This document shows positions 1 through 64,000 of a DNA stretch of 64,000 nt, piece by piece. The notes beneath the pieces were generated by a model. The model searched no databases, had not been told where the DNA came from, and worked only from the letters and a program-made list of their open reading frames with translations. A program made the translations under genes and the position numbers. Position 1 is the stretch's first letter. Every line of letters starts with the position of its first letter. The stretch comes from Bacillota bacterium (GTDB lineage: Bacteria; Bacillota; Sulfobacillia; UBA8153). Location of the stretch: positions 4,563 through 68,562 of the forward strand of contig JBFLYN010000005.1 in NCBI GenBank assembly GCA_040756655.1, read 5' to 3'.

Positions 1-182
1 CTGAGAGCTTCGATACCCACCCCGCCATAACCTGCATACAGATCCAGAAATGAAGCACCGGGTACCCGGGCGGCAATGATGGAAAAGAGCGCTTCTTTGA
101 CTCGATCCGGGGTGGGACGGACCTCCACCCCGCCTCCAGACCGGAGTTTACGTCCGCGAGCCAGTCCCGCTATTACCCGCAT
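1..182 (-). CDS. rsmD: 16S rRNA (guanine966-N2)-methyltransferase RsmD, N-terminal part; C-terminus lies beyond the window start
   Basis: Minus-strand translation from the ATG at 182 gives MRVIAGLARGRKLRSGGGVEVRPTPDRVKEALFSIIAARVPGASFLDLYAGYGGVGIEAL, the classic RsmD N-terminus. A GGAGGTGG RBS lies at 183-194 on the complementary strand. Confidence 0.8.
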   Translation of the reverse strand, partial: MRVIAGLARGRKLRSGGGVEVRPTPDRVKEALFSIIAARVPGASFLDLYAGYGGVGIEAL

Positions 183-465
183 CCTGCCACCTCCCGGCCG
201 ATCTTATTGCCAAAAACATCCAGTGGCAAAGTCTGCATAGAATCTGCCTCACACGCCAAAGAATAGTAGTGCAAGAGTCGGGGACTGTCTAATCAACATT
301 CCCGGTTGATTGACAACCCTCCCCCATAGGCTCTTCCTCCGGTTTCTCCTCTCCCATATCGTTGGTGCAGCATGTGGAATGCAGCACCAACCTTTTTTTG
401 CTTTCCCGGGGCAAAAGGCCACGCCTGCCCCGCAGTGCGGTAACAGGCGTTCATCTATGCCCGCT

Positions 466-1236
466 TTAGTTTCTTGCATTCCCCCGCTGGTATTCCACGA
501 GGGCATCGGTTAGGGCGGTTAGAGTATCCAGGGCCTGGACTATGCGGTCCACATCGCAGAGTTTGCCCGGTTCATATATGGAGACACCGGCGGGGTTTAG
601 TTCGATCCCCCGGATCCCGGTAGAGCCCAGCGCCGCAATGGCCCGGCGCACTGGTTCTGTGAGAACAGCCGCGACCTCCTTTTCGTCGCGGCCCACGATC
701 ACGTACTCACGGTCAAAGCCAGCATCGCCAGTGAGAGTCTGCTTGCGGTGCTGGGGGAGCTCCTTCACACTGGCCCGGAGATAGAGAGTAAAGCCGGTCG
801 GCTTGGACTTGTGGTGCACTGCCACCCGGGTTGACTCCGGACCTTGCCAGTCGAAATCCACGCCCGACGGGATGCGCACGGTGCAAAGATGCCCCCGGTA
901 CTGGCCGGCCAGGTACGGGAAGCTGCCCTCAAATTTCCACTCGCGAGTGTCACTATCCCAGCGCCAGCGGATATCTTTCCTGAGCCGTTGGTGGAGCGGC
1001 GCGTCTTGGCCGGTGACCACGGTCATGTCAGTACGTACGGCCGCCGCTTCCAAGGCCGTGACGAAGCGGTTACGCACGTACCGGTTGATGGCCACGGCCA
1101 GGATGCCGCCCAGCACTAGGAGGAGCATGGCGACGCGCCCGCCCTGTTCGAGCAGTACCATGGCCAAAGCAACCAGGACTGCCACGACGGCCATCATGTA
1201 CGCGATGAGCCTCTTCTCGTAAGACATGGATCTCAC
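466..1236 (-). CDS. hypothetical membrane-anchored protein with two N-terminal TM helices and a globular C-terminal domain
   Basis: 256-aa ORF. The hydrophobic N-terminus (AYMMAVVAVLVALAMVLL / AMLLLVLGGILAVAI) is followed by a soluble domain. No family was recognised. Confidence 0.5.
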   Translation of the reverse strand: MRSMSYEKRLIAYMMAVVAVLVALAMVLLEQGGRVAMLLLVLGGILAVAINRYVRNRFVTALEAAAVRTDMTVVTGQDAPLHQRLRKDIRWRWDSDTREWKFEGSFPYLAGQYRGHLCTVRIPSGVDFDWQGPESTRVAVHHKSKPTGFTLYLRASVKELPQHRKQTLTGDAGFDREYVIVGRDEKEVAAVLTEPVRRAIAALGSTGIRGIELNPAGVSIYEPGKLCDVDRIVQALDTLTALTDALVEYQRGNARN

Positions 1237-1291
1237 CCTCCGTCTCCAATCTTTGCCTTAACACTTCTCCGCGATTTGGAAAAAACCTCCG

Positions 1292-1747
1292 TCAGCTCCC
1301 TCTGGCTAGCAGCAGTTTCGCTCCGAGAGCAAATATCAAGAGCCCCAGGAGCTTCCACCAGTTTAACTCGATGCGCTGGAGGCCGAACCACCCAAAGTTG
1401 TCAATAAGAAGCGCCGTCAGCACCTGCCCGGTGATAATGGCGGTGGTGGCCGGGGCCACGCCGACCCGGGCAATGCTGGCCACCACACCGTAGATGATGA
1501 TCACGCTCAGCGGTCCCCCAAGCAAGAGATACCAGGGTACTGAAATGACCTTGGCCAGTCCGCCCTGGCCAAGACCGGGCATGAAAAGGAGACCGGCGAT
1601 GATGGCAGAACCGATGACGTGCACTATGAAAGCAGTTTCGAGAAGACCGGTGATCTTCCCCAGTGATGCGTTGAGCGCACCCTGAAAGGCCATGGCAATA
1701 CCGGCGACGGCGGCGATGGCCAGCGCTACGATGCTCTTGACCAACAA
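1292..1747 (-). CDS. small multi-pass membrane protein, DMT/DUF606-like transporter family
   Basis: 151-aa ORF with four predicted TM helices and a Gly/Ala-rich composition typical of half-size DMT (YdcZ-like) proteins. Confidence 0.5.
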   Translation of the reverse strand: MLVKSIVALAIAAVAGIAMAFQGALNASLGKITGLLETAFIVHVIGSAIIAGLLFMPGLGQGGLAKVISVPWYLLLGGPLSVIIIYGVVASIARVGVAPATTAIITGQVLTALLIDNFGWFGLQRIELNWWKLLGLLIFALGAKLLLARGS

Positions 1748-1798
1748 CAGCTCTCCCCTGCGCTTTGTCCGGTATATTATGCCAGCGCTGGCAGCTTC

Positions 1799-2391
1799 TC
1801 ATCCCAGCCAGAGCACCAACAACGCCTGGATGAAGCCGATGATGGCTCCCAGCACGGCGCCGGTTACCTCGATGACTCTAAGCTCTCTACCTGCCACTGA
1901 GCGGACCAGACGTTCGACCTCGGAAAGGTCCAAGGTCTCCAATTTGGCCGCCACTACCCCGGCCACGTCCATCCGATCGGTAAGCTCGTCCAGCAAGCGC
2001 CTGAAGTCGCGTTCAAGCCATTCTTGGACTTCGCGCTGGGCATACCCATAAAACTCGTTGATGATGACGGATCTAAGGGGGACGAAGGCCGGCAGCTTCT
2101 GGTCCAACCTCTCGGTTAGGGCACCGGCAAAAACGTGAGACAGGCGCAGCCGGAGTTGCCCGTGGTTAAGCTGCCGGGCAATATCGGAGCTGGAGAGGAG
2201 GTCACTGGCAACGTGTCCGGCAACAGTCTCCACCAGCACCCGGCGGTTTTTGGGAATAACCCCCTGAAACCAGCGAAGACCCAGCCAGGGCCGGTGAGGA
2301 CGGAACAGGAAGCTGATGGCCAGGTGGTTGGTGACCCAGCCGATGAAGGCCCCCAGCAAAGGGAGTATAACGAAGCGGGACAACGGCATCA
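1799..2391 (-). CDS. DUF445-like membrane protein
   Basis: Translation from the ATG at 2391 (MPLSRFVILPLLGAFIGWVTNHLAISFLFRP...IPKNRRVLVETVAGHVASDLL...) resembles the DUF445/YheB family. The upstream part of the 301-aa ORF in the track is low-complexity and probably not coding. Confidence 0.5.
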
Positions 2392-2504
2392 CCCCTGTCC
2401 GTGCCGTATCTTCGCGGGGGCGTGCCAGTATCCCTCGCGTATAAACTCCCTGGCGCAGAAAAAACCTAGCTGGGAAAGCGATTTTGCCGTTAGGAGGTCG
2501 GGCT

Positions 2505-3494
2505 TTGAGCCGGCAATCCTTTGTAGACCTGTGCCACCCCCGTACCGACTTGGCCCTTGAGGAAAGCGAGCGGTTACGCGCCCAGACCGGGCAGGAACTA
2601 CCTGGTGTTTCTGTCAAGGAAGAGCAGGAAGACTCCATCACCATCACCCGCGTGCACATCTTCTCCCGCGAAGGAGAGGAACTCATGGGGAAGGTGCAAG
2701 GCAACTACATTACCATAGAGGCCCCGCGGCTTAAAGTCCGCGATACCGAAGTGCAAGAAAAGGCCGCACAGATCCTGGCCCGCGAATTGGGGGGACTCAT
2801 GCAACCGCTGTACAACGGAGGAGAAGTGCTCGTGGTGGGCCTGGGCAACTGGCAGGCCACCCCGGATGCACTGGGACCGCATGTAGTCGAAAACCTGCTC
2901 ATCACCAGGCACCTCAAAGACTACCTCCCCAAGAACCTCGGTAGCCGGCTGCGGCCGGTATGTGCCGTTGCACCCGGGGTGCTGGGCACCACCGGCATCG
3001 AAAGCAGTGACATCATCGCCGGAGTGATCCAGCGCGTTCGTCCCGGCCTGGTCATTGTCATCGATGCCCTGGCGGCCCGCAATGTGGAACGTATCATAAC
3101 CAGCATCCAGTTGTCTGATACGGGCATCCACCCCGGGTCGGGCGTGGGCAACCGCCGGGTGGGACTTACCCGGGAGACCCTAGGGGTTCCTGTGATGGCC
3201 ATCGGCGTCCCCACGGTGGTGCACGCCATCACCATAGCCGCCAACGCCGTGGACATCCTGGTCCGCCAGTTGGGCCAGCGCAAGGAGTTCTACGGAATAC
3301 TGGCCTCCATGTCCGGCTCCGACAAAAACCGGCTCATCGACGAAGTGCTCAGCCCAACCGTGGGTGACTTGATGGTCACGCCGAAGGAAATCGACGTTTA
3401 CATCGAGGATATGGCCCGGGTGTTGGCCAGCGGGCTGAACGCGGCGCTTCAACCCGGCGTAAGTCACGAGGAACTCCTGGGGTTTTTGCATTAG
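2505..3494 (+). CDS. gpr: germination protease GPR (spore endopeptidase that degrades SASPs)
   Basis: The protein ...SFVDLCHPRTDLALEESERL...GEVLVVGLGNWQATPDALGPHVVENL...GIESSDIIAGVIQ...LVIVIDALAARNVERI...GVPVMAIGVPTVV... matches the GPR family along its whole length. The likely start is the TTG at 2505, preceded by AGGAGG at 2492-2497; the ORF in the track starts at the TTG at 2484. Confidence 0.85.
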   Translation: MSRQSFVDLCHPRTDLALEESERLRAQTGQELPGVSVKEEQEDSITITRVHIFSREGEELMGKVQGNYITIEAPRLKVRDTEVQEKAAQILARELGGLMQPLYNGGEVLVVGLGNWQATPDALGPHVVENLLITRHLKDYLPKNLGSRLRPVCAVAPGVLGTTGIESSDIIAGVIQRVRPGLVIVIDALAARNVERIITSIQLSDTGIHPGSGVGNRRVGLTRETLGVPVMAIGVPTVVHAITIAANAVDILVRQLGQRKEFYGILASMSGSDKNRLIDEVLSPTVGDLMVTPKEIDVYIEDMARVLASGLNAALQPGVSHEELLGFLH

Positions 3495-3540
3495 AAATTC
3501 GAAACGGGCGGCGGCGCCGCCCGTCTTTCACATATCGGTG

Positions 3541-3765
3541 TTATCTGGTGCCTCCGGTACGCCCGGCCAGACTTTGTTCTGCCAGTTGGATCATTCTGCG
3601 GACCATATGTCCTCCGACGGCACCACAGTCTCTGGAAGTAAGGTTGCCCCAGTAATCACCCGGGGGGTTGATCCCGAGATCAGCCGCAACCTCGTACTTG
3701 AACTGGTCCAGCGCCATGCGGGCTTCCGGGATCAGCACCTGGTTTGTCCTCTGACCCTGTCCCAC
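3541..3765 (-). CDS. alpha/beta-type small acid-soluble spore protein (SASP)
   Basis: GTG start at 3765 with a GGGAGGTG RBS. The protein VGQGQRTNQVLIPEARMALDQFKYEVAADLGI...TSRDCGAVGGHMVRRMIQLAEQ carries the diagnostic SASP motifs (NQLLVPGA...IDQMKYEIA...TSRANGSVGG...RLV.LAEQ). Confidence 0.85.
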   Translation of the reverse strand: MGQGQRTNQVLIPEARMALDQFKYEVAADLGINPPGDYWGNLTSRDCGAVGGHMVRRMIQLAEQSLAGRTGGTR

Positions 3766-3794
3766 TTATCTCACCTCCCTTTTTATCCTCCAAC

Positions 3795-3826
3795 CATATT
3801 GTTTTACTGCTAACACGCTTTTATGC
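3795..3826 (-). promoter_or_regulatory. candidate forespore sigma (sigmaG-type) promoter for the SASP gene
   Basis: On the minus strand, GCATA lies about 18-20 nt upstream of ACAATAT/CAATATG, roughly 30 nt upstream of the SASP start. It resembles the GNATR-N18-CATNNTA consensus but the match is imperfect. Confidence 0.35.
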
Positions 3827-4119
3827 TGGGATTCTTTGCTGCACGCACGCGCACGTCAACCTGGTAGTAGTTTTGTCCATACATGATCTTGTATACTGGC
3901 ATTGTTTGCCCGGCCTTCCACCCAGAAGTTCCGCACGTGAGTAGGTAAAATCCGGGTTTGAGCAGGGCAAGGGAAGGGGTTTGATTGGCGGGGCTAATTC
4001 GAATGGTTTGGCCGAGTTTGCCATCGGTTCGATCGGTTCAATCAGTTAGCTCAAAACTTCCAATTGCAGCTTTATCCCACTTAAAAGGAATTTCCCTTGG
4101 CCGGGTGTAACTGGTACTT

Positions 4120-5369
4120 ATGATAAAAGAGCCAGTACAGACCAAGGGAAAACTTGCTCGGCGGTTCATGGGCTACGCTAACAGAGTGTTCGGCTTCTGT
4201 CAGCGCCTGAGAACGCTGGCCGATCGGCGTCCAAAACCCCAGCTCTCGCTGTCCGTCTGCGTAGCTAGCGAGCCTGGTCTTAGCTATCATCTACCGGTTG
4301 GGTAGCCTCCACCAATTGGAGGCGACCTTGCGGACCCGGGCATGGGAAGCAGCCTTGGGCCGCAGGCAACCTCGCCCGAGCGCGGATACGCTGGCCCGGA
4401 CTCTGCAGCAACTAGAGGCCAACGAACTGTGGACTTATAACCAGGCGAGCAGGCCCGCCACAACAAAGTATGGTCAGGTGGAAGCATCGGCGGGCTTATG
4501 GTGATCGCGGTCGACGGGACGGAGCTCTACAAGACCAAGGCCCCACAGCGTGCTTGCAAAAACTGCAGCACCCGTACCTTGAAAAATGGCAAGGTGCAGT
4601 ATTACGAACGGGTAGTGGCCGTATCCCTGGTAGGCCGGGCTCCCCGGGTGCTCTATACCATTGAGCCGCAACGACCGGGGGAGGATGAACCGGCGGCGGC
4701 CTATCGAGCCCTAAGGCAGCTTTATGCTCACAACCCACGCTATGCGGACTGCTGGACGCTGGATGCGCTCTATGCTCGGGCAGAGTTGATCAACCTGGCG
4801 CTGGAGCAGCATCAAGACGTGGTGGTGAAGGTGCGGCAAAAAGAGCGGCACTTGATCCGGGATGCCGAGGGACTATTTGCCAAGCAAGCCCCGGTCTATA
4901 GCGCTCGGGGGGTCACCTTGGCGGAGCGGCCCGGGGTAGTCTACGACCTGGAACTCTGGGAAGCGTATGAGCTGACCACCTGGGATGGGGTCAAGACCCC
5001 GCTGCGCTGCCTGCGGGTAAAGCAGGTACGGCGGACCATTACCATCTTGTAACGACTCTGGGCGGCGCCTACACGGCCAAACTGGTCTGGGCAATCGCTT
5101 TACGGAGGTGGGATATGGAAAACTGTATCTTTCATGACCTCAAGACTCACTGGCACTTAACGCACTGTTACCATCACGAGCAGCCGGCGTTGTACAACCT
5201 GTACCTTTTGTATTGCCTGGCGTTCAACCTGTTCATGCTCTTTTTTCACCGCCAGCTGCGGTCCCCTGAACGAGAGCGGTATAACTACACCGCGCTGGCA
5301 CGCCAGCTGGGTGAAGAGTTGATGCTGCTGGACGTAGCCATCTGGAGGTTGCCCCGCGGTCCTGATTGA
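4120..5369 (+). pseudogene. frameshifted DDE transposase (IS4/IS701-like, DDE_Tnp_1 superfamily) remnant, i.e. a degenerate IS element
   Basis: Four consecutive plus-strand ORFs in three different frames (4120-4305, 4298-4504, 4498-5052, 5115-5369) together span about 420 aa. VIAVDGTELYK and YADCWTLDALYA resemble DDE transposase motifs. The flanking sequence at 3800-4110 is AT-rich relative to the rest of the window. Confidence 0.6.
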
Positions 5370-5573
5370 CCCCAGGCTCGGGTGGTGAGATGCAAGGTGC
5401 CAGTGCAATAAGAGCGAAAGGAAGACCGCGCTTGCGGTCCGAGACGGTTTAAGCGGGCAACGGTTGCTTCCGGTATCATGACTCGACTCCCCCACTTGAC
5501 TACGCAAATGGCAGCAGCTGGGGGCAGATGCGGAACCTCTGCCTTCCACCGGAAACAATCGCAAACCAGCGGG

Positions 5574-7649
5574 CTAACCAGTAAAGAGGAGACCGAAGCT
5601 TCTGCCGAACCGAGACAACACCATCCTGCGCAGGGCGCCGTGTTCGGGCTGAGAAAGCGTCGGGTCGCCGCCCACCAGGGCAATGGCCTCTGTCCGGGCC
5701 AGCTCTACCAGCTCGAGATCCCTGACTGGATCAGCTACTTTGAAATCTGGTAACCCGTGTTGCCTGGTGCCGAAAAACTCGCCGGGGCCCCTTAGCATAA
5801 GGTCCTCTTCGGCCAGTTTAAAGCCATCGGTAACTCGCTCCATGACCTCCAGCCGCTGCCGCGCCTGGTCGGTGCGCGGCTCTCCCACGAGAATGCAGAA
5901 CGACTGTTCGTGGCCCCGGCCCACCCGGCCCCGTAGCTGGTGTAGCTGGGAAAGACCGAACCTGTCGGCCCCTTCAATGACCATGACGGTGGCGTTGGGT
6001 ACGTCCACTCCCACCTCGATGACAGTGGTACATACCACCACCTGCAACTGGTGTTCACGAAATGCCTGCATGGTCGCATGTTTGAGCTTCGCCGCCATGC
6101 GGCCGTGCAACAGCCCGACCCTCAGGCCCCGCAGGGCACCGCGGGACAGCTCCTGGGCCAGCTCGGTGGCTGCTTCAGCCTCCAGTTTGTCCGACTCGGC
6201 CACCAGCGGGCACACCACGTAAGCCTGCCGGCCGGCCTCCACCTGCTCGCGCACGAACCGGTAGACCAGCGGCCTCCGGTCCTCCCGGCGCCAGAAAGTT
6301 CTCACCGGCCGCCGGCCCGGGGGGAGCTCGTCCACGGAAGAAACGTCCAAGTCTCCATAGATGGTCAGAGCCAGGGTGCGGGGAATGGGCGTGGCGGTCA
6401 TCACCAGTACGTCGGGACACGCCCCCTTTTGTTGGAGCAGGGCACGCTGGCGTACCCCAAACCGGTGCTGCTCATCGGTGACTGCCAAGCTCAAGTTGGA
6501 AAACCCCACCGGATCCTGGATGAGAGCATGAGTGCCCACCACCACGTCCAACCCGCCCCTGGACAGAAGCTCCCGCAGCTTTGCCCGTTGGCCCTTGTCA
6601 GTGCTGCCCGTCAGCAACGCGATCCGGACGCCGGCAGGCTCAAGATAACTCCTGAGGTTGGCATAGTGCTGCTCAGCCAAAAGCTCGGTGGGCGCCATGA
6701 GCGCGGCCTGCCTGCCGCTGTCCACTGCCTTGGCCATGGCCAGGGCCGCCACCACCGTCTTACCCGAACCCACGTCGCCCTGCACCAGTCGGTTCATGGG
6801 CGCGGGGCTGGCCATGTCCTGCCAGACTTCGCCGGTGACTCGCTCCTGGGCCCGGGTCAGCCGGAAAGGGAGCCCGGCCAGCACCTGGCTAACCGCGCGG
6901 CCATTCGGCCCGTGACTTACTCCCAGGCGTTGCTGGCTGTACAGCCTGCGGAACTGTGACAGGGCCACCTGCAGCACGAACAACTCCTCGAAAGCCAAGC
7001 GACGACGAGCCTGTTCCAGCGCGCCCAGGTCAGGCGGGAAATGCATGTCGCGCAGGGCCTGTTCCGCCGCGACCAGGCCGGTACGGGCCCGCAAGTCTGC
7101 AGGCAGAGCTTCAGGAAGGACACCGGCATAGCGCTGGGTGGCCTCAAACATGATCTTGCGCAGGCCCGTCTGGGTAAGGCCCGCGCCCAGGGGATAGACC
7201 GGCACCAGCCGTCCGGTACTCAGGTTCTCAGCCTGACCGGGGAATTCAAACTCGGGGGCGTCCACCTGGAGTTCGCCAAAGCGCCGCTCCACCCGGCCGG
7301 TTACCACCAGTTCAACACCGGGGCGGAAGGTGCGTTTCATGTAGGGCTGGTTCCACCATAGTGCCATTACCATGCCAGTGCCGTCGCTAATGCCCACCTT
7401 AACCAGGTGTTTGCCCGGCCGAGGATGAAGCTCGCTTACCGAAACCACCCGCCCGCGGAAGGTCTGGCGGACACCCTCTTGCAGCTGGGAAAGGGGCTTG
7501 AGACTGGTGCGGTCATCGTGGTACCTGGGGTAGTGCTCCAAGAGCTGGGCAACACTAGTCAGGCCCAGGCGCTCCAAGGCCCGGGCCCGGGCCGGACCTA
7601 CTCCCTTGACGTATTGCAGACCCTGGTCAACCCCGGCTCCATCCGACAT
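5574..7649 (-). CDS. recG: ATP-dependent DNA helicase RecG
   Basis: Translation from the ATG at 7649 gives MSDGAGVDQGLQYVKGVGPARARALERLGLTSVAQLLEHYPRY..., followed by a wedge domain and SF2 helicase motifs (GDVGSGKT, DEQHRFG). The family match is unambiguous. Confidence 0.95.
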   Translation of the reverse strand: MSDGAGVDQGLQYVKGVGPARARALERLGLTSVAQLLEHYPRYHDDRTSLKPLSQLQEGVRQTFRGRVVSVSELHPRPGKHLVKVGISDGTGMVMALWWNQPYMKRTFRPGVELVVTGRVERRFGELQVDAPEFEFPGQAENLSTGRLVPVYPLGAGLTQTGLRKIMFEATQRYAGVLPEALPADLRARTGLVAAEQALRDMHFPPDLGALEQARRRLAFEELFVLQVALSQFRRLYSQQRLGVSHGPNGRAVSQVLAGLPFRLTRAQERVTGEVWQDMASPAPMNRLVQGDVGSGKTVVAALAMAKAVDSGRQAALMAPTELLAEQHYANLRSYLEPAGVRIALLTGSTDKGQRAKLRELLSRGGLDVVVGTHALIQDPVGFSNLSLAVTDEQHRFGVRQRALLQQKGACPDVLVMTATPIPRTLALTIYGDLDVSSVDELPPGRRPVRTFWRREDRRPLVYRFVREQVEAGRQAYVVCPLVAESDKLEAEAATELAQELSRGALRGLRVGLLHGRMAAKLKHATMQAFREHQLQVVVCTTVIEVGVDVPNATVMVIEGADRFGLSQLHQLRGRVGRGHEQSFCILVGEPRTDQARQRLEVMERVTDGFKLAEEDLMLRGPGEFFGTRQHGLPDFKVADPVRDLELVELARTEAIALVGGDPTLSQPEHGALRRMVLSRFGRSFGLLFTG

Positions 7650-7665
7650 AGGCTTCGCCCTGCCC

Positions 7666-9303
7666 CTACTCCACCGAAACGATGAAGTAGTAAAGCTCCT
7701 GGTCACCGCGGCGGACTTCCACGTCCAGGAAACCGTAGCGCTCCGCCACCCAGCTCTCCACTTCCCCGGCCTGGTCATCGCCTATGCCCCGGCCCACGAA
7801 GACGGTGACCAGTTCATCCCGGTCCGTGACCATGGTCTCCAAAAGGTCGAACAACACCTGGCAGGGCTCGCTCCCCACCACCTTGATGGTGTCGTTGAGG
7901 ATGCCCAAGATGTCGCCGGGGTTGATCTGGTGGCCATCGAACTTGCTCTTGCGCACAGCGTAGGTGACTTCCCCTGACTTGACGCCCTTAATAGCCTTGG
8001 CCGCCCGCTTGAGGTTGGTGCCCATGTCAGCCTCGGGCCTGATGGCCAAAAGCGCGGCGATGCCCTGGGGGATGTTGCGTGTCGGGACAATGTACATCCT
8101 CCGGCCCACCAGTTTCTTGGCCTGCTTGGCCGCAAGGATGATGTTGGGGTTGTTGGGCAAAAAGATCACTTTTTTGGCATTTGTGCTGGAAACCGCTTCA
8201 GCCACATCCTGGATGCTGGGGTTCATGGTGGGACCGCCGTCGATGACCCGGTCTAGGCCCAGGCTCCTGAACATCTCGATGAGCCCGCCGCCGGACGCCA
8301 CGCCCACCACACCGATATCCCGGGGAGGCGCCGTCTCGACCGATGTGGACATGGGGACCGTGGAAGTTCCCTCTGCGGTCTTTAGATTTTCGTGTTGCTC
8401 CAGCATGTTATCGATGATGATCTGGGACAGGGCGCCGTAGCCCAGGCAGAGTGAGAGCACCTGGCCGGGCCGGTCGGTGTGGATGTGGACCCGCACCAGT
8501 TCTGGTGAACCCACCACCAGCAACGAATCGCCATACTCTTCTAGTCGCGACCGGATCTCGTCCACGGGCATGCGCTGGGACTTGATCAAAAACTGGGCAT
8601 CGTAGGGGTAACGGATGTCGGCCATCTCTTCGGTGACCACGAACTCCACCGCTTTGGCGCTGGTGGCCGCCACCGCCGGTTCCATGATCCCCGCCAGGGC
8701 GTTCATGCCCGCGTCCAGCACGAACACCAAGCCTTTGCCGCCGGCGTCCACCACTCCCGCCTGCTTGAGAACAGGCAGCATGTCCGGGGTCCGGGCCAAG
8801 GTATGGTGGGCTGCCGAACGCGCCGCTTCCCACACGGCCAGGATGTCCCCGCCATCTTGCGCCGCAGCCAGGGCTTTGCGGGCCGCCTCCTTGGCTACGG
8901 TCAGTACCGTGCCCTCCACTGGCTTCATCACTGCCTTGTAGGCGGTATCCACACCTTCTTTGAGGGCCTGTGCCAGTTCCCGAGGACTGGCGGTGGCTTT
9001 GCCCTCCAGGCCCTTGGCGATGCCCCGGAACAGCTGGGACATGATGACCCCGGAATTGCCCCGCGCCCCCATGAGCGAGCCCATGGCCACCGCCTGGGCG
9101 ACCTGGCCCACGCTGGAGGCGGGTTTACGGTTCATCTCGGCCACTGCCGACATGAGCGTAAGGGACATGTTGGTTCCTGTATCTCCGTCGGGCACCGGGA
9201 AGACGTTCAGGGCGTCCACTGCTGCCTTGTAGCGTTCCAGCAGGTTGCTGGCTGCCACTATCATCGATTTGAGGTTTTCTCCGCCCAGCAGCTCCAACTC
9301 CAA
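7666..9303 (-). CDS. yloV: DAK2 domain fusion protein YloV
   Basis: The N-terminal Dak2 domain (NVFPVPDGDTGTNM) and the C-terminal YloV-specific domain are both present. The gene order asp23-yloV-recG is conserved. Confidence 0.9.
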   Translation of the reverse strand: MELELLGGENLKSMIVAASNLLERYKAAVDALNVFPVPDGDTGTNMSLTLMSAVAEMNRKPASSVGQVAQAVAMGSLMGARGNSGVIMSQLFRGIAKGLEGKATASPRELAQALKEGVDTAYKAVMKPVEGTVLTVAKEAARKALAAAQDGGDILAVWEAARSAAHHTLARTPDMLPVLKQAGVVDAGGKGLVFVLDAGMNALAGIMEPAVAATSAKAVEFVVTEEMADIRYPYDAQFLIKSQRMPVDEIRSRLEEYGDSLLVVGSPELVRVHIHTDRPGQVLSLCLGYGALSQIIIDNMLEQHENLKTAEGTSTVPMSTSVETAPPRDIGVVGVASGGGLIEMFRSLGLDRVIDGGPTMNPSIQDVAEAVSSTNAKKVIFLPNNPNIILAAKQAKKLVGRRMYIVPTRNIPQGIAALLAIRPEADMGTNLKRAAKAIKGVKSGEVTYAVRKSKFDGHQINPGDILGILNDTIKVVGSEPCQVLFDLLETMVTDRDELVTVFVGRGIGDDQAGEVESWVAERYGFLDVEVRRGDQELYYFIVSVE

Positions 9304-9314
9304 ACCCCCTGACC

Positions 9315-9677
9315 CTATCGTGGATTCACCCGCACGCCCTGAACGTTGACGCGTACCCGCGCCACCTTCAGACCGGTGCTGCTCTCCACGGTATACTTGA
9401 CCTTCTCCACCACGTTCCTGGCCACTTCAGGGATGCGGGTTCCATACCCGATCACGATGTTCAAAGCGATGGTCACGCGATCTCCGTCCAAATTCACTTC
9501 TACGCCCCGGGCCAGGTTCTCCCTTCCCAAAAGCTCGGCCAGCCCGTCGGCAACCTTGCGAGACGACATCCCCACGATGCCGTAGCACTCGGTGGCCGCC
9601 ACCCCGGCGATGGTAGCGATGACCTCCTCGGAGAGGATTACCTTGCCGATGCCGCTTTCGATTTCGTTGCCGCTCAC
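9315..9677 (-). CDS. Asp23/Gls24 family envelope stress protein (YloU)
   Basis: GTG start at 9677 with a G-rich RBS. The protein MSGNEIESGIGKVILSEEVIATIAGVAATECYGIVGM... matches the Asp23 family. Confidence 0.85.
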   Translation of the reverse strand: MSGNEIESGIGKVILSEEVIATIAGVAATECYGIVGMSSRKVADGLAELLGRENLARGVEVNLDGDRVTIALNIVIGYGTRIPEVARNVVEKVKYTVESSTGLKVARVRVNVQGVRVNPR

Positions 9678-9988
9678 CCGGACACCCCCCAAGGCTCGCT
9701 CCGTACTTAGAGTTAACCTGTTCGCTGTAAGGCACTGATTTCCTCCTTGGCTCAGCGTTCCCCGCCGCCTGCCGGCCCAACCTCAGCCCGGGCAGTCCTG
9801 GCTCACTGACTTGTCCCGCGTGAGGCCGGCGCACACCGCGGTAGCGCGGTGGCGGCACCGCCGACCGGGAGCCGGGCAGGGGACACAACAGCTGCACCAC
9901 CTGCGCGGGAAACTACGAGTCACTGGTTGCAGTGGCCAGCCAGCCTGCAAAAAACGGGGGAAAAACGCATGCCGCACGCACAGCTTTC

Positions 9989-10018
9989 TTGTCACAAGCC
10001 GGGTGGCTGTGGTAGAAT
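9989..10018 (+). promoter_or_regulatory. sigmaA-type promoter for rpmB
   Basis: TTGTCA at 9989-9994, an 18-nt spacer, then TAGAAT at 10013-10018, about 30 nt upstream of the rpmB ATG. Confidence 0.6.
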
Positions 10019-10049
10019 TGGTGTGTTGTCACGAAGGGAGAAATGAACC

Positions 10050-10241
10050 ATGGCCGATTACTGCCAAGTCTGCGGCAAGGGCGTTGTCCACGGGCATAGT
10101 GTGAGTCATTCCAACCGCAAGACCGGGCGCACCTGGGCACCCAACATCCAGAAGGTACGGGCGCTGGTCAAGGGCCGGCCGGTCCGCCTTTCCGTCTGCA
10201 GCCGTTGCCTTAGGTCGGGCAAGGTCCAGCGCTCAGTCTGA
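10050..10241 (+). CDS. rpmB: 50S ribosomal protein L28
   Basis: MADYCQVCGKGVVHGHSVSHSNRKTGRTWAPNIQKVRALVKGRPVRLSVCSRCLRSGKV is a textbook L28 sequence. Confidence 0.95.
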   Translation: MADYCQVCGKGVVHGHSVSHSNRKTGRTWAPNIQKVRALVKGRPVRLSVCSRCLRSGKVQRSV

Positions 10242-10379
10242 TGCCTGGACCCCCGGCACACCGGGGGTCCGGTCCCTACTCCTATCCTTTCCCAAACAGC
10301 TTCATGATCGCGCAAAGGATCGCCCCAATGGGTCTTGGCACCCGGATAACATGTATCCTCAAAGCACAGCGCCCCTCTC

Positions 10380-10664
10380 CTAGGCTCTAGACATCAAGTA
10401 CCAGCCGGCCCACACCAGGCCTCCTCCCACCACCACCAGCCAGGCCCAGCCCGGCAAGGTGTATGCCAGCACCCCGCAACCGGCCAGGAACACGAGCAGG
10501 CCTGCTGTTTTGTAGTTCCCGCGGCCCGCCCGGCGCCAGTGCCTGCCTGCCAAGGCATCACCCCCAGCCTCCCGGTGCTTTCCGAAGACAGTATACGCCC
10601 GGCCGTCGCCTTGGGTGCATCGCATGGGGGTGGGGGTACGCACCGGTTGGTCCAGACGCCACAC
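10380..10664 (-). CDS. possible small two-TM membrane protein (weak call)
   Basis: The ORF has a hydrophobic C-terminus (TAGLLVFLAGCGVLAYTLPGWAWLVVVGGGLVWAGWYL). It sits in the roughly 800-bp convergent gap between rpmB and rpe. No family was recognised and the start is unclear. Confidence 0.25.
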   Translation of the reverse strand: MWRLDQPVRTPTPMRCTQGDGRAYTVFGKHREAGGDALAGRHWRRAGRGNYKTAGLLVFLAGCGVLAYTLPGWAWLVVVGGGLVWAGWYLMSRA

Positions 10665-11044
10665 ACAAGGTACGACCCCAAGTGGACCGCAGGGGAACCC
10701 GGGGAAAATAGGGAGCGGACAAGGACCGGCAACAGCACGGCCCGGGAATTCCGAATGCCCCGGGGTGAGGATGCTAGCGAGTTCTCACCTTCCGGGTCGG
10801 GAGGCTTTTCCGGGATGGTGGATGATGCTGATGGGAAAGCCGACCCTCAAGGTCGCAGCGTGGTCCGGCGGTAGTCCCGGGCCAGTTCGTAGCCATGTCC
10901 TGCCACATCTCCCCCGCGCGCAGAGGAAGGCAAAACCGGCAGGACTTGCCGGGATTCCCAACGGAGACTTGGCTGGTTTCAACACCCAGTTGGGTTCTCT
11001 GGGAAACTCCTGACCTCACACCACCCCGGGTTTCACTCACCGCT

Positions 11045-11722
11045 CTATACCTGCAACGTGGAAGCTCCTACCGCCCGCCGCAGCTTCTTGACCTGCAGTG
11101 CCCTATCTGGGGCTCCGAATATGAAAGAGCCCGCAACCAAGACGGTGGCTCCCGCTCGCACGACCTGTACGGCCGTCTCCTCGTTGATGCCACCATCCAC
11201 CTCCAACTGGCAGGTGAGGGCCAGGTCATGCAGGTGTTTTCTGGCCTTCTCCACCTTGGGCACCACTGACGCGATGAATCGCTGCCCGCCGAAACCAGGG
11301 TCGACTGTCATCAGCAGTAGCAGGTCCAGGCTGGATAGGACTTCCTCGACAGCGACCAGGGGGGTGGCCGGGTTAATGGCCACGCCGGCCTTGGCCCCAT
11401 GGTGGCGGATAGTCTCCAGGGTTCGGTGCAGGTGGGTGCAGGCCTCGGCGTGCACGGTGACCAGGTCGGCACCGGCACTGACAAAGTCAGCCACCAGGCG
11501 CCGGGGCTCTGCCACCATCAGGTGCACGTCCAAAAAGAGCCGGGTGTGGGCCCGGACCGCTTCCACCACCCGTGGTCCAAAGGACAAATTGGGAACGAAT
11601 CGCCCGTCCATGATGTCCAAGTGCAAAAGGTCGGCTCCCGCCGCTTCCACATCCTGGACCTCCCGGGCCAGGTGGGCGAAGTCCGCCGACAAAAGCGATG
11701 GGGCGATCTGCACCACGCTCAT
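11045..11722 (-). CDS. rpe: ribulose-phosphate 3-epimerase
   Basis: MSVVQIAPSLLSADFAHLAREVQDVEAAGADLLHLDIMDGRFVPNLSFGP... matches Rpe. The start overlaps the rsgA stop in an ATGA arrangement. Confidence 0.95.
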   Translation of the reverse strand: MSVVQIAPSLLSADFAHLAREVQDVEAAGADLLHLDIMDGRFVPNLSFGPRVVEAVRAHTRLFLDVHLMVAEPRRLVADFVSAGADLVTVHAEACTHLHRTLETIRHHGAKAGVAINPATPLVAVEEVLSSLDLLLLMTVDPGFGGQRFIASVVPKVEKARKHLHDLALTCQLEVDGGINEETAVQVVRAGATVLVAGSFIFGAPDRALQVKKLRRAVGASTLQV

Positions 11723-12606
11723 GAATACTTCCGCCTTTCGAATTCCTCGATCTCCTCGAGGAAAGCCAGGTAGTTGAGGTAGCGGCTCGGGGCCAACCGG
11801 CCCGCTTCCACTTCTGCCTTGACGGCGCAGTCTGGTTCGTGCCGGTGCAGGCAGTCGGGAAACCTGCAGTCTGGCTGCAGTCCAGCCATGTCCGGGAAGT
11901 ATGAAGCCAGCTCGAACTTGTCCAGAAAGTCCAGGTCCAAGCGGCTAAAACCCGGAGTGTCGGCCACCAGGGCTGCGTTCCCTACGTCCAAAAGCTCCAC
12001 CCGCCGGGTGGTGTGCCGCCCCCGGCCGCTACCTTGGCTTACCCGGCCCACCCGCAGTTCCAGGCCGGGTCGCAGCGCATTGAGGATGCTGGATTTCCCC
12101 ACGCCGCTCTGCCCGGCCATTACCGATACCCGGCCGGCCAGCTCAGCGGCCAGCTCGGCTAGCCCGATGCCGCCGTTGGCGCTGATGGCAAGGGTCCGGT
12201 AGCCGGCCCCGCCATAGAGAGCAAGGAAATCCTGTACCTCTGAAGGGCGGCAAAGGTCCAGCTTGTTCAGGCACACGAGAGGGTCCAGATCCTGGTGGGC
12301 TACGAGCAACAGGAGGCGGTCCAAGAGCGGGAGCTGCAAGTCGGGGTTTTTGATGGTCACCACTACCACGGCCTGGTCCACGTTGGCCACGGGCGGGCGG
12401 ACCAGCTGGTTGCGCCGGGGGAGGATCCCGGTGATCACGCCACCTGGGCCGGGGCCGTCCTCGTAGCGCACCCAGTCGCCGGTTAGCGCAGAGAGGCCTT
12501 CCTTCCGGAAACGGCCCCGTAGTTTGCAGCTGACGATTTCCTCACCGTCCTGGACTTCGTAGACGTCCGAGAACGACCGGACAATTCTCCCGGTTCGCTC
12601 CGACAG
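11719..12606 (-). CDS. rsgA: ribosome small-subunit-dependent GTPase A (RsgA/YloQ); start codon uncertain
   Basis: The C-terminal GTPase and zinc-finger region (AGQSGVGKSSILNAL, CRFPDCLHRHEPDC) is clear. The N-terminal OB-fold (GRIVRSFSDVYEVQDGEEIVSCKLRGRFRKEGLSALTGDWVRY) is encoded directly downstream of, and in frame with, the prkC stop codon, with no ATG/GTG/TTG in that stretch. The 5' end given here is the CTG at 12606. Confidence 0.8.
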   Translation of the reverse strand: MSERTGRIVRSFSDVYEVQDGEEIVSCKLRGRFRKEGLSALTGDWVRYEDGPGPGGVITGILPRRNQLVRPPVANVDQAVVVVTIKNPDLQLPLLDRLLLLVAHQDLDPLVCLNKLDLCRPSEVQDFLALYGGAGYRTLAISANGGIGLAELAAELAGRVSVMAGQSGVGKSSILNALRPGLELRVGRVSQGSGRGRHTTRRVELLDVGNAALVADTPGFSRLDLDFLDKFELASYFPDMAGLQPDCRFPDCLHRHEPDCAVKAEVEAGRLAPSRYLNYLAFLEEIEEFERRKYS

Positions 12607-12627
12607 TTCACACCACTCCCTTGTCCA

Positions 12628-14580
12628 CTACGGCGTGGGCGTGAGGATCTGCTCGGACCACACCCGGTCGCCGACTTTGATCTGCAGCAGAGCCTGGGCA
12701 CCGTACCACCTGACCGTGCGGGTTACCTCCTGGCCACCCATGTGCACGCCCTTGTAGATAACGCTGGCACCAGCAGTGTCGTAAAGGATCCATTCCACCA
12801 CCACCGCGGTGTCGTTATCCCGGTCAGTGGGCACCAAGAACCTGATGGTTTTTTGGTTGGGAGGAGTGACCGGCCCCTTGCTGTACCAGAGCTCTACCTC
12901 CGTGCCCTCGAGCACTTCGTCACCGGGCTCGGGCAACTGGCGAGTTACCACGCCGAGGGGCTGGTCCGAGTATTCCTGGTGCACCTCGCCCTCCTGCAGG
13001 TGCAGGCCGGCCAGTCGCTGAAGCACTTCGTTGACCTGCTGGCCGCGGAAGTCCGGAACCACCACTACCCGCGCCTCGGGACCGAGGCTCACGCGGACGT
13101 CCACGAGGGTTCCCGTACCCACCCGGGTCCCCGAGGGCAGGCTTTGGCTGATGATGGCGCCCTCCGGGATCTCAGGATGGTACTCATAGGTAATGTTGCC
13201 CAGGGCCAGACCACTGCTGATGAGCCTGACATTGGCATCTCGTTCGTTTACGCCCCTAAGATCGGGCACCACCGCCAACGGCAGGCCGAGGCTGACCACC
13301 AGCTTGACTGAGCGCCCCTTGCGCACCAGCGTACCGGGTTCCGGGATCTGCTCGATGACGTAGTTGGCCGGGACCTGGTCGTCGTACCTGTTGGCCACCT
13401 GTTCGGCCGTTAAACCTCTATCCCTGAGCACGTGCTGGGCTTGCAGGTAGACCATGCCGGTAACATCGGGCACCTCCAGGGTGGGTACATTGAGCCAGTC
13501 CCAGACCAGGTAGGCCCCGGCGGCGCCCAGCGCCGACAGCACCAGCAACACCAGTAACACCGCAACCCAGGGCCGTGTCTTGCGCCGGGCCACCGGCAAC
13601 TCCTCCTCGTCCTCGTCCTCAGTGGGCCGGGCCGGGGCTGGCTCAGAACGGGTCCGGGCCCTTGCTTCTGTGGCTCGCGGCGGCGATTTCTCCACCCGAC
13701 GGGGCGGCAGCGGCGATGGTCCGGGAGGATCCGGGGCGATCTGGGCCCCGGCGGGGGCACGCACTTTGGCCAGGCACCGCCCGATGTCTGCCATCATGTC
13801 GCCAGCCGACGCGTAGCGTTCCAGCTGGTTTTTCTCCAGTGCCCGCATGACCAGGCGATCCACGTCCAGGGGAATAGTCAAATTCAGGGAGCGGGGCGGC
13901 ACCACTCTCTCGTGCATGTGCTTTAGCGCGATGGTGACCGCACTTTCGCCCTGGAAAGGCAGCGTGCCGGTGAGCATTTCGTAGAGCACCACGCCCAAAG
14001 AGTACAGGTCCGACTTGGCTCCCGTGAGCCCGCCCCGGGCTTGCTCCGGGGAGAAGTAATGAACGGAACCTATGATGGTCCCGGTATGGGTCAGCGTGGC
14101 ACTGGTCATGGCCCGGGCGATGCCGAAATCGGTAACCTTAACCTTGCTATTGCGAGTTAGCATGATGTTGTGGGGCTTGATGTCCCGGTGTATGATCCGG
14201 TTCTGATGGGCGTGTTCCAGGGCTTCACAGATCTGATAGGCAATATCCAGAGCCTCTACCACCGGCAGGGGCTTGCCTTCCTGGATCCGCTCTTTGAGGG
14301 TGCGCCCGTCGATGAGTTCCATGACTATATAGTGGGTGTCGCCGTCGTTTCCCACATCGTAGATGCTGACAATGTTCTGGTGGGAAAGACTGGCGGCGGC
14401 CTGCGCCTCCCGCCTGAAGCGCCGCAGGAAGTCCTCGTCGGTGGCAAACTGGGGACGCAGCACTTTCACGGCCACCGGGCGGTTGAGCACGTTATCGTGA
14501 GCGCGGTACACCAGGGCCATGCCGCCCCCGCCGATCTTGGCCACCAGTTCGTACCGCCCACCCAGCTTCTGGCCGATCAC
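12628..14580 (-). CDS. prkC: Ser/Thr protein kinase PrkC with a TM segment and extracellular PASTA repeats
   Basis: A Hanks kinase domain (VAVKVL, HRDIKPHNIM, DFGIA), a Pro-rich linker, a TM helix and three PASTA-like repeats are present. The GTG start overlaps the prpC stop in a GTGA arrangement. Confidence 0.95.
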   Translation of the reverse strand: MIGQKLGGRYELVAKIGGGGMALVYRAHDNVLNRPVAVKVLRPQFATDEDFLRRFRREAQAAASLSHQNIVSIYDVGNDGDTHYIVMELIDGRTLKERIQEGKPLPVVEALDIAYQICEALEHAHQNRIIHRDIKPHNIMLTRNSKVKVTDFGIARAMTSATLTHTGTIIGSVHYFSPEQARGGLTGAKSDLYSLGVVLYEMLTGTLPFQGESAVTIALKHMHERVVPPRSLNLTIPLDVDRLVMRALEKNQLERYASAGDMMADIGRCLAKVRAPAGAQIAPDPPGPSPLPPRRVEKSPPRATEARARTRSEPAPARPTEDEDEEELPVARRKTRPWVAVLLVLLVLSALGAAGAYLVWDWLNVPTLEVPDVTGMVYLQAQHVLRDRGLTAEQVANRYDDQVPANYVIEQIPEPGTLVRKGRSVKLVVSLGLPLAVVPDLRGVNERDANVRLISSGLALGNITYEYHPEIPEGAIISQSLPSGTRVGTGTLVDVRVSLGPEARVVVVPDFRGQQVNEVLQRLAGLHLQEGEVHQEYSDQPLGVVTRQLPEPGDEVLEGTEVELWYSKGPVTPPNQKTIRFLVPTDRDNDTAVVVEWILYDTAGASVIYKGVHMGGQEVTRTVRWYGAQALLQIKVGDRVWSEQILTPTP

Positions 14581-15332
14581 ACGCCGTCACCTCCCCCCGC
14601 CCGGCCAATGCCGGCCACCAGCACGGTAATGTTGTCGTTGCCGCCCCGGGCGTTGGCCATTTCCACCAGCTGGTCACCTAGCCCGGCCAGGTCCCGGCAA
14701 CCGTTTATCGCCTCCAATATCTCTTCGCTGGCCACCAGGTTGGTCAGTCCGTCGGTACACATCACAATTATGTCACCATCACAGACGGCGTGCTCGGCAA
14801 TGTCGATGTTCAGCCGGGGTTCGGTGCCCAAGGCCTTGGTAAGGAGATTCCGCTGGGGATGGCGCATGGCTTCTCGTTCTCCCAGCTCGCCGTTTTGCAC
14901 CATGGCTCCTACCACCGAATGGTCCGCAGTCAAGCGCTGCAGCCGGCCCTTGCGGACCAGGTAGGCCCGGGAGTCGCCCACATGCGCAAGCACCAGCCGG
15001 TCTGCGGCCCACAGGGCCGCGGTAAGGGTGGTGCCCATGCCGGAGTAGCCAAAAGTGTCCAGCGCCACCCGGTACACCCGCTCGTTGGCGGCGGCACACG
15101 CCGTAGCCAGGGCGCACTGCAGGTCTTCGCCTCCGCCAGCATGCACCTCCAACCATCGCCTGGTCTCTTCCACCGCCAGCCGGGACGCCACTTCTCCGGC
15201 CTCAAAGCCGCCCATGCCGTCGGCCACCGCCATGAGCACCGGCCGGCACCCGGTCATGAGCTGGCACAGGCAGTAATAGTCCTCGTTGGCCTCGCGGACC
15301 CGCCCCACATCACTGGCGACGCTTGCCAGCAT
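14577..15332 (-). CDS. prpC: PP2C-family Ser/Thr phosphatase (PrpC/Stp)
   Basis: From the ATG at 15332 the protein reads MLASVASDVGRVREANEDYY...DGMGG...GDSRAYL...MCTDGL (PP2C motifs). A GGGGAG RBS lies 8 nt upstream. Confidence 0.9.
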   Translation of the reverse strand: MLASVASDVGRVREANEDYYCLCQLMTGCRPVLMAVADGMGGFEAGEVASRLAVEETRRWLEVHAGGGEDLQCALATACAAANERVYRVALDTFGYSGMGTTLTAALWAADRLVLAHVGDSRAYLVRKGRLQRLTADHSVVGAMVQNGELGEREAMRHPQRNLLTKALGTEPRLNIDIAEHAVCDGDIIVMCTDGLTNLVASEEILEAINGCRDLAGLGDQLVEMANARGGNDNITVLVAGIGRAGGGDGV

Positions 15333-16377
15333 CCACTTCACTCCCCGACCATCTCTGCCTAAGCTGGCCGCATGCACCATCTACCTGGGTGCCTAGTTCG
15401 CGGCGCACTGTCACCGCCGTTCCAAAACCTTGGAGCGTGGCCACAAACGCCCGCACCCGTTCTGGAGGACTGCGGCGATAGCCACTGGCTTCCACCGGGT
15501 TCAAAGGTATGAGGTTCACATGACCTTGCACTGCCTTGACCAGCCCGGCCAGCCTCCTGGCATCCATTTCCCGGTCGTTGATCCCATCCACCAGGACATA
15601 CTCAAAGGTCACCCGGCGTCCGGTGGCCTTGGTATAATCGGCACAAGCCGCCACCAGTTGGTCGATGCTGGCCCGGCCCGCCGCCCCGGGCATGAGCCGG
15701 CGCCGGGTTTCATCATCGGCGGCGTGCAGGGAAACTGCCAGGTTCACCGGCAGTCCTTCCCGGGCCAGCCTCCGGATTTCCGGTACCATTCCGCAGGTGG
15801 AGATGGTGATGGACCGGTGACCGATGCCGGTTCCGGCCGGGTCGTGCAACTGCCGGATGGCCTTGAGCACTGGTTCGTAGTTATCCAGTGGTTCCCCGGT
15901 GCCCATCATCACCACCCGGCTCACACGCTGCCCGCTCCGGTCTTCGCTGATCCTCAATACCTGATCGACGATCTCGCCGCTGGAGAGGTTCCTTGCCCAT
16001 GACCTGCCGGAGGCGCAGAACTGGCAACCCATCCTGCACCCGGCCTGTGATGAGACACAGGCGGTAAGGCCGAACCGGTAGAGAAGCGCTACGGCTTCCA
16101 CCACCAACCCGTCTTCAAGGCGCATGGCATACTTTACCGACCCCGAGCCCTCGTCCTCGCGCCGCTCGTGTATCCAGCAGGCATCCAGCAGGGCCCCAGC
16201 GGATAGCTGCTCCCGGAAAGCTGCCGGCAAGTTGGTCATGGAGTCAAAGCTGCGGGCCTGCGCCGCATACATCCAGCGCCAAAGTTGTTTGGCCCGGTAG
16301 GGAGGTTGACCGTACGCTTTGCAGACCTGTTCCAGCTCACTCAGGGACTTGTCTTTGAGCCGCACCAGCCTGTTCAC
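15310..16377 (-). CDS. rlmN: 23S rRNA (adenine2503-C2)-methyltransferase RlmN (radical SAM)
   Basis: The GTG at 16377 has a GGAGAGG RBS. The protein starts VNRLVRLKDKSLSELEQVCKAYGQPPYRAKQLWRWMY and contains the CxxxCxxC motif (CRMGCQFC). Confidence 0.9.
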   Translation of the reverse strand: MNRLVRLKDKSLSELEQVCKAYGQPPYRAKQLWRWMYAAQARSFDSMTNLPAAFREQLSAGALLDACWIHERREDEGSGSVKYAMRLEDGLVVEAVALLYRFGLTACVSSQAGCRMGCQFCASGRSWARNLSSGEIVDQVLRISEDRSGQRVSRVVMMGTGEPLDNYEPVLKAIRQLHDPAGTGIGHRSITISTCGMVPEIRRLAREGLPVNLAVSLHAADDETRRRLMPGAAGRASIDQLVAACADYTKATGRRVTFEYVLVDGINDREMDARRLAGLVKAVQGHVNLIPLNPVEASGYRRSPPERVRAFVATLQGFGTAVTVRRELGTQVDGACGQLRQRWSGSEVDAGKRRQ

Positions 16378-16421
16378 TCCTGACCTCTCCTCACTATTCG
16401 TCCTTTTGACGGGCTTTCCTG

Positions 16422-17765
16422 CTAGGTATATTTGGCCAGTCTTGCCATGAAAAACCCGTCGGTGCCGTGGCGTTGGGGCCAGAGCTCTACGTATCCCCGG
16501 TCGGTCACGGCCCCTGTCAGCGAACTTGGGAGCCAAGGCCGGGGGTCGTCCAGCCGGAACTGGGGGTGGTCTTGCAGGAAACCTTCCACCACCCCGGGTC
16601 CTTCCGGCCCGGTCAGGGTACAGACGCTGTACACCAGCACCCCTCCGGGTCGCACGCAGGCGCTGGCTCCTTCCAGGAGCTCTCGCTGGAGGCGAGTAAG
16701 GCCGGGTATGTGCCGGGGCTTTTTGCGCCACCGCGCATCCGGGCGGCGCGCCAGCACACCCAGGCCAGAGCAGGGAGCATCCAGCAGCACCCGGTCAAAG
16801 ACCCAGCCTTGTGGCAGACGCCTGGCGTCTCCCTGGGTAACTTCTACGTGGCAAAGCCCAAGACGAAGGGCGTTTTCGCGAATCAGCTGCAACCGCTGCT
16901 CGTTGATATCGTTGGCCACCACTCGCCCGTCCACGCCTACCAGTTCGGCCAAGTGCATGGCCTTCCCGCCCGGCGCCGCGCAGGCGTCCAGCACTTCCTG
17001 GCCGGATTTAGGATCCAGGAGCTGGGCCACGATCATGGACGCTTCGTCCTGGACCTGGAAATGTCCCTGGGCAAACCCGGGTACCTGCCGGATGTTGCCC
17101 GGTGCTAGGAGTTCCACCGCCGCCGGGTGGTGAAGGCCGGTCTTCCAGCGGATGCCCTCGGCGTCCAGGCACCGGGTGAATGCGTCCACCCCGGTGCGGA
17201 GGGTGTTGATGCGAACCGTAAGTCGGGGCGGCTGGTTGTTCCACCGGCATAGCGACGCGGTCTCCTCAAGGCCGATCCTGTCCAGAAACACCGCCACAAT
17301 CCACTCGGGATGGGAGTGCACCAAGGCCAGGTGCTGGGCAGGGCTCTCGTCCAGGGCCGGGTATGGGAGTTCTTCTGCCCTGTGCCGGGATAGCCGGCGG
17401 AGAACGGCATTGACCAACCCGGTTAGCCAGCGCGGCTGGCGGTGGAGCAGCTTGACGGTTTCGTTGACTGCCACCGGGCCCGGGATGTTCTCCATGTACA
17501 GCAGCTGGTAGGCACCCAGCCTAAGAGCCGCCCTGACCCATGGGTCACAGCTGGCCAGCGGGCGGTTGAGATAGCGGGACAGGGCCCAGTCCAGCGTGTT
17601 TTGCCGCCGGACCGTCCCGTAGGCCAGCTCCGTGGCCAGTCTCCGGTCTGGCCCGGTCAGCTCCGGCAGGCCTTGAAGTACCGATTCCAGCGCCAAGTCG
17701 GCGTAGGCGCCCCTGGTGTCCACGGCGTGGAGAGTCCGGAGCGCCGCCTGGCGCGCGCCGGCCAC
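16422..17765 (-). CDS. rsmB: 16S rRNA (cytosine967-C5)-methyltransferase RsmB (Sun)
   Basis: GTG start at 17765. An N-terminal NusB-like domain (ARQAALRTLHAVDTRGAYADLAL) is followed by a SAM-dependent m5C methyltransferase domain (DACAAPGGK, PCSGLGV). Confidence 0.9.
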   Translation of the reverse strand: MAGARQAALRTLHAVDTRGAYADLALESVLQGLPELTGPDRRLATELAYGTVRRQNTLDWALSRYLNRPLASCDPWVRAALRLGAYQLLYMENIPGPVAVNETVKLLHRQPRWLTGLVNAVLRRLSRHRAEELPYPALDESPAQHLALVHSHPEWIVAVFLDRIGLEETASLCRWNNQPPRLTVRINTLRTGVDAFTRCLDAEGIRWKTGLHHPAAVELLAPGNIRQVPGFAQGHFQVQDEASMIVAQLLDPKSGQEVLDACAAPGGKAMHLAELVGVDGRVVANDINEQRLQLIRENALRLGLCHVEVTQGDARRLPQGWVFDRVLLDAPCSGLGVLARRPDARWRKKPRHIPGLTRLQRELLEGASACVRPGGVLVYSVCTLTGPEGPGVVEGFLQDHPQFRLDDPRPWLPSSLTGAVTDRGYVELWPQRHGTDGFFMARLAKYT

Positions 17766-17766
17766 C

Positions 17767-18447
17767 CTAGCGCCGGCGGCTGTCGCGCAGCACCAGCAAG
17801 CGCAAAAGCTGGGCCACTGCCATGGCCGTAGCTGCCAAGTAGGTGAGGGCGGCCGCATCCAGCACCGCACGGGTGGGCGGGACCTCACGGGACGTGATAA
17901 ACCCACCGGATTCCAGCAGGGCCAGGGCCCGCGACGACGCGTTCTTCTCTACTGGCAAGGTGACCACGTGAAAGAGCACTGCCGCGCCAAAGAGCACGAT
18001 CCCCAGGTTCATGAGGCCCATGCTGTCTATGAACAGCCCGATGAGAAACAAGGGAAACGCGGCCGAAGACCCAAAGCCGGCCACCGGCACCAGGCTGTTA
18101 CGCAAGTTCAGCGGGTAGTAGCCGGTATGGTGCTGGATGGCGTGACCTACCTCGTGGGCAGCCACTCCCAACGCGGCCACCGAGTTACTCTCGTACACGC
18201 CCGGAGATAGTCTCAGGATCCGCTGCCTGGGGTCATAATGATCCCCCAACGCCCGGTTGGTGCGTTCAACTCGCACGTTGTCCAGGCCGGCGTTGCGCAA
18301 AAGCTGCCTGGCCACCTCAGCTCCGCCCAGCCTGCTGGTGGACGCTACCCGCGAATAGGTGTCGAATGCGCCTCTGACCCGGGACTGGGCGTACAGGGCA
18401 AAGAGCAAAACGGGCAGCACCAGGATGAAAGTGCTGTCAAAGAACAT
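17767..18447 (-). CDS. YugP-like membrane zinc metallopeptidase (Zn_peptidase_2 family)
   Basis: MFFDSTFILVLPVLLFALYAQSRVRGAFDTYS...GDHYDPRQRILRLS...AAHEVGHAIQH aligns closely to B. subtilis YugP and carries the HExxH motif. Confidence 0.85.
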   Translation of the reverse strand: MFFDSTFILVLPVLLFALYAQSRVRGAFDTYSRVASTSRLGGAEVARQLLRNAGLDNVRVERTNRALGDHYDPRQRILRLSPGVYESNSVAALGVAAHEVGHAIQHHTGYYPLNLRNSLVPVAGFGSSAAFPLFLIGLFIDSMGLMNLGIVLFGAAVLFHVVTLPVEKNASSRALALLESGGFITSREVPPTRAVLDAAALTYLAATAMAVAQLLRLLVLRDSRRR

Positions 18448-19872
18448 CTACCCTCTCTCCTCTCCTTCTTCTTTCCCCAGGATCTGGCCGGGGAATACTG
18501 CGTGTCCTCGCAGGTACGCGCCGCCGTCCATGACCCGCCCACCCGCTGGCTGCACCTGGACCAGTTGCAGGCAGCCATCACCTGTGGCCACTACCGGCCC
18601 GCCATCTGCCAGCGTCACCACCTGGCCCGGCCGGGCAGCACCCGTCCCCGGGTAGAGCTCAGCCTCCCAGACTTTCAGCCGCCGGCCGCGGTCAAAGGTA
18701 TAGGCGCCGGGCCGCGGGTTCAGCGCCCGCACCTGGTTTCTCAGGGCCAGGGCCGGCCGGTTCCAGTCCATGATCTCATCCTCCGGGCCCAGCGGCGGTG
18801 CGTAGGTGGCGGCGGTTTCATCCTGGGGTACACGGGGAGCCTCCCCTTTAGCCACCAGTTCCAGGGTCTTCACCAAGAGCCCGGCGCTGACCACCGAAAG
18901 GCGGCGATGCAGGGTACCCGCGGTGGCATCCGGGGGGATGTCCACGGCTTCTTGCAGGATGATGTCCCCCGCATCCAACCTTCGCGTCATGTACATGGTG
19001 GTGACGCCGGTCCGGGTCTCCCCGGCCATGATGGCGCGCTGGATGGGGGCTGCCCCCCGGTACTTGGGCAACAAGGACGCATGAGCGTTGATGGCCCCCA
19101 GGCGCGGCACTTTGAGCATGGCCTCCGGGAGGATCTGGCCGTAGGCCACCACTACCAGCACATCGGGGGCCAGTTCCTCCAGGGACTCCACCAGCCCGGG
19201 AGATCGGCAAGATTCCGGTTGCCAGGTGTCCAGGCCCAGCTCGGCGGCGGCAAGCTTCACAGGCGGCGGCACCACCCCGGATGTGCGCCCGGACAGCCGG
19301 TCGGGCTGGGTGATCACCGCGAGTACGTGGTAGTGCCGTTCCAGGGCACGCAGTGCCGGCACGGCAAAATCCGGGGTGCCCAGGAACACTACTTTCAAGC
19401 CTGCAGACGCTGGCACTTCGGTGATCGACCGGGCCCGGTCCAGGAAGATGATGCCATCAAGGTGGTCCAGTTCATGCTGGAGCGCCCGGGCCAGCAAGTC
19501 TGCGCCCTCCACCCAAACCGGGCGGCCGTGGCGGTCCAGGGCACCTACGGTCACCCTGGCAGCCCGGGCCACCTCACCCACCAGGCCTGGCACGCTGAGG
19601 CAGCCTTCCACCGCCACTTCTTCGCCACTTCGGGCCACGATTTCAGGGTTGATGAGTTCGATGGGACCTTCGCCCACATCGATGACCACTACCCGCCGGG
19701 CCACCCCCACCTGGGTAGCGGCCAGTCCCACGCCGCTGGCTGCCTTCATGGTCTCCAGCATGTCATCAAGGAGCGTCAGCACTGAACGGGTGATGACCCG
19801 CACCGGACGGGCCTGGGTGCGTAGGGATGGATGGTCATACTTCAGGATTTCGAGTACGGCCAATGCTCTCAC
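18448..19872 (-). CDS. def-fmt: peptide deformylase (Def) and methionyl-tRNA formyltransferase (Fmt) encoded as one uninterrupted 474-aa ORF
   Basis: Residues 1-155 are Def (GVGLAATQVG, EGCLSVPG, QHELDHLDG). Residues from about 159 onward are Fmt (LKVVFLGTPDFAVPALRAL...HASLLPKYRGAAPIQRAI). There is no stop codon between the two; an internal TTG (LKVVF) or GTG could serve as a separate fmt start. Confidence 0.85.
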   Translation of the reverse strand: MRALAVLEILKYDHPSLRTQARPVRVITRSVLTLLDDMLETMKAASGVGLAATQVGVARRVVVIDVGEGPIELINPEIVARSGEEVAVEGCLSVPGLVGEVARAARVTVGALDRHGRPVWVEGADLLARALQHELDHLDGIIFLDRARSITEVPASAGLKVVFLGTPDFAVPALRALERHYHVLAVITQPDRLSGRTSGVVPPPVKLAAAELGLDTWQPESCRSPGLVESLEELAPDVLVVVAYGQILPEAMLKVPRLGAINAHASLLPKYRGAAPIQRAIMAGETRTGVTTMYMTRRLDAGDIILQEAVDIPPDATAGTLHRRLSVVSAGLLVKTLELVAKGEAPRVPQDETAATYAPPLGPEDEIMDWNRPALALRNQVRALNPRPGAYTFDRGRRLKVWEAELYPGTGAARPGQVVTLADGGPVVATGDGCLQLVQVQPAGGRVMDGGAYLRGHAVFPGQILGKEEGEERG

Positions 19873-19878
19873 CTACCG

Positions 19879-22266
19879 TCACATCATGAACACCGGGTCT
19901 GGGTCCACGGCCAGGCGTACCTTCTGCCCCTCGTGGGCCTCCTGGACCCGCAGTGCCAGTTCCAAAAGGGCGTCACGGTCACGGCCGGCCAGCAAGACCT
20001 GCCACCGGTAAGAGCCATGCAGCCTTGAGAGCGGCGCAGGCGCCGGGCCCAGCACCCTGACGCCCGGAACCGGCTCTCCCGCTGCCGCCCGGTGCGCCGC
20101 CCGGGCAACGGCCTCCTCGTCCGGCGAGGAGAATACCAAGTGTACCAGGTGGGTAAAGGGCGGAAAGCCCGCCTGCTCCCGCCAGGCCAGTTCCTGCCGG
20201 TAGAACCCCCCATAGTCGTGGGATGCTGCGGCCTGGATGGCATAGTGGTCGGGATGGTACGTTTGCACCAAGACCCGGCCCGGCCCTCCCCGCCCCGAAC
20301 GGCCGGCTACCTGGGTCAAGAGCTGGAAGGTCCGCTCGGCGCTGCGGAAGTCCGGGAAGTTGAGGCCCGTATCGGCAGTCACCACGCCCACCAGTTCCAC
20401 ACCGGGTATGTCCAGGCCCTTGGCGATCATCTGGGTGCCCACCAGCACTGCCCCGGGCGTGGACCTGAACTCTTCGAGGATTCGCTGGTGGGCACCCCGC
20501 CGCGCAGTGGTGTCCGAGTCCATCCGTAAGACCCGGGTGTTGGGCAGGCTTCTCTGGACCTCGGATTCCACCCGCTCGGTTCCGGCACCAAATCCCCGTA
20601 TGTAGCGGCTTTGGCAGACCGGGCAAGTGTCTGGCGTGTGCTGTTTGAAATCACAGTAGTGGCATCTAAGTTCCCGGCCCTGCCGGTGCAGGGTCAGGGA
20701 CACATCACACTGCGGGCACTGGATGACCAGTCCGCACTCGCGACAGAGCACAAAAGAGGCAAACCCTCGACGGTTCAAAAACAGCATGGCCCGGGCACCC
20801 TTCTGTACGACTTGTTCCAGGGCTTCCCCCAGTTCCCGGCTGAACATGCTCCGGTTGCCCGCTTTCATCTCGGCGCGCATGTCCACCACGGTAACAGGCG
20901 GCAGCTCCGCGCCGTCCACCCGGTGAGAGAGCGTCAATAGCTGGTATTCCCCGGAGGCGGCCCGGGTATATGACTCCAAAGAAGGGGTTGCCGACCCCAG
21001 CACTACCGTGGCCCGGTGCTGGAAGGCCCGCATGATGGCCACTTCCCGCGCATGGTAGCGGGGCGATTCTTCCTGCTTGTAACTGTATTCGTGTTCCTCA
21101 TCCACGATGATGGCGCCCAGGTGCCGGGCGGGCGCAAACACCGCGGAACGCGCGCCCACGATGACCCGGGCCCGGCCACCTTGCACCCGCTGCCACTCAT
21201 CGTACCTCTCACCCGTGGAAAGTGCGCTGTGCAACACGGCCACCTGGTCGCCAAACCGCTCCTGGAACCTGCCCAGGGTCTGCGGCGTAAGGGATATCTC
21301 GGGTACCAGCACGATGGCCTGGCGGCCTTCCTCCAGCACCTCTCCGATGAACCGCAGGTATACCTCGGTCTTGCCGCTGCCGGTTACCCCGTGCAAAAGG
21401 CACACCCCGGGTTTACGACGGTGGAGATCAATGATTGATTGTAACACAAATGCCTGTTCGGCGGTAGGCACAAAGGACACTACCGGGTCCTTCATGCCGG
21501 GAGCCGGCCGGCGAGGGAGCTCTGACTCCACCAGCCGCACCAGACCTTGCCCGGAGAGCCGGTCCAGGACCGGACGGGAGGTACCCTGGGCTGGCACCTT
21601 CCCGCCGGCTTCCACCAGGCGGCGCAGGAGCTCGGCCCGGCGGGGTGCCCGCTTGGCTTCACCCTCTGCTGCCTGGAGGGCCTGGTGGTCTGGAACCGCC
21701 AGCTCCGCGAAAACCTGCCGGCGAGAGCGGGCCCCCGGGGAAAAGGTAGTGTGGCGTTGCACCAGCTCCAGCGCCATGAGCCGGGCGAGCTCCGCCCGTC
21801 CTGCCCCGGTACTCTGCTCCAGTTCTGGTTGGGTCATGGCCCCGTGTTCGGCCAAGACCTCCAGGACACGGGCGCCAGCAGACGACAAGCCCCTGGGCTC
21901 CACCTCGGGCCTGCCCGGTGCGAGGGCGTACACGGTGCGGCCGCGATAGCGGATGACGGCCGGGAGCATGGTCCAAAGTACACTGGCCAGCGGGGCGGCG
22001 TAGTACCGCGACACCTCCCGGGCAAGACCGAGGAGCCCCTCTTCGTAGACGGGCTCCTCATCCAGCACGCTTTTTATGTCCCGGACTCCGGTCACCGGGC
22101 ACTGGTGGTCCAGGGCCACGATGACCCCGGTCACTTCCCTTGGACCCAGCGGCACTGTGACTCGCATGCCCGGGCGCGCCCTTTCTTCCAGCCTTGGGGG
22201 AATTCGGTAATGAAAGCCGGCCGAACGCAGCCCGCGAACGTCCACGGCCACCACCGCAAAAGCCAT
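19879..22266 (-). CDS. priA: primosomal protein N' (PriA helicase)
   Basis: 795-aa ORF with a 3'-DNA-binding N-terminus, a Walker A motif (GVTGSGKTEVY), a DEEH box and Cys-rich zinc-binding motifs (CRECG...CPQCD...CHYC...CPVC). Confidence 0.95.
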   Translation of the reverse strand: MAFAVVAVDVRGLRSAGFHYRIPPRLEERARPGMRVTVPLGPREVTGVIVALDHQCPVTGVRDIKSVLDEEPVYEEGLLGLAREVSRYYAAPLASVLWTMLPAVIRYRGRTVYALAPGRPEVEPRGLSSAGARVLEVLAEHGAMTQPELEQSTGAGRAELARLMALELVQRHTTFSPGARSRRQVFAELAVPDHQALQAAEGEAKRAPRRAELLRRLVEAGGKVPAQGTSRPVLDRLSGQGLVRLVESELPRRPAPGMKDPVVSFVPTAEQAFVLQSIIDLHRRKPGVCLLHGVTGSGKTEVYLRFIGEVLEEGRQAIVLVPEISLTPQTLGRFQERFGDQVAVLHSALSTGERYDEWQRVQGGRARVIVGARSAVFAPARHLGAIIVDEEHEYSYKQEESPRYHAREVAIMRAFQHRATVVLGSATPSLESYTRAASGEYQLLTLSHRVDGAELPPVTVVDMRAEMKAGNRSMFSRELGEALEQVVQKGARAMLFLNRRGFASFVLCRECGLVIQCPQCDVSLTLHRQGRELRCHYCDFKQHTPDTCPVCQSRYIRGFGAGTERVESEVQRSLPNTRVLRMDSDTTARRGAHQRILEEFRSTPGAVLVGTQMIAKGLDIPGVELVGVVTADTGLNFPDFRSAERTFQLLTQVAGRSGRGGPGRVLVQTYHPDHYAIQAAASHDYGGFYRQELAWREQAGFPPFTHLVHLVFSSPDEEAVARAAHRAAAGEPVPGVRVLGPAPAPLSRLHGSYRWQVLLAGRDRDALLELALRVQEAHEGQKVRLAVDPDPVFMM

Positions 22267-23466
22267 CTATCTCCCCTCACTCCAGAGGACCTTGACCCGG
22301 TCGAGGATCACGTGGGCCAGTTTCGTCTTGGGCATCAGGGGGATCTCTTCGGTAGCCCCGGCACTTACCAGGGTGACCTGGTTGTCATCACTGCCAAACC
22401 CGATTCCGGCCCGGGATACGTCATTGGCAAAGACCAAGTCCACGCCTTTTTTCTCCAGCTTGGCCCGGGCCGCCGCCACCACCTCGGTAGTCTCCGCCGC
22501 GAAGGCTACCAGCACCGGCCGGGGCGAAAGACCCGCCAGCTCCTTGATGATGTCCGGGTTCTCCGTCAGCTCCAGGGTGCAGGGGCCGGCCTGTCTTTTG
22601 ATTTTTTCCGCCCGGCGCTCCTTGGGCGCAAAATCCGCCACCGCGGCGGCCATGATCACCGCATCGCTGCCCGGGGCCGTATCCAGCATGGCCTGCCGGA
22701 GTTCAGAAGCAGTCTCAACGTGGATGGTCTTTACGCCCAGCGGCGGCCTAAGGCTAACCGGGCCGGTCACCAGGACCACCCGGGCCCCCCGGTCACGGGC
22801 CGCGGCAGCCAGGGCATAGCCCATTTTGCCCGACGACCGGTTGGAGAGGTACCGTACCGGGTCCAGGGGCTCCACCGTGGGACCTGCACTCACCACCACC
22901 GTGCGGCCCACCAAGTCATGGGGATAGGCGATCAGGGCAATGACCTGCTCCACCACCTTTTCGGGACCGGGGAAGCGGCCCTGCCCGTAGGCGCCCGAAG
23001 CCAGCCGTCCATACTCAGGCTCCATAAAATGGTACCCGATGCCCTGAAGGCGGCTGATGTTTTGCCTGACTATGGGATGAGCATACATGTTGTGGTTCAT
23101 GGCCGGGACCACCAGCACCGGAGCCCGGGTGGCCAGCAGGGTGGTGGAGATGAAATCGTCGGCAACGCCCGAGGCCAGCTTGCCGATAATGTTGGCGGTG
23201 GCCGGAGCGATCACAAAGAGGTCGGCACGCTCGGCCAGTGCGATGTGCTCCACGTTCCAGTGCTTGGGCTCGGCAAACATGTCCAGGATCACCGGGTTGT
23301 GAGCCAGGGTGCGGAAAGTCAGCGGTGTGACGAACTCGGTGGCAGACCGGGTCATGGCCACGTGGACAGTCGCCCCCAGCTGCACCAGCTTGCTGGTCAC
23401 GTCCACTGCCTTGTAGGCGGCAATTCCCCCGGTCACGCACAGGCCAATCGTCTTTCCATGCAACAC
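22267..23466 (-). CDS. coaBC: bifunctional phosphopantothenoylcysteine decarboxylase / phosphopantothenate-cysteine ligase CoaBC
   Basis: The GTG at 23466 follows a GGAGGTGG RBS. The protein begins VLHGKTIGLCVTGGIAAYKA (flavoprotein domain) and continues into a CoaB domain. Confidence 0.9.
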   Translation of the reverse strand: MLHGKTIGLCVTGGIAAYKAVDVTSKLVQLGATVHVAMTRSATEFVTPLTFRTLAHNPVILDMFAEPKHWNVEHIALAERADLFVIAPATANIIGKLASGVADDFISTTLLATRAPVLVVPAMNHNMYAHPIVRQNISRLQGIGYHFMEPEYGRLASGAYGQGRFPGPEKVVEQVIALIAYPHDLVGRTVVVSAGPTVEPLDPVRYLSNRSSGKMGYALAAAARDRGARVVLVTGPVSLRPPLGVKTIHVETASELRQAMLDTAPGSDAVIMAAAVADFAPKERRAEKIKRQAGPCTLELTENPDIIKELAGLSPRPVLVAFAAETTEVVAAARAKLEKKGVDLVFANDVSRAGIGFGSDDNQVTLVSAGATEEIPLMPKTKLAHVILDRVKVLWSEGR

Positions 23467-23544
23467 CAGATACCACCTCCCTGAGGAAAATCGAGGCACA
23501 GAGACTTGTTCAATCCCCGTGCCTTTGTCAAACACCGTCTCCGT

Positions 23545-23748
23545 CTACCGATACCTCGGGCGTGCGTCGGTCACGACCACGCTCCCGTCTGCGATCTCGT
23601 TGAGCGCCAGCGTTACGGGTTTGTTGGACCCCGGGCCTCCCGCCTCGCGGCCCTCCTCCAAGAGCTGCCTGGCTCTTTTGGCTACCGCCACAACCAGTGG
23701 GTACCTGGAGTGCTGACGGACTAGCTTGTCCAAGGATGAAAACTGCAT
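23545..23748 (-). CDS. rpoZ: DNA-directed RNA polymerase subunit omega
   Basis: The ATG at 23748 gives [33 protein letters not shown].... The start shares one nucleotide with the gmk TGA stop (TGATG). Confidence 0.85.
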   Translation of the reverse strand: MQFSSLDKLVRQHSRYPLVVAVAKRARQLLEEGREAGGPGSNKPVTLALNEIADGSVVVTDARPRYR

Positions 23749-24401
23749 CACTTTACGCCAACCTCCCCGGTGTCCAGGTACGCCCCCAACAGGTCCCTTT
23801 GGCGGAAAACCCTGGCCCGCTCCGCCCATACTATGGCACGCAGTTCGGCAGCCGCTCGGTCTAATTGGTCGTTGACGATTATGTAATCGTAACGGCCGGC
23901 ATACTCCACTTCCGCCTTTACTCTCGACAGGCGGAGGCAGATGTCTTGCTGGCTCTCGGTGCCCCGGTCCAGGATGCGGCGCTTTAGTTCGTCCAGGGAC
24001 GGTGGTAGCACGAAGACAAACACTCCGTCGGGATAGCGCTTGCGCAAGGCCACAGCTCCCTGCACATCCTTTTCCAAAAGGACATCGGTGCCGGCGGCCA
24101 TGAGCTCTTCCAGCGGCCTCTCAGGGGTTCCGTAACGGTGACCGAAGACCAGCGCCCATTCCACGAGCTCATCCCGCTCTACCAGGAGATCAAATTCCTG
24201 GCGCGTCACGAACGTGTAATCCACACCGTTGGACTCACCAGCCCGGGGCGGGCGAGTGGTGACCGAAGGGCAAAACCGGATCCCGGCTTCACACTTGAGT
24301 AGCGCCTGGCGCAGGGTCCTCTTGCCGGCCCCCGAGGGGGCAGAGAGCACCACCAGCAGTCCCCGGCGCTTAGGGCCGGCCGCTTTACAGGAAGCACTCA
24401 C
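23748..24401 (-). CDS. gmk: guanylate kinase
   Basis: The motifs [23 protein letters not shown] and [14 protein letters not shown] are present. The GTG start overlaps the remA stop in a GTGA arrangement. Confidence 0.9.
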
Positions 24402-24667
24402 TCTTGCGCAGGCTCCTCGCCACTTTCCTTGGATACCAGGCGGTTGGCAACCGTCTCAGGCTGGACCGCCGACAGGACTACATGATCTGAGTCAGTGATG
24501 ATCACTGCCCGCGTCCGGCGCCCGTAGGTAGCATCGATCAACATCCCGCGATCCCGGGCTTCGGTTATTATCCGCTTTATTGGTGCTGATTCCGGGCTGA
24601 CTATGGCTACGATGCGGTTGGCTGACACGATGTTACCGAAGCCAATGTTGATCAGCTTGATGTCCAT
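24398..24667 (-). CDS. remA: RemA/YlzA (DUF370) extracellular matrix and biofilm regulatory protein
   Basis: [34 protein letters not shown] is almost identical to B. subtilis RemA over this segment. A GGAGGG RBS is present. Confidence 0.9.
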
Positions 24668-24678
24668 CGCCTACCCTC

Positions 24679-24993
24679 CTATCGTCTACCTCCAAGCCGT
24701 GCCACCAGGGCTTCTTTCTGTCTTTTCCCGAGTCCCTGCACCCGCCTCTTTTCATCTATGCCGATCTCTTCCATGATTCGCTGGGCCTTTACCTTGCCCA
24801 CGCGGGGCAGCGAGCGCAGAAGATAAGCCACGCGCATACGTGCGGTGACTTCGTCTTCAGCAGCCAGCACCTGGCTGAAATCCAGGTCGCCCTTTTTCAG
24901 TTGCTCCCGCAATTGGCTGCGGGCACGGCGCATCTGCTGTGCCTTGGCCAGAGCATCCTTCTTCTCTTCTTGAGACAGATTCGGCAGCGCCAC
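24679..24993 (-). CDS. actinobacterial-type integration host factor (mIHF)-like DNA-binding protein
   Basis: The GTG at 24993 with a GGAGG RBS gives MALPNLSQEEKKDALAKAQQMRRARSQLREQLKKGDLDFSQVLAAED...LLRSLPRVGKVKAQRIMEEIGI...RRVQGLGKRQKEAL. The conserved ALPxL...RRAR...LKxG...QVL...LPxVGKVKAQ...GLGxRQ motifs match my recollection of mycobacterial mIHF. The track ORF extends 18 nt further 5' to the GTG at 25011. Confidence 0.7.
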   Translation of the reverse strand: MALPNLSQEEKKDALAKAQQMRRARSQLREQLKKGDLDFSQVLAAEDEVTARMRVAYLLRSLPRVGKVKAQRIMEEIGIDEKRRVQGLGKRQKEALVARLGGRR

Positions 24994-25007
24994 ATTCTCC
25001 CTCCTTT

Positions 25008-25883
25008 TCACTCGATATTCTGCACCTGCTCTCGGATCTTCTCCACTTCGCTCTTGAGAGCAACTACCAGACGTGATAGCCCCACGTCGGCAGACTTGGA
25101 TGCGATGGTGTTAATCTCCCGGTGCAGCTCCTGGGTGAGGAACTCCAGCCGCCGTCCTACGGGTTCGGGACTCTCCAGTGCCGACCGGCACTGCTCCAGG
25201 TGACTATCCATGCGCACCAGTTCCTCGGCGATGTTGGACCGCTCCGCCAAGAGCGCCACCTCCATGGCCAGCCTCTGCTCATCCAAGGCAGCACCGTCCA
25301 GTAGCTGGGCCAACCTGCTCTCGAGTTTCCGCCGGTACGCTTCCACCACTGACCCGGACCGGTCGACGGTATCCTGGAGCAACCCGGCTATGTTCTCAAC
25401 ACGCTGTGCTAGCTCCCGGTGCAGAGCTGCACCTTCGCGCTCCCGCATGGCGGACAGGGCATCCAGTGCTTGGTGCACTGCACTGGAAAGACCTGGCCAC
25501 ACTCTCTCTAGGTCCACTTCCAGTTCAGAAAGGCTGACCAGCTCGGGCAAGGCCAACAGGTCGCCCAGGCTGATCGGGTCCTCCAGGTCCAGGAGTTCCC
25601 TGATCTCCCTCAAAACACCATGATAGGCCATGGCCAGCTGCCTGTCAACCTTTACCTGGCGCCCGCCGGTTTCCAGGTCCAAGTTCAGGAAGACTTCCAC
25701 CCGGCCGCGGTTGATCCGGTCCTTTACCGCCGCCCGCACCCGCTCCTCCAGGGGCGACAGGGCCCGGGGAAGCCTGATGACCACTTCCCCGTAACGATGG
25801 TTCACTGAGCGCATCTCCGCCGTGACCCGCCCGCCGGGTATGGACGCTTCGCCGCGGCCGTACCCGGTCATGGAACGTATCAT
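25008..25883 (-). CDS. yicC: YicC/YloC family stress-induced protein (DUF1732)
   Basis: From the ATG at 25883 the protein reads MIRSMTGYGRGEASIPGGRVTAEMRSVNHRYGEVVIRLPR..., the canonical YicC N-terminus. The stop overlaps the region of the mIHF start. Confidence 0.85.
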   Translation of the reverse strand: MIRSMTGYGRGEASIPGGRVTAEMRSVNHRYGEVVIRLPRALSPLEERVRAAVKDRINRGRVEVFLNLDLETGGRQVKVDRQLAMAYHGVLREIRELLDLEDPISLGDLLALPELVSLSELEVDLERVWPGLSSAVHQALDALSAMREREGAALHRELAQRVENIAGLLQDTVDRSGSVVEAYRRKLESRLAQLLDGAALDEQRLAMEVALLAERSNIAEELVRMDSHLEQCRSALESPEPVGRRLEFLTQELHREINTIASKSADVGLSRLVVALKSEVEKIREQVQNIE

Positions 25884-25996
25884 CGCTCCAGCCCCACTTG
25901 GTGAATTTGGGGAAACGCACAACCTGCTAATTCTCGGTCGAACTCAAAAATCCTCTTGGCCGCACCTAGTTTTGCCAGCATAAGAACGGCTATTCA

Positions 25997-27967
25997 TCAA
26001 ACCCCTGCTTTGAGCCGCATTTCCTCGTGTTTCCTTATGTACCGCATGGTCGTACCCACCAGGGCCGCGTGGGACCAGGTCAGGGGGCTTACCGACAGGG
26101 GCGCGCCGGTGAACGGATCTAGCTGTTCGGACAGGATGCCGCTGCCGGTGGCGTGCCGGGCGGCCCACTGGAGCAGTCGGGCGGGGAACTGGAGGTCCTC
26201 CTTCTTGGAGGCGCGGATGATGTGCCAGTCGGCCAGCCAGAGGGTGCAGACAATCCAGGGGTTGCCGGGGACCTGCTCCAGGTCGTCGCTCCGGCGGAAG
26301 TAGTAGTCGCCGGTGTAGCGGGCCAGCCCTCCCACGGACGTGTTGACCCAGAGACCGCTTTCCACGGCGCGGGCAGTCCCCGCCACCCTGGGGTCGCCGG
26401 GAGGAAGGAATCCCATCAAGGCCACGCCCAGGGTGCTGCTTTCCAGGGTAAGGTCATACTCCCAGCCATTAGCTTCCACCGGGTACAGGCCCCGCACAAA
26501 CCGGCCCAGGTCGGGCCTGTACAGGTGCTCCAGCACGGCCTGCCGGACTTCGGCGGCTGCCTGGGCGTAGGCCAGGTGGGCCCGGTCCCTGAGCAGGGCC
26601 CCGAAGGCGGCGGCCGTCTCCAGGGCCCGGCATACCGCCACGGCGGTAAAGGTGAAGACCCCCCGGCGTTCCTCCCAGAGATCATAGGACGGGAGCGGGA
26701 GATGGCTGGCGTCCCGGTACGCGACCATGAACTCGGCGGCGGGCTTGACCAGCGTCGGGTAGAGGGAGGCTACATATTCCAGGTCCCGCTCCTTTTGGTG
26801 ATAATCCCCCAGGGCCAGGATGACCAGGGCCGTCTCGTCTTCCTGGATGGGCAGCTGGCGGCGCCCCCGGAGGATCCACGGGTGCCAGCTGGAGCCCATG
26901 GACGCATCCGGGTTGTACTTGTGCCAGAAGTACCCTCCCCGGGTGATGGCTCGCCGGCAGAAGCCAAAGAAATCCCGTGCCACGTGCGGGTAACCCGCCA
27001 GATCCATGGCCTGCGCCACCAGGGCGCCGTCCCGGGGCCAGATGTAGCTATAGTGGTCGCGGTTGGTTTGGAGGATATCGGTGTCGTTGGCCGCCAGGAT
27101 GCCGCCGGCCCAGTCCACCTGGGTCCGGATCACCAGCAGGCTGCGCCTGAAGGCCGCCACCACCTCCGAGGGCAGCCCGGCGTAGTCCCGTCCGCTTGGG
27201 TCCACCCAGTGTCGCCAGTAACCGTCGGTCTCGTCCATGAGCACGGCCGGGTCCCTCTCCACCACCAGGTGATGGAGCTGGGTGATTTCCTCAAAGCCGT
27301 CCCCCACCGTTAGCCAGCAGTAGGCGGTAACGGACTGGCCGCCGGGGACTTCCGCTCGAAAAGAGGCCACGCTGTCCACAGCACCCTGGGCAATGGGATT
27401 GCCCTCCAGGATGCCATCTTCCGCGTCCCGCCAGGTGCCCTCGGCCCCGAAAAACCGTTTGCGACCGGTGGAATACTGGAACAGGCCCCGGTTTTCCATG
27501 CGTCCGCTGAACAAAAAACAACGCTTGCGCTTGAAATGGATGAGGGCGTCATGCTCGGGGTCGTAGAAGGCCGTGTCCCCCACGTCGGTCTCGTCGATGT
27601 GAAAATCGCTGGGGAGAAATAGCCTGATCTCGCGGTTATCCAAGGCCAGGTTGGTCACGGTGAACTTCCTGAGAAGGACGTTTTCCTGGTAATGAACGGC
27701 ATCGTTGATGGTAACTTGCACACGCAGGTCACGGTGGCGTGCCTCGCAGTGGGTCACCAGGGAATCCTCGCTGTAACCCAGTGCGCGTTCCCAGCCGTCG
27801 GAGTTCAACCAGTCGAAGCTCCCGTCCACCCAGATTCCGGCCACATTGCGGTCACCTTCGATGTGGTTAACCATGCCGACGTGGGGAAAATACAGTTCTC
27901 GCATGACCAAACGCTCGTCGAAGTTTACAAGAAGCCTGCCGTTGCCGACCACCAGCGCGCGTGCCAT
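25997..27967 (-). CDS. glycoside hydrolase family 15 (glucoamylase/glucodextranase/trehalase-like)
   Basis: The 656-aa protein shows GH15 (alpha/alpha)6-barrel features (...NDTDILQTNRDHYSYIWPRDGALVAQAM..., WEERRGVFTFTAVAV). Confidence 0.75.
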   Translation of the reverse strand: MARALVVGNGRLLVNFDERLVMRELYFPHVGMVNHIEGDRNVAGIWVDGSFDWLNSDGWERALGYSEDSLVTHCEARHRDLRVQVTINDAVHYQENVLLRKFTVTNLALDNREIRLFLPSDFHIDETDVGDTAFYDPEHDALIHFKRKRCFLFSGRMENRGLFQYSTGRKRFFGAEGTWRDAEDGILEGNPIAQGAVDSVASFRAEVPGGQSVTAYCWLTVGDGFEEITQLHHLVVERDPAVLMDETDGYWRHWVDPSGRDYAGLPSEVVAAFRRSLLVIRTQVDWAGGILAANDTDILQTNRDHYSYIWPRDGALVAQAMDLAGYPHVARDFFGFCRRAITRGGYFWHKYNPDASMGSSWHPWILRGRRQLPIQEDETALVILALGDYHQKERDLEYVASLYPTLVKPAAEFMVAYRDASHLPLPSYDLWEERRGVFTFTAVAVCRALETAAAFGALLRDRAHLAYAQAAAEVRQAVLEHLYRPDLGRFVRGLYPVEANGWEYDLTLESSTLGVALMGFLPPGDPRVAGTARAVESGLWVNTSVGGLARYTGDYYFRRSDDLEQVPGNPWIVCTLWLADWHIIRASKKEDLQFPARLLQWAARHATGSGILSEQLDPFTGAPLSVSPLTWSHAALVGTTMRYIRKHEEMRLKAGV

Positions 27968-28088
27968 TGCCTTCCCCCCCGTATAAAAGAAAGGGCTTTT
28001 ACGGATAGTAAGATAGCCTTGAATTTCGGTGGATTCCTACGTCTACCTGGCATTACAGTCAAAAGGTTACACCGTTGGAGCTGTTGTT

Positions 28089-28724
28089 ATGCAACTCGTC
28101 TGGCTAGGCATAGCCGTTGTCCTTGCTTTTATAGCCTATGTACTCCTGTCCCGTGCCCGGCCGCGGCGGCGCCCCGGCCGCCTGCCGCTTCCCGACACGG
28201 AGGTTGCCGGTGAGCTGGACCCAGGTCTTAGGGCATCCCCCGGACCAGCTTTTCACGAGCTTCCGTATCGTCCGGCAGCCGAACCCTGGATTCCCCGCAC
28301 CTACGGCGAAAGCTATATCTATCTTTTGCCCCGCGATCCCCTTTGCTTGTTCTGCTTTTGGGAATTGGCTCCTGAGTTGGAGCACCACCACCGGCAAGAG
28401 GTGGGCCCGGACTACGACCGGGGTCTCCTGGTGATGAGGATCGAGTGTACAGACCGCGGCCGGGTGGTGCTGGAGACCGGAGTTGAGGGCCCTGACGGCA
28501 GCTGGTATTTCCATGGTGCTCGCCCACAACGGCCGTACCGGGCCGTGATCGGCCGCCGGCTGCCCGGTGGCCGCTTTGTGGAACTACTACGGTCGGCCAT
28601 TGTAGTCACCCCGCCGGCCGGCCCGTCATCCATCCTGGACCCAGCCTGGCTGCCGCAAGTCCTGGACTACGACGGCCCCAGCGGGATCAGTTCACCAGGT
28701 CTTTTGGGGGAGGTCCGCCCGTGA
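28089..28724 (+). CDS. DUF4912-like protein with an N-terminal TM helix; stop overlaps the GH57 start (GTGA)
   Basis: An ATG at 28089 with a GGAG RBS gives MQLVWLGIAVVLAFIAYVLL.... The family assignment is from memory of DUF4912 proteins commonly encoded upstream of GH57 branching enzymes. The track ORF starts earlier, at 28029. Confidence 0.4.
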   Translation: MQLVWLGIAVVLAFIAYVLLSRARPRRRPGRLPLPDTEVAGELDPGLRASPGPAFHELPYRPAAEPWIPRTYGESYIYLLPRDPLCLFCFWELAPELEHHHRQEVGPDYDRGLLVMRIECTDRGRVVLETGVEGPDGSWYFHGARPQRPYRAVIGRRLPGGRFVELLRSAIVVTPPAGPSSILDPAWLPQVLDYDGPSGISSPGLLGEVRP

Positions 28725-30322
28725 CTGAGGGTTATGTTTGCTTGATCCTGCACGCTCACCTACCCTTCATCCGCCACCCGGAGCACCCGTGGTTCCTCGA
28801 AGAAAGATGGTTGTTCGAGGCCATCAACGACTGCTATCTCCCACTCCTGGACGTGCTGGACGGCCTGGCGCGTGATGGTGTCAGGACCCGTCTTACCCTC
28901 TCTTTGACTCCCACCCTCATGGCCGGGCTCGATGATGAGCACCTCAGGGACCGGTTTGCGGCCCACCTTCGTGATTTGGTGGAGCTGGCCCGGAAGGAAG
29001 AGGACCGCACGCGCCATTCCGAGTATCACCACCTGGCCCAGTTCTACGCGCACCGGTTTTCCCGGCACCTGGCCAGCTACGAAGGCCGGGGCCGGGACCT
29101 GGTTTCTGCCTTCGCTCGTCACCAGGACGAAGGGCGCCTGGAGATCCTGGCCAGCGCCGCCACCCATGCCTACCTACCGCTGCTAGGCAGCGAGCAGGCG
29201 GCACGGGCACAAGTCATCACGGGTGTTGAGGCCTACCGGCGACGCCTGGGACGTTCTCCCCGGGGTTTCTGGCTGCCCGAGTGTGGCTACCGGCCGGGGT
29301 TGGATCACTTCCTGGCCGAAGCGGGAGTGGAATACGTGATCCTGGAAACCCACGGGGTTACCCATGCGGTACCGCGACCTCGCTACGGCTACCTGGCTCC
29401 CATCACCATGCCCGCGGGAGTCAAGGCTTTCGGGCGAGACCCCGAGTCCTCCAAGCAGGTATGGAGCGCCGACGAAGGCTATCCCGGCGATCCTTGGTAC
29501 CGGGACTACTACCGGGACATAGGTTTTGACCTTGACTATGACTACGTCCGCCCACACCTGGGACCGCCCGGTCAGCGCCTGTGCACCGGGTTCAAGTATC
29601 ACCGGATCACCCACCGCCGGTCCGAGCACAAAGAGCTGTACCAGCCCCACGCTGCCTGGGAACGCGCCGTGGTCCACGCGGGAAACTTTGTGTTCAACCG
29701 GGCCAAGCAGGTGGAATGGCACCGGGGCCACATGGACCGCCTGCCGTTCCTGGTCTGCCCCTACGATGCCGAGCTCTTTGGCCACTGGTGGTTTGAGGGC
29801 CCGTGGTGGCTCGACCAAGTAGTGCGCATGCTGCAAAACCACCCGGTGCTTGAGCCGGCCACTTGCGGCGACTACCTGGACCGGTACCCGAAAAACCAGA
29901 GGTGCCAGCCATCCTTGTCCAGCTGGGGATGCCGCGGCTATAGCGAAGTCTGGCTGGAGGGCAGCAACGACTGGCTGCACCGGCACCTGCACGTGGCGGC
30001 CCGGCGCATGGAGGAACTGGCCCGGCATTTTGAGCGCCCTTCCTACCTGGAACGCCGAGCCCTAAACCAGGCCGCCCGGGAGCTAATGCTTGCCCAGGCC
30101 AGCGACTGGGCCTTCATCCTCAAGACCGGCACCTTTCCGGGCTACGCCCGCCGACGTTTCAAGGGTCACATCGCCGGCTTTCTCGAGCTATACCATGGGC
30201 TCAAGCGAGGAACCCTGGATGAAGCCAGGGTGGTCACCCTGGAAAACCAGACTCCCCTCCTTCACCACGTGGACTACCAGGTCTTTCGACCGGGCGAGGC
30301 AGCCAGGGCCGCCGGGAGCTGA
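28721..30322 (+). CDS. GH57-family 1,4-alpha-glucan branching enzyme
   Basis: MTEGYVCLILHAHLPFIRHPEHPWFLEERWLFEAINDCYLPLL... and the FWLPECGY motif are typical of GH57 branching enzymes. Confidence 0.85.
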   Translation: MTEGYVCLILHAHLPFIRHPEHPWFLEERWLFEAINDCYLPLLDVLDGLARDGVRTRLTLSLTPTLMAGLDDEHLRDRFAAHLRDLVELARKEEDRTRHSEYHHLAQFYAHRFSRHLASYEGRGRDLVSAFARHQDEGRLEILASAATHAYLPLLGSEQAARAQVITGVEAYRRRLGRSPRGFWLPECGYRPGLDHFLAEAGVEYVILETHGVTHAVPRPRYGYLAPITMPAGVKAFGRDPESSKQVWSADEGYPGDPWYRDYYRDIGFDLDYDYVRPHLGPPGQRLCTGFKYHRITHRRSEHKELYQPHAAWERAVVHAGNFVFNRAKQVEWHRGHMDRLPFLVCPYDAELFGHWWFEGPWWLDQVVRMLQNHPVLEPATCGDYLDRYPKNQRCQPSLSSWGCRGYSEVWLEGSNDWLHRHLHVAARRMEELARHFERPSYLERRALNQAARELMLAQASDWAFILKTGTFPGYARRRFKGHIAGFLELYHGLKRGTLDEARVVTLENQTPLLHHVDYQVFRPGEAARAAGS

Positions 30323-30325
30323 AGG

Positions 30326-32671
30326 TCAAGATTGGAGAAGACACCTGACCCGCTCTGCCAGGCTGTCCGCAAGTTCGGCGGCAGTTTCCATGTTGGAGGC
30401 TTCTGCATAGATGCGATAGGCAGCTTTTTGGCCATCGGGGCGGGCCAGTACCCAACCGTCCGGCAACAGGACGCGGACCCCGTCCACTAGTTCCAGATGT
30501 TGCCGTTGATAGCCAGCGATGAGCTCGCGCATGACTTTGCCTGTTTGCTCCCAAGGGCAGGGTATTTCAACTTCCACCCGGTTGAACACGGGCAGCCGGG
30601 CCAGAGCCTGCGCCAGGGTCTGCCCGGTATGGGTCAGCCGGCTGATGACATAGGTCACCCTCAGGATTTCGTCGCTCCAAAACCGGCCCTGGTCTATGTG
30701 CTTTCGTCCCAGATCGATGGGGATTTCGCGGGCCCGGGCAGCAAAGCCGGGTCCTGCGGCGGGCAGCCGGACCACCTCACCTTGATACTGCCGGGCCAAT
30801 TCCTCCAAGACCCCGGGCGCGTGCACGGGTACGGCCAGGCGCGTTCCGCCCGAGGCGAAGAACAGGTGCGCGGTGAGCACCAGGAAGGTGCCGGCATCCA
30901 GGGCCGCCCCCCGGTGCCCCAATCGTACTTCCTCATCTTCCACCAGCAGTTCCAGGTCCTGGTCATCGCCATCATGAGTGCATTCCACCGCCAGGCGGTA
31001 GCAGAGCGAATCCAGGAGTTCCCGGGCCGGGCTGGGGGCCAACAGCCGCAACCGCCGGCCTTCTCCTGGAGAAGATTTGACGGCGCCGGTGACCCAGTCC
31101 AGGTAACGGTCGGTTACCCCCGCGACTGCCCGGGGAATGCCCACCCGGCCACCCCCGGCGGTCTCCGGTCGCTCCAGTGCCTGTTCCAGTCGCCGCAGCC
31201 TGGCTCCGACCAGTTCGCCCCCGTCCTGGTCCAGGAGGCGGATGACCATGCCGGTCCCGGCCGCCGCCACGTAGGCTCCGGCTGCCCGTTCGTGCTCGGT
31301 AACGGCGTAGCGGGCCAGCTGGGGCATGGTTACTCCCAGCTCTACTGTGTCCTGGCCGCACGCCCACACCCCGGCGGAAAGGGCCGCCGCCACGGCCCGG
31401 GCGGCCGGATCCTTGCTGTGACCCAGCACCACCACCCCGCCCAGTGACCCCAGGGCCGTGCCCAGCCGGCAGGCATCCTCCACCAGGAGCTCCCGGTTGA
31501 GCGTCCCTTCTACCCGCCCTGGGTGCAGGAGTGGTCCCAAACCCTGGCCGGGAGCAGCCAGGTGCCGGCTCAGGGTCCGCCCGGCCGGTACGATCTGCCC
31601 GGGCCATACCTTCACCCCCGGGCCCACCCGCGCCCCGCGCTCCACCCGGCTGTTGTCGCCCACTACGGCCCGGGCGTAGACGGAGCTGTCGTCATGAAGG
31701 AAACTTCCCTCGCCCGCCACGGCTTCCAGCACTTCAGCCCCGGGGCCCACGGTAGTTCCCTCCCAGATGGTGGCCTGCTTGAGACGGGCTCCCGCCTCCA
31801 GCCGGGACCGGCGTCCCAGGCAGCTGTTGGCCCCCACTACTGCACCAGGCGCTACCAGGGCGCCCGCCCCGATGACGGCCGGGCTGTGCACCGTGCCGCC
31901 GATCTTCACGCCGGGTTCCACCCATACCCCAGGGGCTAGCTCCCGGCCCGGGATTTTCACCGCCACTCGCCCGTTGAGAGCGTCAACCTGCGCCCTCCGG
32001 TACTGGTCCAGGTCGCCGATATCGCACCAGTAGCCGTCCAACACAACCCCATGTAGCCGTTCACCCTGGGACAGAAGCCGTGGAAAAAGGTCGCGGGAGA
32101 AATCGTAGGGCCCGTCCGGGACTTGGTCCAAAACCTCTCCTGCCAGGAGATAGAGCCCGGTATTGACGGTGTCGCTGAACACTTCCCCCCAGGATGGCTT
32201 CTCCAGGAATTTCACCACCCGCCCGTCGGGGGCAGTAATGACCACCCCGTACTCCAGCGGCCGGGTCACCCGGGTCAGTCCCAGCGTCACCCGGCCCCGG
32301 CTCTCGCAGTGGGCAGCCAGGAAGGCGCTCAGGTCAAAGTCAGTGAGGCAGTCGCCACTGATGACCAAGACGGTACCGCGGTATCCCCGCACGGCATGCC
32401 GCACGCTGCCGGCAGTGCCCAGGGGAGTCTCCTCCCGGACATAATCCACCCGCAGTCCATATGACGACCCGTCCTTTACGTGGTCCATGATGACCCCAGG
32501 CAGATATTGCAGGGTAATGGTCACGTCGATGATGCCGTGAGCCTTTAGTAACTCCAGGATGTACTCGATTACCGGACGGTTGGCCACGGGCACCATGGGC
32601 TTGGGCCTCCGGCAAGTGAGCGGTCTTAGGCGGGTTCCCTCCCCACCCGCCATGATCACTGCCCTAACCAT
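30326..32671 (-). CDS. sugar-1-phosphate nucleotidyltransferase fused to a divergent phosphohexomutase (PGM/PMM)-like C-terminal domain
   Basis: The N-terminus MVRAVIMAGGEGTRLRPLTCRRPKPMVPVANRPVIEYIL is an NTP-transferase domain and is followed by left-handed beta-helix repeats. The C-terminal roughly 400 aa resemble the four-domain phosphohexomutase fold (...DGVRVLLPDGWVLARPDGQKAAYRIYAEA...). The expected TASHNP active-site loop reads GHSKDP and the RPSGTEP loop reads RPDGQKA. Confidence 0.7.
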   Translation of the reverse strand: MVRAVIMAGGEGTRLRPLTCRRPKPMVPVANRPVIEYILELLKAHGIIDVTITLQYLPGVIMDHVKDGSSYGLRVDYVREETPLGTAGSVRHAVRGYRGTVLVISGDCLTDFDLSAFLAAHCESRGRVTLGLTRVTRPLEYGVVITAPDGRVVKFLEKPSWGEVFSDTVNTGLYLLAGEVLDQVPDGPYDFSRDLFPRLLSQGERLHGVVLDGYWCDIGDLDQYRRAQVDALNGRVAVKIPGRELAPGVWVEPGVKIGGTVHSPAVIGAGALVAPGAVVGANSCLGRRSRLEAGARLKQATIWEGTTVGPGAEVLEAVAGEGSFLHDDSSVYARAVVGDNSRVERGARVGPGVKVWPGQIVPAGRTLSRHLAAPGQGLGPLLHPGRVEGTLNRELLVEDACRLGTALGSLGGVVVLGHSKDPAARAVAAALSAGVWACGQDTVELGVTMPQLARYAVTEHERAAGAYVAAAGTGMVIRLLDQDGGELVGARLRRLEQALERPETAGGGRVGIPRAVAGVTDRYLDWVTGAVKSSPGEGRRLRLLAPSPARELLDSLCYRLAVECTHDGDDQDLELLVEDEEVRLGHRGAALDAGTFLVLTAHLFFASGGTRLAVPVHAPGVLEELARQYQGEVVRLPAAGPGFAARAREIPIDLGRKHIDQGRFWSDEILRVTYVISRLTHTGQTLAQALARLPVFNRVEVEIPCPWEQTGKVMRELIAGYQRQHLELVDGVRVLLPDGWVLARPDGQKAAYRIYAEASNMETAAELADSLAERVRCLLQS

Positions 32672-33920
32672 GCGTCTCTCCCTGCCCGTACTGGCCGGCC
32701 AGCATCTGGCGTCCCAGGGCCCGGGCTCTCCTGATCATCTCCGATGACAGGTCCCGGCGCCAAGAACTGTCCCGGTGTGCGGCCACGGTGGCGGTGTACA
32801 CGCCGAAAGTGGCCGCCGCAATACCCGGCCAGGAGTAGTCGCGCACTGCCTTCTGGTAGGCGGCGGCGACCAGCCTCTGGCGAGTGGGCTCGTTGGTGAG
32901 CAAGCGGATGATGTGTTCAGCCAGGGCCCGGGCGTTGCCGGGCTCGGTCTTGATCCCGTTGACCTCGTGTTCGACGATTTCGGCAAGGCCCCCGGTGTCC
33001 GAGACCACCAGCGCCGCACCGGAAGCCATGGCTTCCAGGGCCACAATGCCGAAGGGTTCGTACAGGCTGGGGAACACGGCCACCGCCGCCAGCCGGTAGA
33101 GCTTGGCCAGGGTCTCATCGTCCACGTAGCCGGCAAATGTAACCCGGTCGCCCACCCCCGCTCCGGCGGCCCGGTGCTGCAGTTCGGAGGCGGCCGGGCC
33201 TGATCCCACCACTATGAAGCGAGCTTCCGGACAGGCTTCCAGCACCCGGGGTGCGGCGTCCAGGAGCACGGACACCCCTTTTTCCGGCACCAGCCTCCCC
33301 ACGAACAGGACGTTCGGGCTCCGGCCGGGGGCCAGGGGGTCGGCGGCCAGCTGGCCTGGGTCGATGCCGTTGGGTATGACCGCCAGCTTCTCCGGAGGCA
33401 AACCGAACACCGACATCAAGTCGGACTTCATGTACTGGGAGCAGCAGATGACCTTCCATGCCTCGTAGGTAAGATACCATTCCACGCCGCTGATGTATCG
33501 CTGGTCCGGATTGTGGAGTCCCTGGTGGCGGCCGTGTTCCGTGGCGTGAATGGTGGCAATAAGCGGGGTCCGGTAAAGGTGTTTGAGCGCCCGGGCCGCC
33601 AGTGCCACCAGCCAGTCGTGGGCATGGATCAGGTCGAAGGGCCCCTCGCCCTCCATGATGGAGACCCCCTGCTCCAGCATGGCCACGTTCAGCTGTAGGA
33701 CCCAGGGCAGAAAACCTGGGGTGGTAACCGGATAGGGCTGGACCCGGTGGATGGTGACACGTGCCTGGGTTTCCCTGGGCACGCTGCCCTCTTGCCCGCA
33801 GGTTAGCACGTGGACTTCCACCCCGCGCCCGGACAGGGCCCCGGCCAGGTGGTATACGTGCCTGGCCAGCCCGCCCACGACCCGGGGCGGGTACTCCCAT
33901 GTCAACATCAGCACCCGCAT
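32664..33920 (-). CDS. GT4-family glycosyltransferase, probable alpha-1,4-glucan synthase (GlgA-like)
   Basis: An ATG at 33920 with a GGAGG RBS gives MRVLMLTWEYPPRVVGGLARHVYHLAGAL. The EX7E region (FPSLYEPFGIVALEAMASGAALVVSDTGGLAEIV) is present. The upstream part of the ORF in the track is not coding. Confidence 0.8.
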   Translation of the reverse strand: MRVLMLTWEYPPRVVGGLARHVYHLAGALSGRGVEVHVLTCGQEGSVPRETQARVTIHRVQPYPVTTPGFLPWVLQLNVAMLEQGVSIMEGEGPFDLIHAHDWLVALAARALKHLYRTPLIATIHATEHGRHQGLHNPDQRYISGVEWYLTYEAWKVICCSQYMKSDLMSVFGLPPEKLAVIPNGIDPGQLAADPLAPGRSPNVLFVGRLVPEKGVSVLLDAAPRVLEACPEARFIVVGSGPAASELQHRAAGAGVGDRVTFAGYVDDETLAKLYRLAAVAVFPSLYEPFGIVALEAMASGAALVVSDTGGLAEIVEHEVNGIKTEPGNARALAEHIIRLLTNEPTRQRLVAAAYQKAVRDYSWPGIAAATFGVYTATVAAHRDSSWRRDLSSEMIRRARALGRQMLAGQYGQGETHG

Positions 33921-33924
33921 GTAA

Positions 33925-35886
33925 CTACCTCCTCTGTTCTGGATCAGGAAGCGGCGGTGCACCGCCCAGCACGTCTTCGTGGTAAGCTCGGAGCACTTCG
34001 CCCACGCTCCAAGCCTGGGCGATGCAACCGCCCGGACGGTGCGGGGCACTGCCGTCAAATACCTCAGAAACTGAGCCCAACCCGGCGTCGCCGGTATGGT
34101 CCAGGAGCGGTTCCAGGAGCAACGCCGCATACCGGCGCGAGGAATCGGGGTTGGTGCGGGTAAGCGCCGTCAGAAACGGGCCCAAAAGCCAAGGCCACAC
34201 CGTGCCCTGGTGATATGCCCGGTCTCGTTCTCGGGGACTTCCCCGGTAGGCCGGGTGATAGTCCGGGTGGTCCGGTGACAGCGTCCTGAGCCCGTATGGG
34301 GTCAGCAGCGACTGCCCGCACACCTCCACGACCCGAGCGGCGGCTTCACCCTCTAACACCGGGTAGGGCAAGGAGACGGCCAGCAGCTGGTTGGGGCGCA
34401 GCCGGTCGTCGGGGCAGACCCCCGCTACGTCCCGCAGAAACCCCAGCTGCTGGTTCCAAAACTGCTGTTGGAAGCTGTTTTTGACCAGCCCGGCCAGTTG
34501 CCCGTAGACTGCAGACTCGTCGCTGCCACCGTCCCGGGCCAGAAACTCCAGGGTGCGCAGGGCATTGTACCACAGGGCGTTGATCTCCACCGGCTTGCCC
34601 GTGCGCGGGGTGAACACCTCGTGCCCGTGCTTGGCGTCCATCCAGGTCAGTTGCAGGCCCTCTCCGTCATGGTCCAGGAGGCCGTCGGCACCGGCGTGGA
34701 TACCGTAGGCCGTCCCCCGCCGGTACCAGCCCACAATGTCCACCAGGGCCGGGTAGAGCTGGCGGCGCACAAACCCCATGTCCCCGCCATATTGCAGGTA
34801 CTTGTAGACGGCGTAGAACAACCACAGGCTGGCGTCAATGGTGTTATACTCGGGGCGCGCGCCTTGGTCGGGAAAGCGGTTGGGAACCAGCCCCCGGTGC
34901 CGGGCCCCGGCGAAGGTCGCCATGATGCTGGCCGCCGCCTCCAGGCGCCCACTCAGCAGGCAGACCCCGGGCAGGGCTATGAACGCGTCTCTCCCCCAGT
35001 CGGAAAACCAGTGGTAGCCGGCGATGAGAGTCTTTTGCCCGGTGGCCCGGCGGTCCACCACGAAGGCACCCGCCGAACGATGTAGCCAGCGCACGCGCGC
35101 ATCGCGGTGCCCGGGCACTTGCTCACTGGCAGCCCGGGCGTGCTGGGCGACCGGGTCCAGGTCCGGTGCGGCCCGGGTGGAGGCCCAAAAGTACGCGGGT
35201 CGTCCCTCTGCCAGCTCCAGCCGGAAGACGCCGGGCTGGTAATGGTCCTCGCTGTGGTCCAGCCCGCGCTGGTCCTCCACCGGGTACAGCATGGAGCGGT
35301 ACCAGTGGCCACCCGGGTGGTAGGACCCGTCGGATACGTGGAGGTGGATGGTCCTGGCACCATCAAAGGGTTGCAGCTCCACGGCCCGCTCGCCGGCAAC
35401 CTGCCAGAAGGGCCAGTCCCGCTCCTGGTTGAGGTGGTGATAGTGGCGGTAGTTGACCAGCGGCGCCAACTCCAGCACGGCCCGGTCCTGCGCGAGCAGC
35501 CGGTAGGCCAGGACCACGGTGTTTTCTCCCGGTACCATGAACAGCTCCTTTAGGACCAGGCCCCTGCCCAGGCTGTACGTCCACCGGGGATGCGGGTCCA
35601 GTTCGAACCGCACCAGCCACCGGTGCCCGCCCGGGTGAACAGTCCCCGGGTAGAAGCTGGCGCCCAGGTGGTACGTGTCCCGGCCCCAGCTTACGGTCTC
35701 GTCCACCCTGGACACCAGAAGGTGCCTTTCAGCCGGGGGGTTGAACGCGGCCATGAGCAACCCGTGGTAGCGCCTGGTGTTGATGCCCAGGACCGTTGAT
35801 GAGGCAAAGCCGCCCAGCCCGTTGGCTACGAGCCACTCCCGCCTGGTGCCGGCTTCCAGGGTCAGATCCAGGCCGGTCAGGCGCAT
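33925..35886 (-). CDS. amylo-alpha-1,6-glucosidase / glycogen debranching enzyme (GDE_N + GDE_C family)
   Basis: MRLTGLDLTLEAGTRREWLVANGLGGFASSTVLGINTRRYHGLLMAA is a typical GDE N-terminus, and the C-terminal domain is an (alpha/alpha)6 barrel. An ATG at 35886 follows a G-rich RBS; a GTG at 35901 is also possible. Confidence 0.8.
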   Translation of the reverse strand: MRLTGLDLTLEAGTRREWLVANGLGGFASSTVLGINTRRYHGLLMAAFNPPAERHLLVSRVDETVSWGRDTYHLGASFYPGTVHPGGHRWLVRFELDPHPRWTYSLGRGLVLKELFMVPGENTVVLAYRLLAQDRAVLELAPLVNYRHYHHLNQERDWPFWQVAGERAVELQPFDGARTIHLHVSDGSYHPGGHWYRSMLYPVEDQRGLDHSEDHYQPGVFRLELAEGRPAYFWASTRAAPDLDPVAQHARAASEQVPGHRDARVRWLHRSAGAFVVDRRATGQKTLIAGYHWFSDWGRDAFIALPGVCLLSGRLEAAASIMATFAGARHRGLVPNRFPDQGARPEYNTIDASLWLFYAVYKYLQYGGDMGFVRRQLYPALVDIVGWYRRGTAYGIHAGADGLLDHDGEGLQLTWMDAKHGHEVFTPRTGKPVEINALWYNALRTLEFLARDGGSDESAVYGQLAGLVKNSFQQQFWNQQLGFLRDVAGVCPDDRLRPNQLLAVSLPYPVLEGEAAARVVEVCGQSLLTPYGLRTLSPDHPDYHPAYRGSPRERDRAYHQGTVWPWLLGPFLTALTRTNPDSSRRYAALLLEPLLDHTGDAGLGSVSEVFDGSAPHRPGGCIAQAWSVGEVLRAYHEDVLGGAPPLPDPEQRR

Positions 35887-36028
35887 GCCCGTCCCCCCCA
35901 CGTCCAGCGTCTTTCCCTATGGTCAACCGCAGGTGGCGCAATTATACGGCACCGCACCTTCGGCACACTCCGGGCTTGGTGGTCATACGCTGGATAGACT
36001 GAGCGCATCAAAAGGAGGGCCCTTGCCG

Positions 36029-36994
36029 ATGCCGTCACTCTTTGCCACCGTGCCCTGCGAAGATGCAGGCTCCAAATACTGCCCGTGCCAGCTGGCGCTG
36101 ACCGGGAACTGCCTGGCGTGCCCGGTGCTCAACCAGGGCGGAGCGTGCGATGACTGCGCGTGGAGTGGCACGTGCGTGCTGGTGGAGGCAGCCTGGAACC
36201 GGGGGGAAGCTCGCCCCGGGCGCTCGGAGTACGAGGTGACGGTGGTGGACCGGGTACAGCTGGCTCCCCCGGCCTTCGCCCTGGAAATCAAGGTACCGCC
36301 CGGGCTCGTGGACGGGCTCCAGCCCTCAGGTAGCTTTTTGATGGTCCGCCCGGCCGGGTCGGAACACTGGTTTAACGTGCCTCTTTCCGTAGCGCGGCTC
36401 GATCCGGCCCGTGGCACAGTCACTCATTTTGTGCAAGTGGCGGGTCCCAAGACCCGCACACTGGAACAACACCGGGGCCAGCTGGTGGTGCAGGGGCCCT
36501 TTGCCAGCGGGCTGGTAGGACGGAGGTATCTCCAGGCCCGGCAGGCAGGCCGGAGCCTGCTGGTGGCCAAAGGCATCGGGCAGGGACCCGCCCTGCACCT
36601 GGCCACCAACCTGTTGGCGGCCGGCGGCCGGGTGGACGCCCTGCTGGGACCCGGGGAGCTGGGCCGGGTGGTAATCGACGGGGAATTGGCGGCCCTGGGT
36701 GCCTCGGTGACAGTGCTCAAGCGCGAAAGAGACAAGAACGGGGGCACCTTTCGCCTGTTCTTGTCCCGGGGCAAGTATGACCTCTTGGTCAGTGCCGGGT
36801 CCGACCAGCAGCACCAGGCGCTGTGGAAATTGGCGACCAAGGTAAGCCCCGGGACCCAGATGGTATACACCAACAACGCCGTGATGTGCTGCGGGGAAGG
36901 CATCTGCGGCAGCTGCGGCACCCAGCTGGATGCAGGCTTTACCCGGGCCTGCAAGGCCAGGCTGGCGGCCGCCGATGTGCTGGCACGCAACTGA
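36029..36994 (+). CDS. PyrK-like FAD/NAD(P)-binding oxidoreductase with a Cys-rich N-terminal extension and a C-terminal [2Fe-2S]-type motif
   Basis: The ATG at 36029 has an AAAGGAGGG RBS. The N-terminus is Cys-rich (CPCQLALTGNCLACPVLNQGGACDDCAWSGTC). A ferredoxin-reductase-like core follows, and the C-terminus carries CCGEGICGSCG, as in DHODB electron-transfer subunits. Confidence 0.6.
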   Translation: MPSLFATVPCEDAGSKYCPCQLALTGNCLACPVLNQGGACDDCAWSGTCVLVEAAWNRGEARPGRSEYEVTVVDRVQLAPPAFALEIKVPPGLVDGLQPSGSFLMVRPAGSEHWFNVPLSVARLDPARGTVTHFVQVAGPKTRTLEQHRGQLVVQGPFASGLVGRRYLQARQAGRSLLVAKGIGQGPALHLATNLLAAGGRVDALLGPGELGRVVIDGELAALGASVTVLKRERDKNGGTFRLFLSRGKYDLLVSAGSDQQHQALWKLATKVSPGTQMVYTNNAVMCCGEGICGSCGTQLDAGFTRACKARLAAADVLARN

Positions 36995-37013
36995 ACCTTC
37001 GGGGAGGTAAGAA

Positions 37014-38292
37014 AATGGGAAACAGGGTCCGCGTGCTGGTAGCGGGCGGGGGTTGGGCCGGGTGCGCTGCAGCGTTGGCGGCAGCCAGGGCCGGGGTCCA
37101 GGCAGTGATGTGCGAGCGCACCGACATGCTACTGGGCACAGGCCTGGCCGGGGGGATCATGCGCAACAATGGCCGCTGGACTGCGGCGGAGGAGATCATC
37201 GCCCTGGGGGGAGGCGAGCTCTTCCTGTGCTGCGATGAAAACGCCCTCCACCGTAACCTGGACTTCCCCGGGCACCGCCACGCCAGCCTATACAACGTGA
37301 TCAGCCTCGAACCAGCCGTGAGGCGGCTTTTGGCACGGGCCGGAGTGGAAGTACGGCTGGAGACCAGGATAGTGGGCGTTATCTCTGATGGACGGCATCT
37401 AGAGGCCGTGCGCACCCATGAGGGAGAGGAACTGGAGGCAGCGGCCTTTGTGGACGCCACGGGCACCGCCGGGCCCATGGGCAACTGCCACCGCTACGGC
37501 AACGGTTGTGTCATGTGCATGTTGCGCTGTCCGGCCTTCGGCCCGCGGGTGAGTGTCTCTGCCCTGGCAGGCGTGGGCGAACTGGCAGCCGTCAAGCGCG
37601 CCGGGCACCTGGGCGCCATGAGCGGGTCATGCAAGCTACCCAAGGCCAGCCTCGCCCCGGAACTGGCCCAGCGCTTGAGCCGGGAGGGAGTAGTCCGGCT
37701 GCCCCTGCCCGAACCACTGGCGGCCCGGAGCAAGCTGGGCCTGAAGGCCTGCCAGCAATACGCCCTGCCCGAATACGCCGAGTCGGTTATCCTCCTGGAC
37801 ACGGGCGACGTGAAGCTGATGTCGCCATACCTGGCCCTCGATGACCTGCGCCGCATCCCCGGGCTGGAAAACGCTGTGTACACCGATCCCAAGGCCGGAG
37901 GGCGCGGGAATTCCGTGCGCTTTACGGCGCTCACGCCTCATGGCCCCGAATTGCGGGTGGAGGGCCGCGAGAACCTGTTCTGTGCCGGAGAAAAATGCGG
38001 TGTGCTGGTGGGGCACACCGAAGCCATAGTCACCGGAACGCTGGCCGGGCATAATGCCGCCCGCGTGGCCCAGGCCCGCGCGCCCGTGACCCTGCCACCC
38101 CAGCTGGCGGTGGGGGATTTCGTCGCCTACACCACCCGGGTCTTCGGCACGCCGACAGGACAGTCGCAATCCTTCACCTTTGCCGGCTCCACGTACTTCG
38201 AGCGCATGCAAGCCAACGGCCTGTACCTTACGGACCCAGAGGATATCGCAGGGCGCATTCGCGCGGCTAGAGCCCATGGTCTCTTTACGTAG
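37014..38292 (+). CDS. GidA/MnmG/TrmFO-superfamily FAD-dependent oxidoreductase with an internal Cys cluster
   Basis: The N-terminal Rossmann motif is RVLVAGGGWAGCAAALAAARAG. The C-terminal LFCAGEKCGVLVGHTEAIVTGTLAGHNAA resembles the MnmG/TrmFO signature. A CHRYGNGCVMCMLRC motif (C-x6-C-x2-C-x3-C) suggests an Fe-S cluster. The gene lies 19 nt downstream of the PyrK-like gene and has its own GGGGAGG RBS. Confidence 0.55.
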
Positions 38293-38294
38293 CG

Positions 38295-39461
38295 CTAGCC
38301 CAGGGCCGCCCGGATCCTCTGGGTAGCCTCCCGCAGGCGGTCCTCTTCCACCGTGCAGGCAAAGCGAAGGTAGTCCCGCCCGGCTTTTCCGTAGGCAGCA
38401 CCGGGGACGGCGATGACGTGAGCTTGTTCCAGGAGGCGGGCAGCCAGCCCGGCTGCATCCTCGCCCGGCGGAGCCGGTGCCCACACGTAAAAGGTGCCCA
38501 AGGGAGCTTTTACGTCAAACCCCGCCTGGCGGAGGCCCTCCACCAGCACTTGCCTGCGGGCAGCGTAGACCTGGTTCATGCCGGTGATGAAATCAGCAGG
38601 ATCGTGCTCTAGGGCCGCCACCCCGGCCAGTTGCACGGCGGCAAACTGACCAGAGTCGGTGTTGGTCTTGATGATGCCCAGGGCCCGGAAGACCACATCC
38701 TGGTTGCCCAGGGCCGCACCCAACCGCCAGCCCGTCATGTTAAAAGGTTTAGACAGGGAGTAGAACTCCACGGCCACTTCCCGGGCTCCCGTCACTTGCA
38801 GGATGCTGGGCGCCCGGTAACCATCGAAAGTCAGCTCCACGTAGGCAGCATCGTGACACACCACCAGGCCGTGCCGGTGGGCAAAATCCACCACGTGCTC
38901 GAAAAAGCCCAGGTCGACCACGCCGGTGGTGGGGTTGTTGGGGTAGTTCAAAAGGAGTACCCGGGCCCGGTCGAGGACCGCGGCCGGCACCGCCTCTAAG
39001 TCGGGGAGGAAGCCATTGTCCGCGGCCAGAGGGAGCGGGTAGGGTTCAGCACCGGCCAGCAGAGTGTGGGTACGGTAGACCGGGTAGGCCGGTTCGGGCA
39101 CCAGCGCCACATCGCCGGGACCCACCAGCCCCCAGAGCAGGTGGGCCAGGCCTTCCTTGGACCCGATGACCGTCATCACTTCCCGCTCCGGGTCGAGGTT
39201 CACTCCGAAGCGGCGCTGGTAATAGCGGGCCATGGCCGAACGGAATTCCAGGATGCCCTCGTAAGGCGGGTAGCGGTGAGTGGCCGGGTCCTGGGCGGCC
39301 CGGGCAAGCGCCTCAATGACATGGATGGGGGTAGGGCGGTCGGGGTCCCCCACCCCGAGATCGATGAGGTCGGCCCCCTGCGCGGTCAGGGCGGCCTTCT
39401 TCTTGTTCAGTTCGGCAAACAGGTAGGGCGGTACCTGGGCAATGCGCTCTGCGAATCTCAC
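38295..39461 (-). CDS. dapL: LL-diaminopimelate aminotransferase (DapL-type class I aminotransferase)
   Basis: GTG start at 39461 (VRFAERIAQVPPYLFAELNKKKAALTAQGADLIDLGVGDPDRPTP...), with NPNNPTTGVV also present. The start overlaps the dapF stop in a GTGA arrangement. Confidence 0.8.
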   Translation of the reverse strand: MRFAERIAQVPPYLFAELNKKKAALTAQGADLIDLGVGDPDRPTPIHVIEALARAAQDPATHRYPPYEGILEFRSAMARYYQRRFGVNLDPEREVMTVIGSKEGLAHLLWGLVGPGDVALVPEPAYPVYRTHTLLAGAEPYPLPLAADNGFLPDLEAVPAAVLDRARVLLLNYPNNPTTGVVDLGFFEHVVDFAHRHGLVVCHDAAYVELTFDGYRAPSILQVTGAREVAVEFYSLSKPFNMTGWRLGAALGNQDVVFRALGIIKTNTDSGQFAAVQLAGVAALEHDPADFITGMNQVYAARRQVLVEGLRQAGFDVKAPLGTFYVWAPAPPGEDAAGLAARLLEQAHVIAVPGAAYGKAGRDYLRFACTVEEDRLREATQRIRAALG

Positions 39462-40318
39462 CGGACATTCCCTCCCGTCAAACCCGATGTAAACACCCCA
39501 GTGCAGATTTCCTCGGCCGGCCCCCGGTGCCAGGCATGGCCGTCGTCCCGCCAGACTATCTCCAGGGTCCCGCCTGGCTGGTGGACTTTGACCTCTCGCT
39601 GGCAACGCCCGGCCAACACGGCGGCCACTGCCGACGCCGTGGCTCCGGTGCCCGAGGCCATGGTGATACCTGAACCCCGCTCCCAGATGCGCATGGCCAG
39701 CTCCTGCTGGTTGAGAACCTGAACGAACTCCACGTTGGTCCGTTCAGGAAATGCTGGGTGGTGTTCTATGCTGGGACCAGTGTGCTCCACTTCCACTTGC
39801 CACACATCCTCGACGAAGATCACACAATGCGGGTTCCCCAGGGAAAGACAGGTCACCGGGAACTTGACCCCGTCGACTACCAGGAGTTCTCCTATGACAT
39901 GGTCGCCGGGAGGACCAACCATGGGAATATCGGCCCTTCTGAGCCGGGGGACGCCCATGTCTACCTCCACGGCAGTGACCTTCCCGCCCTCCACCACCAG
40001 GCGGGGCCGGATGATGCCGGCGAGGGTTTCCACGGCCAGTTCCTGCTTTTGGGTCAGGCCGCGGTCGTATACGAAACGGGCCAAGCAACGCATGCCGTTG
40101 CCGCACATCTGGGCCTCTGAACCATCGGCGTTGAACATGCGCATGCGAAAATCCGCCCGGTCTGACGGCAGGACCAGGATGAGTCCATCGGAACCGACAC
40201 CATAGTGGCGGTGGGAGACCCGCCGGGCCACCGTGGGCCAATCCGTCCCCTCGTCTCCCCGGGGGAGGTAGACGTAGATATAGTCATTGCCCAGCCCGTG
40301 CATTTTCACAAACTCCAT
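39458..40318 (-). CDS. dapF: diaminopimelate epimerase
   Basis: The ATG at 40318 gives MEFVKMHGLGNDYIYVYLPRG... and the catalytic Cys regions (MCGNGMRC, GSGTGA... MASGTGA) are present. Confidence 0.9.
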   Translation of the reverse strand: MEFVKMHGLGNDYIYVYLPRGDEGTDWPTVARRVSHRHYGVGSDGLILVLPSDRADFRMRMFNADGSEAQMCGNGMRCLARFVYDRGLTQKQELAVETLAGIIRPRLVVEGGKVTAVEVDMGVPRLRRADIPMVGPPGDHVIGELLVVDGVKFPVTCLSLGNPHCVIFVEDVWQVEVEHTGPSIEHHPAFPERTNVEFVQVLNQQELAMRIWERGSGITMASGTGATASAVAAVLAGRCQREVKVHQPGGTLEIVWRDDGHAWHRGPAEEICTGVFTSGLTGGNVR

Positions 40319-40341
40319 GGTGCACTCACTCCAGTCCCGGT

Positions 40342-43077
40342 TTAAAGATCGTGTCTTTCCACCCCGGAGCGTGCAATTCCTGCCACAACTTGCGCCAGAA
40401 GATGCCTGACGGCGGCTGTTACCAGCATCAGGCCGGACACGGCCAGCGCCGCCATCCATTCTTCCAAGGTTAGACTCCTAGTCTGGAAGTGCGGCTGCAG
40501 GGCCGGGTGAGTGGCCGCCACCAGGGTCATGGCCACTGAGCACGTCACCGCCACCACGAGCCAGGGGTTGCTGGTCAGGCCCATGCTGAAGACGTTGCGC
40601 GTTTCCGACCGGCACTCAAAAACGTGGAAAAGCTGGCAAAACACCAGTGTAACAAAGGCCACGGTGCGGGCCCGGGCAACATCGCCGGTCTGGCCGAGGC
40701 ACCAGCCGAAGGTCAGCGCCGTGGCCGCTGCGATCATTATCCCGCGCACCGCTATCTTTATGCCAAGGCCCCTGGAAAACACACCCTCCTCGCTCCGCCG
40801 GGGCGGGCGCCGCATGTTGTCCGGGTCCGCCGGGTCCACGCCCAGGGCCATGGCGGGCAGCCCGTCGGTGACCAGGTTGACCCACAGGATCTGCATGGGT
40901 ATTAGGGGCAGTGGCCATCCCAGCAGGACGGCGGCCAGCATGACCAGGACTTCGCCTACGTTACATGAAAGAAGGTACCGGATGAACTTGCGGATGTTGT
41001 CGTAGATGGCCCGCCCTTCCTCCACCGCCGCCACGATAGTGCGGAAGTTGTCATCGGCCAAGATCATGTCGGAGGCCTCTTTGGTCACGTCGGTGCCCGA
41101 AAGCCCCATGGCGATGCCGATGTCCGCTTCCTTGACGGCCGGCGCGTCGTTGACCCCATCGCCGGTCATGGCTACCACGTGTCCCTGGGCCCGGAAGGCC
41201 CGGATGAGCCTGAGCTTGTGCTGGGGTGAAACCCGGGCGTAAACCGAAGTGTGCTCCAGGTGGCGGGCCAGTGCCGGGTCGTCCAGTGCGTCTAGCTGGG
41301 CGCCCGTCAGCACGCCTGTGCCCGGGGTCATGAGGCCGGTCTCCCGGGCGACGGCTGCGGCTGTGGCCGGGTGATCACCGGTGATCATGACCGGCCGGAT
41401 GCCCGCCTGGCGGCACCTGGATACCGCCAGCACCGCTTCGGGCCTGGGGGGATCCAACAGTCCCACGATGCCCAGGAAAACCGCGTCTTTCTCAATTTCC
41501 GTCTCACCGGTCGCGGGCAGGTCCCGGTAGGCCAGCGCCAGGACACGCAGCGCCTGCCCGGCCATGGTATCGGCCTGACCGGTGATGCGCCTTTGCCACC
41601 CGGCGTCCAGCCGGTGTTCGGAATCCCCGGCCCGGGCTAGACTGCACATGCCCATGACCGTATCAGGCGCGCCCTTGATGTAGGCACGTCGCACGGCGCC
41701 GCGCTGGACGACCACGCTCATGCAGCGGCGCTCGGCGCTGAAAGGTAGTTCGTCCACGCGGGGGTTGCATCGTGAGAGCGTTTCCCCATCCAGGCCCAGT
41801 TTGGCCGCTGCCACCAGCAGGGCGCCCTCGGTGGGGTCCCCGCTTACCTTCCACTTCCGCTGGATCCTACCCCGTTGCCTTACGTTTTCCTGGAGTAGCC
41901 GTGCATTGTTACAGATGGCCCCGGCGGTGAGGATCAAGGCAAGATCCGGCGCTGCCGGGGCGCCTTCCACCAGGCTGAACTGGCCCTCCGGGCTGTAGCC
42001 GCTGCCGCTGACCTCGTAACGAGCTCCGGAGGCCAGGGTCACTTCCCGGAGAGTCATCTCGTTTTTGGTGAGCGTCCCGGTCTTATCCGAGCAGATCAGG
42101 GTGGCGCACCCCAGGGTCTCCACAGCCGGCAGCCTCCGTACTATGGCCGAACGCGCCGCCATGCGCTGTACGCCCAGGGCCAGCGCTACCGTGACCACGG
42201 CCGGGAGCCCCTCCGGTATGGCGGCCACGGCCAGGCTGACCCCGGCCAGGAACATGTGGAACCAGGACTCACCGCGGGTGATGCCGGCTGCCACCACCAG
42301 CCCGCAGACAAGAAGACAGGCCAGCCCCAGGTAGCGGCCAAGATGGTCCAGGCGTCGCTGGAGGGGAGTGTCCCCGGTGCCGGCCTCTTCGATGGTTTCG
42401 GCGATGGCCCCCATTTCCGTCTCCATGCCCGTGGCCACCACTACTCCCCGGGCCCGGCCCTGGGTCACCACCGTTCCCATGAACACCATGTTGGTCCAGT
42501 CGGGCGACGCTAGCTCCCGGCCGGGTAGCACCCCGGCATGCTTGGCCACGGGCAGGGATTCGCCGGTCAGGAGCGATTGGTCCACTTCCAGCGCCCGGGC
42601 GTGCAAAATCCGGGCATCGGCGGGCACCCGGTCGCCCGGGCCCAGCTGGATGATGTCCCCTGGCACCAGCTCCTCGGCCGGGACCACGCATTCAGCTCCG
42701 TCACGCAGCGCCCGGGCCACCGGAGCGGTCATGCGTTTCAGTGCATGTAAGGAACGCTCGGCCCGGTATTCCTGCACAAAGCCCAAGACGGCGTTGAGCA
42801 CCACGATGACCACGATAGTGACGGCGTCGGCCACTTCCCCCAAGAGGGCGGCCACGGCAGTGGCGGCCAGCAACATCATGACCATGAAATCCTTGAACTG
42901 GTCCAAGAGGATCCGGAGCACCGGGAGCCCGTCGCCGGTTTCCAGGACATTAAGCCCGTAGCGGTCCAGCCGTTCGCGGCACTGGCGGCTGGTAAGCCCC
43001 TCCCACGAACTGCCCAGAAGCTCCAGGACCGTGTCGTTGTCCAGCCCGTGCCAGTGCAGTTTTCCCACTCCCGTCAA
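40342..43077 (-). CDS. calcium-translocating P-type ATPase (PMCA/SERCA-like, YloB homologue)
   Basis: 911-aa ORF with DKTGTLT, TGDGVNDAPAVK and MTGD motifs and 10 TM segments. The start is a TTG at 43077 or a GTG at 43068; neither has a good RBS. Confidence 0.9.
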   Translation of the reverse strand: MTGVGKLHWHGLDNDTVLELLGSSWEGLTSRQCRERLDRYGLNVLETGDGLPVLRILLDQFKDFMVMMLLAATAVAALLGEVADAVTIVVIVVLNAVLGFVQEYRAERSLHALKRMTAPVARALRDGAECVVPAEELVPGDIIQLGPGDRVPADARILHARALEVDQSLLTGESLPVAKHAGVLPGRELASPDWTNMVFMGTVVTQGRARGVVVATGMETEMGAIAETIEEAGTGDTPLQRRLDHLGRYLGLACLLVCGLVVAAGITRGESWFHMFLAGVSLAVAAIPEGLPAVVTVALALGVQRMAARSAIVRRLPAVETLGCATLICSDKTGTLTKNEMTLREVTLASGARYEVSGSGYSPEGQFSLVEGAPAAPDLALILTAGAICNNARLLQENVRQRGRIQRKWKVSGDPTEGALLVAAAKLGLDGETLSRCNPRVDELPFSAERRCMSVVVQRGAVRRAYIKGAPDTVMGMCSLARAGDSEHRLDAGWQRRITGQADTMAGQALRVLALAYRDLPATGETEIEKDAVFLGIVGLLDPPRPEAVLAVSRCRQAGIRPVMITGDHPATAAAVARETGLMTPGTGVLTGAQLDALDDPALARHLEHTSVYARVSPQHKLRLIRAFRAQGHVVAMTGDGVNDAPAVKEADIGIAMGLSGTDVTKEASDMILADDNFRTIVAAVEEGRAIYDNIRKFIRYLLSCNVGEVLVMLAAVLLGWPLPLIPMQILWVNLVTDGLPAMALGVDPADPDNMRRPPRRSEEGVFSRGLGIKIAVRGIMIAAATALTFGWCLGQTGDVARARTVAFVTLVFCQLFHVFECRSETRNVFSMGLTSNPWLVVAVTCSVAMTLVAATHPALQPHFQTRSLTLEEWMAALAVSGLMLVTAAVRHLLAQVVAGIARSGVERHDL

Positions 43078-43149
43078 GGCGCGCTATCAGATGAATATGC
43101 CGGGAGTGAAAGGAAAAGCCCGGCCAACGGCCGGGCGCCAAGGATGCAG

Positions 43150-43254
43150 CTACTTCTTTGCGAAAGTGTCTTTGCCCTCACACTGGGGACACTTGCGGGG
43201 CTTGCACCTGGCATCCTTTTCATGGCCGCACGCTGCACATTTCCAAACTGCCAC
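43150..43254 (-). CDS. unannotated 34-aa zinc-ribbon (CxxC...CxxC) mini-protein
   Basis: The GTG at 43254 is preceded by GGAGAGGAGGG and gives VAVWKCAACGHEKDARCKPRKCPQCEGKDTFAKK followed by a stop. It sits between the Clp1-like gene and the ATPase gene and is absent from the supplied ORF list. Confidence 0.45.
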   Translation of the reverse strand: MAVWKCAACGHEKDARCKPRKCPQCEGKDTFAKK

Positions 43255-43273
43255 CCGGATCCCTCCTCTCCCG

Positions 43274-44449
43274 TCAGATCTCTTTGGGCCGCAACCTTCC
43301 CAGTTCCCGGCCGTCCCGGGTCACCCGGGTGGTGCCGAACACCAGGCCGGTCACGGCCACCTCTACCGGCGTGTACACCCGGGCCTTCCCGCCGGCAAAG
43401 TCCAACCCCTCCAAGACTCCCGTGCCGGCCAGCTCACCCCGGCCGTCCAACAGACCCACCTGGAGCTGGTCGTATGCCGACTGGGACACGGCGTACACAC
43501 GACTTCTGTCCATCAACACAGGACGCGAGGGTGGGGATCCGGGCACCACGGCATAGATGCCATCGGCCGCCCGCTCGGCGTAGACTACCCCAGTTCCCAG
43601 CCGCAATTCCAGGGCCCGGCAGGCAGCGTCATCCAGGCGCTCTCCCGTGCGGTAGCGGGTGCGCAGGCACCTTACGCTGGCCAGGTCCAGCACGCGCAGG
43701 CTCCCGCCTTCCATGGCCCGCCGGTACCCTTCTTCGCGGGCTGCGCGCCGGTACTCCCGGTCTTTCCTCTGGACCCCCGGGGGTACTGCCAGCCTCCAGA
43801 TGCGGGAAGTGCTGGTATCCGGGTAGGCTCGTAACAGGTGCTCTACCTCGCCGGCCCGTTGGAGGGCGACCAGGTGCCGGGGCCTGAGGCCCTCCAGCTT
43901 GGCACCCTTCAGGTAACGCCCGTACGGCCCGTGGATGAGCCCGGTGGTGTTGACCACCACGGCGATGGCACCGCTTTGACGAGCCGCCTCCACCATGCGC
44001 CAGATGCCTGCCAAGAAGGTGGCCTCCACTCCCGGCGGCGAGGTGGCTCCCACGAAAAAGGCAGCGTCCGGGCTAAGTTCGCTCCAACGGGCGACTGGGC
44101 CCCGCACCCGGGCCATGGCGATGGTGCCCGGCGGGCCCAGGTCAGACTGGCCCGTATCCGTGTCCACTATGGCAGTAGCCAGCCCGGCCACAAACAGCAT
44201 GCGGGCCAATTCCAGGACGAACGTGGACTTGCCCGTGTCTGGGCCCCCTACAACCAGCACCAGTCCCGGGTCGGCCCGCACCCTTTCTACTAAGAAGCGC
44301 CCAGTTTGCATGGGTGGAATATTCTCCTCTCCCCATCCGCCGGGCTTCCTGCTCACCGCAGGTAACCTGCTGGTGGACCACGGGCCCCAGCTTGAGTGGC
44401 CCGGAGGATGGGGTCCCTTCAGAATGTTACTCTGACGTAGCGTATCCAC
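43274..44449 (-). CDS. Clp1/Grc3-family P-loop polynucleotide kinase homologue
   Basis: GRFLVERVRADPGLVLVVGGPDTGKSTFVLELARMLFVAGLATAIVDTDTGQSDLGPPGTIAMARV matches the Clp1 P-loop and the following D.GQ/PG segment. The start is either the GTG at 44449 or the ATG at 44311. Confidence 0.6.
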   Translation of the reverse strand: MDTLRQSNILKGPHPPGHSSWGPWSTSRLPAVSRKPGGWGEENIPPMQTGRFLVERVRADPGLVLVVGGPDTGKSTFVLELARMLFVAGLATAIVDTDTGQSDLGPPGTIAMARVRGPVARWSELSPDAAFFVGATSPPGVEATFLAGIWRMVEAARQSGAIAVVVNTTGLIHGPYGRYLKGAKLEGLRPRHLVALQRAGEVEHLLRAYPDTSTSRIWRLAVPPGVQRKDREYRRAAREEGYRRAMEGGSLRVLDLASVRCLRTRYRTGERLDDAACRALELRLGTGVVYAERAADGIYAVVPGSPPSRPVLMDRSRVYAVSQSAYDQLQVGLLDGRGELAGTGVLEGLDFAGGKARVYTPVEVAVTGLVFGTTRVTRDGRELGRLRPKEI

Positions 44450-44557
44450 TCTTCCAGGTAGGTTCGAGGCGACCGCCCGGGGATCTCCGGTAGGCTTGCA
44501 CTAACCCGTCCCCTCCTGCCCGTCTCTCGAACCTTGCCAGAGTGAAGCTACTCCCCC

Positions 44558-45109
44558 CTATTTGAAAAGTTCCCAGTATTCATCGCCCCAGTACTTCCTG
44601 ATAAACTCGTCCCGTCCGGACGCCATACGGTCTGCCTTGTACACGGCGGGGCACTTTCGGTGAAAGTCCTGGTGGTACTCTTCGGCATGGTAAAAGACAC
44701 CCGCCGGCAAAATCGCGGTAACGATGGGGCCGGGGAACCGGCCCGAAGCCTCCAACTCCTGCTTCGAGGCCTCGGCTTTTTGCCTTTGCTCTTCGTTGGT
44801 GTAGAAGATGGCTGCCCGGTAGGACGGGCCCCGGTCATGAAACTGACCGCCCGGGTCGGTGGGATCGATCTGCATCCAGAAGGCTTTGAGGAGTATGTCG
44901 TAACTGGTGATGGCCGGGTCGTAGGTGATGCATACGGCTTCATAATGCCCGGAGGTCTGGGACTTGACCTCCTCGTAGGTGGGGTTTTCCAGGTGACCGC
45001 CGGTGTAGCCAGAGCGTACTTCCAAGACCCCGTCCAGCAGTGCAAATGGGGATACCATGCACCAAAAACACCCGCCGGCGAATACGGCAGTAGCTGCCCG
45101 GTTGCCCAT
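44558..45109 (-). CDS. msrA: peptide methionine sulfoxide reductase MsrA
   Basis: The ATG at 45109 gives MGNRAATAVFAGGCFWCMVSPF...GYTGGH...HQDFHRKCP, with the GCFWC active site. Confidence 0.9.
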   Translation of the reverse strand: MGNRAATAVFAGGCFWCMVSPFALLDGVLEVRSGYTGGHLENPTYEEVKSQTSGHYEAVCITYDPAITSYDILLKAFWMQIDPTDPGGQFHDRGPSYRAAIFYTNEEQRQKAEASKQELEASGRFPGPIVTAILPAGVFYHAEEYHQDFHRKCPAVYKADRMASGRDEFIRKYWGDEYWELFK

Positions 45110-45288
45110 GCTCGTGTTTCCTCCCGTTCGGACCGCTGCTTTCCGTCTGGCATGGATATTCTCCTCCACCGCCCGGCTTCCTGCATGCGTGGCTGGCGGG
45201 TTGTGGATGGCCACCTCTTACTGGTATAATCGGGGTTACCGGGCCCGGTGAACTTCTGGACCCAGGTTTGGCTGTGGAGGACGGCAAC

Positions 45289-47016
45289 ATGACCATGGAC
45301 GCTGCCGCCCTGGCGGGTATAGTTTTCGACGTGAGGCAATGGACGGGCGCCCGGGTAGACCGGGTGTTTCAGCCGTCGGCTTCCGAGGTCCATCTTTCGC
45401 TAAGGCGGCCCGGACAGGCCCAGCGCCTGTGCCTGGGGCTCAGGCCGGACCTGCCCCGCCTCCATTTCACCGCCGCCCGCCCGGAAAACCCTGCCCATCC
45501 CCCGGCCTTCTGCATGGGCCTGAGAAAGTGGCTGGAAGGCGCCCGCCTCCTGCGGGTGGAGTACCCACCCTGGGAACGGTGGGTGGGGTTGCACTTCGCT
45601 GGCCGCTCCAGCCTGGGTGACGAGGTAGAACTGGGGCTCTATGCCGAGCTCATCCCCGGGGCCACCAACCTGGTGCTGGTGCGCCTGCCCAACCGCCAGG
45701 TGCTGGCTGCGCTCAAGCCCGGTACAACCAGCTACCAGCCGCCGCCTCCCCTGTCCGGACCACTGCCCGGCCAAGTTAGCGAAGAAGCACTGGCCGCCGG
45801 GCTCCAGGGCGAAGGGCCGGCCTGGCAGTGCATCCTGGGCACGGTCCGGGGCTTCGGCCCGGTGCTGGCCCGGGAGGCCGTGTACCGTGCCGGCTTCGAC
45901 CCCGGGGCTCCGCCCCGGTTGGTGGAGCCTGCCCGGCTGACGCGGGCGGTGGGCGGGATCGCTGCGGAAGTGGCGGCCGGGCAGTTTTGGCCGGCGGCAT
46001 ATTGCGATGGCCAAGGGCGGCCGCGGCTTTGGCATGTGCTCAAACTGGCGCACCTCCCGGGTCACGTGGCAGAAGCGGCTGAAACCGCCAGCGCCGCCGC
46101 GGACCGCTTCTACACCGCCCACCTGGAGGAAGCAGCCTTCCGCTCCCGGCTCTCGGCCCTGCAAGGCGCACTGGCATCTGCTCGTAAGCGGCTGGAACGC
46201 AAGCGGCTGGCCCAAGCGGCAGACCTACAGCGAGCCGGGGCGGCAGGGGATTTCCGGCTCTGGGCCGAACTCCTCACCGCCTACGCCGACCGGGTGCCAC
46301 CCGGGACCGCTACGGCCAGCCTTCCCAATTACTACCTGCCTGGTAGCCCCGAAGTGTCCATTCCCCTGGACCCGGCGCTGAATGCCCGGGCCAATGCCCG
46401 GGTCTATTTTGACCGTCACGCCAAGGCCGAACGCACACGCCGTGCGGCCACCAAAGAGCTGGAGCGCACCGGGGCCGAACTTGAGTACCTGGAGCGGGTT
46501 AGCGAGACGGTGGAAGCCTGCCGGACCGTGCAGGACCTGGGCGAGGTCTGGGAAGAGCTCGGCGCGGCCGGGTTCATCCGAAACCCACCCGGGCCAGCCG
46601 GGACCCGGGCCCCGAAACCCGACTTCACCGGGCTGGAACTGGTATCTTCACGGGGCGATAGGATCATGGTGGGAAAAAACCACCGGCAGAACGAGCAGCT
46701 GGTGCGGGTGGCCCGGCCCGATGACGTGTGGCTCCACGCCCGGGGCGTGCCCGGCGCTCACGTGCTGCTCCGCCCCGGTAGCGACCAGGGCAGGGAATGG
46801 CCGTCCCGGGAAAGCCTGGAAGAAGCCGCTGAACTTGCCGCGCATTTCAGTCGGGCGGGCAAAGCCCGGTGGGTGGAGGTAGACTGGACCCGGGCCCGGC
46901 ACGTACGGCGGCCCCGCGACGCCAGGCCCGGGCAGGTCATCTATGATCACCAGCAGACTGTACGGGTCAGCTCCGTCCCCCGGCTTTTTCCCTCGCGCAA
47001 CCCACCAGCTGGCTGA
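45289..47016 (+). CDS. rqcH: RqcH/YloA (NFACT family, FbpA-like) ribosome quality control protein
   Basis: The ATG at 45289 has a GGAGGA RBS. NFACT-N, coiled-coil and NFACT-R (DUF814) domains are present (...SSRGDRIMVGKNHRQNEQLVRVARPDDVWLHARGVPGAHVLL...). Confidence 0.85.
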   Translation: MTMDAAALAGIVFDVRQWTGARVDRVFQPSASEVHLSLRRPGQAQRLCLGLRPDLPRLHFTAARPENPAHPPAFCMGLRKWLEGARLLRVEYPPWERWVGLHFAGRSSLGDEVELGLYAELIPGATNLVLVRLPNRQVLAALKPGTTSYQPPPPLSGPLPGQVSEEALAAGLQGEGPAWQCILGTVRGFGPVLAREAVYRAGFDPGAPPRLVEPARLTRAVGGIAAEVAAGQFWPAAYCDGQGRPRLWHVLKLAHLPGHVAEAAETASAAADRFYTAHLEEAAFRSRLSALQGALASARKRLERKRLAQAADLQRAGAAGDFRLWAELLTAYADRVPPGTATASLPNYYLPGSPEVSIPLDPALNARANARVYFDRHAKAERTRRAATKELERTGAELEYLERVSETVEACRTVQDLGEVWEELGAAGFIRNPPGPAGTRAPKPDFTGLELVSSRGDRIMVGKNHRQNEQLVRVARPDDVWLHARGVPGAHVLLRPGSDQGREWPSRESLEEAAELAAHFSRAGKARWVEVDWTRARHVRRPRDARPGQVIYDHQQTVRVSSVPRLFPSRNPPAG

Positions 47017-47905
47017 CCTTCTGCATACCGTGCTCCTCCAGGTAGCGGTGGATGCCTTCCACCACGGCCAGGGGCGACCGGGGATCCACGAAACTGGCCG
47101 TGCCCATCATGACGGCGCTGGCCCCGGCCATGAGGTATTCCAGGGCATCGGGCGCTTGCAAGATGCCGCCCATGCCGATGACCGGCACCCCGGCATGTGC
47201 GGATACCTCCCAGACCATGCGCACACCCACCGGCCGGATGGCGGGCCCGGAAAGACCTCCGGTTACATTGCCCAGGATGGGACGGCGTCTTTGCACATCA
47301 ATGGCCAGCCCCAAGAGGGTGTTGATAAGGGAGATCACGTCGGCCCCGGCCTGTTCCACAGCCCTGGCAATGGCGCGGATATCGGTGACATTGGGTGAGA
47401 GTTTGACCAGCACTGGCAGTCCGGTATTCCTGCGTACGGCGGCCGTGACCCGGGCCGCACTGGCAGCCTCCACCCCGAAGGCCAGCCCCCCGCACTTGAC
47501 GTTGGGACAGGAAATGTTCACTTCCAAGGCAGCTACCCCCGGGGCCCGGTCCAGGCGGCGGGCCAGCGTGGCATACTCCTCCTCATCCTCTCCGGCGATG
47601 TTCACCACTACCGGGCAGCCCAGGCCCTGGAGAAAGGGCAGTTCCTCCTGGATGAACCCTTCGAGGCCGGGGTTTTCCAGACCGATGGCGTTGAGCATGC
47701 CCGCCGGGGTCTCATAGACCCGGGGCGGGGGGTTCCCCATGCGGGGGCGCACGGTCACCGCCTTGGTGACCAGGGCGCCTAGGTTGGCCAGATCGTAGCA
47801 GCGACTGTACTCCCGGCCGAAGCCTGCCGTGCCCGATGCCAGCATGACCGGGTTTTTCAGTTTGAGCTTTCCAAGGTCCACCCCAAGGTCAGGCACATCA
47901 CCCAC
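46967..47905 (-). CDS. pyrD: dihydroorotate dehydrogenase (class 1B) catalytic subunit
   Basis: LKLKNPVMLASGTAGFG...LGALVTKAVT...GMLNAIGLENPG matches PyrD. The gene follows pyrK. Its 3' end is convergent with, and overlaps, rqcH. Confidence 0.9.
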   Translation of the reverse strand: MGDVPDLGVDLGKLKLKNPVMLASGTAGFGREYSRCYDLANLGALVTKAVTVRPRMGNPPPRVYETPAGMLNAIGLENPGLEGFIQEELPFLQGLGCPVVVNIAGEDEEEYATLARRLDRAPGVAALEVNISCPNVKCGGLAFGVEAASAARVTAAVRRNTGLPVLVKLSPNVTDIRAIARAVEQAGADVISLINTLLGLAIDVQRRRPILGNVTGGLSGPAIRPVGVRMVWEVSAHAGVPVIGMGGILQAPDALEYLMAGASAVMMGTASFVDPRSPLAVVEGIHRYLEEHGMQKVSQLVGCAREKAGGRS

Positions 47906-48716
47906 CCCCTCCCGGCAAGCCTGCGAGCACCACCTGGTTGGAGCAGAACACCGGCCCGTCCCGGCAAACCTTCAGGTATCCACCGGACCCGGCGGCCTGG
48001 ACGGCACACCCCAGGCACGCGCCCACCCCGCAGGCCATGTATTGCTCCAGGGAGATATACGTGCTGATGGAGTACTCCCGGGCCAGATCCTGCACGACGG
48101 CGAGCATGGGCACCGGGCCGCACGCGTAGAGGCTGGTGTACTCCTCCCGGGACAGTTCCTCCCGGACCAGGGCGGTAACCAGGCCCGGGTGGCCGGCGGA
48201 ACCATCATCGGTGGCCAGGCGCACCCGGGCGCCCAGCCCCTCAAGTTCGTCCACTCCCACCAAGAGCCCGGCGCTGCGCGCTCCCACGCATGCGGTCACC
48301 ATCGCCCCCGCCTGTATCGCACACGCGGTAGCCCCCACCAGCGGGGCTATGCCGATGCCGCCTGCCGCCACCAGCAGACGACGCCCGGCCGGCGGCACAG
48401 AAAACCCTTGTCCCAGGGGACCCACCAGGTCCAACTGGTCCCCGGCCTCCAGGGCACCCAACCACTGCGTGCCGGCTCCGGCGTGCCTCACCAGCAGCAC
48501 GAGTTCGCCCGCCTCCGGGTGGGAGCGGGCGATACTGATCGGGCGGCGGAGGAGCGGGGACAGTCCCCGGCTCACCCGCAAGTGCACAAACTGCCCGGGC
48601 CGGGCCGCCTGGGCACACCCGGGCGCTAGTATCCTCAGACGGAAATGGCCGGGGGCCACCGGGCGGTTCTCCAATACGGTGGCCATCACCGGCGCCAGTG
48701 GGAACTCAAGCGGCAT
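47898..48716 (-). CDS. pyrK: dihydroorotate dehydrogenase electron-transfer subunit PyrK
   Basis: A ferredoxin-reductase fold is followed by the C-terminal motif YMACGVGACLGCAV. Confidence 0.9.
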   Translation of the reverse strand: MPLEFPLAPVMATVLENRPVAPGHFRLRILAPGCAQAARPGQFVHLRVSRGLSPLLRRPISIARSHPEAGELVLLVRHAGAGTQWLGALEAGDQLDLVGPLGQGFSVPPAGRRLLVAAGGIGIAPLVGATACAIQAGAMVTACVGARSAGLLVGVDELEGLGARVRLATDDGSAGHPGLVTALVREELSREEYTSLYACGPVPMLAVVQDLAREYSISTYISLEQYMACGVGACLGCAVQAAGSGGYLKVCRDGPVFCSNQVVLAGLPGGGG

Positions 48717-48725
48717 GCGACCCTC

Positions 48726-51700
48726 CTAGCTGCCGGTGGACCGGTGGGCCCGGCCCACAGCTTCGTACTGCTGGAGCGCAACGGGTCCCGCCAGTGGCCG
48801 GCTTTTGCGGTGTAGCATGGCCCGGACGGCGGCGGCCGCCGTGTCCGGCGAAGTCAGGCAGGGCACCCCGAACTCGGCGGCGGTCCTCCTGATCTTGAAC
48901 CCGTCACGCTGGGGTACTTTGCCCCGGGTAAGGGTATTGATGACCAGCACCACCTGCCCGGTGGCGATGACATCAAGTACGTGGGGGGAGCCTTCGTCCA
49001 ATTTGGCGACGGTCTCTACCGGTAGCCCGGCCGCCTCCAGGCTGCGGGCGGTGCCGCGGGTGGCCATCAAATGATACCCGGCACCGAAAAGGGCGCGACC
49101 CAGTTCAACCCCGACGGGCTTGTCGCGGTCGGCCACGCTCAGCAACACGGTCCCGGCCCCGGGGAGGTTCACCCCGGCGGCCAAGAACCCCTTGGCCAGC
49201 GCCTCGGCGGCATCCACGTCCACGCCGATGACCTCGCCGGTGGATTTCATCTCCGGGCCCAGGCCGGTATCCACTGCGGTGAGCTTGGCCCAGGAAAACA
49301 CCGGGACTTTCACCGCTACCAGAGCAGAAGGCGGAACCAGGCCAGTTTGGGCGCCCAGGCTGGCCAGGCTAGCCCCGAGAATGATTCGGGTGGCCAGCGG
49401 CACCATGGGAACGCCGGTGACCTTGGTCAAAAACGGTACCGTCCTGCTGGAGCGCAAGTTCGCCTCCAGCACGTAGACCTGGTTGTCTTTGATGACGAAC
49501 TGCACGTTCATGAGCCCGCGCACATTCAGGCCCCGGGCCAGCCGCCGGGTGTAGTCGATTATGGTGTCCTGGAGCGGTTGAGCTAGACTCTGGGCCGGGC
49601 ACATGGCAATGCTGTCTCCAGAATGAACACCGGCCCTTTCTACGTGTTCCATGATGGCCGGCACCAGCACGTCCTCGCCATCGGCCACGGCATCCACCTC
49701 GACCTCACGGCCTTCGAAATACCGGTCCACCAGCACCGGGTGCCGGTCAGAAACCACCACCGCCGAGCGCATGTACTCGAAAAGATCCTCGTCGTTGTAT
49801 ACGATCTCCATGGACCTGCCGCCCAGCACGTAAGAGGGGCGGACCAGCACCGGGTAGCCTACCCGGTGGGCGATGGCCAGGGCCTGGGTGGTATCAAAGG
49901 CCGTGCCCCCCGGGGGGCGGGGGATGTCCAGGCGGGTTAACAGCCGGTCGAATTTTTCCCGGTCTTCGGAGATGTCCAGGGACTCTACGGAAGTACCCAG
50001 CACCAGGGCGTGCTTGGCCACCTCGGACGCTAGGTTGATGGCTGTCTGCCCTCCGAACTGCACCACCACGCCCACGGGCTTTTCCAGGCGGATTACGCTC
50101 ATCACATCCTCGGCGGTGAGCGGTTCGAAGTACAGGCGGTCAGACGCGTTAAAGTCCGTGGACACGGTCTCCGGGTTGTTGTTGAGCATGATGCATTCCA
50201 GTCCCGCCTCCCTCAGGCTGGTGACGGCGTGGACGGAAGAGTAATCGAACTCGATGCCCTGACCGATGCGGATGGGTCCCGAGCCCAGCACCAGTACCTT
50301 CGGGCGGCCAGTGGGAACGGCTTCATTCTCCCGGGCCCGGTAAGTGGAGTAGAAGTAGGGCGTGGTGGCTTCAAACTCGGCAGCGCAGGTGTCCACCATC
50401 TTGTAGACGGGCTCGATTCCCTGTTCCCAGCGGAGCCGCTGCAAGTGCTCAACATCCAGCCCGGCGATGGCCGCCAGGCGAGCATCGGAAAACCCCAGTT
50501 CCTTGGCCGGGCGCAACAGGCCCGGCAGGGCACCGGGCTCCATGAGCCGGGCCTCCATGGAGGTGATGCGCTTGATCCCTTCCAGGAAGAACGGGTCAAT
50601 GTGGCAGAGTGCGTGGATTTCCATGACCTCCCGGCCCCGGCGCAAAAGCTCGGCGATGATGAACATCCTCCGATCATCCGGGCTCTCCAGCGCCTGCCAG
50701 AGGCTGGAGGTATCCTGGGATGCCAGTTCCCGTAGGTACAAGCCGTCGGCCCCGGTCTCCGCCGAGCGGATGGCTTTCTGGAGGGCACCCTCGAAGGTGC
50801 GGTCGATGGCCATGACTTCTCCGGTGGCTTTCATCTGGGTGCCCAGGCTCCGGTTGGCTCCCCGGAACTTGTCAAAGGGCCAGCGCGGGAACTTCAGCAC
50901 CACGTAGTCGATGGCCGGCTCGAAGCAGGCCGAAGTGGCGCCGGTGACCGGGTTGGTGATTTCGGTAAGGTCCAGACCCACGGCGATCTTAGTCGCTACC
51001 CTGGCGATGGGATAGCCCGTGGCCTTGGACGCCAGCGCGCTGGAGCGGCTCACCCGGGGGTTGACCTCGATGACGCAGTACTGGCCGGTACGTGGGTCTA
51101 GAGCAAACTGGACGTTGCACCCACCGGCGATGCCCAGGGTGCAGATGATGTCCAGGGCCGCCCGGCGTAGTTTCTGGTTCTCGCGGTCGGTGAGTGTGAG
51201 AGTCGGGGCCACCACGATGCTGTCGCCGGTGTGGATGCCCATGGGGTCTATGTTCTCCATGGCGCAGATGGCCACGCAGTTTCCGCCCAGGTCCCGCATG
51301 ACCTCGTACTCAATTTCCTTCCAGCCCTCCACGCTGCGCTCCAGGAGAACCTGGCTGATGGGGCTGAGCTTTAGCCCCCGGGCCACGATCAGCTCGAATT
51401 CCTCGTAGGTACGGGCCAGACCGCCGCCGGTGCCGCCCAGGGTGTAGGCCGGGCGCACCACCAGGGGCAGTCCCACCCGGCGGGCAAAGTCCTTGGCCTC
51501 GGATAGCCGGTGGACGATGGCGCTTAAGGGCACCGGGTGTCCGGCCCTTTCCATGGCCTCCTTGAAAAGCAGGCGGTCTTCGGCCATCTGGATGGAGGCA
51601 AGGGAGGTGCCCAAAAGCTCCACCCCGTACTGCTCCAACACCCCGGCCCGCGAAAGCTCCACCGCCAAGTTCAAACCCACCTGCCCCCCAAGCGTGGCCA

Positions 51701-51959
51701 GCAGGCCCTGGGGACGCTCGGCGCGGATGATCTGGGTGGCCACGTCCAGGCGCAAGGGCTCCAGGTACACCCGGTCAGCTACCTCTGCGTCGGTCATGAT
51801 GGTGGCGGGATTAGAGTTTAACAATACCACGGACAGGCCTTCTTCTCGTAAGGCCCGGCAGGCCTGGGTTCCGGCGTAGTCAAACTCCGCCGCCTGCCCG
51901 ATGATGATGGGACCGGAGCCTACGACCATTACTTTCTCCAGACCGGTACGGAGCGGCAA
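48726..51959 (-). CDS. carB: carbamoyl-phosphate synthase large subunit
   Basis: 1077-aa ORF with duplicated ATP-grasp halves and an MGS-like C-terminus. The family match is unambiguous. Confidence 0.97.
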
Positions 51960-51961
51960 GT

Positions 51962-53089
51962 TTATTCCCCCTGGTATGCCAAGGCCGCCGGAAACTCCGG
52001 GGCTTTCTGGGCTGGTGCCTGGCCGCCGAGACTGGTGAGAAACGCGGCCAGGAGGTGCTCGGAATCATTGGGGCCCGGGCCCACCTCTGGGTGGTATTGC
52101 AGGGTGTTCACCGGCAGCCTGCGGTGGGAAAGCCCCTCTACGGTAGCATCGTGCAGGTGGGTGTGGGTGATGTCCACGCCCAGGCCGGCCAGGGATTCCC
52201 GGACCACGGCATATCCATGGTTTTGTGCGGTCATCTGCACGTGATTGGTGCGGAGGTCGCGTACCGGGTGGTTCCCGCCCCGGTGCCCATACTTGAGTTT
52301 GAAGGTGCGGGCGCCCATGGCCAGGGCCAGCACCTGGTGGCCAAGGCAGATCCCGAACAGTCGCGTCTTGCCCAGCAGCTCCCGGGCGGTGCCAATGGCC
52401 GCGTGGGCATCAGCTGGGTCCCCGGGCCCGTTAGAGAACAAGACGCCAGCGGGGTCCATGTCCAGGATGTCTTCAGCGGGGGTGGTGGGCGGCACCACCG
52501 TCACCGTGCAGTTGTGCCTGGAGAAATACCGGATGAGGTTGAGTTTCACCCCCAGGTCCACCACCACCAGGTGCGGCCCGTCTCCGAATACGCGCCAGGG
52601 CCGCCCGGTGGCCACCTCGGCCACAAGGTCGGAGGGGCCCTGGCAGCTGAGCTGCCGGACCAGTTCCTCGCCCGGCGCATCGCCCGAGGTAATGGCCCCA
52701 TTCATGGTGCCGTGCACCCGGAGCTTGCGGGTCAGGGCCCGGGTGTCCACGCCTTCCAGGGCGAGGATACCGTGACCGTAGAGGTAGTCGTCCAGGCGGC
52801 CGATCATCCTGGTATGGGAAGGGGTCGCGCACAGCTGGTGCACCACCAGCCCGCGCACGAAGGGCCTGTGAGACTGTGAGTCCCCTTCACAGATCCCGGT
52901 GTTCCCAATGAGAGGATAGGTCATGGTCACGATCTGCCCGCAATACGATGGGTCGGTCAGCACTTCCTGGTAGCCGGTCATGCCCGTGTTGAACACCACT
53001 TCTCCAAAGGCCGTACCCGGGCGTCCGAAGGCTCTCCCCTCGTAGACAGTCCCATCCTCAAGCACCAGGCGTCCCCGCATGCTGTTCAC
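51962..53089 (-). CDS. carA: carbamoyl-phosphate synthase small (glutaminase) subunit
   Basis: [19 protein letters not shown]... is followed by a class-I glutamine amidotransferase domain (GICLGHQ). Confidence 0.95.
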
Positions 53090-53149
53090 CCCTTCCCCGC
53101 GAGCTCTTATGCCCGCTGCATATCTATACTCCTCTAATGTATATCTATT

Positions 53150-54448
53150 CTAGCCGGCTGTCAAGTTTCCCTCCCACATCAAGATGCGTCCCCCGACTAC
53201 CGTGCCCCAGGGGGAACCCCTGAGCTTCCATCCGGCAAATGGCGTGTTCCGGCTCTTGGAGGCAAAGCGTTCCTCGTCCACGGTGGTCTCCAGTTGGGGG
53301 TCGACGACGGTGAAATCGGCCAGTCCCCCGGCGGCCAGGCGGCCGCCCTCCACGCCCAGGATGCGCGCCGGGTTGGCGGACATGAGTGTTACCACCCGGG
53401 GCCAGTCCACGCGACCCCGGCCCACCAGCTCTCCTGCCACCAGGCCCACTGCCGTCTCCAGGCCGATCATGCCAAACTGGGCGTAGTCATACTCCACCAG
53501 CTTGTCGTCCTGGTGGTGCGGGGCATGGTCGGTGGCAATGACGTCGATGAGGCCACTGGAAAGGCCTTTGAGGAGCGCCTCCACGTGGTCTTGAGACCTC
53601 AAGGGAGGGTTAACCTTGGTGTTGGTATCGTACCAGGTGTCCCGCACTGCCTGGTCCGTCAGGAGCAGGTGATGGGGCGTGACTTCGCAAGTGACGTTAA
53701 CTCCCTGGCTTTTGTAGAATTCGATGAGCTGGAGGCTCTGGGAGGTGCTTACGTGCGCCACGTGCAGCCTGCCCCCGGTGAGGCGGGCCAGCACCAGGTC
53801 CCGGGCCACCATCACCGATTCGGCCTCGGCGGGTATGCCCCGCAGTCCCAGGATGGTGGACACCAACCCCTGGTGCATGACGCCTTCGTGGGACAGGGAG
53901 GGGTCTTCACAGTGGCTGATCACGGGCAAGCCGAAGGGGATGGCATATTGCAGGGCAAGGCGCATGAGTTCTGCGCTGGCCACCGGCTGGCCATCATCGG
54001 AAAGGGCCACCGCCCCGGCGCTGCGCATGTCGGCGATCTCGGCCAGTTCCTCTCCGCGTTGCCCCTTGGAGACGGCCCCCACCGGGTAGACACGCACCAG
54101 TCCGGTCCTGGCGGCCTGGTTCAACACGTACTCCACCACCGCCCGGTTGTCAATGGTGGGCCGGGTGTTGGGCATGCAGGTCACCGCCGTAAAGCCGCCC
54201 CGGGCCGCGGCCCGGGTACCGCTGGCGATGTCTTCTTTGTACTCAAAACCCGGGTCTCTCAGGTGGACATGCATATCTATGAAGCCGGGCATAACCAGCT
54301 TGCCCTTGGCGTCGACGATGCGGGCATCGGCCGAAAGCTCCTGGCCCACGGCAGCGACCCGGTCCCCTTCCACCAATATGTCGAGAACAGCATCAACGCC
54401 CGAAGCCGGGTCGAGCACCCGTCCGCCCTTGATCAAGAGCCGGTTCAC
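53150..54448 (-). CDS. pyrC: dihydroorotase
   Basis: [17 protein letters not shown]...[13 protein letters not shown]... matches the amidohydrolase-family DHOase. Confidence 0.93.
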
Positions 54449-55371
54449 GAGTCGGCACCTCCCAACAAGAGGTAGAGAATGGCCATGCGTACCGCCACAC
54501 CGTTGGTAACTTGTTCCCGGATGGCGGACATGGGAGCATCGGCAATATCCGAGGCAATTTCCACACCCCGGTTCATGGGACCCGGGTGCATGAGCAAGAC
54601 GTCCGGGTGAGCCAGGGCCAGGCGGTCGCGGCTGACCCCGTAATACCTGGCATACTCGCGGGCACTGGGGAACAGGCCCTTTTGCTGCCGCTCCAGCTGC
54701 AGCCTGAGCACGTTGACCACATCGGCACCGGCAATGGCCGGTTCCACCCGGTCGTACACCTTGACTCCGAGGCCCTGGGCTTCCACCGGCAGCAGAGTGG
54801 CCGGGGCTGCCACGCGCACCTCCGCGCCCAGCTTCACCAGTCCCCAGATGTTGGACCTGGCCACCCGGCTGTGCAGGATATCTCCGATGATGGCCACCTT
54901 GAGACCTGCGATTCGCTTCTTGTACTGCTCCATGGTGAACAGGTCCAGGAGACCCTGGGTGGGATGCTCGTGCATGCCGTCGCCGGCGTTGACCACCGAA
55001 GAGCTCACGTGGCGGCTGAGGAAGTGACAGGACCCGGATACCGGGTGACGCATGATGAGCATGTCCACGCCCATAGCCTCGATGGTCCGGGCGGTGTCCA
55101 AAAGCGTCTCGCCCTTCTTAATGGCGGAGGTAGCCGTGGCTATGCTGCTGGTGTCGGCGGACATGTACTTGGCCGCCATCTCGAAGGAGGTCCGGGTCCG
55201 GGTGCTGGCTTCGTAAAACAGGGTGCAGACGGACTTCCCCCGCAAGGTCGGAACCTTCTTGACCTCCCGGGACAGGATCTCTTTCATAGAATCGGCCGTA
55301 TCCAGGATAAGGCGCATGTCTTCCACGGGCATGGTTTCTAGGTCAAGTATGTGCCTTGATGCTAGTTTCAC
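54445..55371 (-). CDS. pyrB: aspartate carbamoyltransferase catalytic subunit
   Basis: The STRTR and HPGP motifs are present (...[11 protein letters not shown]..., ...[10 protein letters not shown]...). The 3' end overlaps the pyrC start. Confidence 0.95.
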
Positions 55372-55395
55372 GAGTCTCCCTCCCTGAGCGTCACA

Positions 55396-56673
55396 TTACA
55401 CTTTGCCCCGGCGACCTTTGGGCAAATCACGGCCGGCGGCCGCTTCCTTCTTTCCCTTGCCCACGGCACTGTTTTGGGAATCAGCGTTGGGGAGCACCTG
55501 GTTTAGGATGATGCCGATGATGGCCGCCGGTCCTACACCCTCGAATGCCAGGACCCCGAAGTGAAACGGCAGTTTGCCGATGCCTACCACCAGGATGGTC
55601 GAGGCGATGACCAGGTTCCGCACGTTGGCAAGGTCGACGCGGTTTTCCACCAGGGTCCGCACACCTACGCTGGCGATCATACCGAACAAGAGCACGCAAA
55701 TGCCGCCCATGACCTGATCAGGGATGGTGCCGATGAGAGCGCCCAGCTTGCCCACAAAACTCAGGGAAAGGGCCAGCACCGCGGCCAGCCTGATGATGGC
55801 CGGGTTGTACACACCGGTGATGGCCAGAACGCCTATGTTCTCGCCATAGGTGGTGTTGGGAGGACCGCCCAAAAGACCGGCCAGGGAGGTAGCCAGGCCA
55901 TCTCCCAGCAGGGTCCGGTGCAACCCGGGCTCGGTGGTGAAGTTTTTGCCCACGGTGCGCCCGATGACCAGCACGTCTCCCACGTGCTCAACCATGGTGG
56001 CGATGGCCACAGGAGCAATGAGGCTGATGGCCGCCGGGTGAAACGCCGGCGTCACGAATCTGGGGAGGGAAATCCAGGCCGCCCCGGCCACGGTGCTAAA
56101 GTCCACCAGGCCCCGGGCCAGGGCAAATAGGTAACCGCCGCCGATGCCCAGGAGGATGGGGATGATCTTGAAAAAGCCTTTGGCATAGATGGCCACGGCA
56201 ATGGCTATGCCCAGGGTTACCATGGCTGTAAGCATGTCACCTTCGGACATGATGCGGGCCGCGCCGGCCAGGATGAGACCGATGACGATGATGACGGGCC
56301 CTACCACCACCGGGGGCAAAAGCCGCGCGATGGACTCAGGACCGGCCACGCGCACCAGCGCCGAACCGGCCAGGTACACCAGGCCGGCAATGACACACCC
56401 GCCCAGGGCAGCCGCGATCCCGTACCCTTCCCGGGCAGCGATGATGGGAGCGATGAACGCAAACGAGGAGCCGAGGTAGGCCGGGACCTTGCCGCCGGTA
56501 ACCAGGTGGAACAGGAGGGTGCCCGCGCCCGAGGTAAACAGGGCCACGGCCGGATCCAGGCCGGTAAGAATGGGGACGAGGATGGTAGCTCCGAACATGG
56601 CAAAAAGGTGTTGCACTGAAAGGACTGTGAACCTTACTCCGCTGACTTCTGCTGGCAAACTCTTCTTCATCAT
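55396..56673 (-). CDS. pyrP: uracil permease (NCS2 family)
   Basis: The ATG at 56673 or 56670 follows GGAGGAGGG. The protein ([36 protein letters not shown]...) is a 12-TM NCS2 transporter. Confidence 0.9.
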
Positions 56674-56692
56674 TGCCCTCCTCCTTCTTGGC

Positions 56693-56793
56693 ACTAGAAA
56701 ACCTCCCACCGCGCAGACCGGGCCGGGAGGTTCTCCTCACTGTCCTCTCCCTTGCCGGTCTCTCTGGACCGCCTTAAAGGGCCTCTCCCTTCA
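56693..56793 (-). promoter_or_regulatory. pyrR-pyrP intergenic PyrR-binding loop and attenuator/terminator
   Basis: The minus-strand RNA reads GGUCCAGAGAGACCGGCAAGGGAGAGG, matching the PyrR box consensus UCCAGAGAGGCUNGCAAGG. A GGAGAACCUCCCGGCC...GGUGGGAGGUUUUCU terminator hairpin with a U-tract follows. Confidence 0.7.
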
Positions 56794-57493
<700 letters not shown>

Positions 57494-57625
57494 GAGAAAA
57501 GCTCCGGCCCCGGGGAAACCAGGACCGAAGCAGCGTGAACCGGTAGCAGAGGCCATCGTCATCCACAAACCGGCGTCCGGGGCAGTGATGCCCCGGACGC
57601 TCCGGAAAAGAGCCAGGATCTATCT

Positions 57626-58453
57626 TTAATAGGGTGCTCCCCACGGTCCAGTCCTGACCTGCGTATCCGTCTGGACCTCGACCTTGGTCTCCGTCCATTC
57701 ATCCACCAGCTCTAGAACGTCATCGACGTCTTCGGATGCCACGGGCTCCCCGTAGACCCGGTTTATCTCCTCCACCGTGATGGTGCTGTCCAGCCGCTCA
57801 CCATTGCTGCCTGGTGCGCCACCATGCCGTTCGGTGGTGGTGACAGTCTCGGTAATGGTCACCGGCGTCACGGTGCTGACAGTGATCGTGGTGGTCAGGG
57901 TGTAGGCCCGGTGGGTCACGAGGAAGGTGGTAGTAGTGGTGGTGACCTCGCGGTCCTGGGTCTTTCCGTTGGGTAGCTGCTTATACTCGATAAAGGTGGT
58001 GCTGTTGACGTCAGTTGTCTCATCCAGCAGCTGAGTCAAGGTCACGGTGAAGCTCTCACTATCCTCATGGAAAGTAACCTCAACCAGCTCGTCGGTCCTC
58101 TCAGCCGTCACTGACGTCACGATGGTGGTGATGCCGCGATCGAAGGCCGGATCCTGCCCTGGGGCTGTCGCCAACCCTTTGCCCTTCCCGTTGGAGGCCA
58201 ACGCGGATAGTGAAACCGTCCCCAGTAACAGAGAAACCAAAAGCACGAAAACAGCGATCCTTCGCGAAGCCGTACTCCAACTCCCCCTTGGTTTGGCTGG
58301 GCCGGTTTCACTTCTCGCTCCCAAGGACCCTTGTGACCACTTGCCGGATCCTGGTTCATTGCATCCCGCGTATCCATTGTTTGCGGGTACCCCAGGGGCA
58401 TGCAAGCTGATCTTTTGGGCGGGCATCACGCGCCTGGCTTGGGCAATACCCAT
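57626..58453 (-). CDS. hypothetical exported or membrane-anchored Thr-rich protein
   Basis: A TM/signal-like segment (RRIAVFVLLVSLLLGTVSLSALA) precedes a Thr/Val-rich repetitive region (TTTTTF...TTTITVSTVTPVTITETVTTT). The start codon is uncertain. No family was recognised. Confidence 0.45.
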   Translation of the reverse strand: MGIAQARRVMPAQKISLHAPGVPANNGYAGCNEPGSGKWSQGSLGARSETGPAKPRGSWSTASRRIAVFVLLVSLLLGTVSLSALASNGKGKGLATAPGQDPAFDRGITTIVTSVTAERTDELVEVTFHEDSESFTVTLTQLLDETTDVNSTTFIEYKQLPNGKTQDREVTTTTTTFLVTHRAYTLTTTITVSTVTPVTITETVTTTERHGGAPGSNGERLDSTITVEEINRVYGEPVASEDVDDVLELVDEWTETKVEVQTDTQVRTGPWGAPY

Positions 58454-58625
58454 CGTTCGAGCCCCATTCAGATCGCCAGGCAGTAGTGCATCGTCATCAC
58501 TGGAAAGCGATAATGGCCGGGATCATTCGCTTCCGGGATGAGAGAAAACCTCACACTGGGACCCAATGCACCATCCCAAAGGCATTGCCCGACTGAGGCT
58601 CCCTCCGTCACAACCTCCGGCAGCT

Positions 58626-58742
58626 TTACCGGGCAGCCGGGGCAAGGCTAAAAAGCACCAAGAGCACCCAGGGCAGCCCAAATACCAGGAGTCCTGCCAG
58701 CCAGAACCCCAGTCCAAACCGCCAGCCATCTGCGAATTTCAC
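58626..58742 (-). CDS. possible 38-aa hydrophobic mini-protein (unannotated)
   Basis: The GTG at 58742 is preceded by AGGAAGGTGG and gives VKFADGWRFGLGFWLAGLLVFGLPWVLLVLFSLAPAAR followed by a stop. It is a single TM helix located between the VOC gene and the Thr-rich protein gene. The call is speculative. Confidence 0.25.
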   Translation of the reverse strand: MKFADGWRFGLGFWLAGLLVFGLPWVLLVLFSLAPAAR

Positions 58743-58827
58743 CCGGACCACCTTCCTCTCCCCTGGTTTCTGACCAGACGCCGGGTCGCATCTGGTCCCT
58801 CAGGTAGTTAGCACTCACCTTGTATTC

Positions 58828-59184
58828 TTAATCCTCGAACCGCTGTACCTCTACCTTGTAGCCGTTGGGATCACGGGCAAAGAAGTGATAGATCCTAAAG
58901 CCAGGATTGGGGCCAGGAGGTCGCTCAACCGGGGCTCCGGCTTCCAGCAGTAAACGGTAGACCCGGTCCACATCCTCAGTGAGCAGGGTGATGATGGGGC
59001 TCAATTCCTGGGGAACGGTGGGATGATGGGTACAGAACCCGATGTATGCCCCGGGTCTTAGCTCGTATACCCGGCAAACTCCCTGGTCCTTGTACAGCAC
59101 AAGCCCCAGGAGTCCCGCGTAGAAGTCATGCGTCTTTTCCAGGTCCTGGGTGCCAAGAAAGGTTATGAGCCCATCCCACGACAT
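58828..59184 (-). CDS. VOC (glyoxalase/bleomycin-resistance) family protein
   Basis: An ATG at 59184 with an AGGAGGG RBS gives MSWDGLITFLGTQDLEKTHDFYAGLLGL..., a beta-alpha-beta-beta-beta VOC module. Confidence 0.7.
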   Translation of the reverse strand: MSWDGLITFLGTQDLEKTHDFYAGLLGLVLYKDQGVCRVYELRPGAYIGFCTHHPTVPQELSPIITLLTEDVDRVYRLLLEAGAPVERPPGPNPGFRIYHFFARDPNGYKVEVQRFED

Positions 59185-59360
59185 GCCGTAACCCTCCTGT
59201 GTTGGCAGCGACTCCACATCACGCTACCGGGCCGGCGATTCCCAGGCATTCTGACTACTGATTCGGGGCCACGTTCCGGAGTTCCTGCCTCCCCCCTCCT
59301 GTCTGCCAGTTGAACACTCTGCCCTCCGCCACACCCTGGGTCCAGTATTTGAACTGGCGG

Positions 59361-60197
59361 CTACGGGCGTCGCAGGGTGATGATGGCCAGTTCGGGGCGG
59401 GAACCCAGGCGCACCGGCATGGGTCCGCCCTGCCCGAGCCCGCGGGTGATGTATAACCACCCGTCGCCCTCCCGGGACAGCCCTTGCACGTGAGTCCGGG
59501 GGAATAGACGTCCCGACGCCGTAGTTACCGCCCCCAGCAGCGGGAGCTTGATCTGGCCACCGTGGGTATGCCCGGTCAGGGTCAGCGCGACGCGGGCGAG
59601 CAACTCCTGGTGGGCGCCACCGCGCCGGTCGGCCTGACCCGGTTCAAACCAGGTAGGCGCGTGGGCCAGCAGCACCACGGGGCCAGCAAGCCCGGCCGGC
59701 AAGGCTTCCGCCAGCCGGTCGTGGCCACTGTAGGGATCGCTCACCCCGGCCAGCACCAGGTGCTCTCCATCTCGTTCCAAGACCACGTGCCGGTTCTCCA
59801 GCACTATCACTCCGGCCTCGGTGAGCCGGGCCGCAATGAGGGACCATCCGGCCCGATGGTCGTGGTTGCCACTCACGGCGTAGGTTGGCGCGACGGAGCC
59901 AAGAGCCTCCATGAACGGGTATACCTTGTGGATTTCCGCCGGGCTTTGATGCACGAAATCCCCAACCACGCAAATGACGTCCACCCCTAGGGCCTTGAGT
60001 GCCGTCACGACCTGCCCGGATGGACTGGTGCGCCTCCCGTGCAGGTCACTGGCCAACCCCATCCGGAACCCGTCAAATGCAGCAGGTAGCCCGGTGATGC
60101 TCACCTCCAGGTGGGTAATGTCCAGGGCGCTGGTTTCCCACCATACGAACAACACCAGCATTAGTGCCAACCCGATTCCAGCCAGGAGCCGGGCCAT
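59361..60197 (-). CDS. calcineurin-like metallophosphoesterase (YkuE-like) with an N-terminal TM helix
   Basis: The ATG at 60197 follows AAAGGGGAGG. The protein (MARLLAGIGLALMLVLFVWW...) contains the metallophosphatase motifs GDFVH, GNHD and GHTHGG. The long 5' extension in the track ORF is not coding. Confidence 0.8.
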   Translation of the reverse strand: MARLLAGIGLALMLVLFVWWETSALDITHLEVSITGLPAAFDGFRMGLASDLHGRRTSPSGQVVTALKALGVDVICVVGDFVHQSPAEIHKVYPFMEALGSVAPTYAVSGNHDHRAGWSLIAARLTEAGVIVLENRHVVLERDGEHLVLAGVSDPYSGHDRLAEALPAGLAGPVVLLAHAPTWFEPGQADRRGGAHQELLARVALTLTGHTHGGQIKLPLLGAVTTASGRLFPRTHVQGLSREGDGWLYITRGLGQGGPMPVRLGSRPELAIITLRRP

Positions 60198-61081
60198 ACG
60201 CCTCCCCTTTCTGCCCGACGCTTTGGGGCAGGTACAAAAGCATCCTCGTAGTCGAGACGCAAGAGCCCGTACCCGGTTCCGGCCGTGGCGGCACCCATTT
60301 GGGAAAGGTCGCATCCTGGAGGACTCCGTCGCACCTTGGCAGAAACTCTTCCGGCCCTTGGCGGCTGATGACCTTGATGCGGGTCCCGCAGGATGCGCGG
60401 TTCGGACCGTGCCCAGGACTCTTTGACGAACCGGTAGTAGTCTTCTCGCCAGCAACCCAGGCAGGCCGGAGTTCAGCCTGGCGGGAGAGGATCGGACAGG
60501 GGTTTTCGCCTGGTTCTTCCTGGTCCAACGCCAGGTGTAACAGGCGCGCAGGGCCCACAACACGGTGGAGTCATCACGGTAACCTCAGCGGCGGGCTGTA
60601 GTGCCAGTACTGGACCAACGGGAAAACCTAAGACACCCGGTCCATGGCCCCCATCCGGTAAAAAGGGGCAAGGCCATGGGTGCGCACGGCCAGCCAAATT
60701 CCAGTGATTTCCTGGGCAATGACCAGCATGGGCCTCTCCCTTGCCCTGGAAAGTGTTGCCCCGGTGCCTATCAAGAAACGGAAACGCGGGTCCGGCGGCA
60801 AGGTAAGAGGTCCTGCCAAAAGAGAAAGATGGCCCAGGCTCCCAGCAGTACTCGTGCCGGGACCCTGCGCCTTGGGCGCTGCCGGCAGTGCCGGTCAGGT
60901 CACCCCCATGTGGTTGTGGGCTGCGCAGGAAAGGAGCCAGGTACGGACTTCGCACGTCCGGACCCCCTGGGCGATGAAGGGGTCCGACCGGGCGATCTCT
61001 TCCGCTTCACCCTGGGATGAATCTTTTGGGACCATGCACTGCGTCCATTAAGTCCCGGCAAGCTCCCGTGACCCGCCTTGG

Positions 61082-62602
61082 TCACCTGCCTCCCGCATCC
61101 TGGCAGGGCAACTCCGGCGCCCCTGCCTGGCGCCGGGGTCGCGCGTGGTAGCCGAGGGCTTCCAGGAGTTCCTCTATGACCACCCGGTCATCAAAAGGCC
61201 ACTTCTGTTCTCCCATGTACTGGTGGGTCTCGTGACCCTTGCCTGCTACCACCACCGTGTCACCCGGGCGGGCCAGCTCCAGGGCCCGCCCAATGGCCAG
61301 CCGCCGGTCGAGGATGATCTCAGCACAGACATGCCCGTTCAGGCCGGCCCGGACCTGCCTGGCTACTTCTCCCGGGTCCTCGCGAGGGCAGTTGTCACTG
61401 GTGATGATGGCATGGTGGGACCAAAGCCCGGCGATGGTGCCCATGAGCGGACGCTTCCCAGAGTCCTTGCCGCCTTCGCACCCAAAAACCAAGAGCGTGC
61501 GGCCTCCGTTCCCGCCTGCGCTCTGCAGCATCCTCTCCAGGGCGGCCGGGTTATGGGCAAAGTCCACCACTACTCGAAAGGGCTGGCCCCGGTCCACGCA
61601 CTCCCACCGTCCCGGCACCGTCACCCGGGCCAGGGCCCCGGCAACGTGAACCGGGTCCACTCCTTCTTCCAGCGCCACGGCTGCAGCCGCCAGTGCGTTG
61701 TCCACATTGTGCTTCCCCGGCATAGCCAGGCTTATGGGTAGGCGCAACCCGGGCGCCACCAGTTCAAACCCGTTGGGAGCTACCCGCCCCACATGCTCTG
61801 CCCGCAGCCAGGCGCCTGGAGAGGTGCCACACGTGATCACCCGGGCCCGGGTCTGGGAAGCCACCCGCATCCAGTTGGGATCGTCGCAGTTGACCACAGC
61901 ATACGGAGCATGCTGGCCCGGACCCGGGGTCGCAAGATTCCTGAACAAGAGGCACTTGGCGGCAAGGTAGTCCTCGAAGTCACGGTGGAAATCGAAGTGG
62001 TCACGGGTGATGTTGGTGAACACCGCGGCGTGAAAGCAGCATCCGGCCACGCGCTTGAGGGCCAGCCCGTGGGAAGAGACTTCCATGACGGCATAGCGGG
62101 CCCCCCGGCCGGCCAGCCGGGCCAGGATCTGGGTGAGCCAGAGGGCATCGGGCGTGGTTTGATGGGACCGCTCCTCCTCCTGCCCGATGCGGTAGCAGAT
62201 GGTGCCCAAAAGCCCGGTGTCGCGCCCGGCGTGCTGCAGGATGTGGTAGAGCATGTGGGCGGTGGTGGTTTTCCCATTGGTGCCTGTGATGCCGATGAGC
62301 CTAAGTCGGGCCGAGGGGTTCCCGTAGAATACCGAGGCCAGGTGAGCCAAAGCCTGCCGGGAGTCCGGGACCAGCACGTGGCAACTTGCCTCCACCTGCC
62401 TTTCCGTTACCGCCACTACTGCACCCCGCCGATAGGCCTCGCTTATGTACTGGTGTCCGTCGTGTTGGTAACCTGGTATGCATACAAACAAGTCTCCAGG
62501 CTTTACCTGCCGGGAATCGTGGGCGATGCCCCGCACCTCTACATCAAGGTCTCCGCGTACCGCCACGACTGGGAGCCCGGCCAGGAGCACCCCAAGCTGC
62601 AC
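61082..62602 (-). CDS. murE: UDP-N-acetylmuramoyl-L-alanyl-D-glutamate--2,6-diaminopimelate ligase
   Basis: The Mur ligase N-terminal, central (GITGTNGKTTT) and C-terminal domains are present, together with the MurE-specific DNPR-like motif (DNCPREDP). The start is the GTG at 62602. Confidence 0.85.
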   Translation of the reverse strand: MQLGVLLAGLPVVAVRGDLDVEVRGIAHDSRQVKPGDLFVCIPGYQHDGHQYISEAYRRGAVVAVTERQVEASCHVLVPDSRQALAHLASVFYGNPSARLRLIGITGTNGKTTTAHMLYHILQHAGRDTGLLGTICYRIGQEEERSHQTTPDALWLTQILARLAGRGARYAVMEVSSHGLALKRVAGCCFHAAVFTNITRDHFDFHRDFEDYLAAKCLLFRNLATPGPGQHAPYAVVNCDDPNWMRVASQTRARVITCGTSPGAWLRAEHVGRVAPNGFELVAPGLRLPISLAMPGKHNVDNALAAAAVALEEGVDPVHVAGALARVTVPGRWECVDRGQPFRVVVDFAHNPAALERMLQSAGGNGGRTLLVFGCEGGKDSGKRPLMGTIAGLWSHHAIITSDNCPREDPGEVARQVRAGLNGHVCAEIILDRRLAIGRALELARPGDTVVVAGKGHETHQYMGEQKWPFDDRVVIEELLEALGYHARPRRQAGAPELPCQDAGGR

Positions 62603-62683
62603 AAACCCCGCCCCCCTCTAGATGGTGTTCGCGTCCAGTCTATTCCCGACAGGAGGCGGGGGTGTGTCAATTTTGCGACCGAG

Positions 62684-63334
62684 TCAGACGCCCCCATGCT
62701 TTTGCGACCAGGCCCGGGGGTTGGACAGGAACTCCTCGATGGTCTTGATCTCCACCGGGCTGAAAAACCCTTCGGAGCCTGCCACTTTCAGAAGCACCGA
62801 CCAGTTGGTGAGAGCGTGCAGCTTGATCCCCGCCTGGCCCAGGATGGCAGCAGATTCCCCGGTATAGGCGTAGTCAAACACCGCCAGTACATGCTCGCAA
62901 AGAGCGCCGGTATTGCGGATACCCTCGGCAAACTTCACCTTGGACTGGCCATTGAACACCAGGTCCTCCACCAGCACCACCCGCTGGCCGGGCAGTACAT
63001 CACCTTCCACCATGGCGTTGCGGCCGAAGCCTTTGGGCTGCTTCCGCACGTAAATCATGGGGAGATCCAGGCGGTCGGCCACCCACGCCGCGTAGGGAAT
63101 CCCAGCCGTTTCCCCGCCTGCCACCACGTCCACGTTCTCCAATCCCACCCGGTTGCGTATGTAGTTGGCAGAAAGCTCGGCGATCTCCGCACGAGGCCCG
63201 GGATAGGATATTACTTTCCGCATATCTACGTACACCGGGCTCACAGTTCCCGACGTGAAGGTAAACGGGTGTTCCAGGTCGCAGAATACGGCCTTTACCT
63301 TCAGCAGCCAACGCGCTACTCGTTCAGCGGGCAT
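62684..63334 (-). CDS. orotate phosphoribosyltransferase-like protein (type I PRTase) with an atypical PRPP-binding loop
   Basis: Overall co-linearity with PyrE: FTFTSGTVSPVYVDMR...AGGETAGIPYAA...YVRKQPKGFG...GQRVVLVEDLVFNGQS. The canonical D-D-x-x-T-T-G-x-S loop instead reads E-D-L-V-F-N-G-Q-S. Confidence 0.6.
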   Translation of the reverse strand: MPAERVARWLLKVKAVFCDLEHPFTFTSGTVSPVYVDMRKVISYPGPRAEIAELSANYIRNRVGLENVDVVAGGETAGIPYAAWVADRLDLPMIYVRKQPKGFGRNAMVEGDVLPGQRVVLVEDLVFNGQSKVKFAEGIRNTGALCEHVLAVFDYAYTGESAAILGQAGIKLHALTNWSVLLKVAGSEGFFSPVEIKTIEEFLSNPRAWSQKHGGV

Positions 63335-64000
63335 GGGCGTTCTCCTCTCTATTGCATCCCTCTCTTTGGCAGCGTGCCCGCAGGACGTCTAGAGCCCACT
63401 GGAAATCCTGGGGCAGTGGGGCATCAAACTCCAACCATTCTCCGTTTCCGGGGTGGCTAAGCCCCAGATAACAGGCGTGGAGAGCCTGTCCCTCCAGGCC
63501 CAGCGTCCCACTACGCCCGCCGTACACCGGGTCTGCTGCCACCGGGTGACCCAGGTGGGCCATGTGCACGCGCACCTGGTGGGTGCGTCCGGTAACCAGT
63601 TCGGCACGGACCAGCGCAAACCTTCCCAGTTCCTCCTGGACTTCATAGCGAGTGACGGAGTTTTTGCCGCCGGGTACCACTGCCATCTTCTTGCGGTAAA
63701 CCGGGTGACGTCCTATTGGGGCGTCCACCTCGCCGCGCCGGGGCGAAGGCACCCCGTGCACCAAGGCCAGGTACTTCCGGAGCGCCCGGCGGTCCTTGAT
63801 CTGTTTGGCCAGTTCCTGGTGGGCCCGCTGGTTCTTGGCCACTACCATCAGACCGGTGGTATCCTTGTCCAGGCGGTGGACGATGCCGGGCCGTATGGTA
63901 TCATTGATAGCCGCCAGGCCGGGGCAGTGGTAAAGGAGGGCGTTGACCAGCGTCCCCTGGTAATTACCGGCGGCCGGGTGCACCACCATCCCGCGGGCCT
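63324..64000 (-). CDS. rluD: RluA-family 23S rRNA pseudouridine synthase (RluD-like); N-terminus lies beyond the window end
   Basis: HRLDKDTTGLMVVAKNQRAHQELAKQIKDRRALRKYLALVHG...GRTHQVRVHMAHLGHPVAADPVYG are RluA/RluD family motifs. The ORF runs off the 3' edge of the window. Confidence 0.85.
   Translation of the reverse strand, partial: ARGMVVHPAAGNYQGTLVNALLYHCPGLAAINDTIRPGIVHRLDKDTTGLMVVAKNQRAHQELAKQIKDRRALRKYLALVHGVPSPRRGEVDAPIGRHPVYRKKMAVVPGGKNSVTRYEVQEELGRFALVRAELVTGRTHQVRVHMAHLGHPVAADPVYGGRSGTLGLEGQALHACYLGLSHPGNGEWLEFDAPLPQDFQWALDVLRARCQREGCNREENAHAR

Follow-up and report, generated by a model that had tools for sequence, protein, structure and literature searches.

Near-cognate starts and the rsgA operon

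Previously, infC, which encodes IF3, and pcnB have been shown to start at AUU or AUA and at AUU, respectively, in E. coli and S. aureus, and these near-cognate starts limit expression at initiation and make it sensitive to IF3 proofreading. The near-cognate start of infC is generally described as near-universally conserved. Validated natural CUG starts are very few in bacteria; the example cited for the bacterial genetic code table is plasmid RepA (RepFIB). In E. coli reporters, CUG initiation amounts to about 1 to 2% of AUG initiation, and efficient CUG initiation was absent with both the wild-type and the M1 initiator tRNA. Deletion of rbfA, ksgA, or lepA, but not of rsgA, increases initiation at CUG and AUA in E. 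coli (PMC6868393). In the Bacillota, the AUA start of ccpN (S. aureus and B. subtilis) and the AUU start of cvfC1 (S. aureus) were mapped by Ribo-RET, with expression at about 10% of the AUG variant; the main text of that report contains no occurrence of rsgA (PMC13009471). Our literature search on rsgA and noncanonical starts returned only the work of Sharma & Anand, which deals with the fidelity of initiation in a strain deleted for rsgA. That work does not concern the start codon of rsgA itself.

The rsgA gene of the present study lies in a 64-kb stretch of DNA, analyzed as a whole and hereafter called the window. Its source organism is uncultured and known from metagenome assemblies alone. 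Among the matches listed, 'Clostridiales bacterium UBA8153' (69% RsgA identity) is the nearest named relative; a peptide search of genome contigs did not find a same-species genome, the best match having 48% identity. Like infC and pcnB, this rsgA is a translation-related or housekeeping gene with a putative near-cognate start behind a good Shine-Dalgarno (SD) sequence, and it shares a strong, well-spaced SD with ccpN and cvfC1. However, its candidate codon is CUG rather than AUH, and whereas the AUH starts of ccpN and cvfC1 were mapped experimentally, this CUG is a start predicted from sequence. RepA offers a bacterial CUG start read as fMet, as proposed for rsgA, but it is a plasmid replication protein and not a chromosomal ribosome-assembly factor.

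The operon order, rlmN-prpC-prkC-rsgA-rpe, and the OB/permuted GTPase/zinc-finger architecture of the product are those of B. subtilis CpgA (YloQ). The overlaps at prpC/prkC and rsgA/rpe (Table 1) match the known coupling by stop/start overlap (ATGA, TAATG). This is unlike the prkC/rsgA junction of the window, where TAG and CTG do not overlap and the 21-nt spacer between them carries its own SD. Scans revealed no promoter- or terminator-like sites between prkC and rsgA, and no Rfam family in the whole window.

Table 1. Features of the prkC-rsgA region (window coordinates)
Feature	Position	Strand	Basis or remark
prpC, PP2C phosphatase	14577..15380	-	TGA overlaps prkC GTG as GTGA
prkC, PASTA-domain Ser/Thr kinase, 650 aa, ends TAG	12628..14580	-	NF033483
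PrkC TM segment, residues 338-360	13501-13569	-	
prkC TAG stop codon, same frame as rsgA	12628..12630	-	sequence reading
SD-like AAGGGAG, 9 nt upstream of CTG 12606	12616..12622	-	SD score 18
Out-of-frame GTG GTG TGA	12608..12616	-	direct reading and junction comparison
42-codon out-of-frame ORF opening at GTG 12611	12483..12611	-	possible competing initiation site
CTG, proposed rsgA start codon, (f)Met-S-E-R-T-G-R-I-V...	12604..12606	-	SD geometry and alignment
ATT, alternative near-cognate codon, judged unlikely	12583..12585	-	weak SD score 11
GTG, first canonical in-frame codon, used by gene callers	12469..12471	-	SD score 7
rsgA (cpgA/yjeQ), proposed full-length CDS, 295 aa + TGA	11719..12606	-	profiles and 1T9H match
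RsgA N-terminal OB-fold domain, Pfam PF16745	12433..12594	-	full profile
G4 motif NKLD, residues 114-117, circularly permuted GTPase	12256..12267	-	
G1/P-loop GQSGVGKS, residues 165-172	12091..12114	-	columns invariant in alignment
G3 motif DTPG, residues 216-219	11950..11961	-	alignment
C-terminal zinc-finger motif CRFPDCLHRHEPDC, residues 247-260	11827..11868	-	
rpe, ribulose-phosphate 3-epimerase	11045..11722	-	ATG overlaps rsgA TGA as ATGA

The predicted product is, on its profile matches, a member of the RsgA/YjeQ/CpgA small-subunit biogenesis GTPases. It scored 232.6 bits against TIGR00157 (NCBIfam; cutoff 100), matched Pfam RsgA_GTPase with E=1.5e-54, and aligned with B. subtilis YloQ (1T9H; E=5.7e-67) from the anchor Gly onward. 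The motifs follow the permuted order (G4 NKxD, then G1 GxxxxGKS, then G3 DxxG), and the zinc-finger residues C247, C252, H254, and C260 are invariant among 24 sequences. All 54 positions of the RsgA_N profile (PF16745) matched residues 12 to 65 of the post-TAG translation (12594-12433; E=4.5e-14), and this full match needs a translation start upstream of 12594. The product that gene callers take from GTG 12471 has 250 aa and no OB domain (P0001); since most of this domain lies upstream of that GTG, a start there would delete most of it. 30S binding and stimulation of the GTPase both require the OB fold, as reported in a passage of PMC4436671 that cites Daigle & Brown (2004). The upstream gene product scored 608 bits against NF033483 (Stk1/PknB-type PASTA kinase; cutoff 450) and comprises kinase, TM, and PASTA repeats.

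The prkC-rsgA junction

Codon-by-codon reading of the minus strand from the prkC TAG to GTG 12471 revealed no in-frame ATG, GTG, or TTG. The first-pass annotation had claimed this absence, the frame shared by the prkC stop and rsgA, and the positions of CTG 12606 and ATT 12585, all of which our reading confirmed; the OB-fold peptide that it quoted, GRIVRSFSDVYEVQDGEEIVSCKLRGRFRKEGLSALTGDWVRY, is correct as well. The codons after TAG are TGG ACA AGG GAG TGG TGT GAA CTG (12606) TCG GAG CGA ACC GGG AGA ATT (12585) GTC, and the start-less stretch (12630-12471) covers nearly the whole OB domain. In the coding ORFs of the window, 2.5% of 52-codon windows are devoid of ATG, GTG, and TTG. The lack of canonical codons alone is only mildly unusual; the setting, an in-frame stop leading into a conserved N-terminal domain, is unusual. 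CTG is the commonest codon in the window (5.4% of codons), and therefore its mere presence at 12606 means little.

The shared frame, with no stop between TAG and rsgA, would allow programmed readthrough of the prkC UAG into a PrkC-RsgA fusion, an option raised at first pass. Furthermore, prkC ends with TAG in 6/6 related lineages, and CpgA is a phosphorylation substrate of PrkC in B. subtilis (PMC4478028). However, a frame will be shared by chance in one case out of three, and the shared frame is absent in the related loci L024/L025, L028, and L029, and TAG is an ordinary stop, ending 19 of the 45 window ORFs. The linker, W-T-R-E-W-C-E, is unconserved (K instead of R in the strain L023), the RNA fold at the junction does not differ significantly from shuffled sequences (z = -0.99), and the best 240 RsgA homologues listed all measure 215 to 337 aa, without fused or extended forms. 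Topology speaks against a fusion as well: beyond its TM segment, PrkC is the extracellular PASTA region (PMC4478028), so that RsgA, a ribosome factor of the cytoplasm, would be carried on the outer end of the membrane kinase, on the wrong side. These observations make readthrough extremely improbable. Given the stop-codon usage, we also rejected the possibility that UAG encodes pyrrolysine. The prkC-rsgA coupling regarded as plausible at first pass finds indirect backing in another form, the overlap of an AUH start with the prkC stop in the L005 clade (see below), and none in the window.

A sequencing or assembly indel could likewise conceal an ordinary in-frame GTG start, as removal of one base near 12610 would give GTG GAA CTG TCG. 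This second option does not hold up either. The locus L022 (SRR29635773) is 100% identical, with the same junction. L023 (SRR22388167), a second strain with 99.6% identity, keeps the junction despite 27 SNPs and has no indels over 6.7 kb. The junction is thus the same in two further assemblies from different runs, one of them of a distinct strain, and no homopolymer run exists at the site. We consider an artifact to have hardly any probability. At the strain level, the start-less junction is therefore found in L023 too, and sister lineages carry TTG or GTG. One SNP of L023 changes AAGGGAG to AAAGGAG, a better SD.

In relatives with 68 to 71% identity, the codon homologous to CTG 12606 is TTG in L024/L025, GTG in L028, and CTG in L026/L027. 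The TTG of L024/L025 is the called start, the upstream ATG being out of frame there, and in L028 the aligned codon is the second GTG. L026/L027 need not use the CUG, as they have an in-frame ATG two codons 5′ of it. The distance from TAG to NTG varies (21, 17, 18, 18, and 17 nt) and is not consistently a multiple of three, as would be expected of an untranslated spacer, and the GGAG-to-NTG spacers measure 7 to 9 nt. Amino acid conservation starts directly after the position of CTG 12606 (x-E-R-T-G-R), and nothing upstream is conserved. The GTG at 12613-12611 is the positional counterpart, 2 nt past GGAG, of the ATG or GTG in L026/L027/L028; in the window, an additional base shifts it out of frame.

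Proposed initiation at CUG 12606 and competing explanations

With a probability of about two in three, the best explanation of these data is an intact, expressed rsgA in which SD-directed initiation at CUG 12606 yields the full OB domain. The AAGGGAG of the spacer would position the 30S subunit at this CUG, initiator tRNA would read the codon as fMet, and the product would be the complete RsgA of Table 1. CUG is most likely the codon really used. Since CUG is a poor start, translation of rsgA is probably weak; low output would suit a catalytic assembly factor. The SD score at CTG 12606, with its spacing of 9 nt, is comparable to those of the strong SDs in the window (spacings mostly 5 to 9 nt); because the best SD was selected from many candidate starts, this spacing statistic is indicative only. 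Only 6 of 822 internal CTGs in the 64-kb window (0.7%) have an SD match as good. Measured from the anchor Gly, CTG 12606 has an offset of -5, which it shares with 10 of the 89 canonical rsgA starts surveyed. The aligned CTG, TTG, and GTG codons could equally mark a conserved Leu/Val residue.

The first-pass annotation had named both CUG and AUU as possible rare starts. The CUG half of that proposal is favored by the SD geometry, the alignment with sister NTG codons, and the conservation boundary; the AUU half fares poorly. Among the other near-cognate codons, the chief candidate is ATT 12585 (giving M-V-R-S-F-S...). It would have precedents: infC and pcnB are proven to start at ATT in bacteria, and rsgA of the L005 clade uses AUH starts. 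Yet the sole SD-like motif before it, GGGAG at 12591-12587, is just 1 nt away. A start at this codon would drop E-R-T-G-R, conserved in 5/5 close relatives, together with the first three positions of the Pfam RsgA_N profile, and its offset of +2 from the anchor Gly occurs in 0/89 canonical starts. Such a start thus appears very unlikely.

The sequence GTG GTG TGA A CTG also permits a start-stop route, in which ribosomes initiate at the out-of-frame GUG 12613, terminate immediately at UGA, and start again one base on, at CUG 12606. This route keeps CUG as the rsgA start, reached by post-termination ribosomes. An ATG or GTG 2 nt past the SD core exists in L026, L027, L028, and L119, stop and start codons overlap at the other junctions of the operon (GTGA and ATGA), and the rsgA start of the L005 clade overlaps the prkC stop. 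On the other hand, a 2-nt SD-to-start spacing is probably very inefficient, as SD spacing studies lead one to expect. In L030 the upstream ATG is lost (AAG), and in L024 it starts an out-of-frame ORF of 9 codons; the element is therefore not conserved, and we regard the route as unlikely. Ribosomes ending at the prkC UAG, 21 nt upstream, could similarly reinitiate at CUG 12606. Another out-of-frame GTG, opening at 12611, sits 4 nt past AAGGGAG, the SD that would also serve CTG 12606, and may capture most initiations; the ORF that it opens is not conserved in relatives. Two frameshift candidates were rejected: a -1 shift from GTG 12611 into the rsgA frame, as no slippery heptamer occurs in the 12 nt before the E-R-T-G codons, and a prfB-like +1 shift at GTG-TGA, which would require re-pairing of the initiator tRNA on UGU.

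Selection on the OB region argues for its translation. Across the 43 codons from E 12600 to GTG 12471, dN/dS was 0.07 to 0.12 against four relatives (including L024, L026, and L027), compared with about 0.2 for the remainder of rsgA, with synonymous sites close to saturation in these comparisons. Such strong purifying selection indicates that the OB region is translated. Loss of expression on the terminal branch is a separate matter: a 1-nt insertion may have broken the ancestral start, leaving rsgA silent or reduced to an OB-less 250-aa fragment on its way to a pseudogene. Deleting one base at about 12610 puts GTG 12613 in frame, as expected of a frameshifted ancestral start, the 250-aa product is all that gene callers find, and rsgA is dispensable in model bacteria. 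Furthermore, rsgA differs between the window strain and L023 by one synonymous change, too little for a terminal-branch dN/dS to reveal selection. However, all 295 codons are open with the catalytic and zinc motifs intact, and the SD is kept, and is better in the second strain. GTG 12471 lacks an SD, and its product would be without the fold that, in the passage cited above, 30S binding needs. In addition, the start-less form is stable over a clade (56 to 99% identity) and has arisen in at least three further lineages, unlike decay. Expression loss is therefore improbable.

Near-cognate rsgA starts in other lineages

An unselected survey found 4 of 93 rsgA loci to be without a canonical start, compared with none for the control gene rpe, which has a canonical start in 78/78 assessable loci. 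In L030-33 (four runs), L038, and L106, rsgA likewise lacks a canonical start and has a CTG preceded by a good SD; three more Bacillota lineages besides that of the window thus have putative CTG rsgA starts. In the L005 clade (about 20 protein clusters), ATC, ATT, or ATA stands at the modal rsgA start offset and overlaps the prkC stop as TAATC, TAATT, or ATAG; such overlap was seen in L005, L007, L008, L120, and L122. As in infC, the third position of these AUU/AUC/AUA codons varies. The arrangement is kept over the clade at the identities given above. This clade, unrelated to the window, is the one case that shows maintenance beyond the strain level. Unlike the infC start, near-cognate rsgA starts are patchy, occurring in several independent lineages and one clade.

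Near-cognate rsgA starts shared by several lineages are a possible gene-specific regulatory theme, and CTG in at least four lineages together with clade-wide AUH points to selection for an initiation that is weak or sensitive to IF3. It is conceivable, though doubtful, that initiation of rsgA at CUG, or clade-wide at AUC/AUU/AUA on the prkC stop, is a selected regulatory device analogous to the AUU of infC. Because IF3 and a mature decoding center disfavor near-cognate codons, RsgA would then rise when 30S subunits are immature or proofreading-deficient or when IF3 is limiting. If true, this would constitute a homeostatic feedback from the quality of 30S assembly to the output of a late 30S assembly factor, and the overlapping codons of the L005 clade would also tie RsgA to translation of the cell-wall-sensing kinase PrkC. 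Feedback of the assembly state through start-codon stringency is now testable with simple reporters.

The annotation of rsgA is affected as well. Standard gene callers truncate the RsgA of the window to a protein without its ribosome-binding domain, and their start predictions in the L005 clade are scattered over 80 residues. Many RsgA models in databases are thus wrong, with near-cognate starts going uncounted. P0083/L034-36 was rejected as start-less rsgA, having a normal GTG 6 nt past AGGAGG. The locus of L051 is cut by a contig end, and L017, with its ATG one frame off, is ambiguous and may carry a one-base indel of the metagenome-assembled genome. The cultured Bacillales Melghiribacillus (L001) and Lentibacillus (L003) have normal ATG rsgA starts.

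Reading frame at the prkC-rsgA junction

A renewed reading of the minus strand bore out the coordinates, peptide and codons that the first-pass annotation had reported for this junction. After the prkC TAG, the prkC frame runs on as TGG ACA AGG GAG TGG TGT GAA CTG(12606) TCG GAG CGA ACC GGG AGA ATT(12585) GTC CGG (assembled sequence inside 12560-12660: GTGGTGTGAACTG). Read codon by codon, no ATG, GTG or TTG lies in frame from this TAG to GTG 12471. A complete RsgA is found in frame (NCBIfam TIGR00157, 232.6 bits; cutoff 100), with the motifs NKLD, GQSGVGKS and DTPG and the zinc finger CRFPDCLHRHEPDC; the nearest solved structure is Bacillus subtilis YloQ (1T9H, E=5.7e-67). Since 2.5% of 52-codon windows in the coding sequence of this genome also have no canonical start codon, such a stretch is only mildly rare. 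The oddity is its place, with an in-frame stop on one side and a conserved N-terminal domain on the other.

Comparison of the 43 codons ahead of GTG 12471 with those of four relatives (68-71% protein identity) gave pN values of 0.12-0.15 and pS values of 0.63-0.81. dN/dS was 0.07-0.12 where dS was computable, and it was higher (~0.2) in the rest of rsgA. By its substitution pattern, the OB region of RsgA is evidently translated. The OB fold has been reported to be essential for binding the 30S subunit and for stimulation of the GTPase (PMC4436671). In the protein database, the gene exists solely as a 250-aa call (P0001) from GTG 12471, a codon without a Shine-Dalgarno (SD) sequence (score 7), on two contigs from different sequencing runs.

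A sequencing or assembly error, as suggested earlier, is effectively excluded. The junction recurs in two further contigs from different runs, L022, identical to the window across 6753 nt, and L023, which represents a distinct strain given its 27 mismatches and 0 gaps (99.6% identity). The L023 junction carries a single base change, AAGGGAG to AAAGGAG, which improves the SD. The organism was met only in Logan metagenome assemblies, its nearest named relative being Clostridiales bacterium UBA8153; the window's own RsgA peptides retrieved no same-species genome from the GTDB representative set (top match 48% identical).

Features at the prkC-rsgA junction of the window and at related loci (L024-L028, relatives; other L numbers, surveyed rsgA loci)
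Feature	Position	Strand	Detail
prkC	12628-14580	-	650 aa; TAG stop 12630-12628
RsgA_N (Pfam)	12594-12433	-	whole profile covered; RsgA_GTPase next
AAGGGAG	12622-12616	-	SD-like element
ORF from GTG 12611	12483-12611	-	42 codons
prpC/prkC overlap	14577-14580	-	GTGA
rsgA/rpe overlap	11719-11722	-	ATGA
rlmN, longest ORF	15310-16731	-	473 aa; GTG
Window junction			TAG-tggacaagggagtggtgtgaa-CTG-tcg-gag-cga
L024/25 junction			TAG-cgaaaaggagagatgct-TTG-gcc-gag-cgc
L026 junction			TAG-cgagaaggagagATGctt-CTG-gcc-gag-cgt
L027 junction			TAG-cgaaagggagagATGctt-CTG-gcc-gag-cgg
L028 junction			TAG-cggagggagcaGTGtgg-GTG-gag-gag-cga
L024/L025 vs L026, 1-nt deletion	L024:2975-3005; L026:2975-3010		ATGCTTCTGGCC -> ATGCTTTGGCC
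L030-33	L030:1440-1465		AAGGGGTGA-agtacc-CTG; four separate runs
L038	760-785		CTG; prkC TAA in frame; one contig
L106	170-195		AGGAGG, 9 nt, then CTG; single contig
L116	1474-1500		candidate ATC
L017	2815-2850		possible ATA
AUH start sites	L005:2985-3000; L007, L008 same region; L120/L121:1085-1100; L122:1105-1120		

Placement of the rsgA start

We place the start of rsgA at CTG 12606, with a probability of about two-thirds; the protein would then be 295 aa long and begin (f)M-S-E-R-T-G-R-I-V. The SD geometry, the alignment with NTG codons in relatives, the conservation boundary and the usual offset together make the CUG start, one of the options raised at first pass, the best explanation. 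AAGGGAG is the sole SD-like element of the 21-nt spacer, and the CTG follows 9 nt further on. Its score of 18 lies in the range of the window's strong SDs, with spacings mostly of 5-9 nt, and a match this good precedes just 6 of the 822 internal CTG codons. The counterpart of this CTG is again CTG in L026 and L027, GTG in L028 and TTG in L024/25, where TTG must be the start because the upstream ATG is out of frame. The distances from TAG to NTG (21, 17, 18, 18 and 17 nt in the window, L024/25, L026, L027 and L028) are not all multiples of three, and the ATG/GTG just 2 nt past GGAG keeps the rsgA frame in three lineages but not in the other two. With its variable length and this inconstant frame, the segment behaves like an untranslated spacer and not like coding sequence. 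The GGAG-to-NTG spacer is 7, 8 or 9 nt across the junctions. Residue conservation, x-E-R-T-G-R-[IV]-[IV]-R-S-F-S-D, sets in directly after CTG 12606, whose offset of -5 from the anchor glycine (the conserved Gly near the RsgA N-terminus) is among those usual for canonical rsgA starts (-3, -2, -5).

ATT 12585, the other near-cognate candidate of the first-pass annotation, is unlikely. Although a GGGAG stands ahead of it, the distance is only 1 nt, conserved residues would be lost, and its offset of +2 occurs in 0 of 89 canonical starts surveyed. Relative to L026, L024/L025 carry a 1-nt deletion that takes the ATG out of frame and yields the TTG start, a mirror image of the window's 1-nt insertion. 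The out-of-frame GTG 12611, 4 nt past the rsgA SD, opens an ORF unconserved in relatives and could siphon away initiating ribosomes.

Readthrough, frameshifting and reinitiation

Readthrough of the prkC TAG into a PrkC-RsgA fusion, for which the shared frame would allow, is effectively excluded. TAG is a normal stop here, as it closes 19 of the window's 45 long ORFs (TGA 21, TAA 5), and the common frame is absent in L024, L028 and L029. Beyond its transmembrane segment (residues 338-360), PrkC consists entirely of the PASTA region, which is extracellular (PMC4478028); therefore, a C-terminal RsgA fusion would sit outside the cell. Furthermore, no RsgA homologue longer than 337 aa was among the 240 matches listed, and RNA folding showed no unusual structure at the junction (z = -0.99); an Rfam scan found no family. 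Among the window's stop codons, TAG is more frequent than usual, and prkC is TAG-terminated in six of six related lineages, with differing C-terminal residues. A frameshift after initiation at an out-of-frame GTG (12616, 12613 or 12611) was rejected, there being no slippery site in the 12 nt available.

As a subsidiary possibility, the CUG might be fed by post-termination ribosomes that had stopped at the prkC UAG or at the end of a two-codon GTG-GTG-TGA element. The prkC/rsgA junction is the sole one in the operon with a spacer, the remaining ones being 4-nt overlaps, and a motif scan found no promoter or terminator motif between the two genes. Upstream in the operon, the longest rlmN ORF carries ~120 extra Arg/Pro-rich residues at its N-terminus; related contigs, whose calls are 349-355 aa long, lack them, and the true start probably lies downstream of the GTG that opens this ORF.

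Near-cognate starts in other rsgA lineages

In a survey of rsgA 5′ ends at 118 loci, three further lineages (L030-33, L038 and L106) show a CTG preceded by a well-spaced SD, and none of them has an ATG, GTG or TTG ahead of the RsgA OB domain. For each start-less CTG lineage, some relatives that have a canonical start are closer than any other start-less lineage, so the events look independent. L119, the sister of L030, reads GGGGTG-ATG-GTA-CTG; from it L030 differs by loss of the ATG and gain of one spacer base, the same as the window against L026. In L116, an ATC 6 nt after GGAGGTG may be the real start, with an in-frame GTG inside GGAGGTG. L017, with just ATT/ATA codons after GGAGGG, is a possible further case (ATA); its ATG lies one frame off, so an indel in the metagenome-assembled genome could also have produced the start-less state. 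The organisms bearing these loci are uncultured, and their CUG starts are predictions from sequence.

Canonical starts were missing from 4 of 93 rsgA loci (two unselected samples) and from none of those of the downstream control gene rpe (0/64 unselected, 0/78 counting all loci). Where canonical, rsgA starts are ATG (72%), GTG (12%) and TTG (12%), and rpe starts ATG (83%), GTG (11%) and TTG (6%). The near-cognate enrichment in rsgA is suggestive and not proven, since the loci are few and three of the four belong to a single clade.

Near-cognate starts are known but rare. In Escherichia coli, only infC and pcnB are confirmed, both AUU, and CUG, AUU, AUC and AUA initiate at ~1-2% of AUG (Hecht et al., 10.1101/063800). 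In Staphylococcus aureus, Ribo-RET identified infC (AUA), cvfC1 (AUU) and ccpN (AUA); all three have a strong, extended SD, and their output is ~10% of that from AUG (PMC13009471). Initiation complexes on CUG are less stable than on AUG, GUG or UUG (PMC11497404). A non-canonical start for rsgA was described in none of the papers that our literature search returned. Start-codon stringency as a feedback on rsgA is an attractive idea of low probability, because deletion of rsgA in E. coli did not raise CUG, AUA or AGG initiation, whereas deletion of rbfA, ksgA or lepA did (PMC6868393).

The recurrence of near-cognate starts in rsgA raises the interest of the window case, and it includes a clade-wide AUH (AUC/AUU/AUA) start. 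The clade of locus L005 comprises ~20 protein clusters from uncultured Bacillota (56-99% identity to L005) whose rsgA has no canonical start. The first codon is ATC, ATC, ATT, ATA and ATT in L005, L007, L008, L120/121 and L122, respectively, at offset -2. It overlaps the prkC stop (TAATC, TAATT or ATAG) downstream of a conserved GGAAGAGGTGTATCC, an arrangement that would couple the AUH start to that stop. The 23 protein-cluster representatives with at least 56% identity to L005 differ in where their gene calls begin: in 19 it is at an internal codon, anywhere from residue 10 to residue 80; two are spuriously extended upstream; P0123 begins at residue 5; and the N-terminus of P0142 is normal. 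Homologues less than 52% identical to L005 are all full length among the matches listed.

Follow-up and report, generated by a model that had tools for sequence, protein, structure and literature searches.

Does this locus encode peptide deformylase (Def) and methionyl-tRNA formyltransferase (Fmt) as one bifunctional chain, or as two enzymes whose boundary has been lost in assembly, bypassed in translation or restored by cleavage? The question arises from a single minus-strand open reading frame (ORF; 18448..19872) that is listed at 474 aa from a GTG codon in the 64-kb stretch of bacterial DNA analysed here (the window), and in which a sequence-only reading saw def and fmt joined without interruption. 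Reading the DNA, we found no stop codon between the QHELDHLDGIIFLDRARSITEVPASAG and LKVVFLGTPDFAVP segments of the frame; the ORF is open throughout and gives full-length Pfam and NCBIfam matches to both families, as that reading had claimed. Profile matches to both Def and Fmt in one frame lie far above the level of a chance ORF; a 515-aa ORF on the opposite strand has no Pfam match. Overall, we consider it highly probable that this is a genuine bifunctional gene, with one frame running from TTG 19863 through 471 residues that comprise a complete Def, a linker and a complete Fmt.

The earlier claim of a 474-residue polypeptide holds as to one chain, and needs correction as to length. Judged from the sequence, the start is probably TTG 19863 (MAVLEILKYD...), which stands behind an AGGTGA Shine-Dalgarno element and gives 471 rather than 474 aa. 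The calculated anti-Shine-Dalgarno duplex energy is -7.0 kcal/mol for this TTG and -2.4 kcal/mol for the alternative GTG start (19872..19870), and the GTG itself sits within the AGGTGA. The 471-aa product exactly equals the NCBI protein MEW6522646.1 (P0001 in our protein set). Its calculated mass is 50.1 kDa, with 16.5 and 33.7 kDa for the separate parts, in place of the roughly 52, 17 and 34 kDa first proposed. A sequence scan found no promoter-like or terminator-like site within the gene, and tblastn of the 64-kb window turned up neither another def nor another fmt. Moreover, the gene is tightly packed between its neighbors (Table 1): the priA TGA stop lies 15 nt ahead of the def-fmt start, and the ATG of the Zn_peptidase_2 gene abuts the def-fmt TAG in the same frame with zero spacer.

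Table 1. Position of def-fmt, its parts and its neighboring genes in the window
Feature	Coordinates	Strand	Description and basis
priA	19879..22266	-	Upstream of def-fmt; Pfam PriA domains
Shine-Dalgarno AGGTGA	19869..19874	-	5 nt upstream of TTG 19863
def-fmt CDS (probable start)	18448..19863	-	471 codons from TTG 19863, plus TAG stop at 18450..18448
def-fmt product			Bifunctional peptide deformylase / methionyl-tRNA formyltransferase; ORF, Pfam, NCBIfam, NCBI protein identity
Def domain	19417..19863	-	Residues 1-149 (471-aa numbering); PF01327, E. coli Def mapping, AlphaFold2/Foldseek
Linker V150-P-A-S-A-G155	19399..19416	-	Six residues; no stop codon, no Shine-Dalgarno
TTG codon, Leu156 (Leu159 in 474-aa numbering)	19396..19398	-	Fmt Met1 position
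Fmt N-terminal domain	18868..19395	-	Rossmann-type formyltransferase domain; PF00551, E. coli mapping, Foldseek
Fmt C-terminal domain	18502..18789	-	Beta-barrel (tRNA-binding); PF02911
Zn_peptidase_2 gene	17767..18447	-	PF04298, E 1e-84
rsmB	16422..17765	-	447 aa; Pfam NusB and Methyltr_RsmB-F; next gene of the conserved cluster

The N-terminal ~150 residues are predicted to form a complete metal-dependent peptide deformylase. Residues 7-150 of the 474-aa frame match Pep_deformylase (PF01327) over profile positions 2-153 of 156 (E 1.4e-45; 155.1 bits, cut-off 22.8), and the NCBIfam model TIGR00079 (pept_deformyl) scores 149 bits against a cut-off of 103.95. In 471-aa numbering, motif I reads G44-V-G46-L47-A-A-T-Q51, motif II E86-G-C88-L-S90 and motif III H130-E131-L-D-H134; residues G44/G46/L47/Q51, E86-S90 and H130/E131/H134 align with E. 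coli Def G43/G45/L46/Q50, E88-S92 and H132/E133/H136. These three catalytic motifs, which supply the metal ligands (Cys and two His) and the catalytic Glu, are invariant in the 104 fused homologues that we collected. The domain terminates in a short beta-strand (S146-E149).

The C-terminal 316 residues likewise appear to be a complete two-domain Fmt. Formyl_trans_N matches residues 160-335 of the 474-aa frame (E 1e-40) and Formyl_trans_C (PF02911) residues 362-457 (E 8e-25). The fmt equivalog model TIGR00460 scores 282.1 bits against a cut-off of 201.5 over model positions 1-305 of 315, and its position 1 aligns exactly with the junction codon, residue 159 in 474-aa numbering. R193 in the tRNA-recognition loop and the catalytic N259, H261 and D297 correspond to E. 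coli R42, N108, H110 and D146, and S263, L265, P266, R269, G270, D297 and R193 are invariant in the 104 fused homologues. Across that set, all catalytic and recognition residues of both Def and Fmt are invariant or nearly so.

An AlphaFold2 model of Def-Fmt has a mean pLDDT of 95.3 and a pTM of 0.73. In Foldseek searches, its Def half overlays B. cereus Def1 (1ws0) with a TM score of 0.96 and an rmsd of 0.9 over 151 columns, and its Fmt half matches 4iqf, 2fmt and 1fmt at TM 0.95 over 310-315 columns (rmsd 1.5 for 4iqf). We found no solved chain that spans both domains among PDB entries searched by sequence and by fold. Confidence falls to a pLDDT of 78 in the 151-160 block spanning the linker, and the last ~15 residues (to 18451) form an acidic low-confidence tail, the final two blocks having pLDDT values of 72 and 42. 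Because of the dip at the linker and the pTM value, the relative orientation of the two domains is uncertain.

The linker stands where a stop codon and a short spacer normally follow def. In principle a cellular protease could cut here, so that one chain is translated as a polyprotein and matures into separate enzymes. Model confidence within the chain is lowest in the linker, whose sequence varies among close relatives and whose length is the same in the three closest (L081-L083); a Zn metallopeptidase gene also adjoins, but the same gene occurs in relatives and says nothing specific about cleavage. In the model, however, the six residues are flanked by a Def beta-strand and by strand beta1 of Fmt and would be poorly accessible. 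Across fused families, linkers measure anywhere from ~0 to over 60 residues and have no cleavage motif in common, and the Exiguobacterium fusion needs no partner protease to function in E. coli (PMC12690207). We therefore regard cleavage into two mature enzymes as very improbable.

The source is a metagenome-assembled genome, and we considered whether assembly had lost a stop codon or 1-nt indel at the boundary of what are really two genes. The junction sequence cTTGAaa contains an out-of-frame TGA that resembles the common NTGA def/fmt overlap, and among the unfused loci listed a gap of -4 is seen most often; moreover, three fused-looking proteins (P0172, P0188 and P0234) resemble out-of-frame translations of a Def C-terminal helix. 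Against this, the window matches a Logan assembly made from SRR29635773 without a single difference over 16,103 bases including def-fmt. Three related proteins, 72-75% identical and drawn from NCBI, Logan and JGI samples, share the in-frame junction and the linker length. The fusion also occurs in finished isolate genomes (Thermaerobacter and Exiguobacterium). The check first proposed, for a junction stop codon in relatives, thus finds none in the closest ones: L081-L083 are all open in frame. Finally, codon differences between the window gene and L081 across junction codons 141-170 fall 5:4:15 at positions 1:2:3, with a similar third-position excess against L082-L084; this bias runs on through the junction, which supports a single translated frame. 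With an identical second assembly, a conserved in-frame junction and this codon-position pattern, we rejected a sequencing or frameshift artefact, and a lost boundary is hardly credible. The earlier reading of a true fusion rather than a sequencing error thus stands, with an independent assembly, fused isolate genomes and intact catalytic residues behind it.

That reading had also allowed for a restart at the TTG at the junction, by which ribosomes would initiate at TTG 19398 and, alongside the fusion, release a free 34-kDa Fmt, partly keeping the ancestral two-protein state. TTG is used as a start elsewhere in the operon, def-fmt itself included, and the nearest unfused relative sampled (L002, UBA3572) begins fmt with an in-frame TTG 15 nt after the def stop; some recent fusions retain an ATG with a Shine-Dalgarno-like spacer (L089). 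The Shine-Dalgarno-like element that had been proposed as a check is, however, missing: the upstream anti-Shine-Dalgarno energy is +0.5 kcal/mol, against -7.0 kcal/mol at the true start, and of 1470 internal start-like codons in the window, 94% pair more strongly. Nor is the codon conserved. It is CTG in the three closest relatives (L081-L083) and in L086, and TTC, CCC, CCT, CTA or ATC in more distant fused relatives. TTG is also an ordinary leucine codon locally, making up 14.6% of Leu codons in neighboring genes and 6 of the 55 within def-fmt, and no promoter-like site lies upstream of TTG 19398. On this sequence evidence the TTG that aligns with Fmt Met1 most probably just encodes leucine, and a conserved or designed restart at the Fmt boundary is unlikely. 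Low-level internal initiation is formally conceivable, since TTG is a usable start, and we give such a dual output only a small chance.

The same Def-Fmt architecture is found in at least 104 protein clusters at 41-75% identity (NCBI, JGI, ENA and Logan). One comes from the complete Thermaerobacter marianensis DSM 12885 genome, and the order priA-[def-fmt] is common to all fused relatives. When a junction-spanning query was searched against representatives at 50% identity, at least 38 of the 150 best were fused. In a fused-alignment scan of GTDB species genomes, one of about 74 classified loci among the matches listed was fused; since that scan relied on universal Def motifs and returned mostly unfused loci, this serves as a control set and not as a measure of prevalence. 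The window's own species was not among the GTDB matches listed. Among about 70 unfused loci, at least 22 keep fmt in frame with def, with nothing more than a stop codon and 0-18 nt between them. One pair illustrates the step between the two states: the unfused junction of Ruminococcus sp. AF46-10NS reads GAC TAA aggcgggataat ATG, and that of an 87%-identical fused relative reads GAC TCA AGG CGG GAT ACG ATG.

A neighbor-joining tree of concatenated Def and Fmt (100 bootstraps) gives the window clade a bootstrap of 92. Deep nodes have no bootstrap support, a 78-member all-fused group receiving a value of 1. The tree thus fits either one shared fusion event or separate ones for the window clade and the Thermaerobacter, Fermentithermobacillaceae and long-linker groups. 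Overall, the fusion has arisen several times independently, at least three or four. For the window gene, the most likely route would be loss of the def stop codon in a tight priA-def-fmt-rsmB operon whose def and fmt already shared a frame, with a few codons between them.

A Def-Fmt fusion is already known, and functionally validated, in Exiguobacterium; the window belongs to a different and apparently larger lineage. The Exiguobacterium gene (Mol Biol Evol 2025) restores growth of E. coli delta def-fmt, and that experiment, with the E. alkaliphilum gene, is the only case in which both activities have been shown in vivo from a single chain (PMC12690207). In the literature searched, this was the only paper to mention a def-fmt fusion. 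Represented in our data by the P0098 cluster and locus L090, the Exiguobacterium protein has the same layout, with Def ahead of the N-terminal and then the C-terminal domain of Fmt over some 460 aa. Its gene too sits between priA on the upstream side and rsmB on the downstream side, keeps every catalytic motif, and has CCT, not a start, as the Met1-equivalent codon. It differs in being only 43% identical to the window protein and in having a shorter, unlike junction (TDKLVETEATP-RVVF) with a linker unrelated to the window's, and no Zn_peptidase_2 gene follows its def-fmt. Exiguobacterium also has a second PDF; in the present organism a further standalone def or fmt may lie beyond the 64-kb window, which itself holds none. 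In a Def+Fmt comparison the Exiguobacterium protein reaches 55% identity with unfused Bacillales and at most 47% with other fused proteins, so its fusion is an event separate from the window's.

Closer to the window protein is P0027 of T. marianensis DSM 12885 (550 aa), with 50% identity. Both fall in the short-linker class, with 32 residues from HExDH to the GTP motif, and both come from high-GC Bacillota with the gene order coaBC-priA-[def-fmt]-Zn_peptidase_2-rsmB-rlmN. P0027 differs in having N- and C-terminal extensions and a conserved V-E-L-P-P-E motif in its linker that is missing from the window clade. A UBA8153 metagenome-assembled protein (P0002), 74% identical to the window protein, is placed by NCBI in Family XVII, as is Thermaerobacter, and a common origin of the fusion in the window clade and Thermaerobacter is plausible. 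The literature searched held nothing on Thermaerobacter and deformylase or on a fused Thermaerobacter protein, and Thermaerobacter is absent from the accessible part of the PMC12690207 supplements.

Compared with the separate E. coli enzymes, the window protein is 48% identical in its Def part and 45% in its Fmt part and has the same catalytic residues, and the gene order and neighbors are those of the canonical E. coli def-fmt operon and B. subtilis priA-def-fmt-rsmB. Unlike a canonical fmt, the window's is preceded by no def stop and has no Shine-Dalgarno or dedicated start. The basic C-terminal helix of E. coli Def (residues ~148-165) docks on the ribosome at uL22 and bL32 (PMC12690207). 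This type 1B helix is missing from the window Def, which can be aligned to E. coli Def only as far as residue 145 and has just a four-residue strand and the linker before Fmt; unfused Clostridia-type relatives also have no E. coli-type helix (for example L002, ...DRAVRIYKKE*). ArnA and 10-formyl-THF dehydrogenase similarly join a two-domain Fmt-like module to a second enzyme. Their extra domain lies C-terminal to that module and works on the same substrate as part of a shared pathway. In the window protein, by contrast, the added enzyme comes first in the chain and undoes the modification on another substrate. ArnA matches over the Fmt part (E 1e-48), and we rejected membership in that family, as the protein scores 184 bits against a cut-off of 777; membership in 10-formyl-THF dehydrogenase was likewise rejected.

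Fmt acts on Met-tRNAfMet before initiation, and Def acts on the nascent chain at the ribosome exit. The Fmt half of the fusion would formylate Met-tRNAfMet with 10-formyl-tetrahydrofolate, and the Def half would strip the formyl group from nascent chains. Their substrates being an aminoacyl-tRNA and a nascent peptide, we rejected catalytic coupling or channelling between the active sites from first principles. The proposed physical coupling of formylation and deformylation is thus upheld for expression and inheritance and not for catalysis, where substrates and timing differ. A 50-kDa species, along with its activities and stability, is predicted from the gene. Such a chain would fix synthesis of the two activities at 1:1 and provide a fail-safe linkage in which Fmt is never made without Def upstream. 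A truncating def mutation would also remove fmt, probably a tolerated combination; fmt loss-of-function mutations are reported to make inhibition of deformylase tolerable (PMC2859245). A selective advantage from stoichiometry or fail-safe linkage is an argument, and the fusion could be neutral.

A broader reading is that the fusion serves as the sole Def and sole Fmt of an old, large clade of high-GC thermophilic Bacillota (Thermaerobacter/Family XVII and metagenome-assembled allies), with a near-rigid six-residue tether that is itself functional and a fail-safe kept by selection. We find this doubtful as a whole. If true, Fmt might reach the ribosome together with Def through the tether, or the tether might alter the access of Def to nascent chains, an effect we consider because this Def has no E. 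coli-type anchor helix.

The open junction is biology and not error, and the annotation is corrected accordingly. Public records name the protein only as a methionyl-tRNA formyltransferase, as NCBI does for P0027 (UniRef has "Multifunctional fusion protein"), so the deformylase is hidden and surveys of genomes might mistakenly record these organisms as having no def. A Def-Fmt fusion, so far reported as a one-genus oddity, recurs in dozens of 50%-identity clusters, by a route as simple as stop-codon loss between same-frame neighbors. Its practical value is modest. It offers a natural single-chain construct for the study of Def/Fmt interplay, as well as a lineage marker. Moreover, it adds a caveat for deformylase inhibitors and resistance through fmt loss, because here the two genes would not be separately lost by truncation.

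The def-fmt gene occupies 18448..19872 on the minus strand as one ORF of 474 codons if counted from GTG in the ORF listing of the window, and we read no stop codon in frame at the def/fmt junction (5'->3' GAC CGG GCC CGG TCG ATC ACC GAA GTG CCA GCG TCT GCA GGC TTG AAA GTA GTG TTC CTG GGC ACC CCG, translated D R A R S I T E V P A S A G L K V V F L G T P). Pfam and NCBIfam domains of both enzymes share this stop-free ORF, confirming the sequence-only reading that def and fmt form a single uninterrupted frame. In the fused frame, TIGR00079 (pept_deformyl) scores 149 bits against a cut-off of 104 and TIGR00460 (fmt equivalog) 282 bits against 201.5, and TIGR00460 model position 1 coincides with the TTG that follows the linker. 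The 474-aa length first proposed holds for the ORF from GTG 19872, while the favoured start, TTG 19863, gives 471 aa; anti-Shine-Dalgarno duplex energy is -7.0 kcal/mol for this TTG and -2.4 for the GTG, and the resulting N-terminus, MAVLEILKYD, is typical of Def. The calculated mass of the fusion is 50.1 kDa (Def part 16.5 kDa, Fmt part 33.7 kDa). A 515-aa antisense ORF (18238..19785, plus strand) was rejected as a gene: it has no Pfam match, and long shadow ORFs of this sort are usual at a genomic GC content of 64%.

Features of the def-fmt gene and its product (catalytic residues in 471-aa numbering, Pfam ranges in 474-aa numbering)
Feature	Position	Strand	Detail
Shine-Dalgarno AGGTGA	19874..19869	-	contains GTG 19872; TTG 19863 comes 5 nt after
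Pep_deformylase	residues 7-150	minus-strand frame	Pfam, E 1.4e-45
Formyl_trans_N	residues 160-335	minus-strand frame	Pfam, E 1e-40
Formyl_trans_C	residues 362-457	minus-strand frame	Pfam, E 8e-25
Def motif I	G44, G46, L47, Q51		E. coli G43, G45, L46, Q50
Def motif II	E86-S90		E. coli E88-G-C90-L-S92
Def motif III	H130, E131, H134		E. coli H132, E133, H136
Fmt residues	R193, N259, H261, D297		E. coli R42, N108, H110, D146
Stop codon TAG	18450..18448	-	ATG of Zn_peptidase_2 gene (18447) adjoins, no spacer, same frame

Both modules are complete, keep their catalytic residues and are predicted to be competent. The window protein aligns at 48% identity to E. coli Def and 45% to E. coli Fmt (residue numbering of the reference sequences agreed with the published catalytic residues), and in an alignment of 104 fused sequences these Def and Fmt columns either do not vary or are conserved in at least 90%. 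An AlphaFold2 model built on this alignment has a mean pLDDT of 95.3 and a pTM of 0.73. In Foldseek comparisons, the N-terminal third superposes on B. cereus Def1 (1ws0; 151 columns, TM 0.96, rmsd 0.9) and the C-terminal two thirds on Fmt of B. anthracis and E. coli (4iqf and 2fmt; TM 0.95, rmsd 1.5); neither fold nor sequence search returned a solved chain spanning both enzymes. The model places a strand at 146-149, then a block at 151-160 with the lowest internal confidence (pLDDT 78), then Fmt beta1 at 157-162, and the real linker is therefore no longer than some six residues (V150-G155). The basic C-terminal helix through which E. coli Def binds the ribosome (PMC12690207) is missing from the window Def part, since nothing beyond E. 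coli residue 145 aligns. Short tails also occur in unfused relatives of the Clostridia type (for example L002 from UBA3572, ending DRAVRIYKKE and a stop), so the missing helix is a lineage trait rather than an outcome of fusion.

The open junction is not an artefact. An independent Logan assembly of run SRR29635773 matches the window without differences over 16,103 bases around def-fmt. A 5.8-billion-protein collection was searched, and in 104 of the best 120 homologues a single chain of ~440-610 aa, 41-75% identical to the window protein, contains all three Pfam domains; these come from NCBI, JGI, ENA, MGnify and Logan and include Exiguobacterium isolates and Thermaerobacter marianensis DSM 12885, whose genome is finished (CP002344; UniRef title of its protein, 'Multifunctional fusion protein'). 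The three closest relatives, checked for a stop at the junction as had been suggested, are 72-75% identical to the window protein (L081, Clostridiales bacterium UBA8153; L082, a Logan run; L083, a JGI metagenome) and share its in-frame junction and linker length. Across junction codons 141-170, differences between the window and these relatives at codon positions 1:2:3 are 5:4:15, 5:5:13 and 9:6:13 (whole gene against L081, 90:67:206), and this third-position excess shows that selection sees the fused frame straight across the junction.

We next considered the possibility that Fmt restarts internally at the TTG occupying its Met1 position (Leu156, 19398..19396). No anti-Shine-Dalgarno pairing lies upstream (+0.5 kcal/mol; 94% of the 1470 internal ATG/GTG/TTG codons in the window's long ORFs pair more strongly), and a scan of 16000..24500 returned no promoter-like site. 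The equivalent codon is CTG in L081-L083 and in Thermaerobacter, whereas other fused lineages have TTC (Phe), a Pro codon (CCC or CCT), CTA or ATC; only a few fused loci have a canonical start there (GTG in L087, TTG in L091, ATG in L089). In a set of 38 fused representatives (50% identity level), 18 have L at this position and 4 have M, the rest being P/Y/F/V/H/Q/I/D/N. A conserved internal start is therefore not a property of Def-Fmt fusions, and in several fused lineages Fmt activity can, judging from these codons, only come from the fused chain. In 13 neighbouring genes, 14.6% of Leu codons are TTG, and in def-fmt 6/55 are; together with the pairing energy and the codon in relatives, this usage argues against a designed restart. 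Occasional initiation at Leu156 may occur in the window gene; the start-like TTG itself is incidental. In the Exiguobacterium cluster, some genomes have 306-aa 'methionyl-tRNA formyltransferase' entries beside the 461-aa fused form, and by subtraction the shorter form starts at the Met of F-M-GTPEF, downstream of strand beta1, which suggests inconsistent start calling or genes split in some strains.

Def-Fmt fusions are rare per genome and numerous in absolute terms. Only one of ~74 classified loci among the matches listed from a non-random GTDB sample is fused, and a published survey found four Exiguobacterium genomes with the fusion among 5,042 reference genomes (PMC12690207). Fused clusters at 90% identity number at least 104. 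Against 1.84 billion 50%-identity representatives, a 191-residue query across the junction gave 22 matches at E <= 1e-30, and at least 38 of its best 150 matches are fused chains. A few of these chains (P0172, P0188, P0234) look like frameshift artefacts: their Arg/Pro/Ala-rich junctions (e.g. HEIDHIDGLRLRRPPVPAQARPHEAQ) resemble the Def C-terminal helix read out of frame, so some database 'fusions', unlike that of the window, are likely frameshift errors. P0192 (529 aa) joins a C-terminal part of chorismate synthase, a partial Def that has its basic C-terminal helix, and the start of Fmt; this gene call is probably chimeric or frameshifted. One 90%-identity cluster (P0017/P0126) is labelled both 'Ignavibacteriales bacterium' and 'Bacillota bacterium', and P0018, close to the fused P0012 group, 'Chloroflexota bacterium'; such MAG labels are probably unreliable, and caution is therefore needed in judging how many phyla the short-linker fusion seems to reach. 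Five further proteins of 336-408 aa (P0197, P0200, P0242, P0273, P0302) each carry two tandem Pep_deformylase domains by Pfam. Clustered PDF genes occur in Rhodobacterales (PMC12690207), and we found no discussion of tandem-domain Def-Def proteins in that paper.

Unfused def/fmt loci from GTDB species genomes (~70, among the matches listed) point to a route by stop loss between same-frame neighbours. Their commonest arrangement is a 4-nt overlap with the genes in different frames, and at least 22 have both genes in one frame with a stop plus 0-18 nt between; there, one substitution in the def stop would create a fusion, the old spacer becoming the linker. One pair illustrates this step directly: unfused Ruminococcus sp. 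AF46-10NS (L027) reads GAA GAA GAC TAA agg cgg gat aat ATG, and the fused, 87% identical L089 (P0088) reads GAA GAA GAC TCA AGG CGG GAT ACG ATG. In this Lachnospiraceae/Ruminococcus pair the def stop TAA stands against TCA and the Shine-Dalgarno-like spacer and ATG are kept as linker; either the fusion in L089 is very recent, or the fused contigs contain a sequencing error. The window clade's nearest unfused locus among the matches listed, L002 (51% identical), has TGA, 15 nt and TTG in the same frame, and its distance from the conserved DRA to the Fmt start nearly matches that in the window (13 positions against 11). By sequence proximity, independent origins are clear in three cases: the Exiguobacterium protein (55% identical to unfused Bacillales, at most 47% to any fused protein), the P0088 group (closest to unfused L027) and P0103, P0104 and P0109 (nearer to unfused Lachnospiraceae or Clostridiales than to fused proteins). 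The window clade's fusion is thus independent of that in Exiguobacterium. In our tree, the window and P0012 clades have bootstraps of 92 and 100. Deep nodes lack support, so the high-GC fused groups (window clade, P0012 clade, Thermaerobacter, Fermentithermobacillaceae, long acidic-linker groups) may descend from one event or from several; in the NCBI taxonomy, Family XVII contains both Thermaerobacter and UBA8153, the latter with a protein 74% identical to that of the window.

The gene lies in a cluster conserved in Bacillota, gmk-rpoZ-coaBC-priA-[def-fmt]-Zn_peptidase_2-rsmB-rlmN-PP2C-PASTA kinase-rsgA-rpe, and priA upstream and rsmB downstream are common to all fused relatives examined. Packing is tight, with the priA stop 15 nt ahead of the def-fmt start, and loss of the def-fmt TAG too (18445..18450, minus strand) would add Zn_peptidase_2 as a third module; in L082 and L083 these two genes instead overlap by 14-17 nt. 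The longest rsmB ORF begins at GTG 17906, has 494 aa and shares 140 nt with the Zn-peptidase gene (17766..17906, minus strand), and a 447-aa form starting at 17765 is favoured by the Logan gene call and by Pfam matches beginning at residue 4. The 64-kb window holds no second def or fmt.

For the window gene, one frame, two complete catalytic modules and a conserved arrangement are established. With the comparable Exiguobacterium alkaliphilum fusion, E. coli delta def-fmt recovers fully from its growth defect (PMC12690207), and one chain can therefore supply both activities. The two halves would act independently on their normal substrates, without channelling. Fusion would fix the Def:Fmt ratio at 1:1, and Fmt would never be made without Def, which lies upstream in the chain. 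Truncating mutations would abolish both activities at once, a viable combination since E. coli delta def-fmt grows, though poorly (PMC12690207). Deformylase inhibition becomes tolerable on loss of fmt (PMC2859245). Operon compaction could just as well have produced the fusion as a neutral by-product. As a kind, the Def-Fmt fusion was described and validated in 2025, and the 471-aa window protein is already public, under-annotated as Fmt only (MEW6522646.1, 'MAG: methionyl-tRNA formyltransferase [Bacillota bacterium]'); what is new here is the separate origin of the window clade's fusion from that in Exiguobacterium, the incidental nature of the start-like TTG, stop loss between same-frame neighbours as the evident route, and the presence of such a fusion in the window lineage and many others.

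Follow-up and report, generated by a model that had tools for sequence, protein, structure and literature searches.

A conserved chromosomal gene cluster in an uncultured Bacillota bacterium, probably for glycogen-like alpha-glucan metabolism by non-classical enzymes

A six-gene cluster with coupled genes

Six contiguous genes (25997-35901) in a 64,000-nucleotide stretch of DNA from an uncultured Bacillota genome, here called the window, form a conserved chromosomal cluster that probably makes and degrades an intracellular glycogen-like alpha-1,4/alpha-1,6-glucan through non-classical enzymes. For a spore-forming Bacillota host, a glycogen-like polymer made and degraded via unusual enzyme families is the most likely interpretation. 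Pfam and NCBIfam profile matches placed all six genes at the positions and in the families given in a preliminary description of this DNA, including the CAZy-type calls GT4, GH57, GH15 and glycogen debranching enzyme (GDE, GH133) as well as DUF4912. An alpha-glucan pathway, as proposed there, remains the best reading in view of the synteny, the CBM53 proteins found beside GT4 and four single-ORF fusions of GH57 and GT4. Our view of the genome spans 64 kb, and classical glg genes may be encoded elsewhere in it.

The gene junctions could be read directly from the sequence. On the plus strand, the DUF4912 and GH57 genes overlap at GTGA, in agreement with the translational coupling described earlier. 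The minus-strand operon starts with the GH133 gene, and its GT4 gene shows translational coupling on both sides: the GH133/GT4 junction consists of TAG, 4 nt and ATG, while GT4 and the following nucleotidyltransferase fusion gene share a ATGGTTAG overlap. The stop codons of the convergent GH57 and fusion genes are 3 nt apart. GT4 and GH57 are not adjacent in the window, as they lie on opposite strands with the fusion gene between them. The GH15 and DUF4912 genes diverge from a 121 bp intergenic region (27968..28088) that contains Shine-Dalgarno sequences for both, with GGAG located 8 nt 5' of the DUF4912 ATG at 28089 and GGGGGGGAAGG preceding the GH15 ATG on the minus strand. A sigma-70 consensus search of this region yielded no match above chance.

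The cluster had been called an island, a term that does not apply in the sense of horizontal transfer. Its GC content (0.655) is near that of the remaining window (0.638), no tRNA or mobility genes were found in the window, and the flanks consist of housekeeping genes. The cluster is chromosomal and vertically conserved rather than a mobile island.

The GT4 gene and its genomic neighbourhood

The GT4 gene (32664..33920, minus strand) encodes a retaining glycosyltransferase of 418 aa with matches to Glycos_transf_1 (PF00534, E 6e-47) and Glyco_transf_4 (PF13439, E 1e-37). Its N-terminal domain also passes the Pfam threshold for the starch synthase catalytic domain (PF08323, 75 bits, cut-off 22.7), and the protein carries the motifs GGL at 16, GRLVPEKG at 208 and E-x7-E at 288. 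A public 418-aa protein is 100% identical. The start codon is most likely the ATG at 33920, which is favoured by the public gene call and the model alignment; a start at 34130 was set aside. GT4 stayed under every NCBIfam cut-off, and its nearest relatives with solved structures, namely MshA, GlgM, PimA and the sucrose-phosphate synthase Tll1590, do not include a polymer maker. From its domains and context, we propose that GT4 is an alpha-1,4-glucan synthase. In our literature search, no characterised member turned up for this GT4 subfamily, the fusion protein or DUF4912.

The same six-gene order with the same flanks was found in a relative (L088) whose GT4 is 72% identical, and the order GT4-fusion / GH57-DUF4912 / GH15 recurs in Desulforudis (L005/L006) and many other species. 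The arrangement is therefore beyond chance. We surveyed synteny in 80 species loci, 72 of which had room to score the gene upstream of the fusion gene. GT4 occupied that position in 35 of these 72 loci. In the other 37, the fusion gene had no GT4 neighbour and lay among unrelated genes, so the fusion protein may be a general NDP-sugar supplier. GH57 was found in 24 of the 80 loci, and at least 21 of 26 GH57 genes had DUF4912 directly upstream. Small CBM53 starch-binding proteins, present in 15 of the 80 loci, are encoded beside GT4 in other genomes, for example upstream of GT4 in Desulforudis.

Four natural fusions join GH57, its BE_C domain and GT4 in a single ORF, three in Paenibacillus and one in Alicyclobacillaceae. 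DUF4912 precedes all four, and the nucleotidyltransferase fusion gene follows immediately in three; the fourth, the second GH57-GT4 paralogue of one locus (L084), is situated 3' of the nucleotidyltransferase fusion gene. Because GH57 and GT4 are one polypeptide in these lineages, GT4 is tied to alpha-glucan synthesis. It is not simply a replacement for GlgA, since a classical GT5 glgA is found in the same cluster as GT4 in Moorella and in two further loci (L018 and L025).

GH57 and its DUF4912 partner

The GH57 gene (28721..30322, plus strand) encodes a 533-aa protein with PF03065 (E 1e-32) and BE_C (PF09210, E 2e-31) domains. Its best solved relative is Thermotoga maritima AmyC (2b5d), to which it is colinear (E 1e-140). 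The nucleophile Glu and a Cys diagnostic of branching enzymes lie in WLPEC at 184, and the acid/base Asp lies in DAELFGHWW at 349. The spacing from CSR-3 to RDPES is 53 residues, as in AmyC, compared with 79 in TK1436 and the Pyrococcus horikoshii GBE. Thus the earlier assignment as a branching enzyme stands at the level of the family, BE_C included, and needs to be narrowed by subtype: this putative branching enzyme belongs to the short-loop AmyC type, for which more hydrolysis and less branching are reported (PMC6616209, PMC9291813). That short-loop GH57 enzymes are reported to be poor at branching (PMC9291813) counts against the glycogen interpretation.

The DUF4912 gene (28089..28724, plus strand; PF16258, E about 5e-19) encodes 211 aa. 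Its start is most likely the ATG at 28089, given the GGAG Shine-Dalgarno sequence and an agreeing public gene call. An N-terminal transmembrane helix, the one part that the AF2 model predicts with confidence, precedes a basic stretch, so the DUF4912 domain is predicted to be cytoplasmic. The protein was previously described as a membrane protein; this holds in the window, but of 23 GH57-linked DUF4912 homologues only 13 have the anchor, and the other 10 lack it. We propose that DUF4912 is an accessory partner of the GH57 enzyme.

A nucleotidyltransferase fused to a pseudo-mutase

The fusion gene (30326-32671, minus strand) encodes 781 aa, with NTP_transferase and Hexapep domains followed by a PGM-like C-terminus. 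The N-terminal half (about aa 1-365; 31577..32671, minus strand) comprises a sugar-1-phosphate nucleotidyltransferase domain (PF00483, E 5e-48) and a left-handed beta-helix (Hexapep). Its signature motifs are all intact (GGEGTRLRPLT at 9, EKP at 157, WCDIG at 215) and do not vary across 32 homologues. This half stayed under all NCBIfam equivalog cut-offs. Its closest solved match is Thermosynechococcus tlr0611 (8x7s, E 8e-53), which was deposited as a UTP-glucose-1-phosphate uridylyltransferase. We propose that it is an NDP-glucose pyrophosphorylase; this closest homologue weakly favours UTP as the nucleotide.

The C-terminal half (about aa 380-781; 30326..31534, minus strand) is a PGM/PMM-like four-domain module. 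A Foldseek comparison of the AF2 model (pLDDT 81.9) with archaeal and bacterial PGM/PMMs aligned 450-474 columns with a TM-score of about 0.74 and 16-18% identity. While the four-domain fold is kept, the catalytic Ser-His, metal, sugar and phosphate loops are missing: none of the motifs TASHNP, DGDADR, GEENGG and RASGTEP occurs in the window protein or its family. All 6 stand-alone PGMs encoded in the fusion loci carry the pattern [ST]xSH[NL]P, compared with 0 of 85 fusion ORFs, and the mutase motifs are missing from all 123 aligned family members. In two loci (L027 and L075), the immediate neighbour of the fusion gene is a genuine PGM gene. Because all four catalytic or ligand motifs are missing from the window protein and the family, the sequence identifies the PGM-like half as a pseudo-mutase, and the fusion protein is not a bifunctional enzyme. 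The nucleotidyltransferase-phosphohexomutase fusion noted previously thus exists as a fused gene with a mutase fold but none of the catalytic motifs. The pseudo-mutase is probably a regulatory or scaffolding domain.

GH15 and GH133

The GH15 gene (25997..27967, minus strand; PF00723, E 7e-29) encodes 656 aa. It matched the TIGR01577 'oligosaccharide amylase' model with 270 bits (E 4e-80), short of the 820 cut-off, and, weakly, archaeal trehalase models (E 6e-15); its solved relatives are distant (E about 1e-7). By inspection, WEE at 431 and SEQ at 613 fit the acid and base Glu motifs. The protein is probably an exo-acting glucoamylase-type enzyme in glucan breakdown. The GH133 gene (33925..35901, minus strand) encodes an archaeal-type glycogen debranching enzyme (amylo-alpha-1,6-glucosidase) with GDE_N (E 2e-74) and GDE_C (E 1e-122) domains, and scored 480 bits against TIGR01561 (cut-off 364). 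In the public gene call it starts at 35886. Among the 80 scanned loci, GH15 was found in three and GH133 in one. The position of GH15 is retained in Desulforudis L005/L006 and L088; that of GH133 is kept in L088, and GH133 is missing from the clusters of almost all other species. The adjacency of GH15 and GH133 is confined to few lineages, an observation that counts against the glycogen interpretation.

A proposed pathway and its alternatives

From family membership, motifs and gene context, we infer the following scheme. In the 781-aa fusion, the CugP/GMPP-like nucleotidyltransferase domain would convert glucose-1-phosphate and NTP to NDP-glucose. Since the PGM-like module of the fusion is catalytically inactive, a separately encoded phosphoglucomutase would have to supply the glucose-1-phosphate, and the module itself would serve regulation or scaffolding. 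The translationally coupled GT4 would extend alpha-1,4 chains from NDP-glucose, and the short-loop GH57 would introduce alpha-1,6 branches, with substantial hydrolysis, acting with DUF4912, which in this host would be tethered to the cytoplasmic membrane face. Debranching by GH133 and exo-glucosidase action by GH15 would break the polymer down hydrolytically.

Alternatively, GT4 could make a small glucoside, with GH15 as a trehalase-like hydrolase. The product would be either maltose-1-phosphate, as for GlgM, to be used by a GlgE from another locus, or a compatible solute (for example sucrose-phosphate, a disaccharide of the trehalose type or a compound of the glucosylglycerate type). The solved relatives MshA, GlgM and Tll1590 would suit such a product, as would the co-occurrence of GT5 GlgA with GT4 in some genomes, since GlgM also co-occurs with other glucan enzymes; moreover, a 2024 review (PMC11046441) states that many GT4 'GlgA' proteins are in reality GlgM. 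The top NCBIfam model of GT4 is indeed the GlgM-type 'glgA_Coryne', but its 158.6 bits are far under the 302.4 cut-off, and the trehalase matches of GH15 are surpassed by its oligosaccharide-amylase match. Searches of the window and the 80 loci found no GH13 or GlgE-like gene, and the four full-length GH57 fusions and the CBM53 pairing suit a polymer better than a disaccharide. We thus consider a small-glucoside product unlikely. A role in GDP-mannose synthesis, as implied by public annotation, appears very unlikely. Many homologues are named 'mannose-1-phosphate guanylyltransferase/phosphomannomutase' in databases, so that the fusion would be bifunctional and GT4 would be a mannosyltransferase that helps build a glycoconjugate containing mannose. 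The top structural matches of the fusion include GDP-mannose pyrophosphorylases, and the PDB matches of GT4 include mannosyltransferases of the PimA type. Yet the top NCBIfam match of the fusion, a mycobacterial Man-1-P guanylyltransferase model, reaches 249 of the 440 bits required, the closest solved homologue belongs to the UDP-glucose pyrophosphorylase type (182 bits, compared with 155 for GMPPs), the mutase motifs are absent as described above, and all conserved neighbours (GH57+BE_C, GH15, GH133, CBM53) act on alpha-glucans.

The preliminary description likened GT4 and GH57 to the mycobacterial Rv3032/Rv3031 module. On that reading, the product would be an alpha-glucan that is specialised, modified as in MGLP or associated with the cell, and not storage glycogen. 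GT4 and GH57 do share a cluster, as in Mycobacterium tuberculosis Rv3030-Rv3032 (PMC4555173), the window DUF4912 protein has a membrane anchor, and the short-loop GH57 is perhaps an atypical glycogen brancher (PMC9291813). Against this, no methyltransferase or acyltransferase gene was found in or beside the cluster, nor in its Desulforudis and L088 versions, and no secretion or export genes were found at the cluster; the DUF4912 domain is predicted to be cytoplasmic, its anchor is dispensed with in many homologues, and GT4 and GH57 are separated. The analogy therefore lacks specific support, and we give this reading the least credence. The simpler interpretation is ordinary glycogen inside the cell.

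Comparison with known systems

The classical glycogen operon (glgB-glgX-glgC-glgA-glgP; Bacillus glgBCDAP) likewise co-encodes, and partly co-transcribes, an NDP-glucose pyrophosphorylase, a GT-B glucan synthase, and branching and degradative enzymes, with synthesis and breakdown genes in shared operons. In the window cluster, however, GT4 takes the place of GT5, GH57 of GH13, GH133 of the GH13 GlgX and GH15 of the GT35 phosphorylase. Its CugP/GMPP-like pyrophosphorylase carries a pseudo-PGM module that GlgC/GlgD do not have, and DUF4912 is an additional partner. No cluster protein reached the NCBIfam cut-offs for GlgA, GlgC or GlgM.

The same unusual combination of GT4, GH57 and GH133, in some cases with GH15, is described for archaeal clusters of Picrophilus torridus and Methanoculleus bourgensis in the 2024 review (Chem Rev, PMC11046441), whose authors speculate that this GT4 could be a glycogen synthase not yet characterised and report from Sulfolobus mutants that GH15 and GH133 are catabolic. 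Unlike these, the window cluster is bacterial and has a nucleotidyltransferase/pseudo-PGM fusion and a DUF4912-GH57 pair, neither of which the consulted passages mention, and its GH57 is a BE_C-containing AmyC-type protein, whereas theirs is termed a 'GH57 amylase' (PMC11046441). T. maritima AmyC (TM1438, 2b5d), the closest characterised GH57 homologue, shares the short catalytic loop, both catalytic residues (Glu and Asp) and the Cys that follows the nucleophile. Studied alone in vitro, AmyC formed 8.5% alpha-1,6 bonds with hydrolysis up to 30% (PMC6616209), whereas the window GH57 gene and a DUF4912 gene form a translationally coupled pair.

Mycobacterial Rv3030-Rv3032 also co-encodes a GT4 alpha-1,4-glucosyltransferase and a GH57 branching-enzyme-like protein, within an MGLP cluster defined by the 6-O-methyltransferase Rv3030, the putative acyltransferase Rv3034c and the initiation enzymes GpgS/GpgP/OctT (PMC4555173). 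By gene content, the window cluster differs in having degradative GH15 and GH133, no methyl- or acyltransferase, and GT4 and GH57 on opposite strands.

CugP, the cyanobacterial non-GalU UDP-glucose pyrophosphorylase (solved homologue tlr0611, 8x7s), is a GMPP-like family enzyme that uses glucose-1-phosphate (PMC7133116). It shares the NTP_transferase and beta-helix architecture with the N-terminal half of the fusion protein, which has 32% identity to tlr0611 in the structural alignment, a level too low to transfer substrate specificity, but CugP is about 390-400 aa long and has no PGM-like module. The latter has the full four-domain fold of alpha-D-phosphohexomutases (P. horikoshii PH0923, 1wqa; Thermococcus kodakarensis PGM, 9du5), which the Desulforudis fusion orthologue matches by sequence (E 1e-40), while having lost their phosphoserine, Mg2+, sugar-specificity and phosphate-binding loops. 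By analogy, the pseudo-mutase may resemble an inactive regulatory paralogue such as GMPPA beside GMPPB in GDP-mannose synthesis; the GMPPA/GMPPB structure 7d72 is among the structural matches of the fusion model.

Layout of the Gene Cluster

Six tightly packed genes occupy positions 25997-35901 of the window, and scans with Pfam and NCBIfam models confirmed every family named in the preliminary description (GH15, DUF4912, GH57, GT4 and GDE). Its general reading of the genes as an alpha-glucan pathway was supported as well. The transcription layout, as read from the gene junctions, consists of two convergent units and one divergent gene. The divergent gene (25997-27967, minus strand) encodes the GH15 hydrolase (PF00723, E-value 7e-29) and is separated by 121 bp from DUF4912, whose start was corrected to the ATG at 28089, with a GGAG ribosome-binding site ahead of it. 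DUF4912 and the GH57 gene (28721-30322, plus strand), linked via a GTGA overlap, form the plus-strand unit. The minus-strand unit comprises GH133, GT4 and a fusion gene (30326-32671, minus strand) for a 781-aa protein in which an NTP_transferase domain and a hexapeptide beta-helix precede a PGM/PMM-like C-terminus. At the GH133/GT4 junction a TAG stop is followed, after 4 nt, by the ATG of GT4. This start, corrected to 33920 (418 aa), is also that of a public protein of 'MAG: Bacillota bacterium'. GT4 and the fusion gene overlap by 8 nt, ATGGTTAG, and the stops of the convergent GH57 and fusion-gene units are 3 nt apart. Scanning 25500-36500 for promoters and terminators gave counts not above those in shuffled sequence, and no signals are claimed.

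Genomic Setting

The cluster had been described as an island. A horizontally acquired genomic island does not agree with its surroundings, which are ordinary. On one side it is flanked by recG, fakA, pknB, rlmN, rsmB, def/fmt, priA, coaBC, gmk and yicC, and on the other by genes for a TrmFO/GidA-like flavoprotein, an aminotransferase, dapF, a P-type ATPase and the pyr/car operon. GC content is 0.655 in the cluster versus 0.638 in the remainder of the window, so composition is not deviant. A tRNA scan found no tRNA gene in the window, an Rfam scan of it was likewise empty, and no mobility gene was found among the window ORFs scanned with Pfam. In a relative (locus L088, with a 72% identical GT4), the same six genes are found in the same order with the same neighbours, so that the housekeeping flanks have been kept. 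We therefore rejected the island, and conclude that the cluster is resident in the chromosome. A germination protease gene in the window marks the host organism as an endospore former.

Several genes around the cluster are of interest in their own right. A 321-aa ORF divergent from GH133 (36029-36994, plus strand) has no Pfam family and shows a weak Fer2_3 match (E-value 0.005) over a C-terminal CGEGICGSCG motif. In L088 and another fetched locus, L087, a gene of equal size (320-321 aa, without a recorded Pfam match) adjoins the gene for the GidA/TrmFO-like flavoprotein, and the ORF may encode an uncharacterised iron-sulfur partner of that protein. A single 474-aa ORF at 18448-19872 (minus strand) carries a peptide deformylase domain at residues 7-150 and, at 160-457, both domains of a methionyl-tRNA formyltransferase; it might represent a def-fmt fusion or else a pair of genes joined by the mechanical ORF call. 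The ORF at 43274-44449 (minus strand) encodes a bacterial protein with a eukaryote-type CLP1 P-loop (polynucleotide kinase-like) domain, and an NFACT/RqcH-type ribosome quality-control gene lies nearby (45268-47016, plus strand). Between yicC and gmk lies a gene for a small S13-like H2TH protein (PF22525; 24679-25011, minus strand). In L088 this gene is followed by a RemA-like gene, which is probably also present in the 277-bp gap at 24402-24678 of the window.

Conservation of the Cluster in Other Genomes

Orthologues of the GT4, sharing ~50-55% of its residues, occur frequently in Moorella, Desulfotomaculum-type genera, Desulforudis, Dethiobacter and many uncultured Bacillota. The Desulforudis locus (L005) reads CBM53, GT4, fusion gene, convergent GH57 and DUF4912, GH15. 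This is the order of the window apart from the position of GH133, which is taken by a small starch-binding protein (CBM53); no CBM53 protein is encoded in the window. We scanned an alignment of the fusion protein against one genome per species and kept 80 loci. The fusion protein is encoded in at least 595 species, including Bacillota, Chloroflexota, Armatimonadota and Endomicrobia. Complete genomes that carry the core include those of Desulfofundulus kuznetsovii, Candidatus Formimonas warabiya and Paenibacillus sp. MBLB4367. Among the 72 loci that leave room for such a neighbour, 35 have GT4 immediately upstream of the fusion gene; in about half of the loci, no GT4 adjoins it. A BE_C-type GH57 was found in 24/80 loci, and in 13 of these it is convergent with and adjacent to the fusion gene, as in the window. 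Of 26 GH57 genes, at least 21 have DUF4912 directly upstream, the exceptions falling mostly at contig ends. CBM53 proteins are present in 15 of the 80 loci, GH15 in three and GH133 in one. From these counts, the conserved core of the cluster is therefore (CBM53)-GT4-fusion together with DUF4912-GH57, and GH15 and GH133 are lineage-specific additions. In many Bacillota, small stand-alone CBM53 proteins (~100-150 aa) are encoded directly upstream of GT4, sometimes as two to three tandem copies (L005:9425-9796, L089:9116-9855, L012:5820-6867 and others).

Both additions have predicted roles in glucan degradation. GH133 matches PF12439 (GDE_N, E-value 2e-74) and PF06202 (GDE_C, E-value 1e-122) and scores 480.3 bits against TIGR01561 (cut-off 364.15), making it the sole one of the six genes above an NCBIfam trusted cut-off. 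Its assignment to GH133, the CAZy family of the archaeal-type debranching enzymes, can be made confidently from these domains. GH15 is distant from any characterised enzyme: it matches the oligosaccharide-amylase model TIGR01577 with an E-value of 4e-80, at 270 bits versus a cut-off of 820, and trehalase models with E-values of 6e-15 and 3e-13, so that the amylase model is by far the better fit. It contains WEE at 431 and SEQ at 613, which, by inspection against glucoamylase motifs, we take to be the general acid/base glutamates. As the cluster contains no phosphorylase, glucan breakdown would be hydrolytic. The phenotypes reported for Sulfolobus GH15 and GH133 mutants are consistent with this (PMC11046441).

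The GT4 as a Probable Glucan Synthase

The GT4 has the two domains of a GT-B fold, PF13439 (Glyco_transf_4 N-domain, E-value 1e-37) and PF00534 (Glycos_transf_1 C-domain, E-value 6e-47), with the motifs GRLVPEKG at 208 and E-x7-E at 288. Its score falls below all NCBIfam cut-offs, including those of the GlgA (GT5) and GlgM-type models. Its N-terminal domain scores above the Pfam threshold of the starch-synthase catalytic domain. Two established enzymes were weighed as its identity. As a classical GlgA it did not qualify: the GT4 reached 113 bits on TIGR02095 (cut-off 328) and 51-66 bits on the GlgA models of PRK00654 (cut-offs 459-649), and only its C-terminal half aligns with Pyrococcus abyssi GlgA. 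GlgM, the maltose-1-phosphate synthase, is among the nearest solved structures, alongside MshA, PimA and sucrose-phosphate synthase. It is an unlikely identity, as TIGR02149 gave 158.6 bits against a cut-off of 302.4 and the match to Mycobacterium smegmatis GlgM (6tvp) had an E-value of only 6e-27. Neither the window nor the 80 loci yielded a GH13 or GlgE-like ORF.

The strongest support for a role of the GT4 in alpha-glucan synthesis comes from natural fusions. Four single ORFs of 938-1048 aa encode a full-length GH57 with BE_C followed by a full-length GT4 of the same subfamily (L049:6884-9919, L045:7112-9925, L084:7049-9958 and L084:13312-16455). They are carried by Paenibacillus sp. MBLB4367, Paenibacillus alba, which has two paralogous copies, and one Alicyclobacillaceae genome. 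DUF4912 precedes every one of the four, and the nucleotidyltransferase fusion gene immediately follows three of them; the second L084 paralogue lies downstream of that gene. Branching enzymes act on alpha-1,4 chains. Because of this covalent linkage to GH57, the CBM53 partners and the score above the starch-synthase threshold, we consider the GT4 most likely to be an alpha-1,4-glucan synthase.

In three loci, the GT4 gene has a classical GT5 glgA as its immediate neighbour (L001:7388-9874 in Moorella; L025:5978-8500 and L018:1050-2600 in uncultured Bacillota), so the GT4 may act beside GlgA rather than replacing it. In L001 and L025, the pair is accompanied by a GalT-like gene (GalP_UDP_transf/DUF4921), whose product may interconvert NDP-glucose donors. 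A 2024 review calls the role of the GT4 genes found in GH57/GH133 clusters of archaea unresolved and speculates that a new glycogen synthase is involved (PMC11046441). The GH57-GT4 fusions provide both a concrete reason and concrete proteins for testing this role.

A Short-Loop GH57 and Its Proposed DUF4912 Partner

The GH57 protein matches PF03065 (E-value 1e-32) and the branching-enzyme C-terminal domain BE_C (PF09210, E-value 2e-31). NCBIfam branching-enzyme models of Thermus (E-value 1e-102) and Thermococcales (E-value 4e-96) also match, below their equivalog cut-offs. In WLPEC at 184 the nucleophile Glu of CSR-3 is followed by Cys, and DAELFGHWW at 349 holds the acid/base Asp of CSR-4, as defined for GH57 branching enzymes (PMC6616209); both residues align with those of AmyC, a GH57 enzyme of Thermotoga maritima (PDB 2b5d). 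The alignment to AmyC is colinear and gap-free. From CSR-3 to RDPES there are 53 residues in both the window GH57 and AmyC versus 79 in TK1436 and the Pyrococcus horikoshii GBE, and the window protein lacks the long flexible catalytic loop with a tip tyrosine that is needed for high branching. Judging by this spacing and the gap-free alignment, the window GH57 is of the short-loop (AmyC-type) subtype. AmyC yields a branched glucan with 8.5% alpha-1,6 bonds and shows strong hydrolysis (PMC6616209), and loop-less GH57 enzymes generally show low or no branching in vitro (PMC9291813). Short spacing was found in every DUF4912-linked GH57 of the loci with locatable motifs, which raises the idea that DUF4912 might complement short-loop GH57 enzymes. 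The tight pairing offers a testable explanation for the poor branching of AmyC-type enzymes assayed alone, and is relevant to the enzymatic production of highly branched alpha-glucans.

The DUF4912 protein had been described as a membrane protein coupled to GH57. This agrees with the window, where an N-terminal hydrophobic helix and the sequence RARPRRRPGR behind it predict a membrane anchor with a cytoplasmic domain; the soluble part would cover about residues 60-211. Across the family the anchor is variable: 13 of the 23 GH57-linked homologues have it and ten do not. An AF2 model made from two sequences had a pLDDT of 44 with the N-terminal helix alone confident, and a profile of 22 DUF4912 sequences found nothing better than an E-value of 2.2 among all PDB sequences. 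The possibility that DUF4912 is a diverged CBM53 was rejected, as hhalign of the two profiles gave a probability of 0.1%. A relaxed Pfam scan of the 22 members returned DUF4912 only, bar one weak Glucodextran_B match in one member (E-value 0.0012). Two DUF4912 proteins have a C-terminal extension of ~100 aa (L056:14162-15142 and L072:14123-15118), and we presume that the weak match lies there.

The DUF4912 family as a whole comprises 1542 clusters in an exhaustive homologue search; a word-indexed search gave two proteins only. None of the eight longer homologues scanned with Pfam has a GH57 domain. These eight include one unrelated Ig-repeat surface protein and two proteins with a Rho_N domain, which is N-terminal in some family members from the exhaustive search; a DUF4912 family with members carrying Rho_N has been reported (PMC13613805). 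Our literature searches on DUF4912 and on GH57-GT4 fusions found nothing specific.

A Nucleotidyltransferase Joined to a Pseudo-Mutase

The preliminary description proposed a bifunctional transferase-mutase as the source of the NDP-glucose donor, and the two halves of the fusion protein fared differently. The N-terminal half retains an intact pyrophosphorylase signature (GGEGTRLRPLT at 9, EKP at 157 and WCDIG at 215) that is invariant in 32 homologues. It matches PF00483 (E-value 5e-48) and PF00132, with the left-handed beta-helix C-terminal to NTP_transferase. Its best solved match is tlr0611 of Thermosynechococcus (8x7s), deposited as a UTP-glucose-1-phosphate uridylyltransferase; GMPPs also match structurally. 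This protein seems to belong to the CugP-type UDP-glucose pyrophosphorylases, which fall within a GDP-mannose-pyrophosphorylase-like family (PMC7133116). All 43 NCBIfam matches lie below their cut-offs, and no equivalog cut-off for GlgC, ManC, RmlA or GalU was passed; the mannose-1-phosphate guanylyltransferase model scored best (249 bits versus 440) and GlgC reached 102 versus 425. The alpha-glucan context favours glucose-1-phosphate as the substrate. As about half of the loci have no GT4 neighbour, the fusion protein may serve other pathways too. We found nothing specific in the literature on a bifunctional PMM/guanylyltransferase in Clostridia or on PDB 8X7S.

The mutase activity was not supported. 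A confident AF2 model (pLDDT 81.9) gives the C-terminal half a complete four-domain phosphohexomutase architecture, and Foldseek matched it to 9du5, 1wqa, 2f7l and Pseudomonas aeruginosa PMM/PGM (target-normalised TM 0.71-0.74 over 450-474 columns), at an identity to archaeal and Pseudomonas PGM/PMMs of only 16-18%. When 123 family members were aligned with the P. horikoshii PGM/PMM, all four hallmark loops proved to be lost. In the phosphoserine loop (canonical TASHNP), Ser is present in 66/123 members, the canonical His and Asn are not among the common residues, and the window protein has Ala or a gap. The Mg2+ loop (DGDADR) reads D-P-N-G-E/D-x in the family and is a gap in the window protein, and the sugar loop (GEENGG) is deleted in nearly all members, including that of the window. 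The phosphate loop (RASGTEP) has become acidic in the family (LPDPEEP) and reads RPDGQKA in the window. The motif [ST]xSH[NL]P was found in none of the 85 fusion-size ORFs of the fetched loci, and all six stand-alone PGM genes of these loci have TASHNP or SASHNP; two of these genuine genes are immediate neighbours of the fusion gene (in L027 and L075).

Going by these motifs, the fusion protein is predicted to be a nucleotidyltransferase joined to a dead mutase. The module is conserved, with many invariant Gly, Arg, Trp and Asp positions, and so should be functional in some non-mutase way. Like the inactive paralogues that act as regulators of NDP-sugar synthesis, it may, we propose, serve in regulation or scaffolding. 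The common database name of the protein, 'mannose-1-phosphate guanylyltransferase/phosphomannomutase', is therefore misleading: the label very probably misnames the mutase half, and any metabolic reconstruction built on it would invent a mutase and a GDP-mannose route.

Comparison with Known Glucan Pathways

All parts of the cluster belong to known families, and it is common in public genomes. It is a real, conserved and uncharacterised variant of glycogen metabolism assembled from non-classical families. The features most worth following up are the GH57-GT4 fusions, the family-wide pseudo-mutase on a sugar-activating enzyme, and a DUF4912 partner specific to short-loop GH57. The cluster might specify a distinct and widespread glycogen pathway with two new non-catalytic components, the pseudo-PGM domain and DUF4912, and with GT4 as the true synthase, a joint reading that we put forward tentatively and regard as rather unlikely in full. 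In such a pathway, the pseudo-phosphoglucomutase on an NDP-glucose pyrophosphorylase could be a built-in hexose-phosphate sensor or a scaffold. DUF4912 could be the obligate partner of the short-loop GH57, supplying or controlling acceptor binding and branching, and could tether it to the membrane in some lineages. If true, the pseudo-mutase domain would represent a new regulation of glucan synthesis in place of GlgC allostery, and GT4 a true family of glycogen synthases distinct from GT5 and GT3.

A resemblance to the mycobacterial Rv3032/Rv3031 module for methylglucose lipopolysaccharide (MGLP) had been suggested, and it turned out to be superficial. Both loci encode a GT4 and a GH57; here, the two genes are on opposite strands with the fusion gene between them. 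The MGLP module (Rv3030-Rv3034c) is defined by 6-O-methyltransferase and acyltransferase genes (PMC4555173), and a scan of all genes in and beside the cluster found no methyl- or acyltransferase, nor was there one in L005 or L088.

The classical parts are absent as well: none of glgA (GT5), glgC, glgB (GH13) and glgP, nor a GlgE-like GH13, was found in the 64 kb. Likewise, when the GT5 glgA, GalT-like, GH13, TreT-type and CBM53 proteins of the loci in Moorella and Desulforudis were compared with all window ORFs, none of them proved to be present. Teaching accounts of glycogen metabolism in bacteria give either GlgC/GlgA/GlgB or the GlgE route. Together with the hundreds of genomes carrying its core, this cluster points to a third parts list beside these two.
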